From Acidobacteriota bacterium (GTDB lineage Bacteria > Acidobacteriota > UBA890 > WLXD01), in NCBI GenBank assembly GCA_965248695.1, contig CBDFKD010000002.1, forward strand, positions 2,688,001 through 2,752,000: a stretch of DNA of 64,000 bases, read 5' to 3'. This document shows, one piece after another, positions 1-64,000 of the stretch; within the stretch, counting starts at the first letter, position 1, and each line of letters starts with the position of its first letter. The translations under genes and the position numbers were made by a program. The notes beneath the pieces are model-generated. The model did no database searches. It was not told the origin of the DNA and saw only the letters and a list, made by a program, of their open reading frames with translations.

Positions 1-138
1 ATCATCGACGTCCCCGTTGGCGACGGTCACGCCGTCCTGTTCGCCATCAACCCGATGTGGCGCAACCAGACGCACGGCCAATACGGGCTCGTGCTGAACA
101 CGCTGCTACACTTCAAGGCTCTCGACGCCGGCAGATAA
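1..138 (+). CDS. C-terminal end of a gene entering the window; resembles the tail of M14 zinc carboxypeptidase-family proteins
   Basis: Frame 1 reads IIDVPVGDGHAVLFAINPMWRNQTHGQYGLVLNTLLHFKALDAGR* with TAA at 136-138. Confidence 0.6.
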   Translation: MIDVPVGDGHAVLFAINPMWRNQTHGQYGLVLNTLLHFKALDAGR

Positions 139-153
139 GCGAGGACCGGATCC

Positions 154-390
154 ATGGCACATATCACCGTTTACAGCAGCCCTGGCTGAGCTCCCTGCGT
201 TCAAGCGAGAGAGTTTCTCTCGCAAAAGGGAGTCGAGTTCGACCACGTCGACATCACCACGCTCGATGATGCGTTCGGCACGCTGCGAGCGATTACCGGC
301 GGCCAGGTCGCGACACCGACGGTGGTGATCGGCGACGAATTTCGCGTCGGCTTCGATCCCGGCTGGATCGAGGCACGCCTACCGGATTGA
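154..390 (+). CDS. Glutaredoxin/NrdH-like selenoprotein (UxxC), 78 aa; absent from the ORF track
   Basis: ATG 154 after GAGGA. Reads MAHITVYSSPG-U(TGA 187-189)-APCVQAREFLSQKGVEFDHVDI...VATPTVVIGDEFRVGFDPGWIEARLPD*. Glutaredoxin pattern continues in frame across the TGA. Confidence 0.88.
190..233 (+). promoter_or_regulatory. Candidate bacterial SECIS hairpin
   Basis: Upper stem GCGAGAGA(205-212)/TCTCTCGC(216-223) with GTT loop 23 nt after the UGA; lower stem CTCCCT/AGGGAG. Confidence 0.75.
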
Positions 391-502
391 CGGGTAACTT
401 TGGGGGCTTGGCGATCAAATCATCCACAGACGGGTTGCCGCCGCGGCGCTGACCTGGTCCCGGGCTGACCGACCGCGCTTTGATCGATCCAGGAGTACCG
501 AG

Positions 503-1336
503 ATGAGCCGTTGCATCGCTGTTGCCGTGCTCGTTCTCGCCGTGACGGCGGCGACTGGCGCAGGCCAGACCGTTGCCGTCGCCGCGAACGCCACCGACGA
601 CGACCTGTACGCCCCGTGGGCGCGAGTGCTTGCCGGCTATGTCGACGACGAGGGCCTGGTGGACTACGCCGGCCTCAAGACAACCGGATACGCCGACCTG
701 GAAGCCTTCATGGCGGCCATCGCCAACGCCGACCCGGCGTCCTTTGCCAGCGACGCCGAGCGCATGGCGTTCTGGATCAACGCCTACAACGCGGTGGTGA
801 TCTGGCAGGTCGTGGAGCGCTACCCGCTGGAGAGCGTGCGCGACGTCGGCGCTCTATGGGGCCTGATCGGCGGGTTCTTCAAGCAGGAGTATGCCGTCGC
901 GGGCGGCCAGATGAGCGCCGACAACATCGAGCACGACACGCTGCGGGCGCGGTTCGACGACGAAAGGATTCACTGGGCGCTGGTATGCGCCGCCTTCGGC
1001 TGCCCGCGTCTGGTAAACGAGCCATACCGAGCCGAGACGCTCGACGCGATGCTAGGGCAGCAGTCTCGCGAGTTCTTGCGACAGCCACGCGCTCTGCAAC
1101 TGGACCGCGCCGCCAACACCCTCTATCTGACGAGCTATTTCGACTGGTACGAGGACGACTTCACGGCGGTCGCCGGCGAAGTGGTCGACTACGTTCTGCG
1201 CCACGCGCCGGAGGCAGAGGCGGCCTACATTCGCGACAACCGCGATGCGCTGCGCGTCAGGATCATGGACTACGACTGGACCCTCAACGACCAGCCGCAG
1301 GGACCTAGGAGTCGGCGGCCGGTGCCGCGCAACTGA
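503..1336 (+). CDS. DUF547 domain protein, secreted
   Basis: Signal peptide; motifs GLVDY, AFWINAYNA, RIHWALVCAAFGCPRL, YFDWY..DF, YDWTLN. Confidence 0.9.
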   Translation: MSRCIAVAVLVLAVTAATGAGQTVAVAANATDDDLYAPWARVLAGYVDDEGLVDYAGLKTTGYADLEAFMAAIANADPASFASDAERMAFWINAYNAVVIWQVVERYPLESVRDVGALWGLIGGFFKQEYAVAGGQMSADNIEHDTLRARFDDERIHWALVCAAFGCPRLVNEPYRAETLDAMLGQQSREFLRQPRALQLDRAANTLYLTSYFDWYEDDFTAVAGEVVDYVLRHAPEAEAAYIRDNRDALRVRIMDYDWTLNDQPQGPRSRRPVPRN

Positions 1337-2090
1337 GCGCCCAGAGCCTTCGCACGGTCAGGTAGTCCGACGCCATCGCCAGCCGCGCGATTCGCCAGCC
1401 GGTGCGCCCGCCGCGCCAGCCTCCCTGGACGAGGAGCTCGCGCACGAAAGCAGCCAGCGGCACGCCTCCCACCCACCAGAGGGCGTTGAGCCAGCTGACA
1501 CGCCGGCCGGCATCGAACCAGTCCGCCGCGGCGAGGCTCGAATAACGCTCGCGCTTGGATCGGAGCTCGTCGAGATCGGCGTAGGTGTAGTGGTCGAGAT
1601 GACCGGGGAGCGATCCCTGACGTCCATTCGCGGTGAGCACCGGATACTCGTGCACCCGGCGGTCGACGAAGCGCGCCCGCCCGCGGCGAAAGAGCCGCAG
1701 GTGTACGCACTTATACCAGCCGGAAAAGGTCACCGGTTCGCCGAATAGCCAGGTCAGCCGCCGCAGCTGATAGCCATCGAAGGCAGCGTCGTCGGCCTCG
1801 ACCACGGCGCGAATCCCCCGCGCCAGCTCGTCGGTGACCCTCTCGTCGGCGTCCAGGACAAGGATCCAGTCGCATGTTGCCTGCTCGATGGCGAACTGCT
1901 TCTGGCGACCGAAGCGGTCCAGCTCGCGCTCGTAGACCCTGTCGGTGTAGCGGCGAGCGATGTCGCGCGTGGAGTCGGTCGAGCCATCATCGACGATGAC
2001 GATCTCGTCGCACCATGCGGCCGAATCGAGACATTCAGCAAGATTGTCTTCCTCGTTGCGCGTGATGACAACGAGCGAGAGCGTGGCCAT
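1305..2090 (-). CDS. Glycosyltransferase family 2 (WaaE/KdtX-like)
   Basis: LSLVVITRNEE, IVIVDDGSTD, WILVLDADE, LRLFRR, VHE. Confidence 0.9.
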   Translation of the reverse strand: MATLSLVVITRNEEDNLAECLDSAAWCDEIVIVDDGSTDSTRDIARRYTDRVYERELDRFGRQKQFAIEQATCDWILVLDADERVTDELARGIRAVVEADDAAFDGYQLRRLTWLFGEPVTFSGWYKCVHLRLFRRGRARFVDRRVHEYPVLTANGRQGSLPGHLDHYTYADLDELRSKRERYSSLAAADWFDAGRRVSWLNALWWVGGVPLAAFVRELLVQGGWRGGRTGWRIARLAMASDYLTVRRLWALSCAAPAADS

Positions 2091-2094
2091 GGAG

Positions 2095-2799
2095 TCAATC
2101 CCGGGGGGGCCCACCAGCAGCAGCGGTCAAATGCCGCGGAACAACGATAGCGTGCAGGGTTGGATCCGCCAGCCACGCGCCGTAAATCAGCTCCAGTACC
2201 GGGGCGCGAAACATGCGGCTCGCGAAATCGATGTCATACAGCTTCCCGATCTGCAGCGGAAACAGATCCTTCACGCCCCAGGCCTTGCTCTTCTGCACGC
2301 TGGCAATCGACCAGCCGCGAAACCCGAACCACGAGGCCTCGAAGCGGTTCAACGACACCCGCCTGCGAGCCCGCTTGCTGACCTCGATTGCCCGCACCGC
2401 CTTATCCGCTTCGATCAGCAGCAGCTGCAGCTGATAGTCCTCCCGCAAGCTCACCTTGGCGAAGAACTCGTACCACCGAGCCTCGGCAATCTTCCACGAG
2501 CAAACCACCCGTCCGTCATCGAGCCGTTCCACACCGAACGGCGTCTCGTCGCTTCCCAACCCAAGTAACGCGTTCTGGAGCTCCTCGCCGGGCACCGGCA
2601 CCACGCCCACCACTGGCCCCGGTAACCCGATCCGCGTCATCGCCCACATCAATGGCTGCAGGACCCCGAAGAAAGCCCCGATCATCAACGGCGCCGTAAC
2701 AAACAGCAGACGGGGATCACCCTCGACATACAACACCGTCGCCGCGATCGCAGCGAGGAGTACCAGGACGGACGCAACCAGCAACCGAAGGCCTCTCAC
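2095..2799 (-). CDS. Hypothetical membrane protein
   Basis: 234-aa ORF with two N-terminal hydrophobic segments, co-oriented with and abutting the GT2 gene. Confidence 0.7.
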   Translation of the reverse strand: MRGLRLLVASVLVLLAAIAATVLYVEGDPRLLFVTAPLMIGAFFGVLQPLMWAMTRIGLPGPVVGVVPVPGEELQNALLGLGSDETPFGVERLDDGRVVCSWKIAEARWYEFFAKVSLREDYQLQLLLIEADKAVRAIEVSKRARRRVSLNRFEASWFGFRGWSIASVQKSKAWGVKDLFPLQIGKLYDIDFASRMFRAPVLELIYGAWLADPTLHAIVVPRHLTAAAGGPPRD

Positions 2800-2802
2800 T
2801 CA

Positions 2803-3031
2803 AGGGACCTGGATGTTCGCCCGACGCGAAAACCGCGAGGTTCGGTTGAGAGGGCTGTCCTGACAGGCGGACGCCGGCCCGAGAGGAGGGAGACCCGCGA
2901 ATCTCAGGGTTGAGTCATCCAGTCGCTCGTCCAACGAACGGGGCTCCCGACCGAGGCGCCGAGCTAGGTATCCGTGGGGCCCGGCCAACCGGACCTCGCG
3001 GTTTTCGCGCCGGAGCACTAGCTGGGCCCCT
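2803..3031. repeat. Intergenic element closed by a long inverted repeat (structured RNA or MITE/REP-like)
   Basis: 2825-2848 CGCGAAAACCGCGAGGTTCGGTTG pairs with 2986-3009 (23/24, the odd position is G-U); imperfect pairing extends outward. Confidence 0.65.
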
Positions 3032-4337
3032 AAGCGATTCCGTTGGTGACCGCCTGCTCGATTGCGTCACAGAAGCGATCGAGCTCCTCCAAGGTCGTGA
3101 AGACACTCGGAGAGATTCGGAGACCGGTGAACTCGGCGTGGTTGATTGCCACCGAGATGATGCGGTGCTCGTTCCAGAGCCAGGAGTTCAGAGCCGACGT
3201 GTCGATGCCTTCAACGCCGACGTTGGCGATGCCGGCGGCCTTGCCGGGTGTCTGGCTGGTGTTGAGGTAGACGCGATCGGAGAACGCCTGCAGGCGGTTC
3301 GCCCAGTGGTCCCGCAGGTAGACGAGGCGCGCTTCCTTGCGCTTGGCGCCGATGCCCTGGTGGAACGTCAATGCGTCGCCGATGGCGAGGTAGTTGGCCG
3401 CCGGATGGGTGCCGATCTCCTCGAACTTGCGGATGTTCTCGTCTTGCCGCTCGTTGGCCGCCATCAGCGGCCACAGATTCTTGATCTTGTCGCGGCGCAC
3501 GTACAGCAGGCCAGTGCCGTGGGGAGCAAACAGCCACTTGTGGAGGCTGGTGGCGAAATAGTCGCACTCCAGCTCGGCGATGGTGAAGTCGAAGTGGGCC
3601 AGCGAGTGGGCGCCGTCGACGATCACCGGGATGCCGTGTCGGCGGCCCATGTTGGCAACCTTGGCCACCGGCAGGATCTGACCGGTGAGGTTGATCATGT
3701 GGCACATGTGGATGATGCGGGTGCGCGGCGTGATGTTGCTCTCGAAAAGACGCACGATCTCGTCGTCGTCCTCGGCCGGCACCGGGACCGAGATCTGCTT
3801 GAGCACGACCCCCTCGCGCCGCTCGCGCTGCTTGTAGGTGGTGAGCATGCGGCCGTAATCCTGATTCGTGGTCAGGATCTCGTCACCCGCCTCGAGGTCG
3901 ATGCCGAGCTGGCAGATCTGCATCCCCTCGGAGGCGTTGCGCACCAGCGCCAGCTCCTCGGCGTCGGTGTCCCACTCCAGCGCCAACCGCTCGCGCACCT
4001 GTTCGCGCTGCGGCTCGAGGATCTGCCACATGGCGTACGTAGGCGAGGTGTTGGAGTAGTCGAGGTACCGCTTCATCGCATCCTGTACGGGCAGCGGCGA
4101 TGGGCTGACGCCGCCCGAGTTGAGATTGATGATGCCGGCCTCGGCGCTGAATGCCTGGCGCACCTCGTACCAGAAGTACTCGTCGTCGGCGAGCTCTGCG
4201 GCGCTGCCTGGATGGGCGGCGAGTCCTTCCGCCGCGGCCAGCGCGTGGGCATGCCGGGTGGGACTGAGAAAGGCGCCACCGTAGGCTGCTGCGGCCGGCC
4301 AAGAGAGGGCTCCGAGGAAATGACGCCGGTTGACCAT
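3030..4337 (-). CDS. Class V PLP-dependent aminotransferase (isopenicillin N epimerase-like) with Tat signal
   Basis: MVNRRHFLG Tat motif; INLNSGG; IVDGAHS; TSLHKWLFAPHGTG (PLP lysine). Confidence 0.9.
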   Translation of the reverse strand: MVNRRHFLGALSWPAAAAYGGAFLSPTRHAHALAAAEGLAAHPGSAAELADDEYFWYEVRQAFSAEAGIINLNSGGVSPSPLPVQDAMKRYLDYSNTSPTYAMWQILEPQREQVRERLALEWDTDAEELALVRNASEGMQICQLGIDLEAGDEILTTNQDYGRMLTTYKQRERREGVVLKQISVPVPAEDDDEIVRLFESNITPRTRIIHMCHMINLTGQILPVAKVANMGRRHGIPVIVDGAHSLAHFDFTIAELECDYFATSLHKWLFAPHGTGLLYVRRDKIKNLWPLMAANERQDENIRKFEEIGTHPAANYLAIGDALTFHQGIGAKRKEARLVYLRDHWANRLQAFSDRVYLNTSQTPGKAAGIANVGVEGIDTSALNSWLWNEHRIISVAINHAEFTGLRISPSVFTTLEELDRFCDAIEQAVTNGIA

Positions 4338-4425
4338 CGCACGTACCTCAGTAACGAACATCGATTTCGCGTGGTCGGATTCTACTCTGGAAGCGCCGGC
4401 CAGCCCACTGTCGGGGGCCATCGCC

Positions 4426-5514
4426 TCAGCGGCAGCACTGTTGCGCCGGGTCGTCCGGCGAGGTGAACTCCTCGGACGCGAACAGCAACCGGATCCAGCG
4501 ATCGTCGGCGTTGTCCATGGTCGATTCGAGATCCACCCTGACCACCCGTCCACCGGGCTCCACATAGGCTTGATCGATGCCGAAACCGACATCGAGCTCC
4601 CACGCATGCATGGTGCGCGGCCCGACTTCGACGTCGCTGCTCGATCCGAGCTTGAGCTTCCAGGTATCGAAATAGCGATCGCGGTTGCTGAAGGTGTCGC
4701 GCTCCCGCGTTATCCAGTTGCTGCCCATGACCGACCGGAACGGTGACGCGGGGATCCCGCCGGGCATGAAGAACATGAACTCACGCTCGACCTTCTTGGC
4801 GTCGCCCTCCGGATCAATGTGCTCGAACAGGGCCGGCATGGCGATGCTCAAGAAACCGGGGTTGGCGAACGCCGGATCGGCCTCGATGCATGTGCCGCGC
4901 GAGCTACCGAGACACGCCAGCGACGACGGCATCCAGGCGTACAGGCCGCTCGGCCGGTCGAAGTCCATGTTGCGGTAGCGTGGCACGCTGACCTTGAAGT
5001 CCCAGTCGCGGGTGCCGACTTTGACGTCCTTGCGGAATCATCTGTCGGCCTCGTTGTAGGTGAACACGACGCGGCGCCGACTGTCGGCTGCCATGGACTC
5101 GCCGCGATGCTCGAAGCGCTGTTCGAACTCCACCCGCAACGGAAAGCCATCGAGCGTGACCTGCAGGCGGCCTTCTACGTGCACGCTCATGATTGATTCG
5201 GCGGGCCTCCAGGCACCCGGAATCAGCTCCAGACGATCATGCCCGAAAGTGAAGTCGGCACGCCTGGTGTCGCCGTGTTCCACCAGCCCGTCGAACACGA
5301 TCCACCACTCGGCCGCCTCGCCGGGCGCCAGCGCGTCGAGCGGACCGAGAATATAGCGGCGCTCCTCGCCGGCGCGGAACCCGAAAGCCGAATCGGTGCG
5401 CAGATCCTGCGGCCGCGCCGCACCGACACCGGCGCCGGCAACGAGGAGGGCCAGCGTCAGAGCTGCCGTGACGCTTGACCGCAGCGAACGATGAGGGTCA
5501 TGGCCGGTTTGCAT
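4426..5514 (-). pseudogene. Secreted hypothetical protein interrupted by one in-frame TGA at 5038-5040
   Basis: ORFs 5038-5613 and 4426-4986 share a frame: ...FTYNEADR*FRKDVKVGTRDWDFKVSVPRYRN...; signal-peptide-like N-terminus. Confidence 0.65.
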
Positions 5515-5593
5515 GACTCGGATACTATCAACGTGACCTAGTGGCCTGTAACGGGGCACTGGTGGCCGGGCACGATTCGTGGCCGGCGTTGGT

Positions 5594-5824
5594 ATGGAAC
5601 CCGACGCGCCCATGGATCCTCTCGCCGATTGCTGCCAGCAGGAAGCTCAGCGCAGCCTCGCCAAGCACCGCCAGGTGGCCCGCTGCGATGGGTGCGACAG
5701 CTTGCTGCTGTCGTACTCCGACCGCGGCCACTACGATCGCACTATTGCGGAGCTCACCGGCAACGAGGTGCCATTCCAGGTCGGATCGCGCGGCAAGCTC
5801 CTAGTCATCGCCTACCGGCGTTGA
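5594..5824 (+). CDS. Small Cys-containing hypothetical protein
   Basis: CC and CxxC motifs; coding-like codon use; start uncertain (5594 or 5612). Confidence 0.55.
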   Translation: MEPDAPMDPLADCCQQEAQRSLAKHRQVARCDGCDSLLLSYSDRGHYDRTIAELTGNEVPFQVGSRGKLLVIAYRR

Positions 5825-5882
5825 CGCGACCCGGACGCTGCGTGTTGGGCGGTGTGCCAGGGGCCCCATCGGGGCGCGCGCC

Positions 5883-8078
5883 TTGAGACATCACGCCACC
5901 GGCACTGCGCGCCTGGCCGTCCGGCTCCTGGGCGCGCTGCTGCTCAGCTACCTGGCCGCCGGCGAGTCACTGGCGCAGAGCGCGGCCGATGTGGTGCCCG
6001 TCGACGGCGGCGCTCCGGCATGCGGGTTGGCCGTCGTGCTCAGCGGCGGCGGAGCACGAGGGATCGCGCACCTGGGCGTGCTGGAGGTGCTCGAAGAGAA
6101 CGGCATCCGCCCGGATTGCGTCGTCGGGGCGAGCATGGGAGCCGTGATCGGCTCCCTGTATGCCACCGGCCACTCGCTTGCCGCCATCGAGGTACTGCTT
6201 TCGGGGCTGAGCTGGCGCACCGTCTACATCGATTCCCACAACCGCCGGCTGCAACCGATCCTGCATCGGCTCGAGCGGCAGCGGTCTGGGCTCCGCCTCG
6301 GCCTCACCGCCGACGGGGTGCGGACGCCGCGCGGCCTGCTCAGCGACACGATGGTGAACCGCTTGCTGATCGAGCACCTGACGCCGGCCAACTTCGATGC
6401 CGGCCGGCGGTTCGATGCGCTCGCGATTCCGTTCCGCACGCTGGGAACCGATCTGCTCTCCGGAGAGCGCGTGGCACTCGCAGCCGGCGACCTGGCGCGC
6501 GCGGTTCGCGCCAGCATGTCGGTGCCGCTGGCGTACGCACCGGTGCCGTGGGAGGAGATGCTGCTGGTAGATGGGGGCCTGGCCGACAACGTCCCGGTGA
6601 GTCTGGCGACCGAGATGAGCGCCGAGTTCACGCTCGCAGTCGACGCCTCGACTCCGATCGACGCCGACGTCAACCCGGACCTGTTCGGCGTCACCGAGCG
6701 CGTCATCGATCTGCTCTTCGCCGAGACCAACAGTCGCTATGCGCAGGCGGCCGATCTGACCATCGTTCCTGACCTCGCCGGCCACAGCTTTGGCGACTAT
6801 TCACACATCGACGAGCTCATCGACGCCGGACGACACGCGGCCGAGGCGATGCTCGATCGTATTCCGGAGCGATTCAAGGGGCGTCAGCCGGAGATACGGA
6901 GTCCGGCCGATGAGCATATCTTCGGGCCGCGAGTGGTGCACGAAGTAGGCGTCAGCGGCAACCAGTACCTGTCCGACGAGGTCATCCTGCGCGAGTTCCG
7001 GGCGCGCGTCGGGAATCCGTTCGACTGGGATCAAACCCTCGCGAACCTCGATCATCTCTACGCTTCGGGGTTGCTGCAGAGCGCCTGGCTCGATCTGGCT
7101 CCGGTAGGAAACGACGGCATCCGGCTGCTGCTGTACGTGCAGGAGGAGTACCGACACACGCTCGATCTGGGCCTGGCGTACCAGAGCGACGATCAGGCAC
7201 AGGCGATGGTGCGGTTGGAGACTCGCGACCTACTGGGCGCCGGCGAGCGACTCCAGTTCGGCGGTGCGGCCAGCGCCAAGGATCTGTTGCTGGGAGTGCG
7301 ACTCCACGGTGAACAGCTTCTCGGAGCGCATGTCGGGTACCAGGTGGATGTCGAGCTACACCACGAGAGGCCCAAGGTCTTCGAGTCCGGACAGCATGTT
7401 TCGCGTGCCGAGTTCCGGCGGCGGCACGCGGCCCTGCGAGCGAATCTGCCGTTCGGCTTCAACCATCTCTTGCAGCTCGGAGTGCGCGCCGGCGAGGTGG
7501 AGACGGTCTCACGACTCGGAATTCCGCTGGACGCGGACACCCGCCAGCATCGCGTGCTGACCGCTAGCTATGTTTGGGACAACCTCAGCTCGCTAGCCGT
7601 GCCATCGCACGGGGCTCGCTACACGGTGCAAGCCGAGCGAAACTTCGAGGCGCTGGGTGGCTCCTTCCCGTACTGGCGAGTCCGCGTCGACGGCACCAGC
7701 GCGGCACAGCTCGGGAGGCTCAACCTCACGGGTCGGATTCTCTACGGCTACTCGTCGTCCTCGCTACCGGTATACGACCAGTTCCGGGTCGGCGGGCCCG
7801 AGCTAGTGCCGGGATTGGCGCGCGAGGAGCTCTGGGGAAACCAGGCGCTGGCGGCCTCGGCACAGGTGGGGCTCGATTTCGCCTCCGTGGCGCGCCTCTA
7901 CGCCCGGGTCGGCGTCGGTGGCGTCTGGGAGCACCAGGCCGATATCAGTCTGGACACGGCAATCGTCGGCGCCGGGCTGGGCCTCACGGTGACCACTCCC
8001 ATCGGGCCGCTGCAGCTCGACTACGGCTGGGCGGAGGAGAATCGAAACCGCCTCTACGTCGCCATCGGCTGGCAATAG
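5883..8078 (+). CDS. Patatin-like phospholipase with POTRA and Omp85-type barrel (PlpD/type Vd-like)
   Basis: LSGGGARG, GASMG (GxSxG), VDGG; POTRA-like VSGNQYLSDEVILREF; barrel end TPIGPLQLDYGW...YVAIGWQ. Confidence 0.9.
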   Translation: MRHHATGTARLAVRLLGALLLSYLAAGESLAQSAADVVPVDGGAPACGLAVVLSGGGARGIAHLGVLEVLEENGIRPDCVVGASMGAVIGSLYATGHSLAAIEVLLSGLSWRTVYIDSHNRRLQPILHRLERQRSGLRLGLTADGVRTPRGLLSDTMVNRLLIEHLTPANFDAGRRFDALAIPFRTLGTDLLSGERVALAAGDLARAVRASMSVPLAYAPVPWEEMLLVDGGLADNVPVSLATEMSAEFTLAVDASTPIDADVNPDLFGVTERVIDLLFAETNSRYAQAADLTIVPDLAGHSFGDYSHIDELIDAGRHAAEAMLDRIPERFKGRQPEIRSPADEHIFGPRVVHEVGVSGNQYLSDEVILREFRARVGNPFDWDQTLANLDHLYASGLLQSAWLDLAPVGNDGIRLLLYVQEEYRHTLDLGLAYQSDDQAQAMVRLETRDLLGAGERLQFGGAASAKDLLLGVRLHGEQLLGAHVGYQVDVELHHERPKVFESGQHVSRAEFRRRHAALRANLPFGFNHLLQLGVRAGEVETVSRLGIPLDADTRQHRVLTASYVWDNLSSLAVPSHGARYTVQAERNFEALGGSFPYWRVRVDGTSAAQLGRLNLTGRILYGYSSSSLPVYDQFRVGGPELVPGLAREELWGNQALAASAQVGLDFASVARLYARVGVGGVWEHQADISLDTAIVGAGLGLTVTTPIGPLQLDYGWAEENRNRLYVAIGWQ

Positions 8079-8132
8079 ACGCGGTCGATCGCTCGAGGGC
8101 CGCCGTTCATAGGCTCGGACCGACCCGACGGC

Positions 8133-11100
8133 TCAGCTCGAGCCCGCCTGACGTAAGTGCTCCCGGATCGCTTCAATGAAGCGCGGCACCGTATCCCAGA
8201 CATCGCCGACGATCGGGTGCACGAACGGTTTCGGCCGCTGCTCGTGGAGCTTCATCAACGGCGCGTCGGGATCGACGTTGAACGACAGGATCACGGCGCG
8301 GTCGCCAATGTAGTCGACGTGTTGGGGGGCGCCAGACACCGCCAGGGCGATGATCAGCTTCGGGTTCACGGACACGCCGGTTTGCCCGATCTGACGATCG
8401 GCGGGAAGCAACTCGAGGTCTTGAGTCACCTTGCGTGTCGCCCCGACCATCACGCTGGACAGTCCCATCTCGTCGACAAGCAGCTGCCGGAGCGGCTCGG
8501 CGAGCTTGTCGATGCCCTCGCGGCCACCGGCTCCATAGCCGAAATCGATAATGATGTCAGCTTCCTGGAGCGTCTCCTGGGCGCCCGCGACGCTCGCCGC
8601 GAGTAGCGCCACCGGGTCCCGGCTGGCGTCGTAGGTCAACAGCGGCGTCCACAGGTAAACCTCCGGCTCTGACCGCTCTCGGCCGGCGCCGCGGCCGCCG
8701 TTCAGATCGAGCTCCACGCTCTGTCCGAGGGTCAGTACGCGCAGGCCGCCGTCCAGCGGCAGCTCGGCCTCGGCGCTAGCCGCACCGGCGTAGATTTGCG
8801 TCCCGACGCGCGCGCACTCACCCCCATTGGAGATGGAATCGACGTTGTGCCAGCTCCAGCAGCGACCTGCCTCCGTGCGCGCCACACCTCCGGCGACGAA
8901 GCGGGCGAACAGCTGTTTCGCCCAGCTCCCCGCAAGTAGCCATCGGGGCTCGCCGCGGTACATGGCCCAGAACTCCTCGAGCCACTCGAGATGACCCCGG
9001 GCGCTGAATCGCTCGGCGCTCGGAAGCTCGACCACATACAACCCCCGGGGGCTGCCACAAGCCAGCGTCGCCCCGGCAATGGCAGCGGCGGACACCTGAC
9101 CGAGATCGACCGGAACGACCACATCGAGCGCCATCCCGAGGCTGTCCGCCAGCCTGCCCGCCGTGCGCAGGTCGGCGCTCGCTCTGGTAGCCAGCTCGGC
9201 CCGGGCTGGCGGTAGAACGAGCACGCAGCATTGGCCAGGGGTATCGGGCTGCTCGCCCAGCGTCAGCAGGCGATGTTCATACGCAGCGACGGCCTCGGCG
9301 GAGGCGCCATCGAACTCCGCCACATCCATCAACACATCGACCGCGGCCTCAGGCGAGGCAACGCGGGAGATCTCGGCGCCGACACTCGCCACGCGCCGGC
9401 GCCGGTGTCGGACTCGGATTGCCGCCTGTCCTCCGGCGAGCTCGGCAATCGGAATGCGCTCGATCTCGACAGTGGATGCTCGCAGCCAGGACCGCAGGTC
9501 GGGAGCCGCGGTCCACGCGGCGCCCTGGCCCTTGGTGACAACACACGGCGTCCGAACCGAAAGCTGCTGACCAGCCCAGGACGCTGCGGTCATGTCGAGC
9601 ACGGACGCGGTTACGTCGCCCCAGCGGAGGTCTTCGATGTCGCTGTACACCTCGTGGCCAAGCGCCGCAGCCAGATAGGCGGGCACCGCTCCTTGACCGG
9701 TGTCTGCGGCACCCGTGCCACACAACACGAGATCAGGGTTCCGCCGGCGCAGGGCAGCGACAATGACACGGGCCACGAGCTCGCCGTCGTGCCGGCTCGG
9801 GACGGCGGCCCCCTCCACACCTGCAACCGTGTAGGCACTCACCTGGACGTGCGCCGGATCACGCTGCTTGAGTGCCATCGCTGCGGCCAGCGCCGCTTCA
9901 TCGGCCGGATTCGTACAGCGCAATGGCTCGGCGAACTCGTCGCCTGTGAGCCGGGGTTGTGGCGCCACGGCGGGAACCGGCTTGAGCAACACTGCGATCT
10001 CGACGGTGCGTTCGAGGTCGGCCTGGCGCCGGCGCTCCCTGAGCTGCTCGGGCACCAGACCCCAGCCCTCGGTCGCGGCGCCGGCCTCCTCCAGGGACTG
10101 TGCCCCGAGCTGTGTCTCCGGCGAGTAGCGGCCCTCTTCGAGGTACGCCAGCGCGATCTCGTAGCGGCGCTCGAGCATCGCGATGCTGGACAGGGCCCGC
10201 CGCACGTACAGCCGCGACACGCGCTCCAGACGTTCAGCGTAGGCGTCCGGTACCTGATGCCGTGAGGTCCACTCCAGGCGATAGAGCACCGCGTCGATCA
10301 CCTTGGTGAGCCCGGCGATCTCCGCCAGGCGGAAGAAGCACGGCTGCATTCCGACGTTGGCCCAGACGAGCTGACCGAAGCGTTCGACCGCGGCGTCGAC
10401 ATGATGCAGCAACGACTGCCGCGCCCGCTCGAGCTCGCCGACGAGCTCCGGGTAGGCGAGCTCGGGTTCGTCACCGGCGCCCGAGGTGTCGCGCTTCCAG
10501 GCCGGAAGAACCCGCTGGACGAGGTCCTTCAGCAGCAGGAACCGCTGCACCTCGTTGGTTCCTTCGTAGATGGTGAGCACGCGCGCATCGCGGCGCGTTT
10601 TCTCCACCCGGTGCAGCCAGGTCTGGCCTTCGAGCCCGCGCGCTCTCTCCATCCAGTCGATGCAATCGTGTACGGACTCGGTGCCGTAGTACTTGCCGAT
10701 CGCCGACTCCGTGCGCACGGACACGGTTCGTTTGTTGTCGAGCAATCCGATCATCTCGTAGGTGACCGATCCGGTTGCCACGGTCTCCTCGGCGACGCGC
10801 CCCAGCCAGAATCGCTCCAGCGGCCGCGCCGGTTGGCGCGGCGAATACTCGAAGCCGGCAGCCACCTCGCCGCGCAGATAGGGGATCGCGTCGTCAGCCA
10901 GCTCAGCGATGGTCGAGTGCGTCGTCACCGCCAGACCGGCTCTCCCTGTATTCAGCGTCTCGAGCGCGTTGACTTGCCCACGACCGCGGAAGCCGATGAT
11001 CGCTTCGTGGGGCACACGGACGTTGTTGAGCGACAACTCGTTGGTCGGTGAGCCTCGCTGGCCGAGCTTCTCCTCGTCGGCGCCCACCACCAGCCCCTCG

Positions 11101-14100
11101 GCGTGTCGATCGACCATGAACCCGGTTACGCTCTCGGGCTCGGTAAGTGCGTACAGCGCCATGCAGTGGCAGAAGCGGCCGTTCGTGATCCACATCTTGG
11201 CGCCGTTGAGCACCCAGTACTCGTAGAAGACGTCGTCCGAGGCATCGACGCGCAGCTGACCGATGTCGCTGAAGGGCACCTTGCGGTCGCCGTGCATGTA
11301 GAAGCGCATGCGCTCCGGCGTGTCCTTGTCGTAGTCGTACTCGGAATGATCGATGACAGCCGGTTCGGCGTCATCGGCGAAGCGATAGAGCAGCCGCCGA
11401 CCGTCGTAGTCATGCTCGAGGCGATCGGCATCGAGCAGATTGCGGCGCTCCTGCTCGCCCGGTTCATCGAGCCAGAACCACAGCACGCCATCGGCGTCCC
11501 GGTGCACGCGGCGGCGCTCGCCGCGGGCCGTCGTCTTGACCCCGCCGGAGTCGGATCCCGCCGTCGGCTCGGTGAGAGCGAACGCCGAGATGTAGCCGGC
11601 CGAGATGGTCTCGAGGAATTGCTCGTGGGCGCGCTGACGGCGCGGTAGCTCGTCGAGCCGTTGATCGATGGCAATGAGAAGATCGTCGATCAGCGTGCGC
11701 GCCTGGCAAACGTGTGCGCGGAGATCCTCGAGATCGCCCTGTTGTTGCGCGAGCGATGCCGCCTTGAAAGCGCGCAGGAAGCCACCGCCGATGTACTTCA
11801 GTACCATCGACCCGGCGACACGTTCCTTGACCAGCGCTCCAACCTCGGCCATTGCGGCCGCGATCGCGGCGACGCCGGGCCGCTTGAGCATCTTCAGCAA
11901 GCGGTCCAGCCCATCGCGAATGTCGCCGAGCACGTCCGGGTGTTCGCGCACCCGCTGGAGATCGGCGATCGCGCGCGGCAAGTCCTGGTACAGCCCGATG
12001 AGCGTCGGTGTGGTGCCGATGCTCGTGTTGCCCATGATCGCCAGCGACAGCGCCGCGTCGCCGTAGCGACCTATGAGGTCACACAGGATGTAGTACTCGG
12101 CCTTCGAGACCCCCTCGCCGCCAAGTCGGGTCTCGATCGGCATGCGCATGAAGCCGCGTCGGACCATGAAGTCGAGGTCCTCGTCAGGAATCAGGTGAAG
12201 CTTCTCGAGATAGCGGCCGTAGGGCAGCCCGTCGAACCTCGGGGCGACGAACCGGGCGCGCAGCTCGGCTTCGAGCGCCTCCCTATGGTCGGCGAGGCGC
12301 GTGTCGTTGGCCACGATCTCGGGCACACAGCGCGCCGATGTCGCATCGAAGCCGGCGTGCAGCCACTCGCCTGACCGGTGTGTCCGATCGACAGTGCACA
12401 CGCTGTCGTATGGTTCTGCGTCCGGGATCGGAGGCGCGATGAGCTCGCCGTCGGTAAGCAGCTCGTCGCCTGCCGCCAGCGTCGACGCAGCCAGGCCTGC
12501 CGCCTCGATCCGGGCGGGTATCTCGGCGCTGAGCTTATCGAGCACCAGGCGTGTGGCCTCGACCATCGATTCCATCGGCAGGCCGGCATCGATGCGCCGC
12601 ATCGTCCGTATCAACAGGCTGCGGGCGGCAAGCAGCTGGATCACCATTCCGCCCACGGCATGCTTCACCAGGTCCCCGGCAAAGGCATCGATTCCGCCCG
12701 ACCAGTTCTCGACCTGCTGGCTGGCCGCCTGGTAACGAGCCGCTGGCTGGCGAAGCAACGGGTGCTTGCTGCTGCGCTCCATCCACTGCCGCTCGGCATC
12801 ACCAGACGGGATCAGGGGACCCCCTTTTCGAGCGGCCGTGAGTCGGCGGCGTCCGACCTCGACGCGCAGCGCGTCGTCGTGCCCCAGCAGGAATCGGAAG
12901 ACAGCGCTGTCGCGGTAGTACTTGGCGATATCGTCATCCTCCGAGAACGCCGTACCGCCAAACAACTGGCCGGTGTTGTAGCTGAAGGAGCCGATCCCGG
13001 GGCCGAACGCTTCGCTGGCCACCACCTTGCGCACCGCAATCCCGGTCCAGCCGTCGCCACCGCCCGGATCGACCAGTGAGACCGATTCCAGCACGAACCG
13101 GCGCGCTTCCATCTCGGCGAGCATCTGCTTGACGGCGCCGAACTTGGCGATCGTGTCACGGCCGGCCTCGTCCTCGAACGTCCCGGGAAACTGCACCCGC
13201 CCGGAGGCGTGGTCGCGGGCGCGCTGCAGCAAGTACCGGCCGGATCCGCGCACGCTGGCCAGGTAACCACCCAGCGCCACGCTGATCACCGGCGCCCAGG
13301 ATTCCCCGGCCGCCGGATCCTCGAGCGAGACGTCGTCGGCCGCCGCCGACAGATCGACGACGCGCTCTGCGGGCACTCTGATTCCGGCACCACGGAGCCG
13401 ACGGATACGCGCACCTACGAGCCCCACCGCACCGACGTCCTCGCATGCCAGACCCGCATCGTCGGCATCCACGAGGAAGCCCTGGGCACCGACGACAACC
13501 AGGTATCGATCTGCGAGTGCGGTCGGAACGAAGTCCGAGCACACGTCGAGCTCGTAGTCGCCGCTCTCGAGCAGCCGCACAGCACGCACCCCACCATGGA
13601 CGGTCGCCACCAGCGTCGACGCCGTCTCGAGCTCCGCGTCGGGAGCACCGGCCAGGGTCAGCAGATCGATCGCCAGCAGATGCGATGCGGCCACCGTCGC
13701 CATGGCCGGGTCGGTGGCCGCGAGCTCTTCGAGCAGCACATCACTGCGCCCGTACCCGGCAGCGTAGGGGCGCGCGGCGGCGAGCTGTGTCCTGAGCCAA
13801 TCCGACTGCGGCGCCGACAGCGGCTCGGCCTTCTCCAGAGCCCGCACCGCGTGACTGTCGAACAACCGCGCGCATCCATCCCGTACGATCTCGCGCCACG
13901 ACTCGAAGACGCACGGTTGGGCCTCGAGCTGCCGCCACTCAGTGGCCGAGAGCTCGGCGACAGGCTCGCGCTCGGCGCCTGCGATGGCACCCTCGCCCTC
14001 ATCGATTGCACCGCACACCGCCAACACCGCAGCGAAGTGATGCTCCTCCAGCTGCCGCGCCAGGACGTCGGCCCAGAAGAACCGTCGCGCTGCAACGTGC

Positions 14101-16750
14101 CCCCGCATCTGCTCCAGGCGCTCAGCGGCATCGGCCCAGACCGGGTCCAGCAACTTCGGCACGATCCCGGCGCCCGCCGGCTCGACTCCCCCGTCCCAGG
14201 CCTGACCGGCATCGGCGAACGCGTCGCGCGCTGCGGCCAGCCATGCGCCCAGATGCTTCCGTCGTGCCTCGTCAAGCGCCAGGGGCGAACGCGCGAGGTC
14301 GTCTCGATAGGCGCGTAGTGCCACACGCGAGCGCTCCAGTTGCGCCGAAACACGGCGGCGAACGGGGGCCGGGGGAAGGCCGTCGGCGTTGTTCCTAACG
14401 GCTTCCGCCAGCTCAGACTGGAAACCCGGTTGTGAGCCCAGGCGCGGCTGTGGCTCGGGACGATCGACGAGGTAAGCGTGCAGCTCCTGTTGCGCCGGCG
14501 TATAGGTCTGGTAGATGAGGCGTTGCTGCGTGGCGCGGCTCCAGTGCACGTCGTCAGTGGCTCGCCAGCAAGTCTCGCACTTGATGCAGTTGTCGAAGTT
14601 GACCACCACACCCGGCTGCCCCGCCGGGTTGCGTCGCACCTCGTACACCTTCGCCGGACAGATGCTCCACAGGGCCGACGACGACAGGCTGGACCGTTTT
14701 GCGATGTCCGTCGGCCACATCACCTTGATATGGGAGTGTTCACCCGCCTGGTAGGTGATGGTGCTGAGCTTCGCCTCGTACGTCGTGGTGATGGCGACGC
14801 GATGATCGTCGAGACGTATGCGCTCTCGATTCTCGTCCAGCAGGCGCGCAATCGGCTGCTCGGTGAAGCGTCTTGGCTCCCAGCGCAGCACCGCGCGCTG
14901 GAACCATTCGGTAACCGCCTGCTTGGCGCTGGTGGCCGCAAAGGCGAGGCCGACAGCACCGGCCACGACGAAGTCCCATAGCGAGACGCAGCCGGCGATA
15001 TGGCGCGCCGATGCCGCCAGCTTGTCGGCCAGGTCGGTGTCGTCGTTGGCGTAGACTTCGCTGAACGCGCTCGCCACCGCACCGCCGAAGCGCTTCCAGT
15101 ACCACTTGAACAGCCAGGGCGCCCGGCCTGACGACTCGCCTCCCGCCATGACGCGGTACACAGCACGCAGGCGGGATCCGTTCGGCCCCGGCGCTTCGGC
15201 AACTCCGGCGCCTGCGGCGGCTTCATCAACTTCGGAGACGCCCACGCCGACGCCCGAGCCGGCAGGTACCAGAGCCCCGACGGTGTTCCACAGCACACGC
15301 AGCAGGGTGGCCGGGGTCATCACGGAGCGCGCCAGCGCGCCGACGCCGAGGGCGCGGAACAGGGCTCGACTGTCCCCGACGATCGATCCGGAACCGGCTG
15401 AAGCAACGTGGCGCGCCAGCCGCACGAGGCCCCAGTAACGCGTCCACGTCCCCGAGTCTGGCCGCGACAGGATGTAGGCGGCGTTGTTCACCAGATCGAG
15501 TTGCCGCTCGAAGAAGAACTGCGTCCGCTCGACGTACGCCGGCCAGTCGCGCAGATGCTGTACGTTGCGGTAGTAGTGACTCGACTGCACCGTTTTCAGG
15601 TAGGTGCTGCGCAGAGCCTGCTCCGTGAACGGCGACGCTGACCCACCGGCGCGACGCCCTGGCCGCCCCGAATCGGCGGCGATCTGGCGCACTGCGCGGG
15701 CGAAGTACAATCCCATGGCGGTGGCCGGGCCGGTGAAGTTCGGATAGGGGAAGTCGAGCCCGATGCCGCTGGCAGCGCCGCCGATTGCGAGGCCGTCGTC
15801 GACCAGGCGCGGGATTTCCCGGAGGCCGCCGCCGCGGATGATCTTGGCGCCATAGGAGGTGAGCTCGCCACCGTCGATCATCCGGGCGATCTCCGGCAGT
15901 CCCTTGAACCACTCCACCAGGATGTTGTGATCGCCGTCGAACTGCTGCCGCAGGTTGTCGAGCGGCAACACGAACCCCAACGACAGGCTGTCGCGGTTGG
16001 TGTAGACGAAGCCGCCCATGTTGAGCCGCGCCGTGCGGCCCTTGCGCGTCGCGTTGCGCAAGAGCATCTCGAGAGCCATTCCCTCGCCCGGCGCCAGCCC
16101 GAAGCGCTGCTCGATCACTTCCTCGGGCAGCGAGATCACCTCCTTGACCCCCTGCAAGAAGTGCGGCGCGCCCGCGGCATGGTCGGTCGTCACCGGCTGC
16201 TCGTAACCTTCCTGGGTGACCACTCGTAACCTTCCTGGGTGACCAGATGCGAGGCGTCGCCTTCGGCCAGGAACACGACGTCGGCGTACGCCGGCCCGCG
16301 CTCGGTTTGCACGCCAATGACCTGGCCTCGATGTCGGATCAGGCTCTGTACGGTGGTCTCGCAGGCGAGCATGACGCCGTGCTCGCGCGTTACCTCGGCC
16401 AGGCAGCGGTCGTAGACGGGCCGCAGGACCGTGTAACAGGACCCGAACGCGTCGGGAGACCGCAGGCTGGCGCCGACCAGGCTGTGACCGTTGTACAAAT
16501 AGGCGCCGCGCTCCACGAGTCGACGCTCGTACGGCGCCGCGGCGACGATGTCACCACCGAACGCGTCCGGATGCTCGAGGTTCTCGGAAAAGTAGACCGC
16601 GCCCGACCAGTTCTCGGCCCCGGGGAAAATACCCGCCTCGCACAGCAGTACGGAGAACCCGGCTCTGCCGAGGGCCATCGCGGCGGTCGCACCCGCGGGG
16701 CCTGCCCCCACGACGATTACGTCGAAGCGATCGGGGCCCATCATGGTCAT
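8133..16750 (-). CDS. Giant fusion: FixC-like FAD oxidoreductase, FixX ferredoxin, two acyl-CoA dehydrogenase modules, EtfB and EtfA; frameshifted by a 23-bp tandem duplication at 16200-16245
   Basis: DVIVVGAGPAG and GVKEVI (FixC); CPAKVY...CIKCETC (FixX); RVQFPG...FGAVKQMLA and AFALTEPTAGSD, LNGAKMWITNG, KLGQRGSPT, IYEGTNEVQR (ACAD); NPADEAAL, PDLVLCG (EtfB); QIGQTG.SVNPKL...SGAPQH (EtfA). Confidence 0.88.
16200..16245. repeat. Perfect 23-bp tandem duplication
   Basis: CTCGTAACCTTCCTGGGTGACCA at 16200-16222 and 16223-16245. Confidence 0.95.
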
Positions 16751-16823
16751 GACGTGTATAAGAAAGGAGCAAGGAAACAGAATGAGAGGTATGTATATGC
16801 GTCAATGGTACGCGAGAGGTCAG

Positions 16824-18389
16824 ATGCCGACTAGCGAACGAATCACTGCAGACGCCAGGCAGCACCGATTCCCGTGGCCCGCCGCCACCGCACTCGCCGT
16901 GGCAGCCGTGGCTGCGATGCCAGGCACACCACTGGCCCAATCCAACGACGGTCGACAGCTGCTGGTGGGGGCGACGATTGTCGACGGGACCGGAACCAGC
17001 GCCTACCGCGGCGAGGTGTTGATCGACGGCGATCGGATCGTAGCCGTCGGAGCCGCGGGAGCATTGCGAGTATCAGACGCCGGACGGACGGCGACGGTGG
17101 TCGATCTGGCCGGCCTGGTGCTGGCACCCGGGTTCATCGACATCCACAACCACTCCACCAACAGGCTGCAGGACGACCCCCTGGCAACGACTCAGATCGC
17201 CCAGGGCGTGACGACAATCTTCGTGGGCGCCGACGGCTCGTCGCCGTGGCCGATCGGTGAGTACCTGGAGGGTATCGATACGCTGTCGCCGGCATTGAAC
17301 GTCGGCACCCTCGTGGGTCACGGAACCGTTCGGCGCGCGGTGCTGGGCGACGACTACCGACGCGAGGCGAGCGCCGCCGAGGTGACCGCGATGGCGGCCC
17401 GGGTGCGGCAGGGGATGGCGGACGGAGCCTTCGGCCTCTCGAGCGGTCTGGAATACGACCCCGGCTTCTACTCCACCACCGAGGAGCTGATCGAGCTGGC
17501 CAGCAAGGCCGGCGAGCTCGGCGGCTTCTACATGTCGCATGTGCGCGACGAGGAAGGCGGCCTCCTCGACTCCATCGACGAGGCGCTGCGCATCGGCGTC
17601 GAAGGCGAGCTGCCGGTGCAGATCTCGCACATCAAGGCCGGCAACGCCGAGGTGTGGGGCCAGGCGTCGGAGGTCTTGGAGCGCATCGCAACAGCACGCG
17701 TCTACGGGCTCGACGTGACCGCGGATCAGTACCCCTACACCGCCTGGCAGTCGGGGCTCGGCATCGTTGTGTCCTCACGACGCTTCGACGATCCCGACGA
17801 TGTAGCGGCGGGGCTGGCCGGCGTCGGCGGCGGCTCGCGGCTGCAGATCGTCAACTACGACGCCGATCCGACGGCGCACGGCATGCGGCTGAGCGAGATC
17901 GCCGCCCGCGAGGGCAAGAGCGAGGTCGAGATGTACATCGAGATCATGGCCAACGGCGGCTCCGGCGTCATCGGACACACCATGACCGAGGAGGACGTCG
18001 ATGTGTTCATGGCATCGCCGCTGGTTATGACCACCAGTGACGGCGGGGTGGGCAGCGCGCACCCACGCGGCGCCGGAGCGTTCGCTCGCATCCTCGGGCG
18101 CTACCTGCGAGAGCGGGAGATGATGTCGCTGGAGCACGCCGTGCACCGTGGTACCAGGATGCCAGCCCGGCGACTCGGCCTCGAGGATCGGGGTGTCATT
18201 CGCCCCGGTGCGATCGCCGACCTGGTGGCGTTCGACGCGGCCACCGTGACCGACAACAGCACCTTCACCGATCCGCTGCAGCAGGCCACTGGCGTGCATG
18301 GCACCTGGGTGGCGGGTCAACGGGTATGGGCGGACGGACAGCCGACCGGCGCCCGCCCCGGTAAGGCACTGCGACACGGCCCTCGATAG
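16824..18389 (+). CDS. N-acyl-D-amino-acid deacylase family amidohydrolase
   Basis: LAPGFIDIHNHS, GHGTVR, SSGLEYDPG, SHVRDE, SHIK, HPRGAG, GAIADLVAFD; ATG 16824 after GAGAGG. Confidence 0.9.
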   Translation: MPTSERITADARQHRFPWPAATALAVAAVAAMPGTPLAQSNDGRQLLVGATIVDGTGTSAYRGEVLIDGDRIVAVGAAGALRVSDAGRTATVVDLAGLVLAPGFIDIHNHSTNRLQDDPLATTQIAQGVTTIFVGADGSSPWPIGEYLEGIDTLSPALNVGTLVGHGTVRRAVLGDDYRREASAAEVTAMAARVRQGMADGAFGLSSGLEYDPGFYSTTEELIELASKAGELGGFYMSHVRDEEGGLLDSIDEALRIGVEGELPVQISHIKAGNAEVWGQASEVLERIATARVYGLDVTADQYPYTAWQSGLGIVVSSRRFDDPDDVAAGLAGVGGGSRLQIVNYDADPTAHGMRLSEIAAREGKSEVEMYIEIMANGGSGVIGHTMTEEDVDVFMASPLVMTTSDGGVGSAHPRGAGAFARILGRYLREREMMSLEHAVHRGTRMPARRLGLEDRGVIRPGAIADLVAFDAATVTDNSTFTDPLQQATGVHGTWVAGQRVWADGQPTGARPGKALRHGPR

Positions 18390-18395
18390 GAGCCG

Positions 18396-18746
18396 CTAGT
18401 GGCCTGCCCGCACGGCGGCAGGTAGCCGATCGAACACCAGCTGCCACGAGTGGGTCACCATCTCGACCAGCTCGCCGCGCGGCACGCTGCCATCGAGCAT
18501 CACCGTGTTCCAGTGTTTCTTGTTCATGTGATAGCCGGGCAGAACGCCATCAGGGTAGCGCTCACGCAGCTCGATGGCGCGCTCGGGGTCGCACTTCAGG
18601 TTCACCCGCGAGGGCACCCACTCCAGGCCTACGAGCGCGAAGATCTTGCCACCGACCCGGTAAGCGACCGTGTCGGGACCAAACGGCATATCGTCGTCGG
18701 CGCCACGTTGGGCGAGCAATAACTCGTGCATCTCATCGAGTTCCAC
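18396..18746 (-). CDS. MmcQ/YjbR family protein
   Basis: PFGPD...VGGKIFAL...NLKCDPE...PGYHMNKKHWNTV. Confidence 0.92.
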   Translation of the reverse strand: MELDEMHELLLAQRGADDDMPFGPDTVAYRVGGKIFALVGLEWVPSRVNLKCDPERAIELRERYPDGVLPGYHMNKKHWNTVMLDGSVPRGELVEMVTHSWQLVFDRLPAAVRAGH

Positions 18747-18831
18747 GCCGAGAGCTTCATGGGATTAACTGCCGATGTCCAGTCCCCCGCCGATCGGCGC
18801 GAGGTCGCGCTGCCTGGCATGGTGTAGTCTC

Positions 18832-18885
18832 GCTTCGCCACGCGCGCCCGCGCTGCTTCGCCACGCGCGCCCGCGCTGCTTCGCC
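18832..18885. repeat. Intergenic 23-bp tandem repeat, about 2.3 copies
   Basis: GCTTCGCCACGCGCGCCCGCGCT twice, then GCTTCGCC. Confidence 0.9.
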
Positions 18886-18946
18886 GCATCGGAACCCGGC
18901 TGCTGACCACGGCTGGCTGGTGTCCGGCGTCAGTCAGAGGCACTCG

Positions 18947-19699
18947 ATGTCTGCAAACAAGCGCCTCGGCCTCATCGGGTTCGGGCAGTTCGGTCGGTAC
19001 GCCGCACCGTTTCTGACGCCGCATTTCGAGCTCCTGGTTCACGACGCGGCCGACATCGCTCCGTTCGCCCACGAGCTCGGCGTACGTAGCGTGTCCCTCG
19101 AGGAGGCCGCCCGTTGCGAGGTCGTGGTGCTCGCCGTGCCGATCCAGGCGCTTCGAGCCACCCTTGCCGAGATCGCCGGCAGCGTCCGAGACGGCGCCCT
19201 CGTTGTCGACGTCTGCTCGGTGAAAGGGGCGCCTCTGCAATGGATGCGCGAGACCCTCCCGGAGCATGTCGACATCATCGGAACCCACCCGTTGTTCGGG
19301 CCCAACAGCGCTGGCGAGTCGCTTCAGGGGCAGCAGATCGTAGTCTGCCCGGAGCGAACGACCAGGCTCGACCGTGTCGAGGCGTTTCTGCAGGGCCTCG
19401 GTCTGCGAGTCATCGTCACCGACGCAGATCGCCACGATCGCGAGTGCGCCCACACCCAGGCGCTGGCCCAGTACCTCGGCCGCGCGCTGCGGCGTGTCGA
19501 GGGCCGCGAGCTCGATATCCGAACCCCGGCCGCCGTTCTGCTGCGCGAGGTCGAGCGCATCGTCGAGGCCGACTCGTGGGAGCTGTTCGCCGCCATCGAG
19601 ACGGTGAACCCCTACGCAGCCGAGATGCGTCGGGAGATCCGCGAGCGACTCGACGAGCTCGAGGAGCGCCTGGCGAACGAGCCGACGTCGAAGCGATGA
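18947..19699 (+). CDS. tyrA: Prephenate/arogenate dehydrogenase family protein
   Basis: LIGFGQFG, DVCSVK, GTHPLFGP, HD...AHTQAL. Confidence 0.8.
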   Translation: MSANKRLGLIGFGQFGRYAAPFLTPHFELLVHDAADIAPFAHELGVRSVSLEEAARCEVVVLAVPIQALRATLAEIAGSVRDGALVVDVCSVKGAPLQWMRETLPEHVDIIGTHPLFGPNSAGESLQGQQIVVCPERTTRLDRVEAFLQGLGLRVIVTDADRHDRECAHTQALAQYLGRALRRVEGRELDIRTPAAVLLREVERIVEADSWELFAAIETVNPYAAEMRREIRERLDELEERLANEPTSKR

Positions 19700-20511
19700 G
19701 AAGCCTGCGCTGCGAGGATCACGGCCCGATCCGTTGCTACACCATGACCCGCTACGTGGCGCGCCAGCGAGTGCTGCGGGTGGCCGCGTTCGTGGTCGAC
19801 GGGTTACTCATCGACACGGGCCCGCGCCATTGTCGCGCCGCCTTCGACGAGATTCTCCGGCGCGAGAAGATCCACCGCATCGTGCTCACGCACCATCATG
19901 AGGATCACATCGGCAACGCCGCTGGCGCGGCGCGATCCACCGGCGTAACGCCGCTCATCCATCCGCTCGGCGTCGAGCTGGCACGAAACCCGCCAGTTAT
20001 GCCGCTGTACCGACGCGTGGCCTCGGGAACGCCGGCAGCAGTCGAGGTCGAGCCTCTGGGCGATTCGCTGCAAACCGACAACCACGTGTTCCGCGTACTC
20101 CATACGCCGGGCCATTCCGCCGATCACGTGGTGCTGCACGAGCCCGAGCAGGATTGGTTGTTTGCTGGCGATCTGTTCATCACCGAGCGTCCGCAGAGAG
20201 CGTTCGCCTTCGAGAACATCGGTGAGCAGGTGGCGTCGATGCGGCGCGTGCTGGCCATCCCGGACTGCCAGATGTTCTGCCAGCACAACGGCCGCTTCGC
20301 CAGCCATCAACATCGCATCGGCCGACGGCTGGACAACCTGCTGGGCCTGCGGGCACGCGCCGTAATGCACCACGAGGAGGGGCAGTCGGTACGCGAGATC
20401 GCCGCCACACTCAAAATTCGCGATGGTATGAACCGTCTTCTGAGCAGCGACGAGTGGAGTGGACGCAACCTGGTGTTGGGCCTGCTTCGCGATGCCGGCA
20501 AGATCGACTGA
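19696..20511 (+). CDS. MBL-fold metallo-hydrolase
   Basis: LIDTG, THHHEDHIGN, HTPGHSADH, LFAGD; ATGA overlap with upstream stop. Confidence 0.9.
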   Translation: MRSLRCEDHGPIRCYTMTRYVARQRVLRVAAFVVDGLLIDTGPRHCRAAFDEILRREKIHRIVLTHHHEDHIGNAAGAARSTGVTPLIHPLGVELARNPPVMPLYRRVASGTPAAVEVEPLGDSLQTDNHVFRVLHTPGHSADHVVLHEPEQDWLFAGDLFITERPQRAFAFENIGEQVASMRRVLAIPDCQMFCQHNGRFASHQHRIGRRLDNLLGLRARAVMHHEEGQSVREIAATLKIRDGMNRLLSSDEWSGRNLVLGLLRDAGKID

Positions 20512-21700
20512 CCCAGCGCGTCGGCAACAAGCTGACGACGGCCCGCGCACTGCCGGCATCGACCCGAGCGCCATCACTGAGCTGGCGCGCTGGTACGAGG
20601 CCGAGGCGCGTGATCTTCCCTGGCGCCGGACCAGCGACCCCTACCGCATCCTCCTGTCCGAGGTGATGCTGCAACAGACGCGGGTCGAGTTTGTGATCGC
20701 GCGGTACGAGAGCTTCGTGCGCGCGTTCCCCGACCTCCGAAGCCTGGCCGCGGCCATCGAAGACGAGGTGCTCGCCGAGTGGTCCGGGCTTGGCTACTAT
20801 CGACGGGCGCGCAACCTGCACAGGTTGGCGCGACAGGTCATCGCCAGCGGATCACCCGAGCTGCCGCAAACCGTGGACGCCCTGCGCGCTCTCCCCGGGA
20901 TTGGCGAATACACCGCCGCCGCAGTGGCGTCGATCGCGTTCGGTTGGCCGCACCTGTCCGTTGATGGCAACGTGGGTCGCGTTCTGTGCCGGGTCCTGGA
21001 CATCCGCGATGACCCCCGACGCGCAGCGGCACGGAAGCAAATGCGCCGTGCCTGCGAGGCGGCCCTGCGGGCGCATCCGCCCGGCCTCATCAATCAGGCG
21101 CTCATGGAGCTCGGTGCGCGCGTCTGCACTCCGCGCTCGCCACGTTGCGATGCATGCCCGCTCGCGACCGCCTGCGTCGCCGCTGCCGCGAATACCCAGG
21201 AGCTGATTCCAGTGCGCCAGCAGCGTGTCGTCCAGGCGGTCGAAGAGGGCGCCGCCGTGATCGAGCGCAACGGTCGCTTCCTGCTACTTCGGGGTCAGCG
21301 TCCGGGAGCGCTGGCGGACATGTGGGAGTTCCCGACGCTCGACTCACGATTGCGCCAGCAGCTCGTCGCCGAGGCGCCGTCGGCGGCCCAAACAACGGAC
21401 GGAAGCTCCGACACCGATGCGGCGGGGACCCTGGCACTCGGCCGCTCCCTGCAACGGCACCTCAGGGGCCTCGGAGTTCACATCCACAATCTGGAGCACG
21501 TCGGCGAGATCCGCCACGGCATCACCAATCGTCGCATCCGCTGCCACGTGTACCGAACGCGGAATGTCCGACTGGCCGCCGACGAATCGGCAGCAGCCAG
21601 CGCCCCGCCGCGCAGCTGGTTTTCACCTGAGGAACTGAGCGGAATCCCGATCGGGGCGTCCGTCGCCAAGATCCTCCGAGTGCTCCGAAGCCACCCGTAA
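20492..21700 (+). CDS. mutY: A/G-specific adenine glycosylase
   Basis: RDLPWR, SEVMLQQT, WSGLGYYRRARNLH, LPGIGEYTA, Cx6Cx2Cx5C cluster, WEFP; start uncertain. Confidence 0.95.
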   Translation: MPARSTDPARRQQADDGPRTAGIDPSAITELARWYEAEARDLPWRRTSDPYRILLSEVMLQQTRVEFVIARYESFVRAFPDLRSLAAAIEDEVLAEWSGLGYYRRARNLHRLARQVIASGSPELPQTVDALRALPGIGEYTAAAVASIAFGWPHLSVDGNVGRVLCRVLDIRDDPRRAAARKQMRRACEAALRAHPPGLINQALMELGARVCTPRSPRCDACPLATACVAAAANTQELIPVRQQRVVQAVEEGAAVIERNGRFLLLRGQRPGALADMWEFPTLDSRLRQQLVAEAPSAAQTTDGSSDTDAAGTLALGRSLQRHLRGLGVHIHNLEHVGEIRHGITNRRIRCHVYRTRNVRLAADESAAASAPPRSWFSPEELSGIPIGASVAKILRVLRSHP

Positions 21701-21789
21701 CCGCGGCTGGCGAGCCGGCGTCGACGTCGCCCCCGAACGGCTTGCGCCGACCCCGCCCGGTCGCTACCGTTGACCACTGCCTGACCTGC

Positions 21790-21864
21790 GGCCCTATCGT
21801 CTAGCCTGGCCCAGGACACCGCCCTCTCAAGGCGGAGACACGGGTTCAAATCCCGTTAGGGCTA
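21790..21864 (+). tRNA. tRNA-Glu (anticodon CTC); CCA not encoded
   Basis: Acceptor GGCCCTA/TAGGGCT; anticodon arm CCGCC-CT-CTC-AA-GGCGG; T arm GGTTCAAATCC. Confidence 0.95.
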
Positions 21865-21872
21865 CTTCGAAG

Positions 21873-21903
21873 AGCCGCGGCGCCTCGGTGTCGCGGCTTT
21901 TTT
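21873..21903 (+). terminator. Intrinsic terminator after tRNA-Glu
   Basis: AGCCGCGGCGCC-TC-GGTGTCGCGGCT followed by a T run. Confidence 0.8.
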
Positions 21904-21975
21904 CGGTCTGCCAGAGCCCGGATGTTCGCGCCTCGACGGGCCTCCGGTCTCGCCGGTGCATCGAACAGGCACGCG

Positions 21976-24900
21976 CTAGCGCGCCAGGCGGTCCAGGAGG
22001 CGCTCCAGGAGCCGACCAAGCGGTCCCGCAACCGGGTGATCGACTGGCCTGTCGGTGGCGTATGCCGCGCCGGCCCCGGCCTCGGACTCGGAACGGGGCT
22101 CGTACACCTCGTAGCCTCTCACGCTCCGCGATGGTGCCCCGCCCACCGGCATGCGGTACGCCTCATCCCGATCCGACCACCGATGCAGCACCACATCCCC
22201 GCCGCGACGAACGAAGCGCCGCAGTGCCCTCTGTGCCGCCTCCGAGCTCACCGCGCTCACCTGGCCGAGATCGTCCCCGGCGCTGGCCGTGGGAATGAGC
22301 ACGATCTGCGTGCCTTCCGGAATGCCGTCGCGCATATCCTGTGGCGGATGCACGAACAGGCTCACGCCTCGGATGTAGCCACGCGCCTGCAGCGACTGCT
22401 CCACTGTCGCCTCACCCCACGGCTCGTACGCCTTGTAGATCCGCGCCCTCGGTACCGTGGGCAACGTGCCAGCCTCCGCATCCACCACCACGCGCCGGGC
22501 CGGCTCGGTGATGTAGTGCGGACCTTCCGGCATGTTGGCCGCCCGGGCCTCGGCGCTCCGCGTTGCCGGCACCTGGATGCACGCCATCACCGGGCCCGAT
22601 GCCCCCGCATCGTTGAACGACTGGAGCGTGTAGCAGTTGACCGCCCCTGCCACTGCCTCGGTGTCCAGATACATCTCCCGGTCCGCCGCCAGCATCCACA
22701 CCACATCGTCCCGAACCAGCACGTAGCCGGTCTCGTTGTTCGCCTGGTCGCGCCACTTCACCCTCACCGCACCGGAGTTGCGCACCGCCAGCTGCAGCCG
22801 CTTCGGTGGTGCCGGTCGGTTCGCCGCCCCGGCTCCCAGCTGCACCACGTTGTGGAACCGGTTGCCGAAGCGGATCTTTGTGCGCCTCTTTGGACCGTCG
22901 TTGCTGTCCACCGTGTACAGAACCTGTCCGTCCCCGGTGCGGGCATTGAGGATCTGCACCCACCCTGCGTCCGGGCTCGGGGTCCAGTCGCACCCGGCCA
23001 GCGTGTCCACCCGGAAGCTGCCGGCACCTCCGGCAGGCGTGAAGCTCTGGGTGATCATCGAGGGGGCGAACGTGCACCGGGCTGCCCTCTGGTTCACGGT
23101 GAACGCCTCGCCGGCGATCGTTGCCGTGCCACGTCGCGCCACGCTCCTGGGATTCTTCTGCACCGCCAGCGTCACCCTTCCCGGACCGGTCGCATCGATC
23201 GCCCGTGCCGCACTCAGCACCTGGATCCAGCTTCTGTTGCTGCTCGCACTCCAGGGGCAGTTGTTGCCGTTGGAGCTCACCGCCACCGATACGCTCGTTG
23301 CCTGGAAGCTCACGCTCGCGGTTGTGGAGCCGATTCCGGTGCTACATGCCACCACCGTGATCGTCGCCGTGGCGGTGTTGGACGCCACTCCAGCAGACAC
23401 CGCCTGATAGGTGAACGAGTCGGTGCCGGTGAACGATCCCGTCGGGGTATAGGTGAACGTGCCGTCGGAGCTCAGGCTCAGGTTGCCGTTGGCAGTGCTC
23501 GTCACCAGCGATGCCGTCAAGCCGATGCCCGAGTCGTTGTCCAGCACGCCGTTCTGTACCAGCGGATCGAATTGCACCGTCGAGTAGGCATCGTTGCTCG
23601 CCACCGGCGACACCGAGATCGTTACCGTGGCGTTGTTGGAGTCGTCCAACCCGTCGTTGGCTTTGTAGGTGAACGCGTCAGTACCGGAAAACCCCGTGTT
23701 CGGCGTGTACGTGAAGCCGCCATCGGTACCCAGCCCCAGGGTGCCGTTGCTCGGGCCACCTCCCACGAGCAGTGCGGTGAGCGTGTCGCCTTCCGAGTCC
23801 GTATCGTTGGCCAGCACTCCGGTCGCTGCCGGCACCGTCAGCGCCGTGTTCGCCGTGGCCGTGTAGGTGTCGTTGGTCGCCACCGGGGCGCTGTTGGGCA
23901 CCACCGTGAGCGTTACCGTGGTGGTATCGGAGTCGTCGATACCGTCGTTGGCCTTGTAGGTGAACGTATCGGTGCCGAAGAAGCGGGTGGTCTGATTGCC
24001 ACCGGCGGTAAACCCCGCGTTGGGGGTATAGGTGAACGATCCGTCGTCGGTCAACGCCAGCATCCCGTTGGCCGGGCCGGACACGAGGTTGGCGGTCAGC
24101 GCGTCGCCATCGGCGTCGGTGTCGTTGGCCAGCACACCTGTGTTCACACCAACGGTCAACGTCGTGGCCTCGCGGGTCGTATAGCTGTCCGGGTCGGCCA
24201 CCGGGGCATTGTTAGACGCGACCCTGATCGTCACCGTCGTGGTAACGGAGTCGTCGGCGCCGTCGTTGGCCCTGTACGTGAACGTATCGGTGCCCAAGAA
24301 ACGGCTGGTCTCATTGCCACCGGCGGCAAACCCGGCGTCGGGGGTATAGCTCATCGCGCCGTCGGCGGCCAACACCAGGTTCCCGTTGATCGGGCCGGAC
24401 ACGAGCTTGGCGGTCAACGAGTCGCCGTCGGCGTCGGTGTCGTTGGCCAGCACACCCGTGCTCGCGGCAACCGCCAGCGGCGTGTTCACCCGGGTGCTAT
24501 AGCTGTCCGGGTTGGCCACTGGAGCGGTGTTGCCCGGGACGGCTACAGGCGGTCCCTGGTAGCGCAGTACCTGCTGCGTGAACAGGCTCGACACGTACAG
24601 GTTGTTGTAGGGACCGAACGCCAGCCCGGTAGGCGCGCTCAGCCCACCAGAGCCCGCCGCCACGAACGCGTCGATGAACGCATCCGTCGTTCCGTTGTAG
24701 CGCAGTACCTGGCCCGTCGTTCCGTTGTAGCGCAGTACTTGGTCCGTAAGTGCGCTCGACACGTACAGGTTGTTGTCGGGACCGAACACCAGTCCAACCG
24801 GGCCGTTCAGCCCACCAGAACCCGCCGCCACGAACACGTCGATGAACGCCCCCGTCGCTCCGTTGTAGCGCAGTACCTGGTTCGTGGAGAAGCTCGACAC

Positions 24901-25287
24901 GTACAGGTTGCCGTCGGGACCGAATACCAGCCCTCGGGGCAAATCCAGCCCACCGGAGCCCGCCGCCACGAACACGTCGATGAACGCCCCCGTCGTTCCG
25001 TTGTAGCGCAGTACCTGGTCCGTAAGTGCGCTCGACACGTACAGGTTGTTGTCGGGACCGAACGCCAGCCCGCCAGGCGAAGCCAGCCCACCGGAGCCCG
25101 CCGCCACGAACACGCCGATGAACAGCCCCGTCGCTCCGTTGTAGCGCAGTACCTCGTTCGTGTCGCCGCTCGACACGTACAGGTTGCCGTCGGGACCGAA
25201 CGCCAGCCCTCGAGGCAAATCCAGCCCACCGGAGGCCGCCGTCACGAACGCGTCGATGAACGCCCCCGTCGTTCCGTTGTAGCGCAT
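21976..25287 (-). pseudogene. 5'-truncated repeat-rich surface protein: NHL/Vgb-like propeller repeats, Ig/cadherin-like repeats, BACON-like and FN3-like domains
   Basis: ~44-aa YNGTTGAFIDxFV..GSGGL..PxGLxFGPDxNLYVSS repeats; GVLANDTDADGD repeats; WSASSNRSWI; ORF begins exactly at an IS end with no signal peptide. Confidence 0.85.
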
Positions 25288-26129
25288 GACCTGCCCCCCA
25301 ATAATCGGGCCAGTCTGAGAGTTAGGATTTGAGGCTCTCAGGATGGCTCGGGAAGGGGGAAGAATGGGCGCGGAAGCGGTACACTGTAGAGCAGATCATC
25401 GCCAAGCTCAGGGAGGCAGAGATCGAGCTAGCGAAAGGGGCCAAGACACCGGAGGCATGCCGCAAGCTGGGAATCAGCGAGAACACGTATTACCGGTGGC
25501 GCAAGGAGTACGGTGGACTGAGGGTGGATCAGGCACGGCGACTCAAGGAGCTGGAGCGGGAAAACGGCCGGCTCAAGAAGTTGCTGGCGGAGACGATGCT
25601 CGACAACGCCATCCTCAAAGAGGTTTCGTCGGGAAACTTCTGAGCCCGGCACGACGGAGCCGGGCAGTGCACCACGCACAGCAGTCGTTGGGTGTGTCCG
25701 AGAGGCGAGCCTGCAGAGTACTGGGCCAGGTGCGCTCGACGCAGCAGTATCGGCCCAAGGTGCCGCAGGAGGAGAAGGCACTGGTGGAGCGGATGACCCA
25801 GCTGGCGACGCAGTACGGGCGCTATGGGTACCGGCGGATCACGGCGCTGTTGGTACGTGAGGGGTGGCGAGTGAATCACAAGAGGGTCGAACGGTTATGG
25901 CGTCGTGAGGGGCTGAAGGTACCGAAAAAGCAGCCCAAGCGCGGACGCTGGTGGCGCAATGATGGATCGTGCGTGCGGCTGCGGCCGGAGAGGAAAGATC
26001 ACGTCTGGGCCTATGACTTCGTGCACGAACGAACTCACGACGGGCGAGCGTTTCGTCTACTGACGATCGTGGATGAGTACACGAGAGAGTGCTTGGCAAT
26101 CGATGTAGCACGCAGGCTCAACTCCGAGA
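25287..26129 (+). mobile_element. IS3-family element, left part only (IRL, orfA, partial orfB)
   Basis: TGACCTGCCCCCCAATAATCGG end; orfA RKRYTVEQIIAKLREAE (extra G after ATG 25364); orfB YGYRRI, WAYDFV, stopping at LNSE. Confidence 0.92.
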
Positions 26130-26138
26130 AAGCAGCCC

Positions 26139-27542
26139 GAGTTATTTGCAAATGTTGTGGATCGGTGGATTTGTTCAGGCGGCGTCTTCGCTAGCGATCA
26201 GGTGAACTCCATCGACGAATGTGGCGCCCTCGAGTACGAGGGCAGTGAGGTGAGGAGCGTTGATGCGGCGCCATCGTTGCTGTGCCATCTCCAGGAGCTT
26301 GAATGCCATCGTCAGCGCCTTGGTGCGTGAGCCGGCGCCCTTGGTGACGCGTTGTCTCAGGCGTACGGTGGCGAACGCCGACTCGATCGGGTTGGCCGTG
26401 CGCAGATGAACCCAGTGGTCGGCGGGGAAGTCGTAGAACGTCAGCAGCTTGTCGGAGTCGCGTTGCAACGACGCCACGGCCTTGGAGTACTTGGCGCCGT
26501 AGTCGGCTGCGAACCGCGCCATGCCCTCCTGAGCATCCTCGCGCGTTGGCGCACCGATGATCTCGTGCAGCGCGCGCTTGGCTTTGGCCTGCAGCCGCCT
26601 CGGTAGCTTGTCGAGCACGTTGCCAAGCCGATGCACCCAGCATCGTTGCTCTCGAGTCTGGGGCCATACATCCCGCACCGCCGCCCAGAACCCCAGCGCC
26701 CCATCACCCACTGCCACGAGCGGCGCCCGCATGCCTCGACGCTTCAGCTCCCGGAGCACGAACGCCCAGCTCTCGGTGCTCTCTCGATACCCGTCCTCGA
26801 CCGCGATGAGCTCCTTGGTTCCGTCCGGCAAAACGCCCAGGATCACCAGCGTGCACAGCCGATCATCCTCGAGTCGAATGTTGAAGTGCACACCGTCCGC
26901 CCACACGTATACGTACTGCTTGGTGGACAGATCCAGCTTCCGGAATGCCTCGTACTCCGTGCTCCAGGCGTTCGTCAGCCGGCAGATCGCCGATGCCGAC
27001 AGCCCGCTGGCTTCCTGTCCCAGTAAGATCGGCAGCGCCTCCTTGAAGTCGCCCGTCGACAGGCCCCGCAGGTACAGCACCGGCAGCACCTCCGCCACCT
27101 TCGGCGAGCGCCGCATGTAGGGCGGCAGGATCCGACTGCTGAACCGCTGCCTCAGTCCCTGCTCGTCGAGCCGCTTGTCGTTGACCCGTGGCGCGGCTAC
27201 TTGCACCGTCCCGCACCCCAACGTGATCTTGCGTGCGCGAGCCCGACCGTTGCGTACCACTTGCCGACGGCCGGCTTCATCCAGTTGCCCGGCGTGGCTC
27301 TGGATATACTCCTGAACCTCCCACTCCAGTGCTGTTGCCAGCATCTGCAGCGCGCCCTGCCGGGCGAGCTCATCGACGTCCAGTGTCAGCTGTCCTTCCT
27401 CCGCGTCCGATCCACCGATAATCTTGAGCACGGGTGGCGTCTCCTTCCCGGCCTCCACAGCCGGCTGCTGGTTGTTGATGATCCCAGCGAAGGTTACGCT
27501 GCCTTTCTTTTTCCTCCCATCCACAACTTCCGGTTATATCTC
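26139..27542 (-). mobile_element. IS256-family element, copy 1 (1404 bp), no target duplication
   Basis: Transposase GLSTGDF, YVWADG, QRCWVH, RTANPIES; imperfect IRs GAGTTATTTGCAAATGTTGTGGAT / ATCCACAACTTCCGGTTATATCTC. Confidence 0.95.
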
Positions 27543-28691
27543 GTGCTAGGGAAGAAGCCGTATCGTGCGAGCAACAAGACCTGCGCAGTACTCTGCATCG
27601 TGGCTAGTGCCACCGCGACTGCACAACAGCGCGTTCAATTTGAAAGCTATAGTGATGCCATCCGCATCGAGGTGTGGGCAACGGATTCCAGTGGTCGGCA
27701 CGTTAACGGGTTAACCGCAGAAGATCTCATACTCCGAATTGATGACAAAGAATGGCCGATTCTCGATCTGCAGCCGGTAAGGCGCGCTCATCAAGGTGGA
27801 GCGAGCGGAACCGAGATCGCCAAACCTGTGTCATCAGCGCAAGCGGAAACCACGGTAGGTGGCGCACAATACCTGATCTTGCTGGACTTCGTGACAAGAG
27901 GCATGAACATCCTAGAGGCAAGTCGCGCCGTTCATGCCGCGCGCTCATTCATAGGGCAGCTTGCCCCACAGGACCGGGCCAGTATAATCTTGTTCTCGCC
28001 AGGCACCGGATTCGATGTCCTCATAGATTTTACTCGTGATCATCCGCGTCTATTAGCCGCGCTCGACCGACTTGATCAGACTGAGTTCGGTATCCGGTAC
28101 CACAAGCAGTCGCGGGGCGGCATGCTCTTCTCTCTTCTGCGACTAGCGCCCATTATCGGGACGCAGCACAGGCGAACGGATGTCTTGTTCTTCACTCTCG
28201 GCGACCCAGACAATATATTGACCCAGCCCCTATATGCGGAGATGCTAGGTACCCTCGCTGCCAGCCTCAGAAAAGCGGGCGTGGTGGTACATGCTCTTAA
28301 CCCGGCGGCGCTTCCAGCCGCCGATGCCATCGGGCCGTCGCGCCCGAGGCCAACCGATAGCGGTGCCCGATCGCGTCCGCAACGCGATAGTCGCCGCGAC
28401 CATGACCTGAACAGGATGATGGCGACGATGGCACCCCGATTCGATTCTGCGCTTGCGAACCGTGGGCCTGCCCGGCGCATAGCAGACTTGACGGGAGGCC
28501 TAGCTGCCTTCTATCACCATACGTTTCCAGACGCTATGACGGCATTGGTGTCTAGCGCGAACAGCGCATACGAACTGGTCTTTACCGCTCCGCCAGAAAA
28601 GCGCGGCTCAATCGATATACATGTAGACGTACGTGAGCGTGGAAGAAAAGCTATTTGCTGGCCCTGCCAGGTAGAAATCGTGGCGAAATAG
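27543..28691 (+). CDS. Acidobacteria-type VWA domain protein
   Basis: IEVWATDSSGRHVNGLTAEDL, LILLD, IDFTRDHPRLLAALDRL, IADLTGG, YELVF; lower GC; 5' end abuts IS256. Confidence 0.75.
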   Translation: MLGKKPYRASNKTCAVLCIVASATATAQQRVQFESYSDAIRIEVWATDSSGRHVNGLTAEDLILRIDDKEWPILDLQPVRRAHQGGASGTEIAKPVSSAQAETTVGGAQYLILLDFVTRGMNILEASRAVHAARSFIGQLAPQDRASIILFSPGTGFDVLIDFTRDHPRLLAALDRLDQTEFGIRYHKQSRGGMLFSLLRLAPIIGTQHRRTDVLFFTLGDPDNILTQPLYAEMLGTLAASLRKAGVVVHALNPAALPAADAIGPSRPRPTDSGARSRPQRDSRRDHDLNRMMATMAPRFDSALANRGPARRIADLTGGLAAFYHHTFPDAMTALVSSANSAYELVFTAPPEKRGSIDIHVDVRERGRKAICWPCQVEIVAK

Positions 28692-28698
28692 AGGACAG

Positions 28699-29788
28699 TG
28701 ACCTGCCCCAAGTGTTGAGGCCACTTCGTAACTCATAGAATCGGTGCTGACAAGAGCCTGTTGGAGCCGGCGGAGCGGAGCGCAGCCGGCTGCAACAACG
28801 TCGCTTCAGGTGCGGGCGGTCGATAACCCAGCGAGCTATGTGGCCGCACCTGGTTGTATTCGCGTCGCCAGGCTCGCACCAAGCTCTGCGCCTCCTTGAG
28901 CGTGTAGAAGATCTCCCCGTTTAGCAGCTCGTCGCGTAGCTTGCCGTTGAAGCTCTCCACGTAGCCGTTCTCCCATGGCGAACCGGGCTCGATGAACAGC
29001 GTCCCCACGCCGATCCGCTCGAGCCACTCACGCACTGCCCGAGAAGTGAACTCCGGTCCGTTGTCGGAGCGGATGTGATCCGGAACTCCACGGTTCACGA
29101 ACAGCTCAGCGAGTCGCTCCAACACATCCTCGGAGTTGAGTCTGCGCGCCACATCGATGGCCAAGCACTCCCTGGTGTATTCATCCACGATCGTCAGCAG
29201 ACGAAGCGCTCGCCCGTCGTGAGTTCGTTCGTGCACGAAGTCGTAGGCCCAGACGTGATCTTTCCTTTCCGGCCTCAGTCGCACGCACGATCCATCGTTG
29301 AGCCACAAGCGTCGGCGCTTGGGCTGCTTTCTCGGTACCTTCAGCCTCTCACGACGCCATAACCGCTCGATCCTCTTGTGATTCACTCGCCACCCTTCCC
29401 GCACCATCAGAGCCGTGATCCGCCGGTATCCGTAGCGCCCGTACTGCATCGCCAACTGGGTCATCCGCTCCACCAGCGCCGTCTCCTGTTGCGGCACCTT
29501 GGCTCGATACTGCTGCGTCGAGCGCACCTGGCCCAGCACTCTGCAGGCTCGCCTCTCAGACACACCCAGCGATTGCTGCGCCTTCTGCACCGCCCGACGT
29601 CGACGTGTCGGGCTCAGAAGTTTCCCGACGACACCTCTTTGAGGATGGCGTTGTCGAGCATCGTCTCCGCCAGCAGCTTCTTGAGCCGGCCGTTCTCGCG
29701 CTCCAGCTCCTTGAGTCGCCTCGCCTGATCCACCCTCAGGCCGCCGTACTCCTTACGCCACCGGTAGTACGTGTTCTCGCTGATGCCC
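28699..29788 (-). mobile_element. IS3-family element lacking its left end (orfB intact, orfA truncated)
   Basis: IRR TGACCTGCCCC at 28699; orfB with RSDNGPEF and [17 protein letters not shown]; orfA cut at 29788. Confidence 0.92.
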
Positions 29789-29871
29789 TGACCTGCCCCC
29801 CAATAATCGGGCCAGTCTGAGAGTTAGGATTTGAGGCTCTCAGGATGGCCCGATTATTGGGGGGCAGGTCA
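29789..29871. mobile_element. 83-bp miniature element with perfect 26-bp terminal inverted repeats, derived from the IS3 left end at 25287
   Basis: TGACCTGCCCCCCAATAATCGGGCCA-31 nt-TGGCCCGATTATTGGGGGGCAGGTCA; first ~61 bp identical to 25287 onward. Confidence 0.85.
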
Positions 29872-30081
29872 CTGGTCGATGTAAGGGAGGAGTTACCGGA
29901 GGAGATCGAATCGAGAGACCTCCTGCAGCGGGGATGGGAGTGGCTGGACGGGAACGAGGACAATCCTGAGTGGAATTACGGTTGGCAGAAGCTGGTCGAT
30001 GTAAGGAAGGAGTTACCGGGGGAGATCGAGTCGAGAGACCTCCTGCAGCGGGGATGGGAGTGGCTGGACGGGAACGAGGAC
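29872..30081 (+). repeat. 120-bp (40-aa) Trp-rich tandem repeat, fragment of a lost gene
   Basis: LVDVREELPEEIESRDLLQRGWEWLDGNEDNPEWNYGWQK followed by a near-identical partial copy. Confidence 0.8.
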
Positions 30082-30200
30082 CGAGGTGGAAACTGCCGCC
30101 ACCTCTCTACTGCTACGAGCACCCAAACTCCAAGCGTTCAGGTGTCCGCGAAAGTGAGGTAACTCCACAGGGGGTTCACCCACTGCTCGGGGTCAGCTCC

Positions 30201-33200
30201 TCAGAAGGGAATCGACATTCGCACCAGCACCGCTAGATCAGCCGGACCCGTTCTGTTCTCCCGCCTCATGGCTTCCATTTCCAACATCAATGGCAGCGCT
30301 AGCTGCGAGCGTGGAGGCAGGCCCCACTGGGCGCCGATGGCTAGCTCCCGTCCATATCCCGTCCACCTTAACCGGCTGTAGGGCGTCAGTGGACTCCGTA
30401 GGCCCAGCACCCTCAGGCCGCCGTAGGCCACCTCGCTTTCCATCCGGCTCTGGGAACCCATTCCCATGGCATCCATTCCCACCGGACGCGTGACCATATC
30501 AGCGTTGTTCCATAGCGTCGTTCGGCCGCCTCCATCCTGGCCTCGCGCGGAGGTCACCGACACCCGGAACCCGCGCTGCTTCTCGCCCGGATCCCAGCTC
30601 GCCTGTACCCCCAATCCCCAGTCCCGGTAGTCGCTTGCGTGCACCACCAGCACCCGGCCGTGCATGGCCACGTCCAGTCCACTGTTCGCATCCAGGTACC
30701 CGAGAAGGAAACCCGTTTCCACGCCGCTGCCCCGTTCTGCATCGCCCCCGTCGAAACGCCCGCCGGCCTCCGCCTTCAGGCTCAGGGATCGCCCTACTGA
30801 CAGCTGCTTGGTGTGCACCCACTCCAGCATCAACCGCGCCCGGTGGGCCTCGCCTCGCACCTTCGCAATGTCTTCGGAGGCTTCAGTCCCCAGTTGCGCC
30901 CAGAAGGCGTCCGCCCGCAGTCCCAACTCATTGCTGTCTCGCCTCGATAACACCGACCTCAATCCCCCGGCGAACATCCGAAAGTCGGCCTCGAAGTCGT
31001 GGCTCCTCCCCGGCTCGTTGACGTCCATTTGACCCTGTCCCAAGCCGCCAATGCCCCACACGCTCACCCGTTCCGTCGGCTGCCAGTACAGATAGGGATG
31101 AAAGGTATTCATGCGACTCCCTAACACCCCATCGATCCCATCGTCGCTGTAATCCATATTCCCCCAGCTGCGCATGAACGACAGCCCGGCCAGCACCTTG
31201 TCGTTGGCATAGAGGTCCAGACCGACATGGGCAGCCTCGAGACCTCCTCGATAGCTCATCCCGAGCCGCGTCAGGTTCCCGTTGAAGTGCTGCAGGTCCC
31301 CCTGCCCCCACAACGCCGGTACCCAGCTCCTGCTCGTCCCCTTCTGCTGTCCTGCCAAGGGCATCTCGAAGGACACTCCCGCAAGGTTGAGCTCTCGATT
31401 GCTCCTCCCCGAGTACTCGCCCGATCCCGATCTCAGCGACGAGTCCCTGGTCCCCGTTCCCTGGCGTCGATTCTGACCGTAACCTGGCTGCCCTCCCAAC
31501 CCGACCGTCGGGCCGGTCACACTCGGCCCCATGCCGGAGCCGGTCGAGACGCCCGCATCGCCCTGGCCGTAGCCGAACAGGCCCGCCAATCTACCCAGCA
31601 AGACGTTCTGCAGCCACGCTCCCTGCACGCCACTTTCCCGATCTCCCGACTCCCCACTCGATCCCATCGCTGCCGGGGCCCCGGCCGCGCCCCCAGCGCT
31701 CGGCACCACCGGGCCTTCGGCTCTTCTCCTGCCGGCGCCCTCGAGGCTCTCGTTGCCTATCTGTTGCGATTCTCCCTGACCCAGACCCGTGACGCTATGG
31801 TCGCTTCCCGGCTGCACTGTCGGCACCGGTCCTCCGGCTGCCCCCAACCGACTCCACTGCCGATGCCGCTCAAATCGACCCTCAATGGCCGTCTGCACAC
31901 TCTCCCCCATCGACCGTGCCATCACCGCCACCGCCACCTCCAGCGTTTGCGAGAACTGCTCCGCCGTCCGCTGCTGCCTGAAGTTCACTGTTGTCTGCGA
32001 GATCTCTCCTCCACTGACCGCCTCCGGCAACTCTCCAAAGTTCAGCACAATCCCCTCCCCAGGATCGTTCACTTCATCCGCCAGCACCTCCACGGAAATC
32101 GTCCCCTCACTCTCGCCTTCCTCAAACACCACCTTCGCCGGCACTCCACTGTAGTCCTCGTCAGTGGTCCCTCCTTTAGGCGCCACCACCAGCGGTACTT
32201 CCACCCGCCGGTCCGGCGTCGGCGCCATCTTCACCTCGATGTCGGCCTGCTGGCCTTCCCTAATCTGGTACTCCGCCTGCCCAAAGCTCACCTCGAGCTC
32301 CACCAGTCCTTTGTCCTCCAGCGTCACTGTCGCCACGCCCGGCTCTCCTGCCAGTACTATCTCCGGCAGTTTCCCAAATCCCAGCTCCACCGTCTCGTCG
32401 TCCCCGTCCCCGTCATGGTTGGCCTCTATCGTGAACGTCTGTTCCGTTTCCTCGGCCGGGAAGGTCAGCGTTCCGGTGCCCTCCTGCGCATCCCGCTCCT
32501 GCAAACCATCTAGGGTATAGTCGGCGACTTCCGTCGTCTCCGGCCGCCTCACCCGGATCGGGATCGCCAGCTCCTCGTCCCAGCCCTGGCTCAGCTTCAC
32601 CGTCACCGTCACCGTCTCCCCACCTTCCCTCGCCGTGTAGCTCTCCTCCTGATAGCTCACCACCAGCTTCGTCTCCACTTCGAAGGCCTCCGCCGCCGGG
32701 TTGCCGTTGCCGGCCACGTCCTCGGCCACGTCCCCGGGGACCTCAACCCTCACTTCACCGATCCCTTCGGGCGTGATCGTCGCCGTGTACTCCTGCGACG
32801 AGACTTTGATAAAGTTCGAAGCCGTTCCATTAGTGACTCGGATATCTTCAAGCTCAAAGCCTTCCACCGGCTCCGAGAAGGCGATCGTCACTTCGAACCC
32901 CGCAATTCCCACCGGCTCCGTCGGCCCTTCGATCGTTACCTCCGGCCGATCCAGGTCCGCCTCGATCACCAGAGGCTCCGCCGCCCGGTTGCCGTTGCCG
33001 GCCCCGTCCCGAGCCACGTCCTCCGCAACCTCCACGGTCACCTCACCGGTTGCTTCGGGCGTGATCGTCGCCGTGTACTCCTGCGACGAGACTTTGATAA
33101 AGTTCGAAGCCGTTCCATTAGTGACTCGGATATCTTCAAGCTCAAAGCCTTCCACCGGCTCCGAGAAGGCGATCGTCACTTCGAACCCCGCAATTCCCAC

Positions 33201-35111
33201 CGGCTCCGTCGGCCCTTCGATCGTTACCTCCGGCCGATCCAGGTCCGCCTCGATCACCAGAGGCTCCGCCGCCCGGTTGCCGTTGCCGGCCCCGTCCCGA
33301 GCCACGTCCTCCGCAACCTCCACGGTCACCTCACCGGTTGCTTCCGGCGTGATCGTCACCGTGTAAGCCCGTGAGGACACTCTGTTGAAATTCGACGCCG
33401 TCCCGTTGCTGACCTCGATATCTTCCAGTTCAAAGCCTGTCACCGACTCGGGGAAGCGGATCCTCACATCGAACGCACCATGCACCGGTCCCGTGGTCTC
33501 GCTGGTGATCACCACCTCCGGTCGCATCAGATCCGCGTTTATCATCAACGGCGCGCCCGGCATATTGCCGTTGCCGACCCCGTACTCGGCCACATTCGCC
33601 GCAACCTCCACGATCACTTCACCGCTCTTCGAGGGAGTGATCCATGCCTTATAGGTCGTCCCCGACCCACTGAAGTCGGTCACCGAACCATTCGTGACCG
33701 CGATCTCGCTCTGATCGAAACCCGTCACCGCCTCGCTAAAGATGATCGTCACCTCGAACGCGCCGCGCACCGGAGCTGACACGTCCGTTTGAATCGCGAC
33801 CGTCACTACCTTTTCGTTGTCGGCCTCGGTCGCCGTGACTGGATAGATAAAAATATCGTAATAGTCTTCGTCGCCTGCCGTGACGTGAGAGAAGATCGCG
33901 ACGCCATCCACCTCGTCGGCGTCGTCCTCGGCCGCCGAGACCGTCACCGTCTGCTCCGTATTCCAGTTCAAGTCCGTGAAGAGCAACGTAACCGAATTAA
34001 AGGCCGTATCCATATCCGTTTCCGAGGTCACCGTCAGGTCGGCGTCACTCCTTTGGTCCGGGGTCGCCTCGACCGTGACATCATCGTTCAGTGGCTTGGT
34101 GCCAAGCCTCACCGTGTAGGTCGCCGAGCCGCCTTCCGGCACCGACAGTGTGGTCGGCGAGATGATCACGCCGATCGTGTCGTTGTCATCCTCGGTTGTC
34201 CTGACGCCGGGGGCCGAAATGCTGTGATAGACGGTGCCGGGGCTGATCACCTGATGGGTAAACAGGGCGATGCCGGCCTCGCCGTCGTCATCTTCGGCCG
34301 CCAGGATCGTCACCGTCTGCTGCATGCTCCAGTTCGAGTTCGTGAAGGTCAGCGTATCCGCACTCGCCGTCAGATCTTCGTCCCCGAACGACCGCGTCAC
34401 CGTGATCGTGACATCGGCCGTCGGCTGGGTGTCGAGCACCACCGTGTAGCTCGCCGAGCCGCCTTCCGGCACCGTCAGTTCCGTCTCCGAAACCATTACG
34501 CCGGGCGGATCCTTGTCGTTCTCGGTTGCTGTGACGCCGGGGGCCGGAAGCCCGTCATAGACGGTGCCGGGGCCGGCCACAGCATGCGTAAACTGGGCGG
34601 TGCCGTTCTCACTGTCGGCGTCTTCGGTCGCCAGGATCGTCACCGTCTGCTGCGTACTCCAGTTCGAGTTCGTGAAGGTCAGCGTAACCGGGCTCGCCGT
34701 CAGATTCTCGTCGTTCCCGGACGACCGCGTCACCGTGATCGTGACATCGGCCGTCGGCTGGGTGTCGAGCACCACCGTGTAGCTCGCCGAGCCGCCTTCC
34801 GGCACCGTCAGTTCCGTCTCCGAAACCGTTACCCCGGGGCCCAGCGCGAAGGCCAAGTTCGGCCAGGCGAGCCAGGCCAGACAGGCGGCGCCGGCGAATA
34901 TGCCTGCACGGCACCAGCCGCGACGGCTGCACGCGAAGCGATGGGCTTGGTGAACCAGCCCCGCCGGTGGCTTGGGAGCGCGAGAGCCTTCCCCCTGGGC
35001 CGCCGAGGCGGACTGGCTCCCTTTGGCATCAGGCCTCCATCGGCTCGATTGCCTGATTGGAGGCGGGTAGGACAGCACGGCGGCACGAACTTGAGATTTT
35101 GATCTGGACAT
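30201..35111 (-). CDS. Large surface protein with Calx-beta/Ig-like repeats and a C-terminal autotransporter-like barrel
   Basis: VPEGGSASYTVVLDTQPTADV repeats; FSEPVEGFELEDI repeats with 288-bp period; beta-strand C-terminus ending in F; start uncertain. Confidence 0.85.
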   Translation of the reverse strand: MSRSKSQVRAAVLSYPPPIRQSSRWRPDAKGSQSASAAQGEGSRAPKPPAGLVHQAHRFACSRRGWCRAGIFAGAACLAWLAWPNLAFALGPGVTVSETELTVPEGGSASYTVVLDTQPTADVTITVTRSSGNDENLTASPVTLTFTNSNWSTQQTVTILATEDADSENGTAQFTHAVAGPGTVYDGLPAPGVTATENDKDPPGVMVSETELTVPEGGSASYTVVLDTQPTADVTITVTRSFGDEDLTASADTLTFTNSNWSMQQTVTILAAEDDDGEAGIALFTHQVISPGTVYHSISAPGVRTTEDDNDTIGVIISPTTLSVPEGGSATYTVRLGTKPLNDDVTVEATPDQRSDADLTVTSETDMDTAFNSVTLLFTDLNWNTEQTVTVSAAEDDADEVDGVAIFSHVTAGDEDYYDIFIYPVTATEADNEKVVTVAIQTDVSAPVRGAFEVTIIFSEAVTGFDQSEIAVTNGSVTDFSGSGTTYKAWITPSKSGEVIVEVAANVAEYGVGNGNMPGAPLMINADLMRPEVVITSETTGPVHGAFDVRIRFPESVTGFELEDIEVSNGTASNFNRVSSRAYTVTITPEATGEVTVEVAEDVARDGAGNGNRAAEPLVIEADLDRPEVTIEGPTEPVGIAGFEVTIAFSEPVEGFELEDIRVTNGTASNFIKVSSQEYTATITPEATGEVTVEVAEDVARDGAGNGNRAAEPLVIEADLDRPEVTIEGPTEPVGIAGFEVTIAFSEPVEGFELEDIRVTNGTASNFIKVSSQEYTATITPEGIGEVRVEVPGDVAEDVAGNGNPAAEAFEVETKLVVSYQEESYTAREGGETVTVTVKLSQGWDEELAIPIRVRRPETTEVADYTLDGLQERDAQEGTGTLTFPAEETEQTFTIEANHDGDGDDETVELGFGKLPEIVLAGEPGVATVTLEDKGLVELEVSFGQAEYQIREGQQADIEVKMAPTPDRRVEVPLVVAPKGGTTDEDYSGVPAKVVFEEGESEGTISVEVLADEVNDPGEGIVLNFGELPEAVSGGEISQTTVNFRQQRTAEQFSQTLEVAVAVMARSMGESVQTAIEGRFERHRQWSRLGAAGGPVPTVQPGSDHSVTGLGQGESQQIGNESLEGAGRRRAEGPVVPSAGGAAGAPAAMGSSGESGDRESGVQGAWLQNVLLGRLAGLFGYGQGDAGVSTGSGMGPSVTGPTVGLGGQPGYGQNRRQGTGTRDSSLRSGSGEYSGRSNRELNLAGVSFEMPLAGQQKGTSRSWVPALWGQGDLQHFNGNLTRLGMSYRGGLEAAHVGLDLYANDKVLAGLSFMRSWGNMDYSDDGIDGVLGSRMNTFHPYLYWQPTERVSVWGIGGLGQGQMDVNEPGRSHDFEADFRMFAGGLRSVLSRRDSNELGLRADAFWAQLGTEASEDIAKVRGEAHRARLMLEWVHTKQLSVGRSLSLKAEAGGRFDGGDAERGSGVETGFLLGYLDANSGLDVAMHGRVLVVHASDYRDWGLGVQASWDPGEKQRGFRVSVTSARGQDGGGRTTLWNNADMVTRPVGMDAMGMGSQSRMESEVAYGGLRVLGLRSPLTPYSRLRWTGYGRELAIGAQWGLPPRSQLALPLMLEMEAMRRENRTGPADLAVLVRMSIPF

Positions 35112-35551
35112 AGAGAGATGTCCCCTAAGACGGCTCAACACTCGGATTTTCTATAGTAGCTATTACCATGGGTCAGGACCATATACTGAGGCATCGAGGC
35201 GAGCCTGGCCGCTCCGACGCAGATGAACCCCGGTGGCTTCTCGCGAGCAGCCACTCAGGAGATCGGGTTCGTGAATCATCATCGAACTAAACGGGGAAGG
35301 GGAGACCGTTCACCGACCCCATCTCGGCCGGAATGTGGCAAGGGGTTGAACCGCCTAACCACCTTAGGGTGAGCACCGCCACGAAACGGAGAATAGGGCC
35401 TGTGGGGCACCGACAACACTCGTGGTCCACGCCGGCGCGGATCCCGGCGGCCCAGCATGCTGACGGGCCTGCTGGTAGACGAGCAGGGGGACCCAAACCC
35501 CAAAAACGGTGCCAGGGTGATGATGAGAAGAGTCTGACCCCCATCAGCACT

Positions 35552-36380
35552 TTAAACTCCGGCCCGGGTGTTGGGATTACGGAAGAAGAAACCGCCGGTC
35601 ACCTTCTTGCGTGCGTAATTCGTGTGGCCGTACAACTGCACGTTGTTGTCAAGCACGTGGCCGAAATTGCTCAAGAATTTGAAATCGTCGTCAATATCTG
35701 GAGAGCCCCAGATCTGCGCGGGGTCGGCAACGTGTGTATTGCCGCCTGCAATCAAGAGAGCAGCGTCGCTGCGCTGCACACTTCGACTCGTGGGGTCGGT
35801 GCTGCTGTACTCGATACTGAGGTTGGCGAAGCCGTTGTTGCCGAACGGCAAGCCGACGTTGCCGGAAATGGTATACGTGTAGCCGTCACCGGCGCTGAAG
35901 CTTCCGGTGCGGACCTCTAGGCTTCCACCGGAAGAGTCGTCCTTGAGCTGTAGGTTCAACACGCCGGCGATGGCGTCCGAGCCGTACTGCGCCGAGGCGC
36001 CGTCACGCAACACTTCCACCTGCCGCAACGCGATCGCCGGGATCGTCGAAACATCTGGCCCCTGTGCGCCATCGGCAACACCGTTACCCAACCAAGTGAT
36101 GACCGCCGCCCGGTGGCGGCCCTCCCGTTGACCACCACCAGCGTATGATCGGGCGCCAGACCACGCAAGTTCGCCGGACGAATGATCCGGGCCGCATCGC
36201 CGACCGGTTGAGGGTTGACATTGTATGACGGCAGGACGGTTCTTAACTGGTCGGCGATATCGGTACCGCCCTGACTCATCAGGTCAACGAATGAGATGAC
36301 GTCAATGGGCACAGCCGACTTGGTCACTGTCCGTGGCTGTGCGCGGGTGCCCACGACGACGATTACCTCATCTAAGGCCT
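35552..36380 (-). pseudogene. TonB-dependent receptor fragment (plug domain), frameshifted and truncated
   Basis: VVVGTR, PIDVIS, LRGLAPDHTLVVVNG, VEVLRDGASAQYGSDAIAGVLN split over two frames. Confidence 0.9.
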
Positions 36381-36384
36381 GGAG

Positions 36385-36960
36385 GTCCGGACAAAACGCC
36401 GGCAGCAAACGAGCCAGCCACGTGCGCTTGCTCGTGCCGGCGGCCGAGGGGCCCCAACGAGCGCTGGGCCATGGACTTCGTCGCCGATCGGCTCGAGAGC
36501 GGCCGGCAGTTCAGGGTGCTGACGGTGGTCGATCACTTTAGTCGTGAATGCCCGTTACTTGAGCCCGGCGCGTCGATCACCGGCAGGGCAGTAGCGCGGG
36601 CGCTGGAGCGCGTGTCGTTCAACCGGCCGCTACCGCGGGTGATCACGGTCGACAATGGCTCAGAGTTCTACTCGCAGGCGATGGACTCCTGGGCCTATCG
36701 GAGAGGCGTGCAGCTGCAGTTCATCCGGCCGGGAAAGCCCGTGGACAACGCGTTCATCGAGAGCTTCAACGGTCGGCTGCGCGACGAGTTCCTCAACGCC
36801 AATCTGTTCTTGTCAATCGAGGACGCTCGCAGTCTGGAGGCTCGATTACAATGCCCACTAGGCCCCACAGCTCACTGAACGATCGAACTCCTACGGGATT
36901 CGCCAGGGGCTGGCAACGGGAGGCCTCAGAACGCCGGATCCTAAAGCGCTGACTGGTACC
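36385..36960 (+). mobile_element. IS3-family orfB 3' fragment
   Basis: [37 protein letters not shown]; frameshifts; IRR missing. Confidence 0.88.
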
Positions 36961-37198
36961 GAAAACGGATCCGGATGTAATCTCACGATCTGGGTCAAGA
37001 ACGGGAGGTCAGAATGCCGAGTAAGAGGCACAGCGCCGAGCAGATCGTACGCAAGCTCCGGGAGGCTGAGGTGGAGCTGGCTCGAGGGGCGACGGTCAAG
37101 GATGCCTGCCGCAAGCTAGCAATCACCGAGCACACCTACTACCGGTGGCGGCGAGAGTACGGCGGACTGAAGCTCAACCAGGCCAGAAAGCTCAAGCG
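36958..37198 (+). mobile_element. IS3-family left fragment matching the element at 47482
   Basis: Sequence from CCGAAAACGGATCCGG through orfA MPSKRHSAEQ...ARKLK matches 47493-47731. Confidence 0.9.
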
Positions 37199-37454
37199 CC
37201 TGCGGATACTGGCCAAGAGCTTCGCGAAGACGGGCCGTGTGGCGCCCTCAAGGGGCCCACGGCTGCGCCCGGGCGCGCAATTGGTGCGCCAATGGCGAGG
37301 CGAAACCTACCTGGTCACCGTGACCGAGAGCGGCTTCGAGCATGCCGGTGAGCTGTATGGCTCCTTGAGCAGCATCGCCCGGCGCATCACCGGCGCCCAT
37401 TGCTCCGGCCCTCGCTTCTTCGGCATTCAGAAGGCCTCCAAACGCTCATCGTGA
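37014..37454 (+). CDS. Chimeric ORF: IS3 OrfA HTH fused in frame to a DUF2924-like C-terminus
   Basis: OrfA to ARKLK, then LRPGAQLVRQWRG...YGSLSSIARRITGAHCSGPRFFG. Confidence 0.8.
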   Translation: MPSKRHSAEQIVRKLREAEVELARGATVKDACRKLAITEHTYYRWRREYGGLKLNQARKLKRLRILAKSFAKTGRVAPSRGPRLRPGAQLVRQWRGETYLVTVTESGFEHAGELYGSLSSIARRITGAHCSGPRFFGIQKASKRSS

Positions 37455-38188
37455 ACGAAACGGCTCCTGCCTGCCGCAACGGCAACGGGCACCTGCGCTG
37501 CGGTATCTACACCCGCAAGTCCCACGAGCGAGGACTAGATCAAGCCTTCAACTCCCTGCACGCTCAACGTGAGGCCTGCGAGGCCTATATCGGAAGCCAC
37601 AAGCACGAAGGCTGGCGCTGCCTGCCGGACAGGTACGACGACGGTGGCGTCTCAGGCGCCACGATGGATCGGCCAGCGCTGCAGCGTCTGCTGGCCGATG
37701 TCCAAGGCGGCCGCATCGACCTGCTCGTGGTGTACAAGGTGGACCGGCTGAGCCGGGCCCTGTCGGATTTCGCCCGGATTGTAGAGATCCTCGAGCGGCA
37801 CGGGGTGTCGTTCGTGTCGGTGACCCAACAGTTCAACACCACCAGCTCGATGGGGCGCCTGACGCTCAACGTGCTGTTGTCGTTTGCCCAGTTTGAGCGT
37901 GAACTCACTGGGGAGCGCATCCGCGACAAGATCGCCGCCTCCAAGAAAAAGGGGCTGTGGATGGGCGGCCGCCCGCCCCTGGGCTACGACGTGCGGGACC
38001 GGAAGCTGGTTGTTAACAAAAAGGAGGCGGAAACCGTCCGCTATATCTTTCGCCAGTACCGTCAGCTCCGATCGGTGCGCGCTCTACGTACGCGGCTTGT
38101 AACCGCGGGCGTCACCAGCAAGCGCCGGGTGCTGCGTAACGGCACCCTCACCGGCGGCAAGCCGATCAACCGGGGAGCGCTGTACTAG
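37451..38188 (+). pseudogene. Large serine recombinase, C-terminally truncated
   Basis: CGIYTRKS, YDDGGVSG..MDRPALQRLL, YKVDRLSR, LSFAQFERE, GLWMGG.PPLGY; stops at ~245 aa. Confidence 0.88.
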
Positions 38189-38391
38189 CCCGTCGATGAA
38201 CATGAACCGCGGCGTCTGGCTCACGGCTTCTCCGTTCGGCACGATCAGCGGACTCATACCCGAGGACCGCACGCCGCGCGCAGGAATCAGCGAATGAGCC
38301 GCTGGTTCGTCCGGTGCTCGCGTGAGCAACCGTAACAGCTTGGTCGCGACGCGCCATGGGGCTGCTACCATGCGCCGACGGAGCGACCTGG

Positions 38392-39765
38392 ATGATAAGA
38401 ACCCGCTACACGAGGCTCGCGTTGGCCGCCGCGTTGGCGGCGCTCGGCTTGCTTGTCGGTTGCGGGTCCGACGACGACGGCCCTGCCAAGCGTCGTCCCC
38501 AGGACGAGCGTCGGCGTCAGTGGAGTGGCATCTCCTACGCCGATCGCACGGTGGTCGAGCGCCTGCCGTCGAAATCCTCCTCGGGTACCGGCTTCGACCG
38601 GGAGCGTGTCTGGAGCGGTGAGGACGACTGGGAGCCGTACGTGGCGGTCGACGCCGACCGCGGATTCGTCTACCAGTTCGCCACCCGCTGGGTCGCCCCG
38701 AGGTACAAGATCGTCGTTCGACGCTCGCTCGACGGCGGTGCCAGCTGGGATGCGGACCAGCTCATCTACGCGTCGGAGGTAGGGCAGGCGGATCCCTACG
38801 CGAAGGTGGCCGACGACGGGACCGTCTACGCGATCTGGCTCGAGGGCTGGGACACGGTGCTGTCCAAGTCGGACGACTTCGGCGAGACGTGGAGCGCGCC
38901 CGTTTCAACGTTGGGCTCGATTCGTTCGAGCGACTTTCCGAGCATTGCGATCTCCGGCGACGGGCGCGATGTGTACGTTGCCTTCAACCGGAGTGGGGTG
39001 AGCTACATCGTCGCGTCGCACGACGCTGGCGCGACGTTCTCGGAGCCGGTGAGGACCAACACCGACGGCCTGTGGTGGTGGCACGGCGGTGGCGACGTCG
39101 CACCCGGAGGGGACGTCTACTTCGGCGCGAGCACAGAGCGCCGCTCCGGCGGCGGCCCTGTGAGCATGTACGTCCTGAAGTCGAGCGACGGTGGTGCGTC
39201 GTGGCAGGCGATCGAGCTCGATGTGTCTGCCGAAGTACCGGATTGCACGTGGGCTCCGGGTTGCTACTTCGGGTACCTCGTCGGTGTCCCGAGCGTCGGA
39301 GTCGACGTCGCCGGTGTGGTGCTGGCGGTGTACAACGCGGGCAGGGCCGACGGCGCGCCGCAAGGTGTTTGGGTCCGGCGCTCGGTCGACGGAGGTGCCA
39401 GCTGGAAAGGTCGACGACGACTCTCGAGGCGTTGGCCACGCGCACACCATGGCTTCACCGACGTCGAGGCCGGTCCTGCCGCCGGCGACTTTCGGGTTGT
39501 CTGGCAAGGGAGCTCTCGCGACCGCGAGGACGCCTGGAACACGTTTTATCGCCGAACCTCGGACGGCGGAGTCAGATGGGGGCGGATTGTGCGCCTTTCA
39601 GACCTCGGCACCGGAGCACCCTACAAGTCGCCGGCCGGATACCGATTCCCCTACGGGGATTACTTGGCGCTCGCCGTCGACGCGCAGGGCGTCGATCACG
39701 TGATCTGGGGCGAGGGCACGAGCTACGAGGGTCCTGGAGGCGTCTGGTACACGCGCCGGCGCTGA
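38392..39765 (+). CDS. BNR/Asp-box repeat (sialidase-like) lipoprotein
   Basis: Lipobox LLVGC; six SxDGGxxW-type Asp boxes; GDY near the C-terminus. Confidence 0.85.
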   Translation: MIRTRYTRLALAAALAALGLLVGCGSDDDGPAKRRPQDERRRQWSGISYADRTVVERLPSKSSSGTGFDRERVWSGEDDWEPYVAVDADRGFVYQFATRWVAPRYKIVVRRSLDGGASWDADQLIYASEVGQADPYAKVADDGTVYAIWLEGWDTVLSKSDDFGETWSAPVSTLGSIRSSDFPSIAISGDGRDVYVAFNRSGVSYIVASHDAGATFSEPVRTNTDGLWWWHGGGDVAPGGDVYFGASTERRSGGGPVSMYVLKSSDGGASWQAIELDVSAEVPDCTWAPGCYFGYLVGVPSVGVDVAGVVLAVYNAGRADGAPQGVWVRRSVDGGASWKGRRRLSRRWPRAHHGFTDVEAGPAAGDFRVVWQGSSRDREDAWNTFYRRTSDGGVRWGRIVRLSDLGTGAPYKSPAGYRFPYGDYLALAVDAQGVDHVIWGEGTSYEGPGGVWYTRRR

Positions 39766-39789
39766 TTGGAGAGAGCCCGCGACCGGGCG

Positions 39790-40452
39790 TCAGCGCGCGA
39801 CTTCGTGACCGGTCGTCATTGTCGCGAACGCGTTGCGGAACCGGGCGCCCTCGCGCGCGACGCGGTCGATACTCGGCGTCTCGACGAACGGGTGGCCGCC
39901 GGCACCGTAGTCGTCCCAGCGCATGTCGTCGATCAGGACGACCACCATGTTGGGGCGCGGCTGTGGCGGCACCCCGGCTGCCAGGGCGCGCGTCGCAACT
40001 CGAAACCGGCTGAAGTCCTGCGCGCTATGTATATGCCAGATTGGCCATGAAATATCGTTCCGGGTGCGATACTCGACTGTAGCCTCCGCGCTGTTGAACG
40101 ACAAGCCCACAAAGCGAATGTCCAGTGCCTCAAGATCACGGGCTACATCCGCCCAGACGGGCAACGTCTCGTGGCAGAACTGACAAGTCACCGTGAGAAA
40201 CGCTAGGATCCCGCCTTCTTCGCCAAGCATGGTGGCTACCGTGATCGGCTGGTCTTTATCAACCGCAACGAGCGCATCTCCGGCGTCAGCCAGCCCGTCC
40301 CCGATGGCGTACCCATCGATAGCGGGTCTTTCCGGGTTCCGCGAGGCGAGAGCTGCTCGCAGCTGGCGATTCTGTTCGATCAGTGCCCAACCACTGACCG
40401 CGACACCGACGGCGACTAGAAAGAGGCCAATCGTCGCCGCCCAAGGTGGCAC
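39790..40452 (-). pseudogene. Chimeric ORF: membrane-anchored thioredoxin-like fragment joined to a sulfatase N-terminal fragment
   Basis: TM segment and TVTCQFC, then PRPNMVVVLIDDMRWDD...TPSIDRVAREGARFRNAF ending before the CxPxR motif. Confidence 0.7.
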
Positions 40453-40484
40453 CAGCGGCGAGGCTGGTCTGCGGGCTACCGACG

Positions 40485-42705
40485 GGTACTGTCAAGTTAA
40501 CAACGCGAGATCGGAGCCGGGCGAGCTGAGGGCCTGGAACCGGGGGGTTGCCCTAGGCGATGACTACCTCTGTCCAGGTCCCAAAGGCGCGAGCCCGAAG
40601 CAACCGGTGGTTCGCGGATCGTAGTCGGTGCCGGCTCAGGTTGAAGAGATTCCGGACACCACCGTGCACCGACAAGAACTGCTGCGCCTGAGCAGCGGAT
40701 TTGAACCTGCGCAGAGTTATTTGCAAATGTTGTGGATCGGTGGATTTGTTCAGGCGGCGTCTTCGCTAGCGATCAGGTGAACTCCATCGACGAATGTGGC
40801 GCCCTCGAGTACGAGGGCAGTGAGGTGAGGAGCGTTGATGCGGCGCCATCGTTGCTGTGCCATCTCCAGGAGCTTGAATGCCATCGTCAGCGCCTTGGTG
40901 CGTGAGCCGGCGCCCTTGGTGACGCGTTGTCTCAGGCGTACGGTGGCGAACGCCGACTCGATCGGGTTGGCCGTGCGCAGATGAACCCAGTGGTCGGCGG
41001 GGAAGTCGTAGAACGTCAGCAGCTTGTCGGAGTCGCGTTGCAACGACGCCACGGCCTTGGAGTACTTGGCGCCGTAGTCGGCTGCGAACCGCGCCATGCC
41101 CTCCTGAGCATCCTCGCGCGTTGGCGCACCGATGATCTCGTGCAGCGCGCGCTTGGCTTTGGCCTGCAGCCGCCTCGGTAGCTTGTCGAGCACGTTGCCA
41201 AGCCGATGCACCCAGCATCGTTGCTCTCGAGTCTGGGGCCATACATCCCGCACCGCCGCCCAGAACCCCAGCGCCCCATCACCCACTGCCACGAGCGGCG
41301 CCCGCATGCCTCGACGCTTCAGCTCCCGGAGCACGAACGCCCAGCTCTCGGTGCTCTCTCGATACCCGTCCTCGACCGCGATGAGCTCCTTGGTTCCGTC
41401 CGGCAAAACGCCCAGGATCACCAGCGTGCACAGCCGATCATCCTCGAGTCGAATGTTGAAGTGCACACCGTCCGCCCACACGTATACGTACTGCTTGGTG
41501 GACAGATCCAGCTTCCGGAATGCCTCGTACTCCGTGCTCCAGGCGTTCGTCAGCCGGCAGATCGCCGATGCCGACAGCCCGCTGGCTTCCTGTCCCAGTA
41601 AGATCGGCAGCGCCTCCTTGAAGTCGCCCGTCGACAGGCCCCGCAGGTACAGCACCGGCAGCACCTCCGCCACCTTCGGCGAGCGCCGCATGTAGGGCGG
41701 CAGGATCCGACTGCTGAACCGCTGCCTCAGTCCCTGCTCGTCGAGCCGCTTGTCGTTGACCCGTGGCGCGGCTACTTGCACCGTCCCGCACCCCAACGTG
41801 ATCTTGCGTGCGCGAGCCCGACCGTTGCGTACCACTTGCCGACGGCCGGCTTCATCCAGTTGCCCGGCGTGGCTCTGGATATACTCCTGAACCTCCCACT
41901 CCAGTGCTGTTGCCAGCATCTGCAGCGCGCCCTGCCGGGCGAGCTCATCGACGTCCAGTGTCAGCTGTCCTTCCTCCGCGTCCGATCCACCGATAATCTT
42001 GAGCACGGGTGGCGTCTCCTTCCCGGCCTCCACAGCCGGCTGCTGGTTGTTGATGATCCCAGCGAAGGTTACGCTGCCTTTCTTTTTCCTCCCATCCACA
42101 ACTTCCGGTTATATCTCACCTGCGCATCTGCCTCTCTCTTTGCCGGGTCGGCTGATGCGAGACCTCTGCTCGGTTGTTCGCGTAGCACGCTGTGACACGC
42201 TCCACGGAAGGCATCATACTCCTGTGCGCCGCCCCGTAGCTTCTAAGCTTGTCGGTGATCAACCATCGAGGTTCGCTCCCCTGCCCCTTCAACAGCTTGC
42301 GAAAGAAACGCTTGGCAGCGTAGGCGTTGCGACGTCGTTGGACCAAGATGTCGATTACGTCGCCCGTCTTGATCGACTGCACGCCACAGATAGTGGCGTT
42401 CCCCGCGTATCGTGACGAACACCTCGTCCAGAAACCACGTGTCACCCAGCCGGCCGTGCCGACGCCGTAGCCTAGCCGCATACTTGGGCCCGAACTTGAC
42501 GCACCAGCACCGGATTGCCTCGTGCGAGACCGTCACACCTCGCTTCGCCAAGAGATCCTCGACGTCGCGAAAGCTCAAGCTGAACCGGTGATATAGCCAC
42601 ACGGCGTGGCTGATGATCCCTGGCGGAAAGCGATGTCGATGGTAGCGCTGCCGATCGTTGCTCATCACCGGACTGTGCCAGGCTGCCGGTTAACTTGACA
42701 GTACC
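40485..42705 (-). mobile_element. IS6-family element interrupted by IS256
   Basis: IRs GGTACTGTCAAGTTAA (40485-40500) / TTAACTTGACAGTACC (42690-42705); HRFPPGIISHAVWLY, LDEVFV, YLWRAVD, ITDKL, NNRAE; frameshift near 42362. Confidence 0.92.
40714..42117 (-). mobile_element. IS256-family element, copy 2, with 9-bp target duplication
   Basis: Same length and transposase as copy 1; ACCTGCGCA at 40705-40713 and 42118-42126. Confidence 0.96.
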
Positions 42706-42905
42706 TGCCTGAACCCGCATCTGTTCCTGTCGATCGAAGATGCGCGTCAGAAGCTCAAGGCCTGGAGGATCGACTACAACGACCAACGACCCCACAGCTC
42801 CCTGGCCGACCGAACTCCTACGGAGTTCGCCAGGGGCTGGCAGCTGAGGGCCGCGGAAGCGCCGAGTGTCCACCTCTGACTGGGTCAGAAACCGGGGGCA
42901 GGTCA
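42706..42905 (+). mobile_element. IS3-family right-end fragment
   Basis: [28 protein letters not shown], then IRR ending GGGGCAGGTCA. Confidence 0.85.
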
Positions 42906-42956
42906 GAGCCTCAAATCCTAACTCTCAGACTGGCCCGACTATTGGCGGGCAGGTCA
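42906..42956 (-). mobile_element. 51-bp remnant of the IS3 left end or miniature element seen at 25287 and 29789
   Basis: Reverse complement of TGACCTGCCC...CAGTCTGAGAGTTAGGATTTGAGGCTC with two mismatches. Confidence 0.85.
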
Positions 42957-43096
42957 ACGACGTATCAAAGCTGCTCGGGTCGAGCGAGGACCACTTTCCA
43001 GTTGAGTTTGAGCCGCGTGCGGAAACGCTTGCCACCGGGGACTTGGCGTCCGGTCTGGTGCTCGGACAAAGTGTAGATATCTCGCATGCAGGTCAC

Positions 43097-44560
43097 CTAG
43101 CGTATATACCCGAGCGCGCGTAGTTGCTCTAGCAACGTTTCGTTCAGTTTTACGCTTCTGTCGCGCCCGCTGCGACCTTTGGTGACTGTGTCGTCCGTGA
43201 TCTCATGCAGTTGCGCATGCATTTGATAGGAGAGATCGCGATTTATATAGTGCACATCGGTAGTTTCACCGGGATCGAGTTCAAGTTGGTAAAGTTCCGT
43301 GTGACCGGTTCCGATGTCCGTCCAAATTTTCCACGGCCAGGCGATTGCTGCCTTTTTCTCAGTGCCATACAGCGTGCCCTCGGCTACGAGGAACCGGTCG
43401 AAGAAGCTTGACGAAGCACCAGGGGAACGCGGCCCCTTGGTGAGTACCGGCCAAAGCGAAACGCCGGCGCTACAGCCCCAGCGATGGCGGCCTCGCTGTG
43501 CTGCGCGCGCGCATGTTCTACCGTTAGGCAATGAGAACGCAGCTGCTTCAAGTAACGTCGGGAAGATATCGAGAGTCGTCACCGGCAGCGCATAGCGTCC
43601 AGGCTCTATTCTTGGCCCCCATACGATAAACGGAACCCGCAGCAGTTCATTGAACATCGTGTTCCCGTGTCCAATGCCGCTGTTGTGGTCGTTGAACGAT
43701 TCGCCGTGATCAGAGGTAACAATAACGATTGATCGGTCCCACAATTCCTGCTCTTCTAACGCAACGAAAAAGCGTTCGAGTTCGTAATCAGTGAACGCGA
43801 TTTCCTCATCGTAACGATCCAGGACTTCACGTACACTGCCTTGTTCAACGTTTTCCATAAAGCGGCCGAAGAACGGCGGTGGCGCCTTATAGGGCTCGTG
43901 CGGATCGATGAGGTGAACAACAAGAAAGAAGGGCTGCTGCGTGTCTTTGCGGGCCTCAAGCCAGTCAATCGCGAGATTCACAGTGGTATCGGCAGTGCGC
44001 GAGTTCGGTGCCTTGGCAAAAAAGTTGTAGTGGTCAAAGCCCTTTTCGAAACCAAATTCCGGCGCTAAGAAAGTATTGCTAACGATAGCTGTTGCAGCGT
44101 AGCCGACACTACGTAAAATTTGTGCGCTCGTAGGCAACCCCGGATCGAGCTTGACAAATAACTTGTTGCCTTTTCTTAGTAAGTCATCAACCTCAAGTTT
44201 GAGGGCATCAACCTCATTTGGCCTTGAGTTGGTCATGCCGTGAGCGACGATACCCGCGCCATGTCGTGTCGGTAGATGACCGGTGAACATCGAGCCCATT
44301 GCGGGCGCTGTCCATGACGAGGACGAAAACGCACGCTCAAACACAGCCGCATTACGCGCGCGCTCATCAAGGAAGGGCGAGGTAGGTCGTTCGTAACCGT
44401 AGGTGCCGAGGTGGTCGGCACGTAGCGTGTCAACGACGATCAGAATGATGGCAGGACGGTCGTCGCCAATTTCACCACCGCAGGTAGCGAGTGCGAGGCC
44501 TAATATCGCAGTCGCTATCAGCAAGAGTAAGCAACTGCCTAAGGTCAGGGATTTTCTCAC
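43097..44560 (-). CDS. Sulfatase-family (alkaline phosphatase superfamily) protein, probable lipoprotein
   Basis: IILIVVDTLRADHLG.YGYER.TSP, SWTAPAMGSMFTG, PHEPY, TSDHGE, ELYQLELDPGE; lower GC. Confidence 0.9.
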   Translation of the reverse strand: MRKSLTLGSCLLLLIATAILGLALATCGGEIGDDRPAIILIVVDTLRADHLGTYGYERPTSPFLDERARNAAVFERAFSSSSWTAPAMGSMFTGHLPTRHGAGIVAHGMTNSRPNEVDALKLEVDDLLRKGNKLFVKLDPGLPTSAQILRSVGYAATAIVSNTFLAPEFGFEKGFDHYNFFAKAPNSRTADTTVNLAIDWLEARKDTQQPFFLVVHLIDPHEPYKAPPPFFGRFMENVEQGSVREVLDRYDEEIAFTDYELERFFVALEEQELWDRSIVIVTSDHGESFNDHNSGIGHGNTMFNELLRVPFIVWGPRIEPGRYALPVTTLDIFPTLLEAAAFSLPNGRTCARAAQRGRHRWGCSAGVSLWPVLTKGPRSPGASSSFFDRFLVAEGTLYGTEKKAAIAWPWKIWTDIGTGHTELYQLELDPGETTDVHYINRDLSYQMHAQLHEITDDTVTKGRSGRDRSVKLNETLLEQLRALGYIR

Positions 44561-44613
44561 GTTGTAATATCCAGTGTATTGGAGAGGGGCGGTTACGAGA
44601 AGATGTTCAACCC

Positions 44614-44663
44614 TGACCTGCCCCCGGTTTCTGACCCAGTCAGAGGTGGACACTCGGCGCTTC
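44614..44663 (-). mobile_element. 50-bp IS3 right-end remnant, inverted copy of the end at ~42856-42905
   Basis: TGACCTGCCCCCGGTTTCTGACCCAGTCAGAGGTGGACACTCGGCGCTTC. Confidence 0.85.
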
Positions 44664-45790
44664 TGACCTGCCCCCCAAAGCTGGACACATCAAAACGAGA
44701 AAATCTCGGGGTATGAGTGCTCATCCTTCGGCAACCTGTTGGAGCTGTTGGACATACACAGCCGGAGCTAGATATCCCAAGGAAGAATGCGGTCTCGTTT
44801 CGTTGTACTCCCGGCGCCACCCCTCCAGCTGTTCCTGGGCCTCAGAGAGGCTCAGGAACCAGCTCTGGCTCAGACACTCGTCCCTGAGTTTGCCGTTGAA
44901 GCTCTCGATCCATGCATTCTCCACCGGCTTGCCCGGCCGGATGAACTCTAGCTGCACGCCGTGGCGGTACGCCCACGAGTCCATCGCCTGGGAGTAGAAC
45001 TCCGAGCCGTTGTCGACGGTGATGATCCTCGGTAGCGACCGCTGCAGCGAGAGCCGCTCGAGCACCTGCGCGACCCGCTGCCCGGTCATTGACACCCCGG
45101 CCTCCAGCACGGGGCACTCGTGGCTGAAGTGGTCCACGACCGTCAGCACCCGGAAGTAGCGGCCACTGTCCAGTCGGTCCGTGATGAAGTCCATGCTCCA
45201 GCGCTCGTTCGGCGCACTGGCGGCCGGCAGCGATACCCGCGTGTGGCTCGCCCGCTTGCGGCGGCGTTTCACCCGGATCGACAGCTCCTCCTGCCGATAC
45301 AGTCGGTAGATGCGCTTGTGGTTCACCTGCCAGCCTTCTCGTCTCAACATCACCCACAATCGTCGGTATCCGAACCGCGGTCTCGCCGCCGCGAGCTCTC
45401 GGAGCCGCTTCCGGAGCACTGGATCATCCTGCTTGCGGCTCTGGTACCGATGGCTCGAACGTCCGAACCGGATCAGCCTGCACGCTCGCCTCTCGCTGAT
45501 CTCGAATGCCTCTCTGAGGCATCTCACGAGCCGGCGTTTGCGTACAGCTGCCGCAGCTCTGCCACGCCCATGCCGGCGAACTTCCGCCGCCACGCGTAGA
45601 ACGTCTGCGGCGCCACCCCCATCTTCCGGCAGATCTCCCGCACCGGCGTCCCCGCCTCCGCCTGCCTCAGCGCGTACGCGATCTGCTCGTCCGTGTACCT
45701 CTTCTTCTTCATCCGTCCTCCCGGTTCGAGGACTACGGTACACGCCGATGTGTCAACCTCCACCCGGACCAGTTTTCGGGGTTTGGGTCA
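44664..45790 (-). mobile_element. IS3-family element with a deletion at the orfA/orfB junction
   Basis: Ends TGACCTGCCCCCC / GGGTTTGGGTCA; orfA MKKKRYTDEQIAYALRQ lacks its leucine-zipper tail; orfB DDE motifs present. Confidence 0.9.
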
Positions 45791-46077
45791 GTTTGGTCAC
45801 GTGCACCGGGGAGTGTCGGGACACTGTGCCGTCAGCCAGTTCGCCTTTTGCCGATATTTAGACTCTACTGCTCTCCAATCGGGCTGTGCCAGCGGCCTTC
45901 GACTCGCGCTTGCCTAACATTTTACTACAGTTGGCAACCTTTCGTTACTCCACGTGTCGAACCTGCTCGGTCCGGCGATAGGGAGATTTTCGTCGGGGGG
46001 GGGGGGACGAATCACTCTTCCGCCGCGAGACACCGATCTGCCAGATTCTCGGACCCTGATAACTCCATAGCTGCTGG

Positions 46078-47037
46078 TCAGAAGTGATACTTCATGTTAA
46101 GGCTGATTCCCCAGAACTGAATGTCACGCGTCTTTACATAGTAGGTAACGGGGACCGGCGGGTTACCGGCTACCGACGCATGATCGCGGAGAGAATCATA
46201 TGCTGACTCGCCATCGAATTCACGGAAACTCGCCCATCGGAACTTGAGCCCGAGGGTGACCAGATCGTTGACCGGATAATCCAGGCCCGCCACCGCCTGG
46301 TAGCCGAGCAGCGGATCCGACAATTTAGCTCTGTCAGTAGTGATCGTGCCGGCAATTTCCCGGTTTAACGCCTGGGCTGTCGCCAGCGCATCACCACTCA
46401 ACCCCTCGGTATCGAATACCGTGATGTTCTCGGGGTCACTCGTCCGGTGCCAGAGAGTCCGGTACGCAAGCGAGACTTTCGCAAAGCCGACTCCAATCCC
46501 CAGATACGGCGTAAACTTCGAATCAGAGCGAAAGTCGTAGTACATGTTGGCAAAAACGTTGTGCGACAATACGTCATCGACTCCATCCATGACAGTCTGG
46601 AATCCCGGATCCGTGCCGGGGTTATAGTTTGTTGCGGAATCATAGGGAACATCCGTGCTCTCATGGGTTGCGCTGCGATAGAAATATTCGCCCTCCGCCC
46701 TGAAGTTCCCCAAGCGATACCCCAAGGCCAAACCAGCCAGGATTCCCCTGCCGCCATCAAACGACTCGTCCATAGGGCCCCAAGCTGAGGGGGCATTGCC
46801 ACATGCTCCTTCTTCTACCTGAAAACCGTCTGGGTTTATGGTCTTGTCGCATCGGATCGCTGAATGCGCCGCATCCGCACTTGATACCCAATCATCCAGT
46901 CCCCCGGTCTTCACGTCCATTTCCGGAGCTACCGCAACCCCCAGGTCAATCCCCATGTACCAGCCGTCCTGGGCCAACACCGGGCCGGAGGAGACCACCA
47001 AAGCGATCACCAGGAGGACGAGCAAGAGTTTCTTCAT
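46078..47037 (-). CDS. Outer-membrane beta-barrel protein (opacity/Msp4-like)
   Basis: Signal peptide; GWYMGIDLG, FRAEGEY, FANMYYDF, FTPYLGIGVG, C-terminal MKYHF. Confidence 0.85.
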   Translation of the reverse strand: MKKLLLVLLVIALVVSSGPVLAQDGWYMGIDLGVAVAPEMDVKTGGLDDWVSSADAAHSAIRCDKTINPDGFQVEEGACGNAPSAWGPMDESFDGGRGILAGLALGYRLGNFRAEGEYFYRSATHESTDVPYDSATNYNPGTDPGFQTVMDGVDDVLSHNVFANMYYDFRSDSKFTPYLGIGVGFAKVSLAYRTLWHRTSDPENITVFDTEGLSGDALATAQALNREIAGTITTDRAKLSDPLLGYQAVAGLDYPVNDLVTLGLKFRWASFREFDGESAYDSLRDHASVAGNPPVPVTYYVKTRDIQFWGISLNMKYHF

Positions 47038-47481
47038 GATGCCACCCCTCTTTACTTTTCGATTCGGAATTTCCTAGTTTAAGGTCTTTACTAGCTGTCT
47101 TCCCATCGGGTCTATTCGATCTCGTACTGAGACGAAAACCTTATTGGCTTAGAGGACAGAAAGTCGATGGACATCGTAGAGATCTTCGAGCGGTTCCCAA
47201 CCCAGGAAGATTGCATCGCTCATATGGAGCATTCCCGCTGGGGCAACAAGCCCGTCTGCCCCTATTGTGGCTCTCTCAACACCGCTCCCTGCGAGCATCG
47301 GCACCGCTGCTACGACTGCATCACTTCGTTCAGCGTAACTGTCGGCACGATCTTCCACCACACGCACTTGCCGCTTCAGAAGTGGTTCCTGGCGATCATG
47401 CTCATGCTGAACGACAAGAAAGGGCTCTCGGCACTTCAGCTGTCCCGCGATCTGAACGTGAACAAAAACACTGCTTGGCGC

Positions 47482-50112
47482 TGACCTGACCCCCGAAAAC
47501 GGATCCGGATGTAATCTCACGATCTGGGTCAAGAACGGGAGGTCAGAATGCCGAGTAAGAGGCACAGCGCCGAGCAGATCGTACGCAAGCTCCGGGAGGC
47601 TGAGGTGGAGCTGGCTCGAGGGGCGACGGTCAAGGATGCCTGCCGCAAGCTAGCAATCACCGAGCACACCTACTACCGGTGGCGGCGAGAGTACGGCGGA
47701 CTGAAGCTCAACCAGGCCAGAAAGCTCAAGCAACTGGAGAAGGAGAATGCCCGGCTCAAGAGGCTGGTGGCGGAAAAGGAACTCGACCTGTCGATCCTGA
47801 AGGAAGTGGCGGAGGGAAACTTCTGAGCCCAGCTCGGCGGCGAGAGGCGGTGGCACATGTACGGGGGCGGCTGGGCGTCTCGGAGAGGCGGGCGTGTCGG
47901 GTACTGAAACAACCACGCACGACACACCGGTACGTGCCAAGAGAGCCGCAACAGGAGCAGATTTTGACGGAGCGGATCGTGGATTTAGCCCGACAGTACG
48001 GGCGCTACGGATATCGGAGGGTGACAGCGTTGCTGCGCATGGAGGGCTGGTCCGTGAACCACAAACGAGTGCAGCGTATCTGGCGGCGCGAAGGGCTGAA
48101 AGTACCGAGAAAACAGCCCAAACGAGCACGGCTGTGGCTGAGCGATGGCTCCTGCATCCGGCTGCGCCCACAGCACCGGGATCATGTCTGGGCGTATGAC
48201 TTCCTGCACCACCGGACGCACGACGGTCGGGCTATGAGGCTGCTGACGATCGTCGATGAGTACACACGAGAAAGCCTGGCGATCCATGTAGCGGATGTGC
48301 CCCGAATGTCGTGGAAATTGGATGAGCGTCTCCTCCGCGACGACGGATGATCCTATCGGTTAGGCGGCCTGTTTGTCGGGGCCGCACGTGAGCTGAGCCA
48401 AGAACCGGTGGCCATCGATGCGTCGCATGCGGATCTGGCCGAAGGCGACCAGGCTCCACAGCAACGTCACCCCAGCGGCCTCGGTCGAGAACGAGCCCTG
48501 CGTCTTGGTACGACGACGGAACTCCCGGTTCAGGTTCTCGAGGGCGTTGGTGGTGCGCAGCGTCTTCCACATCGGCTTCGGGAACTGGTAGAAAGTCAGC
48601 AGGTTCAAGCCGGCCTCCTGCAGGCTCCGGGCCACGGCGGGCACGAGGGTCGACCACTTGCGTACGAAGGCGGCGTAGGCGGCTCTGGCCTGGTTGCCGT
48701 CATCGGCCCGGACGATCGCATCCCAGTCCCGCTTCATCTCCGCACGTGCATGAACCGGGCAGTGGTCGCGTAAGTTGCTCCACTTGTGTTGTGTGCACCG
48801 CTGCACCGACACATCGGGCCATACCTCGATCGCCTTGGCCAGGCCCTTGTGGCCGTCGGCGATCAGCACCTCCGGCGCCTGCAGCCCTCGTCTCACCAGC
48901 GACTCGATCAGTCCTTGCCAGTGCACCGCTGCCTCCGAGACCGCCAACTGCAACGCTACCAACACCTTCTGGCCGTCGGGCTGGACCCCGAGCACCGCCA
49001 GTACCGGCGCCGACACGACCCGCCTCGCCAGCCTGACCTTCAGATGGAACCCGTCCAAATACAGGATCCAGTACCGCTCGCCTGACACATCTCGCTGTCT
49101 CCAGCGCTCGAAGTACGCCTTCAGGCGCCCCACCACCCTGGAGATCGTGCTCTTGGTCAGGTGCGCCTTGCCCAGCAGCGGAGAGAGCGCCTTGCGGATC
49201 CGCCGGGTGTTGGCTCCCGCCAGGTATGCTCCCAGGATCGCCTCGTCCACCTGCCGGGCTCGCCGTGCGTACCGTGGCAGGATCGCGCTGCGGAACTCTC
49301 GGGTGCTGCCGTCTTGCCCCACGATGCGCCCCCGCGGTATGTCCAGCTCCTGGAGCCCTTGGGCTGTCGTCACCCGACGCCTTTGGCTGCCGTTGCGGTA
49401 GCCTCGCCGCTGCCCGTTGCGCTCGTATCGGTCGCAACCCAGCGCCTCGGTGAGCTCCTCGTCAAGCGTCATCTGGATCGCCTCGCGGATCCTGGTGCGC
49501 AACAGCGCCTGTACGTCCTGCCGGAACTCGACGAGCCCGGTTCCCTCCGTGCTAACCTGCTTCACGGCGTAGCCTCCTGCCGCTCGTGGCGGCTTTGTGT
49601 TTTTCCTACTCGGAGGTTACGCCATCTTTATTTCCACAGGACTCGGGCCGGATCCCATGTAGCACGGAAGCTCAACTCTGAGGACGTGCTGGAGCAGCTC
49701 GGGAGGTTGTTCGTACACCGGGGCATACCTGAGCACATCCGGTCGGATAACGGACCAGAGTTCACCGCCGAGGCGGTTCGCGACTGGCTGGGCCGGTTGG
49801 GCGTGGGGACGCTGTTCATCGAGCCGGGCTCGCCGTGGGAGAACGGTTACGTGGAGAGCTTCAACGGCAAGCTACGCGACGAGCTGCTGGATGGAGAGAT
49901 CTTCTACACGCTCAAGGAGGCAAAGGTTCTGATCGAGAGATGGCGTCAGCACTACAACCGCATGCGACCGCACAGCTCGCTGAGCTATCGGCCGCCCGCA
50001 CCCGAAGCGACGTTGTTGAAGCCGGCTGCGCTCCGCTTCGCCGGCCTCAACAACCTCTTGTCAGCACCGAGTTACTGAGATAAGACATGGTACTAACCGC
50101 GGGGTCAGGTCA
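47482..50112 (+). mobile_element. Complete IS3-family element interrupted by a second IS256 type
   Basis: IRL TGACCTGACCCCCG, IRR CGCGGGGTCAGGTCA; orfA 47548-47826; orfB resumes at 49656. Confidence 0.93.
48293..49655 (-). mobile_element. IS256-family element, second type, with 8-bp target duplication
   Basis: Transposase 48360-49565 (YRNG, LYLDG, QRCTQH, RTTNALENLNREFRRR); CATGTAGC at 48285-48292 and 49656-49663. Confidence 0.95.
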
Positions 50113-50399
50113 TGACGGCCAAGGCTGCTGCCAAAGACAAGATGAAGGGGCGGCACATGCGCGCCTTTGTGCGGGAGCGAATTGACACGTCCAAGGCCAG
50201 CCTGATCCGGAGAGGGAGACGGAAACGGGGACGCGGAAAGGGATCGGGACGTCAGCGACAGCATCGCCCTGGCGATCCGTGGAGGCAAGATCCGGTTCGA
50301 TAGCGTCGATGTCGCCGGCTTCGGCTTCGAGGGAGACCTAGCGTTCGACGAGTACATGCCCCTCGAGGACTGGCGTTACGAGGAGCGATCGCCGGGGTA

Positions 50400-51035
50400 G
50401 TGTGCGACGATACCCTTCCCGGTTCGCGATCTCGTCGTTCCGACCGGTCATCTCCCAGCGAATCAGGGAGATCGGGATCATTCCGGAGCTCCAGAACGCG
50501 TCCATGAAGTCTCGCAAGACGAAGTCGTCGCCGAGCTCGTGGCCGCGCTCCTGGATCAGCCCGTTGATCTGCTGCTTGCCGAGCACCATGCCGGTGTGCC
50601 AACCCGGGGTGCGTAGCGTGGTCTCCATCTCGAACCAGACTTCGTGGCCCCCTTCCACCATCCAGCTGTACGGAGTCTGCTCGTAGCAGAAGCGATTCGC
50701 CTCCGGGAGGGTGAGCTCGTTGGCGTGCATCTTCAGGTCCGCCATGGCGCGTACCGACCGGAACGCGGTGGCGATGTGGACAAGCTCGCGAACGCGGGGG
50801 AACGCGTCGAGCAATCCGACGTTCATGAGCAGCTCCTCGAGGGCGAACGCCTGGCCCTCGGAGCGCACCATGTCGATCTCGAACAGGCGCGCCTGCCCGC
50901 GCAGCGGTCGGTCGTCGTGCCGTCGCCGGAGCTCGTCGAGATTGTGTCCGAGCATGTTGTGGGCCAGCTCGGGTAAGGGGTTGCGGTCACGGTGCTGCTC
51001 GAAGAAATCGGCGACGCCGCCCGGATTGTCGGGCG
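50400..51035 (-). pseudogene. DUF885-like protein C-terminal fragment
   Basis: RAMADLKMH...LGKQQI...LGDDFVLRDFMDAFWSSGMIPISLIRWEMTG; no start; boundaries approximate. Confidence 0.65.
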
Positions 51036-51820
51036 AGGTAACGGTCCAACCGCGCAACAAGGGCGTCACCAACATCGTGCTCGCGAGTCTGGATGAAGAG
51101 ATCGAAGTGAAAGCAGGACAAACCGTTGAGCTGTTCGTCAACTACACCGACCCCAACAACAAGGACGCCCACATCGGGGGCGCGGAGATGATCGTCCCCA
51201 TAGCGGGGACCGATTACACGGCCTGGGACGGTGCCGACGGCGCGGGCAGTCTCATTACCTCCCAGGTTGACCTGTCGAGCACGGAGTTTTCCGGCTCCGA
51301 CTGCAAGATCGTGGCCACCAACAATGCGGCCACGACGGGTTATCTACGCGGCCCCGGCGCCGTGGCCGGCATGCAGGTACGGGGCAGGCCGCTGTATCGG
51401 TACTCTCCCGTATCACGCCGCGGCAAAGGCTCGGCCGACAGCATCACTGACTACGGGGAGCGGTGGTTGCGCATCGACATGCCCTATCAGGACAACGTGG
51501 AGGTGGCGCAAGACGTGGCGAACTTCATCGCCAATCTCCACGACGGGATCCTCAATATCCCGACCGAGGTGGCGCCGATGACCGAGAGGCCGGAGGTGTT
51601 GGCCTCGTGTCTGTCGGTGGATATCGGCTCCAGGGTCAAGGTAACCGAGCAGGAGTCTGGGGTGGATGGCGCGGAATTGTTCGTCAACGGCCTCCGTGGC
51701 CGGGTGCTCAACAACGTCGTGAGCTTGGAGTGGATCGTGGCGCCGGCTGATACGACGGCCGTGTTCATTCTGGATGATCCGGTGGCCGGGATCCTGGACG
51801 CCAACGCACTGGGGTACTGA
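51035..51820 (+). pseudogene. Phage minor tail protein, C-terminal part
   Basis: LSVDIGSRVKVTE and terminal FILDDPVAGILDANALGY; 5' part lost. Confidence 0.65.
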
Positions 51821-52095
51821 TGATGCACCGCTACATACTGGGCATTCGGGACCAGCACTTGGTCGTTGACGAGACCAGGTTGCTTGCCAAGCTCGACCAA
51901 CAGGTCGCCAAGTCACAGCGTCTGGGAGCGCGCATCCAGGTGCACCCGGAGGGCGAGGAGATTGTGGCGTACTGCAACCACGGCCGCTGGGTGGCGGACT
52001 GCCCGTGCGGCGGGGGCGTGGCGGTGGAGCCGGAGTTTGACAAGGCGATGGCAATGCCTCTGAGACCATCGATGGGGCCACCACGTTCGTGGTGA
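51820..52095 (+). CDS. Phage hypothetical protein, probably truncated
   Basis: AYCNHGRWVADCPCGG; TGATG coupling to the upstream gene. Confidence 0.55.
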   Translation: MMHRYILGIRDQHLVVDETRLLAKLDQQVAKSQRLGARIQVHPEGEEIVAYCNHGRWVADCPCGGGVAVEPEFDKAMAMPLRPSMGPPRSW

Positions 52096-52700
52096 ACTAC
52101 GAGGATCAGGCCGTTGTCCTCGCGTGCGACGGGACCAACTGGGAGACGCTAGCGCGGACCAGCACGCCGGTCTCCGCAATGGCCTTGATCGCCGCGGCGA
52201 CGCCAGCCAGCGGAACGATCTCGATGAGCTCCCTCACCACCACCGACTACGACGCGCTGTGGCTGGTGGTTACGGGTCTGGAGTCCGATACCGATCAGGA
52301 TGAAGTAGAGATGCAGCTCAATGCCACCACCGCGGGCTACCACTATGCGGACGAGATCGTCAGCGAGACGACCATCGAGCAATCCTTCGGCGCCGGCAAC
52401 GCCGGCTCGATCAAGCTGCTGTCCAATAGCGTCGGGGCCCGGAGGCTGGGCAATGCCGCCGATGAGGGGGCGTTCTTTTCGGTCTGGATCGACAACGACC
52501 ACCACGCCAACGAGTTTCTGGTGTTTTACCAAGGCTCCTATGTGGACGCTGACGGCAGGCTCTGGTCCTCGCTCGGCGGCAGCGGCTGGGTGGATCTGGG
52601 CACCGCCACCTCGATCACGCAGATTGACATCAAGGCCACCACGGGCAACCTGGATGCAGGCACAGCACGTTTGTACGGGCTCCGAAAGGCGGCGGCATGA
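52089..52700 (+). CDS. Tail-fibre-like C-terminal domain, likely 5'-truncated
   Basis: LACDGTNW; Thr/Ser/Gly-rich; ends ITQIDIKATTGNLDAGTARLYGLR. Confidence 0.6.
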   Translation: MVNYEDQAVVLACDGTNWETLARTSTPVSAMALIAAATPASGTISMSSLTTTDYDALWLVVTGLESDTDQDEVEMQLNATTAGYHYADEIVSETTIEQSFGAGNAGSIKLLSNSVGARRLGNAADEGAFFSVWIDNDHHANEFLVFYQGSYVDADGRLWSSLGGSGWVDLGTATSITQIDIKATTGNLDAGTARLYGLRKAAA

Positions 52701-53125
52701 ACTACAAGCTCCTGGTGCGGGATGAGGACGGAGAGATCCTGGCCTCAAGGCGCGCACCGAAACAGCCGGATGGCTCCTATGAAGGGCAGCCCCTGGACTA
52801 CGTCGCGCCCAACGATCCGAAGGCCGTGCGCTACGGCATCGACGAGGTTGTGGCCACGGACGTGTGGACGGGCTCCGGCGCCCTGCGCTCCGGCTACTCG
52901 GTGGTTGTGATCGACTCCGCAGTGCACCCGAAGATGACAGCGCACAAGGTGCTGGAGGGGCAGCTGGTGGACAAGAGTGCCTCGGAGCGGGAGGCTTCGG
53001 AGCGGGCCTCCAAGCCGGCCGAGGAGCGCCGGCGCGAGGATGCGCTCGCGTGGCTGGCAGAAAACCCCGATGCGTTGGTGCCCGCCTCACGAGTGTTGCA
53101 GTTGATGGGGCAGGCGGATGCATGA
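52697..53125 (+). CDS. Phage hypothetical protein
   Basis: ATGA-coupled 142-aa ORF. Confidence 0.65.
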   Translation: MNYKLLVRDEDGEILASRRAPKQPDGSYEGQPLDYVAPNDPKAVRYGIDEVVATDVWTGSGALRSGYSVVVIDSAVHPKMTAHKVLEGQLVDKSASEREASERASKPAEERRREDALAWLAENPDALVPASRVLQLMGQADA

Positions 53126-53234
53126 GGGGGTCGCGCAGCTGGACTACGAGGCTCTGGAGCGGCGTGGGCGATCTGCTCGGGCTAGGGCCAATGGACCTAT
53201 ACGTCAAGAGCGTGGAGCCGAGGAGAGGGGCCGA

Positions 53235-53423
53235 ATGACGGTGCAAGCCGAGGAAGCTGAGCGGCAGCCTGTTACGGACTACAGCCCCCGTTGCTGGAAG
53301 TGCGACCGAACATTGGCCGGACACGTCACCCGTCCCTGGTCGCTGCGTTGCCGCAAATGCGGCACGCTGAACCATCGTCGAGTTGCTATCCAACAACACG
53401 TCGAGCAACATAAGCACCTGTAG
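53235..53423 (+). CDS. Com-family zinc-finger protein
   Basis: PRCWKCDRTLA...LRCRKCGTLN; ATG 53235 after GGAGAGGGG. Confidence 0.75.
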   Translation: MTVQAEEAERQPVTDYSPRCWKCDRTLAGHVTRPWSLRCRKCGTLNHRRVAIQQHVEQHKHL

Positions 53424-53467
53424 CGGACCCAGCGTCCCGAACCGCACATCCAAGCGGACCGAGCGTC

Positions 53468-53504
53468 CCGTGCGCAAGCACCTTTCGCACGGGGCTTTCT
53501 TTTT
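53468..53504 (+). terminator. Hairpin with T tract between com and the next gene
   Basis: CCGTGCG(C)AAG-CAC-CTT(T)CGCACGG followed by GGCTTTCTTTTT. Confidence 0.6.
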
Positions 53505-54540
53505 GGGTGACCTGAACCGCCGGCATTTTCTACAGACAAGTGCCTGCGGCTGCGCACTGCTGAGCGTGGGCGAGCTATCGCCACTGCTGGCCCCACGCAT
53601 GCGCGTGGGTCCCTTCGTACAGGAACTGCTCACGTACCGGCGCGCCACCCAGCTGCGACTCGTGCGTCAGGCCCAAGAGCTCGGTCTGGATGCCCTCGGC
53701 TTTTGCCTGTGGCCCATCGTGCCGGGGGGCGTGGAGATAATCCGCTACCCGGTGCCGTATGCCGGCTACGACCTGTCCCGGCCCACGGTGCCGTACCAGC
53801 GACGCCTGCACGAGACCGTGAGTGCCTCGGTGGCGGCCGGCATCCGGCCCTACGTCTACGGGCCGATGTTCCCGGACCTACGCCGTTACCACCCGATGTT
53901 CGAGCGCATGAGGTTCGGTGGCCGCGGCATCCGTGCGGCGGACTGGGCCACTTGGAGCCCGCTGGCGCACGATGCCTGGAGCCATTTCCTGTTGCGCATC
54001 CACGCCGAGTACGGCGACGCACTCCGCTACGTGGATGGGGTGGAGCCATTCACGCGCTACCTGCCGCCGCCGCCGAACCACTTCACGGCTCAGATGAGGC
54101 AGGCGCTCCCGGGCATCCTGTCGGCGGGCATCCACGAGCGTCACTTTAACCCCGGCGACTCCGACATCCCGCATGCCCGCGTCGTGGCTTCCGACGGCTG
54201 GGGCCGCAGCACGCGGCGCTGGCACTGGGGCCGCCCGACAACAGGGACGGGGCCTGTTCACCGCCCCTTGGCGGGCCTACCGGGCGATCGTGCTTCCCCA
54301 TCCGATCAACGCGGCGCCGAGGCCCAGGTGGCCCAGTACTTCGTCACCACGGCTCGGGTGGCCTGGTCACAGGGGGCCCGGATGTTCCTGGTGCTGCACA
54401 CGGCGGGCTGGTCGGTGGCCAACGGAAAGGAAGCGAAGGCGCAGGCGGCCAACCCGGACAACTACCAGGGACACCCCGCGGTGGTGAGCCTGCACGCGCC
54501 ACCGTTCGGGCGCATCTACCAGGAGCTCGCGGCGGCATGA
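53503..54540 (+). CDS. Hypothetical protein with a Tat-like N-terminus, possibly a TIM-barrel hydrolase
   Basis: LNRRHFLQTSACGCALL; ~345 aa; start uncertain. Confidence 0.6.
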   Translation: MGDLNRRHFLQTSACGCALLSVGELSPLLAPRMRVGPFVQELLTYRRATQLRLVRQAQELGLDALGFCLWPIVPGGVEIIRYPVPYAGYDLSRPTVPYQRRLHETVSASVAAGIRPYVYGPMFPDLRRYHPMFERMRFGGRGIRAADWATWSPLAHDAWSHFLLRIHAEYGDALRYVDGVEPFTRYLPPPPNHFTAQMRQALPGILSAGIHERHFNPGDSDIPHARVVASDGWGRSTRRWHWGRPTTGTGPVHRPLAGLPGDRASPSDQRGAEAQVAQYFVTTARVAWSQGARMFLVLHTAGWSVANGKEAKAQAANPDNYQGHPAVVSLHAPPFGRIYQELAAA

Positions 54541-54857
54541 GCGAGCAGCGGCAAGGTCGAGTCGAGGAATGCCTGCTCCAGGTGAGCAAGGAGCTTGCGG
54601 GCCTCAAAGGCAGCACCAAGGCAGCTATCGGGAAGCTCAGTGGTGAGGTAGAAACGCTCAACGAGCGGCTATTTCTGGGCAACGGCGGCAAGAGCATGAT
54701 GGCTCGCATGGAGCGGCTTGAGCAGTCCCAGATGACCAGAGAGCAGATCGAGCAGGTGGAGGCGGATCGTCGCTGGCACGTGAGGCACCTGTGGGCGGCG
54801 ATCGGAGCCGTGGTGGCCACGATCGTAGCCGGTTGGATCTTCGGAGGAGGGAGCTGA
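54537..54857 (+). CDS. Coiled-coil protein with C-terminal TM segment (holin-like)
   Basis: RLFLGNGGKSMMARMERLE and C-terminal hydrophobic helix, upstream of the lysin. Confidence 0.6.
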   Translation: MSEQRQGRVEECLLQVSKELAGLKGSTKAAIGKLSGEVETLNERLFLGNGGKSMMARMERLEQSQMTREQIEQVEADRRWHVRHLWAAIGAVVATIVAGWIFGGGS

Positions 54858-55063
54858 TGATGACTGAAGTTTCGTTGTCCCAACGTGTAATGAAGCATCT
54901 GGGCCCGTGGCAGCGCGCGCAGTCGCTCGCAGTGCGGATCGCCAAGGCGGTGGTGCTGGTGTGCCTAGCGTTTGGCGTGGTGTTCGCCGGCTTCTTCGGC
55001 AAGGTGCTGATCGTCGTCGTGCTGCTCGGCTGGGCGGCGCTGGCGGTGCTGGTGGGGCTATGA
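54857..55063 (+). CDS. Small two-TM phage membrane protein
   Basis: GGAGG RBS, TGATG coupling, two hydrophobic segments. Confidence 0.55.
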   Translation: MMTEVSLSQRVMKHLGPWQRAQSLAVRIAKAVVLVCLAFGVVFAGFFGKVLIVVVLLGWAALAVLVGL

Positions 55064-55094
55064 GACTCGCCGGCCTGCTCGCCTGGGGGCTGCC

Positions 55095-55526
55095 ATGAGA
55101 GCGGCGCTCACGCTTCTGAGCCTGGCCATCTTCGGGGTGGCACTGGTATCGGCCGCCGGGGCGATGCTGACGCAGGAGTCCGCCCTGGGGCCCGTGCCCA
55201 GCGACTACGGCATCGTGCTGCACTCCCTGGGCGGCAAGTTCGTCGTCATCGCGGCAGCCGTGGTGTTCCTCATGATGCTCGACGCGATCTTTATGCCGTA
55301 CCTGAGAATCGAGGATGCGTTCTATTGCCGTGAGCCGTGGTCGAGCATGCCGCCCGAGGTACGAGGGGCGTTCATCTGGGGCTGGTTCACCGTCTTTGCC
55401 GCGATCATCCTCGGGTTCGCCTGGGGTGGGTCGTGGTGGACGCTGGGTCTGGAGTCGCAGAAATCGGGGAATATCATTACTTGCCCTCTCGCAGCCGGCG
55501 GCCCTACTGGCCATCTTCGCTGTTGA
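55095..55526 (+). CDS. Three-TM membrane protein, holin candidate
   Basis: Three hydrophobic segments directly before the transglycosylase. Confidence 0.55.
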   Translation: MRAALTLLSLAIFGVALVSAAGAMLTQESALGPVPSDYGIVLHSLGGKFVVIAAAVVFLMMLDAIFMPYLRIEDAFYCREPWSSMPPEVRGAFIWGWFTVFAAIILGFAWGGSWWTLGLESQKSGNIITCPLAAGGPTGHLRC

Positions 55527-55986
55527 GGTACAGCTGGCCGACGTGCGGGAGTGGTCCGATCGGCTTGCTGCACAGATCCAAGTGGAGTCGGCCTGGCGAC
55601 CCGAGGCGCGCTCGAAGTATGCGGCAGGGCTAGCCCAGTTCACCCCGGCGACGTGGAGCGACATCGCCCCGTACACCGAGCCGTCATGTGCCGGCGCCCC
55701 CGAGACCGACCCGGCCTGCTCCGTACGGTCCCAGATCGTGTACATGCGCCGGCTGCTATCCCGCTACCGATTCTCCGCCACCGAGGCGGAGCAGTGGGCC
55801 TTCGCCTGGGCTGCCTACAACGGCGGGCCGGGGTGGATCAGTCGCGAGAAGACACGCTGCAAGAGACAGCCCGGTTGCTCGCCCGGCCGCTGGTTCGGCC
55901 ATGTGGAGCGGCACTGCCTTCGGGCCAACTGGGCGTGCCGGGAAAACCGCGCTTACCCGCGCAAGATCCTCGCACGGCTGCCGTGA
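55426..55986 (+). CDS. Lytic transglycosylase (SLT) endolysin
   Basis: AAQIQVESAW, AAGLAQFTPAT, AAYNGGPGWI, ENRAYPRKI; start uncertain. Confidence 0.88.
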   Translation: MGRGGRWVWSRRNRGISLLALSQPAALLAIFAVEVQLADVREWSDRLAAQIQVESAWRPEARSKYAAGLAQFTPATWSDIAPYTEPSCAGAPETDPACSVRSQIVYMRRLLSRYRFSATEAEQWAFAWAAYNGGPGWISREKTRCKRQPGCSPGRWFGHVERHCLRANWACRENRAYPRKILARLP

Positions 55987-56060
55987 GGGTTAGGCTTCGA
56001 GCGGCGCCGACCGGATAAGTTCTTGTCCCTCAATCACTTACGTGCCCCTTCGAAGCAAGC

Positions 56061-56753
56061 ATGAGACTCCGCACCGCCATCCCGATCATCGCGCTGGCAG
56101 CCCTTGCGGGCTTCGGCGTCGGATGGTGGCACTTCGCACCCTCGCTGCTGTCGCCTGAGGGGCTGCTGGGGCTGGCCTCGGGCCTACTGGAGCAGCAGCG
56201 CCGCGAGTCGCTGGCCGAGTACGAGGCAATGCAGGCGGAGCACGAGGAGCAGATCGCCGCCTATGAGGCCCACCTTTCCGCCACTGAAGAAGCGCTCGGC
56301 CAACTCAGTCTCCGGCTCGCCGAGCGCAATGCAGAGGCGGTCGAGGCGGAGCAGGCCCTCGGGCGCACTCTCCAGCTGGCGGCACAGCGCGAGGCGCAGC
56401 TACGCGACGAGATCTTGGAGGCCGCTCCCGAGGTCGAGGCACCTTTAGAGGAGCTACAGGTACAGCACCGCGGCGTGGTGAAGGGGTTCGAGCTACGGGT
56501 CAAGGCGCTGCAGCAGAGCGTTGAGACCCGCGACCAGCTGATCGTGAACCTGGGGGAACAGCTCGACGCCACTCGCCAGCTATACGAGACAACGCAAGCG
56601 CGGCTCGACCTGGCGGAGGCGCGGCGTAAGAGCCTCGAAGGCCGGCGCGTGCGGATCGCTTGGCCTGCCGTGCTGATCGGCGGGATACGCGACTTGAGCG
56701 GCACAGATGGTTGGAGGGCTGGTGTCGCCGTCGGGATCGCGATTACCTGGTAG
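56061..56753 (+). CDS. Membrane-anchored coiled-coil protein (spanin-like position)
   Basis: N-terminal TM, long heptad region, short C-terminal beta segment; follows the lysin. Confidence 0.55.
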   Translation: MRLRTAIPIIALAALAGFGVGWWHFAPSLLSPEGLLGLASGLLEQQRRESLAEYEAMQAEHEEQIAAYEAHLSATEEALGQLSLRLAERNAEAVEAEQALGRTLQLAAQREAQLRDEILEAAPEVEAPLEELQVQHRGVVKGFELRVKALQQSVETRDQLIVNLGEQLDATRQLYETTQARLDLAEARRKSLEGRRVRIAWPAVLIGGIRDLSGTDGWRAGVAVGIAITW

Positions 56754-56777
56754 GCGGCGTACTGGCCTAGCAGGTTT

Positions 56778-56969
56778 TCACCGCACAATGTCCTTATCGG
56801 GATCGAGCTCGCGCTCGGCACGCTCGATCAGCCTGCGTACATCGACGCGCTCTTCCTCCATGATCGCACCTGCTTCGAGAAGCCGCTTCAGGCGGCGTGC
56901 GATCGCCGCAAGAGCTTCGGCTTTGCCGTCCTTGTGATACCTGGTCGAAGGCGTCGTCTCACCCGGCAT
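56778..56969 (-). CDS. Small hypothetical protein
   Basis: MPGETTPSTRYHKDGKAEALAAIARRLKRLLEAG..., overlapping the upstream stop. Confidence 0.45.
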   Translation of the reverse strand: MPGETTPSTRYHKDGKAEALAAIARRLKRLLEAGAIMEEERVDVRRLIERAERELDPDKDIVR

Positions 56970-57270
56970 CGGATATTTCGTCGTCGTGGTTGGTGTCTGC
57001 ATTTCTTCCTCCGTCTCGCGCTCCGGCCACAGCGTCGACCTTGTCCATGATGCGGCGCAGCACGGCTGCACGGATAGGCTCCGGCGTGCGGAGTCCGGTC
57101 CGATACCGCGACAACGTCATCACGGCAACGTTGCCGTCCAGCCCCATGCGCTCGAGCTCGCGGTTCATCAGGAACTGAAGATCCTTGAGCATCATCGGCC
57201 GCCAGGGTTTGCTCGGCGATCGATGACGCTGCATCCACGCCTTGAGCTCGTCGGGACTCGGAGGCTTCAT
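56959..57270 (-). CDS. Small HTH-like DNA-binding protein
   Basis: SPDELKAWMQR...VMTLSRYRTGLRTP. Confidence 0.6.
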   Translation of the reverse strand: MKPPSPDELKAWMQRHRSPSKPWRPMMLKDLQFLMNRELERMGLDGNVAVMTLSRYRTGLRTPEPIRAAVLRRIMDKVDAVAGARDGGRNADTNHDDEISDAG

Positions 57271-57366
57271 GGCCAACAGTCTAGGTCTCCCGCCAGGGCC
57301 ATCGCCGCTCTCTGCGTCTCCAGTATACCGGCACCTATCGCTGTATCCGATGCAGGTCACGGAACC

Positions 57367-57813
57367 TCACATAAGCCCCCGGTCCCGCAGCGACACCCAC
57401 TGCCCGCCATCGGGGCCGGTGCCGATGATGATGTGGTCCAGGACACGGATATCGATGAGCTCGCCCGCCTCCATCAGCCGGCGAGTGGTCGACACATCCG
57501 CCTGGGACGGCGTGATGTCGCCGGACGGATGGTTGTGAGCGAGGATGATCGCTGCAGCGCCCGCGTACAGGGCGGCGGTCAGGATCTCCCGAGGGGCCGC
57601 TGCCGCCTGGTCGAACCCGCCCTCCGAGACGACCTCGTAGCCGATCGGCTGGAGCTTCGTGTTCAGCCAGAGCGCCACCAAGCGTTCCTTCGCGGTCTGC
57701 TGCGGAATGGCTTCGACGGCGAACGCGGCCGCGATTGCAGGATCGGTCATCGGCCCTGACATCGGCGCGACCGCATCGCTGGCGAACACTAGCTGAAACC
57801 TCTTGATCTCCAT
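57367..57813 (-). CDS. RadC-like JAB domain protein
   Basis: KERLVALWLN, PREI, IILAHNHPSGDITPSQAD, VLDHIIIG. Confidence 0.92.
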   Translation of the reverse strand: MEIKRFQLVFASDAVAPMSGPMTDPAIAAAFAVEAIPQQTAKERLVALWLNTKLQPIGYEVVSEGGFDQAAAAPREILTAALYAGAAAIILAHNHPSGDITPSQADVSTTRRLMEAGELIDIRVLDHIIIGTGPDGGQWVSLRDRGLM

Positions 57814-57948
57814 CGACTGTCTCCAACTTTCCGTGTCTTCTATAATGTATTCACTATACCGACGTATAATAAATAGTCAAGCTAGAAATGGTGGATTCTC
57901 AAGAAAACAGGCGCGCATACCGCTGCCCTTACGAGCGGCGGGGTCAGG

Positions 57949-58179
57949 TCAGGACAGGCCGGACTCGAGCAACGCGCCGGCTCCTGCCGCCGTTGTGATG
58001 CCGTTCGGGGCGCAGCCTGGTGCCAATCCGGCAGGCCTACCCAGCAGAGCTTTGAGTTCCACCAACGACACGTCTGACGTGTCTGCAGTTTCTGTGGGCT
58101 TCCCCTTGGGCGTTGACGCCACGGCAGGGATCGCCGCCACCGCCATCACCACGGTGAGCGCGAGAATCCGTCTTAGCAT
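57949..58179 (-). CDS. Small secreted hypothetical protein (array cargo)
   Basis: GGAGG RBS; signal peptide MLRRILALTVVMAVAAIPAVA. Confidence 0.55.
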   Translation of the reverse strand: MLRRILALTVVMAVAAIPAVASTPKGKPTETADTSDVSLVELKALLGRPAGLAPGCAPNGITTAAGAGALLESGLS

Positions 58180-58198
58180 GAAATTCCTCCCGGTTCAT

Positions 58199-58400
58199 CG
58201 GTCCAGGTGGGGTTGTGGGCACGTACGCTCTTCATCGTCTGAACGTTCATGGGCTGTTCCCTCCTCACGGCAGCGACCTTGCCATCCACCTCACCTCGCC
58301 CACGAGCACCGCATCGTCAGGCCAGGGCTCAGCGGTCCAGGTGGGGTTATCGCTGACCAGCAGCCAGTCACGCCTGCCTTTGGCGGCGCGCTTCGCGTTC
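58199..58400 (-). repeat. Orphan S24 repressor 3' end plus the start of the zinc-ribbon gene and an extra ~17-bp DNPTWT-coding copy
   Basis: Encodes KRAAKGRRDWLLVSDNPTWTAEPWPDDAVLVGEVRWMARSLP*; 58215-58320 nearly identical to 60556-60662. Confidence 0.9.
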
Positions 58401-58670
58401 ATGCTGCCGCTGCCGTGAGACCAGAACGTATCCAAGCGCGGTGTTGAAAGCTACGAGGAACCCGACGCCGGCACTAAACAAATTGCCGTTGGGTGCGAGC
58501 AGTTGTGCAATGGCTATCGTGGTGCAGGCAAGAAACAAGGACCCATGAAGTACGCGGAGCCAGTATGGATTCCGCGCGAGCCACTGGAACGAGCTGGTCG
58601 CCAGGTACAAAGCTGCGGGCAAAAGCACCGCGAAGCTCATCAATATTGCGACTGCGAACCAGTCGTTCAT
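58368..58670 (-). CDS. Three-TM membrane protein (array cargo)
   Basis: 100-aa hydrophobic ORF whose end runs into the S24 fragment. Confidence 0.6.
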   Translation of the reverse strand: MNDWFAVAILMSFAVLLPAALYLATSSFQWLARNPYWLRVLHGSLFLACTTIAIAQLLAPNGNLFSAGVGFLVAFNTALGYVLVSRQRQHEREARRQRQA

Positions 58671-58738
58671 TCGGTATCGGCTGGCAAAGTTAGTCGCTGC
58701 GCCCTGGCCGCAGGTGCGCAGTTCGTTTCTCTCCCTAG

Positions 58739-59233
58739 CTATTCCCGATCATCGCCTACCGTAGCTTGGGGGGAGGAAGGTGCATCCACAGCCGCTTCAG
58801 TGGCTGGCGGTTCCTTGAGCGGCGTTTCGACTGAGATCGGCTTTGTCTGCGGTGCACCACCCTCATTCCGGCGCATCAGCACCAGCAGGACAACACCGAT
58901 CAAGATCAGCGCGGGTACATCGCCGATAAGGTTGGCCGACTCCGCAGGGTCGTTGAGTGCCTGCCAGGCCATCAGTAGTCCATGTGCCAAGCTTGACCAC
59001 GCGGCAAAAGCGATCAGGCTGGTGTGCTCGGTCGGGTTTCGCGACGCCCTAAGCAAGAATACGCCCAGCACCGCGAATGTAAGGAGGATCATCTGTTCGT
59101 ACTCGGCCTGGCGAGGCTCCCACATGAACCCTGCCGGCCAAACGACCGTGAGCGGATACAGCCCGACGATAAAGATAACTCCGACGACCGTGAGTACTAT
59201 GCTCAATGTTGATCGCTGACTGCCGATAGCCAT
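58739..59233 (-). CDS. Four-TM membrane protein, DUF6632-like (array cargo)
   Basis: WPAGFMW...YEQMI...LGVFLL.ASRNP.EH.SLI.F..WSS..HG..MA...GDVPAL. Confidence 0.7.
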   Translation of the reverse strand: MAIGSQRSTLSIVLTVVGVIFIVGLYPLTVVWPAGFMWEPRQAEYEQMILLTFAVLGVFLLRASRNPTEHTSLIAFAAWSSLAHGLLMAWQALNDPAESANLIGDVPALILIGVVLLVLMRRNEGGAPQTKPISVETPLKEPPATEAAVDAPSSPQATVGDDRE

Positions 59234-59409
59234 CTCTCTGCCTCCATTGCTGCTAGCTACTAGCCGATACAGAACAGGATCCGATAGTTGCCAACTCGTA
59301 GTTGCCGATACGTACTGCTGGTCAACTGGTGTTGTTGTCGAGTCTGTAGCCTCCCTATTCGTTCACCGATCCTCGGGGTGAGGTCAGCCAGTAGAGTGTA
59401 GAGTCTCCT

Positions 59410-60159
59410 CTAGCCGCCCGATCTCCCTTCAGGACCTCGACGCGGTCGCTCTCGACGCAGCAGCTTGAGCAGGTACCGATCGGGTTCTTCGACCTCGTTC
59501 AGGTGCCGGCGCGCTTTCCTTGCGAAGCGTTCAGCATCCTCATTGGTCCACTGTCGATTTGCCCCGCGCCCGTGTCGATTCGCCTCTCCGCGCCAGATGG
59601 TCAGCGCCGCGTAGCCCCAGAGACCAGCGATTGCAGAGCGAACCTCATCCACGAAAATGACGTCTGGATTCTGCTCCAAGAATCTCTCAAACCGACAAGC
59701 TTCGTCGATGAGCACTCGCACGGGCTTTCCGTCGCTTTCGATGTACTCCCCCTCCCAGACCAGCCTCTTCCACCTAAACCACGGAACGTGCTTGCCGTCA
59801 GGGAACTCCTCCAGGTACCCATCAATGAGTCGAAGATGGGGCGTGCGGTCCTTCCAGCCATGAACGAGCCCCTGGACATCTAGCGCCTTCTTGTAGGCGT
59901 CTTCCCGGTCCGAGATGGCCTCCACGGTCGCTATGGCCTCGGAATTCTCCGCTGCCATTAGCTGCACCGTTTCTGCTGACATCGGCCACGGGTTGGCCAG
60001 AAGGTCAGCCGTCAGGCGCTTCATTTCCTCCACGCTCCTCGCAAGAGCATCCTCACCGGCGGGTGGTGCCTGGGCGGGCGCGAGCATGGCTGCGAGGACC
60101 AGGCAGATCGACACTGCCCGAACGGGCGTGGTGGACAACAGCTCTCGTAGGTTTGCCAT
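59410..60159 (-). CDS. Secreted helical hypothetical protein (array cargo)
   Basis: GAGGA RBS; signal-peptide-like N-terminus; YLEEFPDGKH and FLEQNPD helical repeats. Confidence 0.65.
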   Translation of the reverse strand: MANLRELLSTTPVRAVSICLVLAAMLAPAQAPPAGEDALARSVEEMKRLTADLLANPWPMSAETVQLMAAENSEAIATVEAISDREDAYKKALDVQGLVHGWKDRTPHLRLIDGYLEEFPDGKHVPWFRWKRLVWEGEYIESDGKPVRVLIDEACRFERFLEQNPDVIFVDEVRSAIAGLWGYAALTIWRGEANRHGRGANRQWTNEDAERFARKARRHLNEVEEPDRYLLKLLRRERPRRGPEGRSGG

Positions 60160-60190
60160 TACATCCTCGCTGCTAGATAGCGGGCCCTTT

Positions 60191-60350
60191 CTCACGGCAG
60201 CGTCCTCGCCATCCACCTCACCTCGCCCACTAGCACCGCATCGTCAGGCCAGGGCTGCTCGTTGGTCCAGGTGGGGTTGTCGCTGACCAGCAGCCAGGTG
60301 TGGTTGGGGCCCTTGGCGGCGCGCTTCACGACCAAGCTCTCGTCTTTGAG
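60191..60350 (-). repeat. Orphan S24 repressor 3' end
   Basis: Encodes LVVKRAAKGPNHTWLLVSDNPTWTNEQPWPDDAVLVGEVRWMARTLP*; homologous to 58264-58394. Confidence 0.9.
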
Positions 60351-60592
60351 CTTACGCGGGGCCATCTCTTTGCGATCCGGTGTCGGGCCTTCTGACCGCC
60401 GACATAACTCTCGACGTAGCCGCAAGCGACGCAGACGTAGTTGTCCAGCGCAACGCTCCCAAAGTACAGCCCACCGATTGGGATGGTGTTCGAGCCCATA
60501 GTCCCGGTCTTGCTAAAGACGTTCGCGCCACTGTGCACCTCTTCGGAACCGCAACGTGGGCACGTACCGCTCTTCATCGTCTGAACGTTCAT
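60326..60592 (-). CDS. Small zinc-ribbon protein (array cargo)
   Basis: GGAGGG RBS; CPRCGS...YVCVACGYVESY. Confidence 0.75.
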   Translation of the reverse strand: MNVQTMKSGTCPRCGSEEVHSGANVFSKTGTMGSNTIPIGGLYFGSVALDNYVCVACGYVESYVGGQKARHRIAKRWPRVSSKTRAWS

Positions 60593-60606
60593 GGGCTGTT
60601 CCCTCC

Positions 60607-60663
60607 TCACGGCAGCGACCTTGCCATCCACCTCACCTCGCCCACGAGCACGGCGTCGTCGGG
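60607..60663 (-). repeat. Short orphan S24 repressor 3' end
   Basis: Encodes PDDAVLVGEVRWMARSLP*, about 19 bp downstream of the cI stop. Confidence 0.88.
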
Positions 60664-60681
60664 CGAAGGGATTGGGTGGGC

Positions 60682-61536
60682 TCACAGCAGTATCTTCCCC
60701 GTCCAAGCGACCTGCCCGAGGATCTTGGCTTCCCGTGGCAGGCCTAGGGTCGGGTACTCGGACTTGTCCGGGTTGTCACTGGCGAGCGCCCAGGCTCCCT
60801 GATCGTTCCGCATCAGCCGCTTGACGACGCTGCCGTCCTCGGTCCACACGGCGAAGATGCGGTCATGGATCAGAGTGGTGCGCCGATGATCGACCAGGAT
60901 CATCGCTCCGTCCTCGATGCCCGGCACCATCGACTCACCCCATACCTCGAAGGCGTTGCAGTGCTCGGGAAACAGCCCGTGCCGGTTCGACCACACCGTC
61001 GGGAAGGCGATGTAGCCGGTGACCTTCTCGGTGATGAAGGCTCCCGCGCCAGCGGCAATGCCAACGTCGCCGCGTCTCGGGAAGACGCTGAAGTCGTGCT
61101 CGAAGGTGGCCAGACGGGGGTTGCCAGCGTAGTCCTCAGGGAGAGGGATGGGGGCGACGTTGCCGTCCGAGAGGTCGTCGGCGGGCGGCGGCAGGCGCGA
61201 GAGGATGTCGGCGTACTGCGCGTGCAGTTCCTCGCGTAGCGCTTCGGTCTTGGCTCGCAGCGCCGCCAGCTCGTCGCGGCTCGGTTCGTCGCTGGCGTCA
61301 CTATCGCGCGCCTCCAGCTGCGGCTCGGAGCCGTTGCGCGGCGGGCCGACGTAGAACTCCAGGCCCAGGGCGTCGCAGAGGGCCTGAATAGTCGATCCAC
61401 GGAGATCCAGTCCACGTTTCAAGCTCCGGACGGCGCTTTCGTGCCCCACTGCCGCGATAGATACCTCCCTGGCAGAACGGTTGCTTCGCTCCAGGGCTGC
61501 CAGGATTTCAGCGGGGTACTTAGCCGAGTAGGTCAT
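60682..61536 (-). CDS. CI-like phage repressor (HTH plus S24 peptidase)
   Basis: N-terminal HTH; IAAGAG cleavage site; VWGESMVP (Ser); VVKRL (Lys); SDNP. Confidence 0.92.
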   Translation of the reverse strand: MTYSAKYPAEILAALERSNRSAREVSIAAVGHESAVRSLKRGLDLRGSTIQALCDALGLEFYVGPPRNGSEPQLEARDSDASDEPSRDELAALRAKTEALREELHAQYADILSRLPPPADDLSDGNVAPIPLPEDYAGNPRLATFEHDFSVFPRRGDVGIAAGAGAFITEKVTGYIAFPTVWSNRHGLFPEHCNAFEVWGESMVPGIEDGAMILVDHRRTTLIHDRIFAVWTEDGSVVKRLMRNDQGAWALASDNPDKSEYPTLGLPREAKILGQVAWTGKILL

Positions 61537-61613
61537 ACGGTCCCTACCTATACCACTAATTTTTGCATCGGGCTTCACTCGACTTCGGGGTTTTATGCCC
61601 TATTCTCTGGGGC

Positions 61614-61868
61614 ATGAACTCCCTAGAAGCGAATCTCGTTGCACTCGCCGAAACCTACGCCTCGCACCGAAGTGTGACCTTGTGGAGGGTCGGTCACCAG
61701 GCAGCGAACCGTGGGTCGTTCTTCGTCGATCTGAAAGGCCAGAAGCGCCACTGCCAGACCAATACGTATAGCCGCGTTCTCCAGTGGTTCTCAGACCACT
61801 GGCCGGCCGACCTGGAATGGCCGGCGGAGATCCAGCGCCCGGAGCCGCGGCAGGGAGAGGCGGCGTGA
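61614..61868 (+). CDS. Cro-like protein
   Basis: Divergent from cI across 77 bp; TLWRVG...GSFF..L...YSRVLQWFSDHWPADLEWP. Confidence 0.75.
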   Translation: MNSLEANLVALAETYASHRSVTLWRVGHQAANRGSFFVDLKGQKRHCQTNTYSRVLQWFSDHWPADLEWPAEIQRPEPRQGEAA

Positions 61869-62012
61869 GCGGTGCGCGGCTTCGCGATCGTCGTTTGCTC
61901 GCAGTTTTCGGCCGATGGGTCTGGAGAGCGATCTGCTGGAAGCGCCGTCTTCACGGTCGCGTCGAGCGAGCACTCGGGATCTACGAACTACGGCGCTCTC
62001 GGCGCGACACCC

Positions 62013-62255
62013 TCAATCCTCTGGAGATGCATCGCGCTGCGCTTCTTTCTTCGCGGCTTGCCGCATCTCGGCGAGGACCTCTAGGAACCGGCCGTCCTTC
62101 CACTCAGACAACGCGTGATCGTCCAGTCGCGCTGCCTCCAAGTCCTCCAGAGACAGAGAGCCGTTCGCAACAAGAGCATCCCGAAGCGCGATCCAGTCGG
62201 CCTGAAGCGAAAGGTACAGGCCGATGATGAAGCCGTGTCTGCCCGAAGGCGACAT
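62013..62255 (-). CDS. Small hypothetical protein antisense to the early operon
   Basis: MSPSGRHGFIIGLYLSLQADWIALRDALVANGSL...; protein-like composition; start uncertain. Confidence 0.45.
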   Translation of the reverse strand: MSPSGRHGFIIGLYLSLQADWIALRDALVANGSLSLEDLEAARLDDHALSEWKDGRFLEVLAEMRQAAKKEAQRDASPED

Positions 62256-62387
62256 TTCGATCGGCTCTCTGTTGAAGCGTGGGGCGTCGTCGTTTTCCAC
62301 AGTTCCCGGGGCTGTGCTGGGTGGTTGGTGTCGAACTGCCCACGCTAGCACGGCCTCGGAGGCCTTCTCACAAAAGGAGGTGGGGTA

Positions 62388-62570
62388 GTGGCCCCGATCA
62401 CGATGACCTACGAGCTGGCCATGGGTGCGAGCAAGGACGCAGCTAACCAGAGCATGGGCGCGGCGGGCCGCTCCAAGTGGAGCCGACAGGACTACAGCGT
62501 CGCCGTCGAGACGTTTGAGCGCCTGTGGCCATTGGAGGCGGATCTGCGCAGCCAAGGAGAGATGGCGTGA
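62388..62570 (+). CDS. Small phage protein
   Basis: AAGGAGGT RBS; MTYELAMGASKDAANQSM..AGR.KWS..DY..AV..FERLWP. Confidence 0.7.
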   Translation: MAPITMTYELAMGASKDAANQSMGAAGRSKWSRQDYSVAVETFERLWPLEADLRSQGEMA

Positions 62571-62587
62571 GCGTGGAGGTGCGGCGG

Positions 62588-63266
62588 CTAGTCGACCTCG
62601 CCGGCGGCGGCAGCGCGCTGTTCGTGCGCCAGCTTGACTCGCTCCGGCAGCGTGAAGGTGTAGAGCAAAAACAGCTCGGCGAAGCTCTGAATCTGCTTCG
62701 CGCTCATTTCGTCGAACGTTTCCTCGTGCGCCGCTTTGTTTCCCTGGAGGCGAATGATGTGCGCCAAAGACTTCATTGCCGGAGTGATCTCGTGCCGTTT
62801 GGCGAGGGCGTCGATACGTTTCACGAGCTGCATCTTTTTGAAGTCCGCACCTTCAGGCGGCGATCTCCGTGGTGGCCCACTCCAGAACCTTGCGGAACAT
62901 TATGCCGGCGCTTGTGAAGTGCTGGCGACGCAGGTTGTCGGCCGCCTCCTTGTAGTCGTTCGCGATGCCATCGGGCACATGCTCGGGCACGTCGATTGGC
63001 TGCGGCTTCGGGTGTATGGCAATCAGTTCGAACTCATGGTCTTGCGGATCTCCTGAATAATTGCCTGGACTACTTTCCTTCGGGCCCTTGAACTTAACGG
63101 CGACACCTTCTTGACACTTACGGCATACGAACAAGGTGTTCCACTCCCTCAGGCGACGATTCGATTGCTCCTCCAGCGAGACAGGTGGGCACTCGAGCTG
63201 ACCGCCGAACATGAACCCCGTGCGCTCCGATGCACAGTGGGGGCAGTCTAGGACCATTTCAGGCAT
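62588..63266 (-). pseudogene. DUF4145 domain protein with N-terminal zinc ribbon and a single frameshift near 62858
   Basis: CPHC...CRKC, VPEHVPDGIANDYKEA, AGIMFRKVLE / LVKRIDAL, IRLQGNKAAH, FLLYTFTLP. Confidence 0.85.
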
Positions 63267-63480
63267 GTCGAACCTCTCACCGCATATCAGGGAGCTGAAT
63301 AAAACGCTGGCCCCGGAGTACGGCCCGGAGACACCGAGCGAGGCCGTGAGCCGGCTGCTCGAACACTACCAGCGGCTCGATGAGCAGGGCCAGCTCGCGT
63401 TCGTGGCGGCGCTGATTGGTGACGCCGTGACGCAGCGAATGATCGCGCGCCCGGAGCCGCGGCAGGGAGAGGCGGCATGA
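63265..63480 (+). CDS. Small phage hypothetical protein
   Basis: MSNLSPHIRELN...RPEPRQGEAA*. Confidence 0.5.
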   Translation: MSNLSPHIRELNKTLAPEYGPETPSEAVSRLLEHYQRLDEQGQLAFVAALIGDAVTQRMIARPEPRQGEAA

Positions 63481-63641
63481 GCGACACCGCCCAGGTCGAC
63501 GTATCCGTGCATTCCGAACCGCTGCTTACTGCGCTGTCACGGCTTACCGAGCTTGCGAAAGGCTTTCCGGAGCTTGTCGATCGCCTTATCGACCTTACGC
63601 ATCTCTCGCCGGAGTTGCTCGGCACGGTAGTGCGTGACGAG

Positions 63642-64000
63642 TGCGTATTTCGGTGATGCCGAATCGGTTGTTTCGGTCATCGCGATCACTCGTTTCGGGT
63701 GATCGCGATCAGGGCATCGGAGCGAAGCGACGTTGTGTTGGGATGTTAGCGGATCACCTTGGGTGAGTCAGAAGTAGTAGTAGAGGCGGTGGAGGCTGTG
63801 GGGGACGCGAAGCGTCCTCCAAGGAGCGGTGGGAAACGGATGTTTTCCATGGCTCCGGCAGGATCCACAGGTTGCCGGAGCAGCGCGAGGATGCTCATGT
63901 GGCTTTGTCCGCATCGCGCAGCTTGGCGGCGGCGGCCGCCTTGCGCAGCGACCGGCCGGTGAGCTTGATCTTGTAGGCAGCGTGGATGAGCCGGTCGCAG
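63642..64000 (-). mobile_element. istB: IS21-family element, right end with istB C-terminus, running off the window
   Basis: Terminus TGCGTATTTCGGTGATGCCGAATC with internal TTTCGG...GATC repeats; minus strand CDRLIHAAYKIKLTGRSLRK...* (stop 63895-63897). Confidence 0.88.

Follow-up and report, generated by a model that had tools for sequence, protein, structure and literature searches.

A damaged copy of a widespread bacterial gene joining FixC-FixX, two acyl-CoA dehydrogenase and EtfB-EtfA modules, a candidate single-chain acyl-CoA:quinone oxidoreductase

The enzymes joined in the gene that we describe here are those that normally move electrons from fatty acyl-CoA to the electron-transfer flavoprotein (ETF) and on to the membrane quinone pool. 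Menaquinone, with an E0' of about -74 mV, is used by Acidobacteriota, Planctomycetota, Verrucomicrobiota and Gemmatimonadota, and the acyl-CoA/enoyl-CoA couple lies at about -10 mV.

In the window (64,000 nucleotides of contig CBDFKD010000002.1 from an Acidobacteriota bacterium), we find a widespread bacterial gene in damaged form; intact, it has about 2,860-2,900 codons. Its domain order from N- to C-terminus is FixC, a FixX-type [4Fe-4S] domain, a dead acyl-CoA dehydrogenase (ACAD-1), an active-looking one (ACAD-2), EtfB and EtfA (Table 1). We favour, with moderate confidence, the reading that recent damage has hit a conserved gene whose product would be a membrane-associated, non-bifurcating, single-chain acyl-CoA:quinone oxidoreductase. 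This proposal builds on the domain architecture and its conservation, on cofactor motifs and folds, and on the pair of lesions in the window copy.

Table 1. Features of the fusion gene, in coordinates of the window; residue numbers in the last column are those of the 2,696-aa ORF.
Feature	Position	Strand	Basis and details
Upstream ORF	16190-16750	-	ORF listing; 186 codons
Main ORF	8133-16223	-	ORF listing; 2,696 codons; stop 8133-8135
FixC/ETF-QO-type FAD-binding N-terminal part, GxGxxG	16223..16750	-	First 176 codons; translation, Pfam, NCBIfam
Perfect 23-bp tandem duplication	16200-16245	-	Frameshift; copies head to tail in DNA
FixC-like flavoprotein domain, C-terminal part	15438..16223	-	Residues 1 to about 262
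Insertion between FixC and FixX, about 220 aa	14784..15437	-	15-protein alignment, no family match; hydrophobic helix 14934-14990
FixX/ETF-QO-type ferredoxin part	14520..14768	-	Pfam Fer4_ETF_QO, residues 486-561; Cys codons 14658-14660 and within 14568-14588
Linker, about 200 aa	13908..14519	-	15-protein alignment; no Pfam match; outside both AlphaFold2 models
ACAD-1, degenerate acyl-CoA dehydrogenase	12855..13907	-	Family profile against PDB; RVQFPG 13182-13199; GQLFGGTA 12948-12971; FRFLLGH 12879-12917
Helical extension behind ACAD-1, long helices	12435..12854	-	AlphaFold2 model of the L001 equivalent
ACAD-2, active-looking acyl-CoA dehydrogenase, two large insertions	10485..12434	-	Pfam Acyl-CoA_dh_N 1336-1406, Acyl-CoA_dh_M 1668-1735, Acyl-CoA_dh_1 1747-1898; LTEPTAGSD 11550-11576; KMWITN 11181-11198; IYEGTNE 10551-10571
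Helical tail after ACAD-2	10038..10484	-	Resembles C-terminal domain of VLCAD/ACAD9 (Foldseek)
EtfB-like module	9327..10037	-	Pfam ETF, residues 2143-2236; deletion junction between 9806 and 9807
EtfA-like module	8136..9326	-	Pfam ETF_alpha, residues 2552-2636; GATRKV 8427-8444; SGAPQH 8319-8336

Scoring 8,000 candidates gave 447 long homologues at E <= 1e-3, all of at least 1,482 aa and mostly of 2,470-3,040 aa. Among the 120 matches listed, lengths were 1,632-3,036 aa with the same Pfam sets, and the source names were Acidobacteriota, Planctomycetota/Gemmataceae, Verrucomicrobiota (Verrucomicrobiae) and Gemmatimonadota. A genome scan found 21 related loci. All ten that span the gene have a single open frame of 2,855-3,053 codons, and at the other 11 contig ends cut the gene, with the frame open throughout the remaining part. 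The frame of the window gene is not due to chance, because there are hundreds of full-length homologues and dN/dS is 0.17 against L001, an intact relative that is 89% identical. The first-pass annotation had proposed this module order in a single chain from the letters alone, and the Pfam and NCBIfam domains and the homologues bear it out; its approximate coordinates agree with all of the domain match positions, and the stops between modules that it had named as a ground for doubt are absent from the ten spanning loci. It was unaware of how common the architecture is (447 long homologues, from four phyla or more). It knew of no description of the complete fusion, and our literature search for the full FixC-FixX-ACAD-ACAD-EtfB-EtfA arrangement did not find one either, so the fusion is apparently undescribed so far. 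NCBIfam scores are all far under the curated cut-offs (for example, PRK10015 95 against 466 and FadE 155 against 600), and none of the modules is the equivalog of any named enzyme.

The conservation described below comes from two alignments. The first has 15 proteins (the window copy and 14 others), and the second, the source of all motif counts, has 70 full-length rows and one row for the ETF module.

The N-terminal part resembles ETF-QO. In the 186-aa ORF we find Pfam DAO/FAD_oxidored/Pyr_redox_2 and NCBIfam PRK10015/PRK10157 over residues 4-174, and the same two NCBIfam models match residues 16-239 of the 2,696-aa ORF. The first 176 codons are collinear with residues 1-176 of an intact relative, P0004, whose residues 8-418 match FixC of T. 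maritima EtfABCX (7koe_C) with E = 1.4e-31. The GxGxxG motif is kept in 69 of the 70 full-length rows. The insertion before FixX contains a conserved hydrophobic helix, which in 14 of the 15 sequences is one of the three most hydrophobic 19-residue windows (Kyte-Doolittle 1.80-2.53) and is a possible membrane anchor that would hold the enzyme at the membrane. The ferredoxin part has the pattern C-x23-C-x2-C-x2-C, and its four cysteines (Cys1 and NCxKCExC) are present in 70/70 full-length homologues; judging by this pattern, they serve one ETF-QO-type [4Fe-4S] cluster. In intact members the FixC FAD domain, the insertion and this cluster would together make up an ETF-QO-like module. The linker that follows is probably helical and has a dN/dS of 0.65 between the window copy and L001, against 0.08-0.30 in the remaining segments.

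ACAD-1 has no Pfam match. Its family profile finds the solved VLCAD with E = 3e-7, where the Glu of IFEGT pairs with a Leu, and the column equivalent to the catalytic Glu has E or D in none of the 70 rows. The motifs RxQF and GQxxGG, which going by the MCAD structure we take to be contacts to the partner subunit's FAD, are kept in all 70. ACAD-1 no longer has a catalytic base, nor a flavin motif of its own. Among 1.84 billion proteins the profile matched no more than 115 cluster representatives with E <= 1e-3, and in the hits of at least 2,000 aa the match lies about 360-1,050 residues from the N-terminus; the farther-in matches are in full-length proteins and the nearer ones in proteins that are shorter at the N-terminus. 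By these searches ACAD-1 is specific to the fusion family.

In ACAD-2 the FAD motif and catalytic Glu are conserved across the family, with a TEPxAGSD-type motif and IYEG[TA]NE each in 70/70 rows. It matches 6fah_C (E = 3e-34) as well as 5lnx, 2jif, ACAD9 and VLCAD. An AlphaFold2 model of both ACADs of L001 (1,196 residues) has pLDDT 87.4 and pTM 0.87, and its helices 325-441, in the extension behind ACAD-1, have pLDDT mostly above 85. In Foldseek the pair model (mdb6991b3322f) is nearest to ACAD9 (8phf_A, TMt 0.74), VLCAD (3b96, 0.71) and 3owa (0.70), with alignments covering about 735-790 columns, so we describe ACAD-2 as VLCAD/ACAD9-like in fold. We propose that ACAD-1 and ACAD-2 may pair within the chain as a pseudo-heterodimer that has a single active site; the model's pTM is indirect support for such a pairing. 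The earlier suggestion of a dead ACAD beside a canonical one with large insertions is supported, and so is its analogy to heteromeric ACAD pairs.

The window copy carries two lesions. The first is the 23-bp duplication (Tandem Repeats Finder: period 23, 2.0 copies, 100% matches, score 92), beyond which the upstream frame runs for 10 out-of-frame codons to a stop at 16190-16192. The duplication is private to the window; the 14 other proteins of the first alignment are uninterrupted there. As first annotated, it is the sole break between the two ORFs, and removing one copy gives 2,864 codons (176 in-frame codons plus 2,696, minus 8 duplicated). The second lesion was missed at that stage. Only in the window copy are 24 residues missing from the EtfB core, through an in-frame 72-bp deletion flanked by short direct repeats, GGC(T)GCCGT; helix 75-85 and strand 90-95 of the ETF model are lost with them. 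Since the duplication splits the gene and the deletion cuts the EtfB core, the window copy is probably non-functional. Against L001, dN/dS is 0.174 overall, with 0.072 in the N-terminal ORF, which suggests that the inactivation is recent, provided that the lesions are not assembly errors.

The gene could instead be intact in the organism, with both lesions being assembly or polishing errors or a minority variant. The low dN/dS and the lack of any other stop in 2,864 codons point to selection until very recently, and the sole identical database protein comes from one 5.76 Mb contig, so that both lesions are found in one assembly. However, an exact tandem copy and an in-frame deletion between direct repeats resemble replication slippage and not base-calling error, and the surrounding 25 kb is crowded with insertion sequences and gene stubs, so that gene decay is ongoing nearby. 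We think an intact gene unlikely. Whether the gene is intact is independent of what its product does.

For the product of an undamaged gene, we would expect electrons to pass from acyl-CoA to the ACAD-2 FAD, then to the EtfA domain-II FAD on a swinging head, and then via the [4Fe-4S] cluster and the FixC FAD to (mena)quinone. Acyl-CoA oxidation is the presumed direction; direction is not readable from sequence. Since the menaquinone potential is below that of the enoyl-CoA couple, oxidation would be slightly uphill and the reverse is thermodynamically as plausible. Run backwards, the fused machine would be a quinol- or otherwise reductant-dependent enoyl-CoA reductase with enoyl-CoA as the electron sink, comparable to CaiA with FixABCX, or YdiO with YdiQRST, in E. 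coli. NCBIfam agrees with this: the FixC part scores best with PRK10157 (FixC) and PRK10015, which is the YdiS subfamily of E. coli, and PRK12341, PRK03354 (CaiA), PRK11916 and PRK03363 (FixB) give further matches in the ACAD and EtfA parts. All of these scores are far under their cut-offs, though, and ACAD-2 has ordinary dehydrogenase motifs and a fold nearest to VLCAD and ACAD9. We did not find carnitine or anaerobic-respiration genes nearby, and we regard the reductase as quite improbable.

The duplication might also have made a working two-piece enzyme from the 186-aa FixC N-terminal piece and a 2,696-aa piece starting at GTG 16223. It puts AGGAAGG, which resembles a Shine-Dalgarno sequence, 6 nt before this GTG, so translation of the large ORF may persist, and the upstream ORF ends about 30 nt downstream, which resembles translational coupling. 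Yet the split falls within the FixC FAD domain, none of the ten spanning loci is split there, and the EtfB core deletion persists regardless; there is very little chance that this is correct.

EtfB and EtfA are fused, with an intact FAD domain II at the free C-terminus. Domain I of EtfA has diverged and domain II is well conserved, with G[AG][TS]RK and SG[AS]PQH in 71/71 rows; EtfA aligns with 5ol2_A, 7koe_B and 1efv_A. The EtfB profile matches 1o94_C (9e-25) and 6fah_B (2e-20). The AlphaFold2 model of the ETF module (pLDDT 86.2, pTM 0.79) finds 7koe_B for EtfA (TMt 0.69) and 1t9g_S for EtfB (TMt 0.82). PMC8958531 gives EtfB zipper signatures for bifurcating and canonical ETFs and a putative domain-I Arg, present in 447/449 canonical ETFs and, according to that paper, likewise conserved among bifurcating ETFs. 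Neither the bifurcating signature D-G-[DE]-T-[AG]-[QH] nor the canonical one occurs in any of the 71 rows, and the Arg is at the aligned position or one before in 16 rows (28 when one position after is counted as well), the window copy having Gln. The zipper loop is deleted in 13/71 rows, and planctomycete and gemmatimonadete members have a degenerate one. A missing zipper signature is still compatible with nucleotide binding. With its nucleotide site degenerate in EtfB, the enzyme is most likely non-bifurcating, as far as sequence can indicate, and the earlier "possibly bifurcating" is not supported. A bifurcating or confurcating enzyme of EtfABCX/FixABCX type that includes an ACAD and links NADH, ferredoxin, quinone and acyl-CoA would fit the closest solved relatives, which include 7koe FixC/EtfA, 6fah CarC/CarE and 5ol2, and the D-T-x-Q loop of 29/71 rows (acidobacterial members), which partly recalls D-G-D-T-A-Q, but HMMER pairs the family's lone Asp with the first Asp of CarD DGDTAQ, leaving D-T-G-Q-G-A, EtfB is the least conserved module in the 15-protein alignment, and canonical ETFs match the family as well as bifurcating ones do, which makes it a most improbable reading.

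No beta-oxidation gene adjoins the fusion gene at any locus examined, so the substrate, which the first-pass annotation had suggested may be a bulky acyl-CoA, and the physiological role are without support from context. The neighbours at these loci encode an amidohydrolase or a patatin-Omp85 protein, or are housekeeping genes unrelated to it.

The giant fusion, judged by its reading frames and its spread among genomes, is a real family and no accident. Our homologue search was limited to proteins of 1,482–4,718 aa and scored 8,000 candidates, of which 447 matched at E ≤ 1e-3. The 120 matches listed are 1,632–3,036 aa long, share the same Pfam set in most cases, and form two main size classes, about 2,800–3,040 aa and about 2,470–2,590 aa, with source names in the shorter class being mostly Verrucomicrobiae. 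Source names include Acidobacteriota, Planctomycetes/Gemmataceae, Verrucomicrobiae and Gemmatimonadota, and the protein names are generic ("acyl-CoA dehydrogenase family protein", "electron transfer flavoprotein-quinone oxidoreductase", "FAD-binding protein"). A genome scan added 21 loci, which by title are 18 from Acidobacteriota or Acidobacteria and one each from an "uncultured bacterium", Gemmataceae and Planctomycetota. Every one of the ten loci that span the gene has an uninterrupted frame of 2,855–3,053 codons, and the other 11, which are cut by contig ends, are open throughout. The first-pass annotation had read this gene as a single-chain fusion, a reading that stops between the modules of relatives would have undone; there are none in the ten spanning loci (0/10), and the reading survives.

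Of the two acyl-CoA dehydrogenase (ACAD) modules, the first, ACAD-1, has few matches. Among 1.84 billion cluster representatives, its region matched only 115 (E ≤ 1e-3; 81 at 1e-10 and 27 at 1e-30). In matches of at least 2,000 aa, the matched region starts about 360–1,050 residues from the N-terminus, with the deeper matches being full-length and the nearer ones having a shorter N-terminus; the short matches are probably fragments. This makes ACAD-1 a hallmark of the giant architecture. There are also shorter relatives (P0125–P0136, P0170 and P0205). Those of 2,000–2,330 aa start near FixX and have no FixC, and they could be gene calls that are cut short or genuine forms in which FixC is separate. 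P0205, at 1,727 aa, pairs two ACADs in tandem and has an ACAD9/VLCAD C-domain but lacks ETF.

Pfam and NCBIfam domains fall where the first-pass annotation had placed the modules. The table lists the features of the window, and we describe the modules from three alignments: A1 (15 sequences, the window included), A2 (70 full-length rows plus one row with only the ETF module) and A6 (11 sequences).

Features of the giant gene and its surroundings in the window. P0001 is the product of the long ORF; L003, L005 and L008 (Acidobacteriota) and L018 are related loci from the genome scan.
Feature	Coordinates	Strand	Remarks
Short ORF	16190–16750	-	186 aa; ORF listing
Long ORF	8133–16223	-	2,696 aa; ORF listing
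Fer4_ETF_QO	P0001 residues 486–561	-	Pfam
ACAD N, M and C domains	P0001 residues 1336–1898	-	Pfam
ETF	P0001 residues 2143–2236	-	Pfam
ETF_alpha	P0001 residues 2552–2636	-	Pfam
Amidohydrolase	16743–18389	+	Divergent, upstream of giant gene; also in L003, L005, L008
Patatin-Omp85 protein	5883–8078	+	Convergent, downstream of giant gene; also in L005, L018
Mutator-family transposase ORF	26175–27524
Mutator-family transposase ORF	40750–42099
Mutator-family transposase ORF	48360–49565
IS3/rve-type ORFs	25343–26194 and 28733–29590		660-nt inverted arms, 91% complementary
IS3/rve-type ORFs	36333–36878, 44721–45743, 47679–48350
Sulfatase stub	39790–40452
TonB Plug stub	35956–36408

FixC and FixX. Residues 8–418 of P0004, the intact 2,897-aa homologue, match the FixC of T. 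maritima EtfABCX (7koe_C) with E = 1.4e-31, and GxGxxG is present in 69 of the 70 full-length A2 rows. In the window, Pfam and NCBIfam find FixC-type matches in the 186-aa ORF, and the FixC-type FAD fold is cut by a frameshift. Equivalog or subfamily status in NCBIfam was not reached for the FixC part (PRK10015 95.2 vs 466, PRK10157 73.8 vs 610). Fer4_ETF_QO (PF05187) scores 26.1 bits against a Pfam cut-off of 24, and a FixX-like C-x23-C-x2-C-x2-C with NCxKCExC is found in all 70 full-length rows (14568–14660 in the window). This cysteine spacing is the one-cluster ETF-QO pattern, for a predicted [4Fe-4S] cluster. FixC and FixX are separated by an insertion of ~220 aa that matches no family. 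In 14 of the 15 A1 sequences, all but P0016, its hydrophobic 19-mer ranks in the top three windows (Kyte-Doolittle 1.80–2.53). This conserved helix is the one feature that bears on quinone reduction at the membrane. A helix crossing the membrane once would leave FixC on one side and FixX on the other, so we set aside a transmembrane reading; the helix would more likely be monotopic or buried. A complex prediction of FixC-FixX (A1 residues 1–750) with EtfA domain II (2715–2897) had a score of 0.00, without controls, and speaks neither for nor against binding.

The ACAD pair. ACAD-1 is undetected by Pfam, and the family profile matches solved VLCAD with E = 3e-7, aligning the Glu of the VLCAD IFEGT with a Leu. 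In none of the 70 homologues does this column hold E or D, its residues being L, I, G, V, W, F, A, Y, T and N, and no TEPxAGSD-like flavin motif is visible in ACAD-1 in the 15 sequences of A1. We therefore agree with the first-pass annotation, which had called this module degenerate and without the catalytic motif: by its motifs, ACAD-1 is an ACAD homologue but no active member. It does keep RxQF.. and GQxxGG in 70/70, which we take to be the elements that touch the FAD of the neighbouring subunit in the MCAD structure. Both verrucomicrobial sequences in A1 are without the N-terminal and middle part of ACAD-1. ACAD-2, on the other hand, fits acyl-CoA dehydrogenases by its domains, flavin motif and catalytic Glu. 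An LTEPxAGSD-type motif and IYEG[TA]NE are present in 70/70 A2 rows, and the Pfam M domain (64.1 bits) and C domain (87 bits) are above the cut-off, with the N domain just below it (22.4 vs 22.9). The nearest solved sequences are CarC (6fah_C, 3e-34), MmgC, SBCAD, Bcd, ACAD9 and VLCAD. We modelled ACAD-1, ACAD-2 and the tail of L001, the intact relative to which P0004 belongs, with AlphaFold2 (1,196 aa, 30-row alignment), giving a pLDDT of 87.4 and a pTM of 0.87; the high pTM suggests that both halves are packed with confidence in the model. Structurally the model is most like ACAD9, VLCAD and two long bacterial ACADs, 3OWA and 2Z1Q (~735–790 columns, TMt 0.61–0.74).

The ETF module. In intact members the module is a complete EtfB-EtfA with the three-domain ETF fold, going by its predicted structure (658 aa, pLDDT 86.2, pTM 0.79), which Foldseek matches to EtfA (7koe_B, TMt 0.69) and EtfB (1t9g_S 0.82; 6fah_B 0.78). 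EtfB is the least conserved module in A1. The domain-II FAD site, marked in ETFs by Arg, QxGQTG and SGAxQH, is invariant: G[AG][TS]RK and SG[AS]PQH occur in 71/71 A2 rows, and the site can be aligned position by position with that of human and bacterial EtfA (1efv_A, 5ol2_A, 7koe_B).

The second nucleotide site is a different matter, and it bears on the earlier suggestion that the enzyme is possibly bifurcating. According to PMC8958531, the EtfB zipper is D-G-[DE]-T-[AG]-Q in 216 bifurcating ETFs and D-D-D-x-N-Q, holding AMP, in 449 canonical (group 1) ETFs, and the domain-I Arg at the second FAD is found in 447/449 canonical ETFs and is said there to be conserved in bifurcating ETFs as well. 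We took our zipper criterion from that paper, scoring D-G-[DE]-T-[AG]-[QH] and D.D.NQ, and found neither the bifurcating pattern (0/71) nor the canonical one (0/71) in the A2 rows. The zipper loop is deleted in 13/71 rows. D-T-x-Q is present in 29/71, largely acidobacterial, and HMMER aligns the single Asp of these members to the first Asp of DGDTAQ in CarD. A putative domain-I Arg ("TRIYAG"), placed solely through its resemblance to the ETF motif, stands at or one before the aligned position in 16/71 rows (28/71 if one later is allowed), and the window has Gln there. The EtfA domain-I profile reaches only E = 0.82 against 4kpu_A, in an alignment that ends before the Arg, and so that the "TRIYAG" Arg is the universal ETF Arg is something we can only infer. 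Foldseek and phmmer scores do not distinguish bifurcating from canonical ETFs for this family, so we left them out of the question. We conclude that the second nucleotide site of EtfB is degenerate by these motifs, an absent signature being no proof, and that bifurcation by the giant fusion is unlikely.

The window copy. The two ORFs are separated by an exact 23-bp tandem duplication at 16200–16245 (TRF: period 23, 2.0 copies, 100% matches, score 92), and inspection of the DNA showed the copies standing head to tail. P0004 is collinear with the first 176 codons of the short ORF and with the long ORF from its ninth codon on. By arithmetic on the window ORFs, one 23-bp copy fewer gives 2,864 codons, the length that the first-pass annotation had arrived at. 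The second lesion is in EtfB, where 24 residues (P0004 2317–2340) are absent in the window alone among the 15 A1 and 11 A6 sequences. In the DNA, 72 bp have been lost in frame between short direct repeats, GGC(T)GCCGT, and the loss takes out helix 75–85 and strand 90–95 of the Rossmann-like core in the ETF model (pLDDT 80–96 there). A 9-residue difference in the linker is not a window loss, because the other A1 sequences are also without those residues; only P0004 carries this insertion, at its residues 912–920.

Against L001 (89% protein identity), the long ORF has a dN/dS of 0.174 (dN 0.052, dS 0.30) and the first 176 codons 0.072; therefore selection acted on the window gene until recently. 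We believe that the window copy, which sits in an IS-rich region and carries two private lesions, is probably a pseudogene of recent origin. Both lesions have the look of replication slippage. They could also be errors of assembly. The duplication creates AGGAAGG (16230–16236) 6 nt upstream of a GTG at 16221–16223, and the upstream ORF ends at 16190–16192, which resembles a translational-coupling arrangement, so the large piece might still be translated. We reject programmed frameshifting here because no relative carries the duplication. Between window 8133–16750 and L001 9497–18190, dS is uneven, at 0.10–0.20 in the middle (linker, ACAD-1, ACAD-2, tail) and 0.40–0.57 at both gene ends (FixC, FixX, EtfB, EtfA); this could be due to recombination between lineages. 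The linker has a dN/dS of 0.65.

For the intact protein, we think electrons may move as follows. The ACAD-1/ACAD-2 pair, with its single active site, would oxidise acyl-CoA. With the ETF base tethered to the ACAD-2 tail and the EtfA domain-II FAD at the free C-terminus of the chain, this FAD would take single electrons to the [4Fe-4S] cluster of the N-terminal ETF-QO-like module, and the FixC FAD would then reduce quinone at the membrane. Menaquinone is generally the quinone of the four phyla, and on energetic grounds the reaction could then plausibly run the other way, reducing enoyl-CoA as in CaiA/FixABCX. Our full proposal is a tentative one, to which we give somewhat less than an even chance: in at least four phyla of menaquinone users, a ~315 kDa membrane-anchored chain would hold the whole acyl-CoA-to-quinone path and replace the diffusible ETF shuttle, its two ACADs would form an intrachain pseudo-heterodimer with one active site, and the ETF base would have lost a site for a nucleotide (AMP or FAD) that nearly all other ETFs have, covalent fusion having removed the need for the zipper.

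Compared with the separate ACAD, ETF and ETF-QO of mitochondrial and bacterial beta-oxidation, the giant fusion has the same four catalytic parts and cofactor motifs (ACAD FAD and catalytic Glu, EtfA domain-II FAD, C-x23-C-x2-C-x2-C, and the FixC/ETF-QO FAD fold). Unlike them, it is one chain of ~2,900 aa in the order ETF-QO, ACAD', ACAD, EtfB, EtfA, and the ETF cannot diffuse; the EtfB AMP zipper signature is absent (0/71); and the chain also carries a dead ACAD copy plus ~600 aa in linkers and insertions. EtfA and EtfB match 7koe_B and 7koe_A of T. maritima EtfABCX/FixABCX (PDB 7KOE) in sequence and fold. In contrast to 7KOE, the bifurcating zipper signature is missing, the ACAD pair is inserted, and FixC and FixX are fused via a 220-aa insertion with a hydrophobic helix. 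The component set is equal to that of E. coli YdiO-YdiQRST and CaiA-FixABCX, which are five separate operon genes, whereas the giant gene is monocistronic and fused. There are partial NCBIfam matches to PRK10015, PRK10157, PRK12341, PRK03354, PRK11916 and PRK03363, models that we take to represent these E. coli proteins, and all scores are far below the curated cut-offs.

ACAD-2 and its helical tail align with VLCAD, ACAD9 and long bacterial ACADs (8PHF, 2UXW, 3B96, 3OWA, 2Z1Q) over ~735–790 columns (TMt 0.61–0.74), and ACAD-2 differs from these in having inserts of ~110–130 aa in the N-terminal and middle domains (A1). VLCAD/ACAD9-type enzymes are homodimers, whereas the partner of ACAD-2 appears to be the dead ACAD-1 of the same chain. 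Mycobacterial ChsE1-ChsE2 and FadE28-FadE29 are heteromeric ACADs with one active site per pair. ACAD-1 is likewise without a catalytic base (0/70 E or D), and it keeps C-domain motifs that we presume to contact the partner FAD, as a ChsE-type partner might. Unlike ChsE1-ChsE2, both ACADs are in one chain with ETF and ETF-QO, and the loci examined have no steroid-degradation context.

Partial fusions are in print. The monomeric EtfB-EtfA of Sulfolobus acidocaldarius has the same order, EtfB then EtfA, in one chain; according to PMC12042025 it is a stand-alone bifurcating ETF with two FADs, with ACAD and FixCX genes nearby and unfused. A butyryl-CoA enzyme of Fusobacterium nucleatum holds EtfA domain II (Bystrom & Wolthers 2024, as cited in PMC12042025). 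It joins an ACAD-type enzyme to the ETF FAD domain and, from that citation, apparently has no EtfB, EtfA domain I or ETF-QO module. For the complete fusion, which the first-pass annotation did not recall having been described, we found no description in the full-text literature searched, which lay mostly outside the subscription journals. Further ETF-domain fusions seem to exist from Atlas leads (scores 0.82–0.85, all Atlas matches being ≤ 0.87): 531-aa ACAD plus ETF_alpha clusters (score 0.85), mostly Bacillota, and 825-aa ETF_alpha plus HpaB clusters, mostly Acidobacteriota.

All the parts come straight from the textbook, and their chemistry therefore holds nothing new; the novelty lies in a natural protein that has the entire ACAD, ETF and ETF-QO path in one chain. 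The window copy itself, as a broken example of it, is a more modest result. If our proposal is true, stoichiometry would be fixed and partners that normally meet only briefly would be held together, which would therefore make the fusion a good object for cryo-EM and kinetics of the ETF flavin-domain swing between donor and acceptor. It would also be a natural example of an ETF without an AMP or second-FAD site, and of a dead ACAD kept for its structural role in a pair, beyond the steroid enzymes of mycobacteria, and it would bear on how lipid catabolism is read in Acidobacteriota, Planctomycetota, Verrucomicrobiota and Gemmatimonadota.

The gene neighbourhoods gave no clue to the substrate, and no beta-oxidation genes lie near the giant gene in any locus examined. 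In L001 the giant gene is flanked on either side by ORFs that match its window neighbours in size and position. The two planctomycete loci have unrelated housekeeping neighbours, and neither the amidohydrolase nor the patatin-Omp85 protein. A lipase beside an acyl-CoA enzyme may or may not be meaningful.

Near the giant gene in the window there are ~25 kb rich in IS elements and gene stubs (25343–49565). The first two Mutator copies in the table share a 300-nt stretch that is 100% identical. There are also two very large repeat proteins on the minus strand, at 21976–25287 and 30201–35141. One of the two has Big_9, Cadherin_4 and Cadherin_5 repeats (four stretches each) and NHL, and the other has four Big_12 repeats and Calx-beta, with an 80%-identical 300-nt direct repeat at 34082–34711. 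GC skew is -0.22 to -0.26 at 30–34 kb of the window.

Follow-up and report, generated by a model that had tools for sequence, protein, structure and literature searches.

Why should the genes downstream of a prophage repressor be separated by the 3' ends of a repressor other than the resident one? In the 64-kb stretch of DNA analysed here (the window), five small genes co-oriented with a cI-like repressor lie downstream of it, with four foreign tail fragments (T1 to T4) between them (Table 1). We think it probable that the array is a set of scars left when related prophages repeatedly recombined at homologous gene ends, the last exchange having been an immunity swap.

Table 1. Features of the repressor locus and its flanks, in window coordinates.
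Feature	Coordinates	Strand	Evidence
76-aa protein (p76), N-terminal hydrophobic signal-like segment	57949..58179	-	hydropathy
Tail 4 (T4), 23-nt internal tail fragment (NPTWTDEP), truncated on both sides	58192..58214	-	repeat search
Zn-ribbon gene copy: Shine-Dalgarno sequence and first 12 codons, ends at ...CCCAC	58215..58264	-	
Tail 3 (T3), orphan ~46 codons (SMNAKR...VRWMARSLP*)	58265..58405	-	blastn
100-aa protein, three hydrophobic segments	58368..58670	-	hydropathy
DUF6632 membrane protein, 164 aa	58739..59233	-	Pfam PF20337 1.6e-31; hydrophobic segments
249-aa protein, signal-like N-terminus	59410..60159	-	hydropathy, homologue search
Tail 2 (T2), orphan ~49 codons (ESLVVKR...VRWMARTLP*)	60192..60344	-	blastn, HMMER
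Zn-ribbon gene, 88 aa, intact	60326..60592	-	homologue search, alignment
Tail 1 (T1), orphan last ~20 codons (PSPDDAVLVGEVRWMARSLP*) of a foreign repressor	60607..60669	-	blastn
Resident cI-like repressor with S24 peptidase domain	60682..61578	-	Pfam, PHROG, tblastn
First early gene p101, divergent from cI, likely ATG at 61614	61563..61868	+	phrog_7669 7.7e-28
Gene-end repeat copy 1: last 10 p101 codons (RPEPRQGEAA*) and overlapping start codon	61829..61871	+	
1.57-kb insert between the gene-end repeats	61872..63440	.	
Gene-end repeat copy 2	63441..63483	+	repeat search, tblastn

Comparison of the array region with the whole window by blastn matched 60556-60664 to 58215-58322 (96.3% identity over 109 nt, E 2e-45), 60191-60338 to 58264-58405 (83.8% over 148 nt, E 2e-39), and 60606-60664 to 60191-60249 (89.8% over 59 nt, E 1e-16), and revealed no further tail copies in the 64 kb. 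The repeats are thus real, all on the minus strand and within a few bases of where the original prediction had placed them. T2 as a HMMER query retrieves 183 proteins at E<=1e-3, the long ones matching at their extreme C-terminus; judged by these matches, the orphan tails are the 3' ends of S24 repressors, as had been proposed. No tail contains an internal stop codon, and the alignment places the catalytic serine in none of them. T1 directly follows the cI stop codon (TGA) in the same frame and supplies the following gene with its Shine-Dalgarno sequence. The Zn-ribbon gene has its stop codon inside T2, and the 100-aa gene its last ~12 codons and stop codon inside T3, each in another frame. 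T3, which reads NAKR where the conserved motif is VVKR, forms one piece with the Shine-Dalgarno sequence and first 12 codons of the Zn-ribbon gene, an arrangement already recognized earlier. In both T1 and T3 the Shine-Dalgarno sequence GAGGAGGG overlaps the tail stop codon. T4, 91% identical to T3 and 83% to T2 in the repeat-family search, is followed by the Shine-Dalgarno sequence of the 76-aa gene.

The pattern of divergence is that of coding sequence under purifying selection. Over a 31-codon core, T2 and T3 differ with dN 0.014 and dS 0.147 (dN/dS about 0.1), and their two indels are 3 nt each, in line with the predicted divergence in frame. Over the last 20 codons T1 and T2 give dN 0.046 and dS 0.553, and third positions account for six of the eight variable sites there (binomial P 0.02). 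These mostly synonymous differences and in-frame indels indicate that the tails derive from separate working repressor alleles and not from local duplication and drift. A sharp change in identity lies inside one tail. The T1 and T3 units are perfectly identical over 84 nt (60568-60651 and 58226-58309) spanning the tail end, with T1's 3' 45 nt, the Shine-Dalgarno sequence and the Zn-ribbon start; the longest exact match in ~300 random 200 x 200-nt comparisons drawn from this region averaged 7.9 nt and never exceeded 18. All five T1/T3 mismatches fall in the 18 nt adjoining this repeat, T1's 5' 18 nt; had mismatches been spread evenly, the chance of such clustering would be (18/102)^5, about 2e-4 by our own arithmetic. 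Perfect identity beside five clustered mismatches thus marks a putative homologous crossover or conversion endpoint inside the tail. Together with the selection signature, and with neither an integrase nor an attC-like site lying in the array, it upholds the earlier proposal that tail and downstream gene moved as a block by recombination, although the 84-nt identity could equally reflect recent local duplication or gene conversion.

The resident repressor, of 284 aa if translated from its likely ATG at 61536, matches Peptidase_S24 in Pfam (8.6e-18), phrog_4, transcriptional repressor, in PHROG (6.7e-24) and, in tblastn, the CI-like repressors of phages RC1 and RS1. The family alignment shows its GESM and VVKR motifs and AAGAGA stretch. 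Its own tail is complete, aligning to the family's end, and is as unlike the orphans as had been stated, with ~30% amino-acid identity and a longest exact nucleotide match of 8 nt. Together with p101, cI is homologous to a divergent repressor/hypothetical-protein pair in all five Mu-like phages examined (RS1, RC1, vB_ThpS-P1, vB_RhkS_P1 and vB_PeaS-P1); the pair is located at the left end in RS1 and RC1, and in the phages examined the transposase follows 1-3 kb further on. Here the transposase and phage ends lie outside the window, and the Mu-like identity rests on two genes. Within the explanation that we hold probable as a whole, a Mu-like prophage of the RS1/RC1 type, whole or as a remnant, would have its immunity region here, with leftward transcription of the repressor and rightward transcription of the early operon.

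The original prediction expected repeated tails with variable cargo in other prophages. Variable content was found, but repeated tails were not: in the five Mu-like phages 0-1 annotated ORF occupies the slot that follows the repressor gene, in RS1 a YbjQ_1-family gene, and a second copy of the own repressor tail occurs in none of six related loci. The few available relatives contain no second array, and the genome scan gave only three distant loci. No intact donor was found; none of the full-length repressors among the 150 HMMER matches listed exceeds 66% identity to T2, and an earlier word-based search returned only two longer proteins, both at 57% identity. The databases do hold an orphan tail of 61 aa (P0008) that is 89% identical to T2 and shares T4's 'TDEPW' variant, as well as an IS3 HTH_21 fragment (P0010) and a Macro-domain fragment (P0011), each joined to a tail.

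On the other side of cI, two gene-end repeats of 43 nt, 93% identical and cross-matching in tblastn, enclose an insert that comprises minus-strand genes (a 180-aa ORF and a DUF4145 gene that is split) and, on the plus strand, the body of an 89-aa ORF. The second copy is joined in frame to this 89-aa ORF, which is unrelated, and the start (ATGA) of the following early gene overlaps it. The pattern of the cargo side is repeated beyond cI. In vB_RhkS_P1 an opposite-strand gene likewise occupies the slot of the insert. Neither the Mu-like identity of the module nor the second gene-end repeat beyond cI figured in the original prediction.

All five small co-oriented genes are present as described, with the start of the 249-aa gene corrected to 60159. 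The Zn-ribbon family comprises eight proteins including the window's own, the other seven at 49-57% identity and two of them named 'predicted nucleic-acid-binding Zn-ribbon protein' by their source; its conservation extends through ...WPRV in the alignment, and the Pfam matches to Zn_ribbon_13 / Lar are weak and below cut-off. The 249-aa protein has a hydrophobic segment at residues 8-26, matches nothing in Pfam, PHROG, NCBIfam or PADLOC, and has only two homologues, which the search gave at 100% and 58% identity, the second being 61% identical in the alignment. The gene described as encoding four transmembrane segments is a DUF6632 gene; its product is a membrane protein, but two segments rather than four rise above a crude hydropathy threshold. 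A weak DUF7549 match of the 100-aa protein is below the Pfam cut-off, and the 76-aa protein has no family match in Pfam, PHROG, PADLOC or NCBIfam. None of the five cargo proteins matches a PHROG or, in PADLOC, a defence system. Cargo GC is 58-61% and GC3 0.67-0.72, against a GC3 of 0.80 for the repressor and 0.85 for RadC; these lower values would count toward a foreign composition.

Expression of the cargo from the repressor transcript is plausible, since the genes are co-oriented, four of the five are preceded by a Shine-Dalgarno-like motif (read by eye), and simple scans found no internal promoter in the array. The same scans gave one weak terminator-like site only, within the Zn-ribbon gene; a GC-rich hairpin (z -1.7) between the DUF6632 gene and the 100-aa gene counts against co-transcription. 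In the lysogen the cargo would probably be read through from the repressor promoter and, as a set of one Zn-ribbon protein and four putatively envelope-directed proteins, would serve lysogenic-conversion or exclusion-type functions. The lambda rexAB and similar genes are accessory genes co-transcribed with cI and expressed in the lysogen. The cargo shares their position downstream of the repressor but shows no sequence relation to rexAB-type genes, which are mentioned in PMC4378225.

We propose that related elements with a different repressor allele, T, recombined several times with this locus and so filled an accessory-gene slot downstream of the repressor. Each event would have brought in, as one block, repressor T's 3' end, the ribosome-binding site overlapping its stop codon, and the donor's following gene or genes. 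Older blocks would have been pushed outward and later partly deleted, which could explain the truncated Zn-ribbon copy and the 23-nt T4. The last event, or one of the last, would have introduced a heteroimmune repressor, possibly together with the divergent early gene, leaving T1 stranded after the new stop codon. The tails would then be untranslated pseudogene fragments. They may have survived owing to their recent origin and because the gene that follows takes its Shine-Dalgarno sequence from their last ~15 nt; being direct repeats, they would also be substrates for further homologous deletion or exchange. One observation counts against such a history: the 5' boundaries of T2 and T3, both close to VVKR, are no more than about 10-15 nt apart, which would be unexpected for independent illegitimate joins.

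That near-common boundary would instead fit inheritance from one founding event in an active, homology-based, integrase-free cassette system, with repressor tails and gene-end linkers as portable anchors, a reading that we regard as doubtful. Tail-tail recombination would loop out a circle with one tail and its cargo, which would enter the tail of another related prophage through a single crossover mediated by RecA or a phage annealing protein, so that cassettes are gained, duplicated and lost as in an integron or T4-like PeSL mini-circles. Direct tail repeats flank cargo blocks at start-to-start spacings of 415 and 1927-1930 nt, and the plus-strand insert likewise lies between direct repeats; T1 and T3, both before a Zn-ribbon start, identical in their 3' 84 nt and different 5' of it, look like the hybrid tails that a crossover would make. 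However, this is a single locus with repeats in none of six relatives, both T1 and T4 are irregular stubs, the junction with p76 is mid-tail rather than at a tail end, and two cargo genes have no tail, as noted before. The tail segments of T2 and T4, expected to come from the same circle, are only 83% identical. As described in PMC2839356, gene-border repeats in plastic regions of T4-type phages shuffle small ORFs of unknown function, and neighbouring repeats, which are regulatory motifs, can recombine and release mini-circles. Short gene-border repeats mediating modular shuffling of small ORFs are common to both, but PeSLs are promoter-plus-terminator motifs in virulent phages, whereas the repeats here are coding 3' ends with ribosome-binding sites in a putatively temperate Mu-like element, and our scans gave no promoter or terminator indication at them.

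It is improbable that the array arose purely by duplication of a local tail/Zn-ribbon segment, with later indels and drift but no phage exchange. Such an origin would account for the twofold occurrence of the tail and Zn-ribbon start with 84 nt of perfect identity, and for the further tail fragment (T2 or T4) downstream of each copy. Neutral decay, however, does not predict mostly synonymous differences and in-frame indels; over the 102-nt repeat unit with T3 as reference, T1 is 95% but T2 only 73% identical, and the intervening cargo is of unrelated sequence with a lower GC.

It is very improbable that the tails are reserve C-termini, or small dominant-negative peptides, that alter repressor dimerisation or inducibility after recombination with cI or read-through of the cI TGA into T1. 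The tails do keep open frames and T1 continues the cI frame directly after its TGA, but such placement is a 1-in-3 chance. With at most 8 nt of exact identity to the complete resident tail, near-identical orphan proteins that leave nothing to choose between, no catalytic serine in any orphan, T1 and T4 reduced to stubs, and NAKR instead of VVKR in T3, the earlier suggestion of spare C-termini for cI finds no support. The orphan toxin/immunity modules downstream of Rhs and CdiA genes offer a partial precedent for it. According to PMC3967940, these fragments without translation starts 'resemble displaced fragments', follow a full-length gene as tandem 3' ends of homologous genes, each keep their donor's following gene, and can be activated by recombination with the main gene. 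There the fragments are different toxin tips homologous to the main gene; here they are near-identical to one another and not recombinable with the resident gene, and the downstream genes are not their partners. That related prophages were collapsed or misjoined in assembling a genome full of repeats and IS elements is hardly credible, as the repeats are short (<=148 nt), diverged (73-96%) and well below read length, the database places the window's own Zn-ribbon protein on a 5,761,898-nt contig, and an independent contig of 18 kb carries the 249-aa gene, its product being identical across the aligned part.

The reading we prefer, that related prophages exchanged DNA repeatedly, has its closest counterparts in the accessory slots of Mu-like phages. 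For Pseudomonas Mu-like phages with their regions of genomic plasticity (RGPs), PMC4378225 describes highly variable repressors and Ner-like genes and no common recombinase target at RGP borders. In Rhodovulum phage RS1 the corresponding position, downstream of a leftward repressor with the same divergent partner gene, is taken by an ORF lying between left end and repressor, and in both cases the content varies among relatives and inserts are lower in GC. Here, in contrast, five genes are stacked where relatives have 0-1, and borders are marked by 3' ends of another repressor allele, as in none of the six related loci. Phage mosaicism through relaxed homologous or illegitimate recombination with defective prophages (PMC3945230) is a further counterpart, in which related temperate elements recombine over short stretches of diverged homology, consistent with the sharp breakpoint inside the tail; its usual outcome is replacement, whereas genes here are stacked with the old ends kept. 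Going by sequence, the array would thus represent phage mosaicism, or moron accretion, and no new kind of machine, and the tails may be read as a record of a Mu-like prophage swapping and stacking its accessory genes.

The five small cargo genes downstream of the S24-type repressor gene cI, punctuated by four orphan 3' ends of a foreign repressor (tails T1 to T4), are best read as recombination scars at the accessory slot of a Mu-like prophage. The original prediction that pieces of a different S24 repressor 3' end lie among five co-oriented cargo genes was confirmed by blastn and by an exact-match test against random pairs. When the array was compared with the whole window, the T1 unit matched the T3 unit (96.3% over 109 nt, E 2e-45), T2 matched T3 (83.8% over 148 nt, E 2e-39) and T1 matched T2 (89.8% over 59 nt, E 1e-16); blastn detected no tail copies outside the array in the 64 kb. 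The T1 and T3 units share an uninterrupted identical stretch of 84 nt at the longest, whereas random 200-nt pairs drawn from this region shared 7.9 nt on average and never more than 18 nt.

Coordinates of the cargo genes, the orphan tails, the resident repressor and the first early gene
Feature	Position	Strand	Profile match
Zn-ribbon gene	60326-60592	minus	
249-aa gene, signal-like N-terminus	59410-60159	minus	
DUF6632 gene	58739-59233	minus	Pfam 1.6e-31
100-aa gene, three hydrophobic segments	58368-58670	minus	
76-aa gene, hydrophobic N-terminus	57949-58179	minus	
Tail T1	60607-60669	minus	
Tail T2	60192-60344	minus	
Tail T3	58265-58405	minus	
Tail T4, 23-nt fragment	58192-58214	minus	
cI, S24-type repressor gene	60682-61578 (likely start 61536)	minus	Pfam Peptidase_S24 8.6e-18; PHROGs transcriptional-repressor 6.7e-24
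p101, first early gene, divergent from cI	61563-61868	plus	phrog_7669 7.7e-28

With T2 as the query, HMMER returned 183 matches at E≤1e-3 among 1.84 billion representative proteins, and the long ones (200-330 aa) align to T2 at their extreme C-terminus. In the alignment, the tails span the conserved (G)LVVKR, which includes the lysine of the Ser-Lys dyad, through the stop codon. They comprise only the last 8-49 residues and lack both the serine and a credible start codon, and are thus gene fragments; the T2 and T3 ORFs have no Pfam match, and none of the four tails contains the complete S24 domain expected for repressor or peptidase activity. Full-length proteins among the 150 matches listed are at most 66% identical to T2. 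The best T2 match, the 61-aa database protein P0008 (89%), is another orphan tail in which conserved residues are damaged. No match was found for the T2 tail in phages or plasmids (tblastn) or for the array in plasmids (blastn), and we saw no evidence that the tails have a function in their own right.

The three longer tails differ in a manner that points to separate origins. In the 31-codon conserved core of T2 and T3, where 30 of 31 residues are identical, dN is 0.014 and dS 0.147; over the last 20 codons the values are 0.046 and 0.553 for T1 versus T2, and 0.023 and 0.325 for T1 versus T3. Third positions account for six of the eight sites that vary among the three tails in these 20 codons (P 0.02), and the two indels between T2 and T3 each measure 3 nt. 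Differences in two loop segments raise the ratio to 0.123/0.213 when all 46 aligned codons of T2 and T3 are counted. This pattern, seen in a small sample, is that of alleles that would have diverged while in use, not of local copies in decay, and it favors different donors over simple local duplication.

The 84-nt T1/T3 identity covers the last 14 tail codons with the stop codon, the Shine-Dalgarno spacer and the start of the Zn-ribbon gene. All five mismatches of the 102-nt T1/T3 repeat fall in the adjoining 18 nt; were mismatches spread evenly, the probability would be (18/102)^5, or ~2e-4 by our own arithmetic. T2 and T3 agree in those 18 nt, suggesting that the 5' part of T1 derives from a third allele. 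The clustered mismatches and this third-allele segment argue that homologous exchange or conversion took place within the tails. Separate donors and homologous exchange inside the tails are both well supported by the tail sequences, and the 84-nt repeat (58226-58309 and 60568-60651) remains a substrate for deletion of the intervening 2.34 kb.

The borders within the array are irregular. T1 abuts the cI stop codon. The coding sequences of the Zn-ribbon and 100-aa genes overlap T2 and T3, respectively, by 8-12 codons, out of frame with the tails, and have their stop codons in the overlap; conservation of the Zn-ribbon family reaches ...WPRV, immediately before the T2 junction. On the 3' side of T3 lies a copy of the Zn-ribbon Shine-Dalgarno sequence and first 12 codons, which ends abruptly at ...CCCAC and is joined directly to T4, itself truncated at either end; no tail accompanies two of the cargo genes. 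The position of T1, the out-of-frame gene ends, the doubly cut T4 and the two tail-free genes are more in keeping with illegitimate joins followed by deletions than with a site-specific mechanism. T2 and T3 have nearly coincident 5' ends, the sole regularity that such a passive model does not predict. An extension of T1 upstream to NPT codons was rejected, as its support amounts to a 6/7-nt match out of frame. T1 lies in the reading frame of cI right after the TGA (60682-60684), and read-through (60607-60681) would lengthen the product by 24 residues, the foreign tail last; the agreement in frame is most likely a coincidence.

The resident repressor and the S24 family matched by the tails are members of the same broad family, with 29-36% identity in the alignment. 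The Peptidase_S24 domain of cI scores above the Pfam cut-off, and its GESM and VVKR line up with the family motifs that supply the Ser-Lys dyad. Its AAGAGA stretch lines up with AAAGGGA of the family, a candidate Ala-Gly self-cleavage site, and no HTH model was detected at Pfam E 0.01. An N-terminal LGLEFYVGPPR motif is common to cI and two family members, and the cI tail is complete and differs in sequence from the orphan tails.

Homologues of p101 occur in 13 phage records, corresponding to eight distinct phages by organism name, with hosts in the Rhodobacterales and Rhizobiales. In each of the five phages examined among these (RS1, RC1, vB_ThpS-P1, vB_RhkS_P1 and vB_PeaS-P1), the homologue adjoins a divergent CI/Cro-type repressor; the pair is located near one record end in RS1, RC1 and vB_RhkS_P1, and in the phage relatives a Mu-type transposase lies a further 1-3 kb downstream. 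The window extends 2.1 kb past p101 and stops short of the expected transposase position. A tblastx comparison of the whole RS1 genome with the window, filtered on bit score, recovered both the repressor and p101, and gave two further matches (at least 42 bits) between the RS1 right end (39.9-40.2 kb) and the IS-rich 45-48 kb of the window. A leftward repressor divergent from an early operon with a homologous first early gene is the RS1/RC1-type arrangement of Mu-like phages. The divergent pair common to five Mu-like phages and the RS1 comparison together identify the cI locus as a Mu-like element's immunity module.

Several other features of the window were recorded. At 63660-64000 the plus-strand operon apparently stops after a 59-aa early gene, and a minus-strand ORF enters over the right edge of the window; past the 59-aa gene, an interruption of the early region is possible. 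Assignment of the entering ORF to an IS21 helper protein was dropped, as it has no Pfam match. Three genes at 55095-56753 (plus) converge on the RadC operon and encode a membrane protein, a protein with an SLT domain (phrog_669 endolysin, 1.2e-27) and a third protein that has a hydrophobic segment at its N-terminus and weak matches of coiled-coil type (SMC, DUF641). They form a possible lysis-type trio; no similarity to RS1 was found, so the trio may belong to another element. The 26-50 kb region is IS-rich and of lower GC. It includes two minus-strand Mutator-family transposase ORFs (26175-27524 and 40750-42099), both 449 aa with identical Pfam scores, with a third Mutator-type and three IS3-type (rve) ORFs nearby (48360-49565, 28733-29590, 36333-36878, 44721-45743), and, amid the IS elements at 37014-38188 (plus), a DUF2924/HTH_Tnp_1 ORF followed by a serine recombinase (Resolvase 1.9e-38). 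An uninterrupted 2696-aa ORF at 8133-16223 (minus) carries ETF-QO 4Fe-4S, acyl-CoA dehydrogenase (N, M, C), ETF and ETF-alpha domains; this represents either one giant fusion of an entire electron-transfer chain or, the DNA being GC-rich, several genes that read as a single ORF.

All five cargo genes are co-oriented with cI, and a Shine-Dalgarno-like motif, read by eye, precedes four of them. A crude consensus scan found no promoter-like site inside the array, and a similarly crude scan found one weak terminator-like site, within the Zn-ribbon gene. The spacer between the DUF6632 and 100-aa genes holds a GC-rich hairpin (z -1.7); the region 3' of the 76-aa gene folds no better than shuffled sequences (z +0.67) and has no terminator-like stability. 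The co-orientation, the Shine-Dalgarno motifs, the lack of an internal promoter in the scan and the weakness of the one terminator-like site make read-through of the cargo from the repressor promoter plausible. The sole strong sigma-70-like match in 56.7-62 kb (57880-57853, minus, TTGACT-16-TATAGT, 10/12 positions) lies in an AT-rich patch right after the array and precedes a RadC-like JAB gene (57367-57813); this putative promoter and the gene would mark the end of the cI-side transcription unit.

Four of the five cargo products have hydrophobic N-termini or membrane segments, features typical of prophage exclusion and conversion proteins. None of the five proteins matched a PADLOC model of known anti-phage defense systems, and none matched PHROGs or NCBIfam. 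A protein search found two homologues in all of the 249-aa protein. The DUF6632 and Zn-ribbon proteins had no match in phages (tblastn), a PDB sequence search with the 249-aa protein and the Zn-ribbon family gave chance-level matches only, and Rfam gave no matches in 56.5-64 kb.

Phage relatives carry at most one annotated ORF between the repressor and the genome end, which in RS1 encodes a YbjQ_1-family protein. This variable content indicates that the slot downstream of the repressor is an accessory slot, unusually full here. The cargo resembles morons, in the sense of Juhala/Hendrix as quoted in PMC4378225, in being extra genes between conserved ones, absent from relatives and of deviant composition (58-61% GC versus 65-67% nearby); unlike morons, it showed no promoter and terminator of its own in the crude scans. 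The array behaves as the accessory slots (moron/RGP) of Mu-like phages do, except that its border scars are still visible; the authors of the Pseudomonas Mu-like pangenome study saw no recognizable sequence at slot borders (PMC4378225). The array was predicted to be integrase-free, and this was borne out, with no integrase domain in the ORFs at 56.8-63.7 kb and no inverted repeat or other palindromic site within the tails, which sets it apart from integrons. Rhs/CDI orphan arrays (PMC3967940) are alike in layout, but their defining features, diversity of the tips and homology with the main gene, are absent from the tails; exact matches of the tails to the resident gene do not exceed 8 nt. A precedent for gene-border repeats that drive shuffling via circles is provided by the PeSL cassettes of T4-type phages (PMC2839356). 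No report of repeated repressor 3' ends punctuating a cargo array was found in literature searches, which were not aimed at that exact phrase.

A gene-end repeat is also present on the p101 side. The last 10 codons of p101 and the overlapping next start reappear at 63441-63483 (43 nt, 93% identical), where this second copy is fused in frame to an unrelated 89-aa ORF, with the 59-aa gene next. The two copies flank 1.57 kb with minus-strand genes, including a DUF4145 gene in two pieces; vB_RhkS_P1 has an opposite-strand gene in the same slot. Leftovers of both divergent genes on their outer sides would be expected if recombination had laid a new repressor/early-gene module over its predecessor; the p101-side repeat could equally well stem from an independent insertion at the p101 boundary. 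The DUF4145 gene (phrog_1305 'DNA binding protein') occupies two adjacent minus-strand ORFs, 62588-62833 and 62853-63266, the first covering the C-terminal half of the family profile and the second the N-terminal half, and it is probably a pseudogene.

Repeated cI tails had been proposed as a pattern to be sought in other prophages, and here no second array came to light: none of six related loci has a second copy of its own repressor tail. A contig scan with T2 matched at least 593 stretches; among the matches listed, three encode a relative (58% identity) in two MAGs, neither of which has an array. Two loci of the scan, L001 and L002 (OX639990.1), hold the same 5'-truncated S24 repressor ORF of 119 aa at two places in one MAG chromosome, the L001 copy among ORFs of transposase-like appearance (candidates, judged by eye).

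Among the HMMER matches aligned to a full-length reference, 48 of 145 are shorter than 150 aa. A Pfam scan of 20 short matches found an unrelated N-terminal domain in three, S24 alone in four and nothing in 13. The tail is joined to an IS3 HTH_21 fragment in the database protein P0010, to a Macro domain in P0011 and to a 27-residue HTH in P0116 (Pfam). Stranded 3' ends of this repressor family do occur elsewhere too, in a count that had no control family; many of the short matches are likely gene-calling or contig-edge effects. Many of them start at reference residues 240-255, ten at or beside the SMEP Met (nine at the Met, one four residues upstream at GESMEP). We place no reliance on this apparent clustering at one breakpoint, which lacks a control family, because the T2 query spans reference residues 248-293 only and gene-calling programs place ORF starts at Met and Val codons inside genes.

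The database protein P0006, from an 18-kb contig of another assembly, shows no difference from the 249-aa protein across the aligned part and continues for ~20 more residues; in our own reading, a 1-nt indel at the stop codon in the window (59410-59425, minus) would explain its greater length. The identity and the indel suggest that a close sibling of the locus exists.

At this locus the borders are legible, and the leftover ends, the crossover point and the leftovers on both sides appear to show exchange at gene-end homologies between heteroimmune relatives. A further reading, which we consider unlikely, is that in this lineage of Mu-like prophages gene-end anchors (the last repressor or first-early-gene codons plus the next RBS) let homologous recombination, by host or phage machinery, gain, stack, duplicate and shed cassettes without an integrase, probably via looped-out circles; the array would then be a record of immunity swaps. 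The 84-nt perfect repeats predict measurable deletion or circle-forming instability. As a single locus, the array is a neat example and not a new principle. Should the pattern prove recurrent, leftovers of this kind could serve to order past immunity swaps and cargo gains in prophages.
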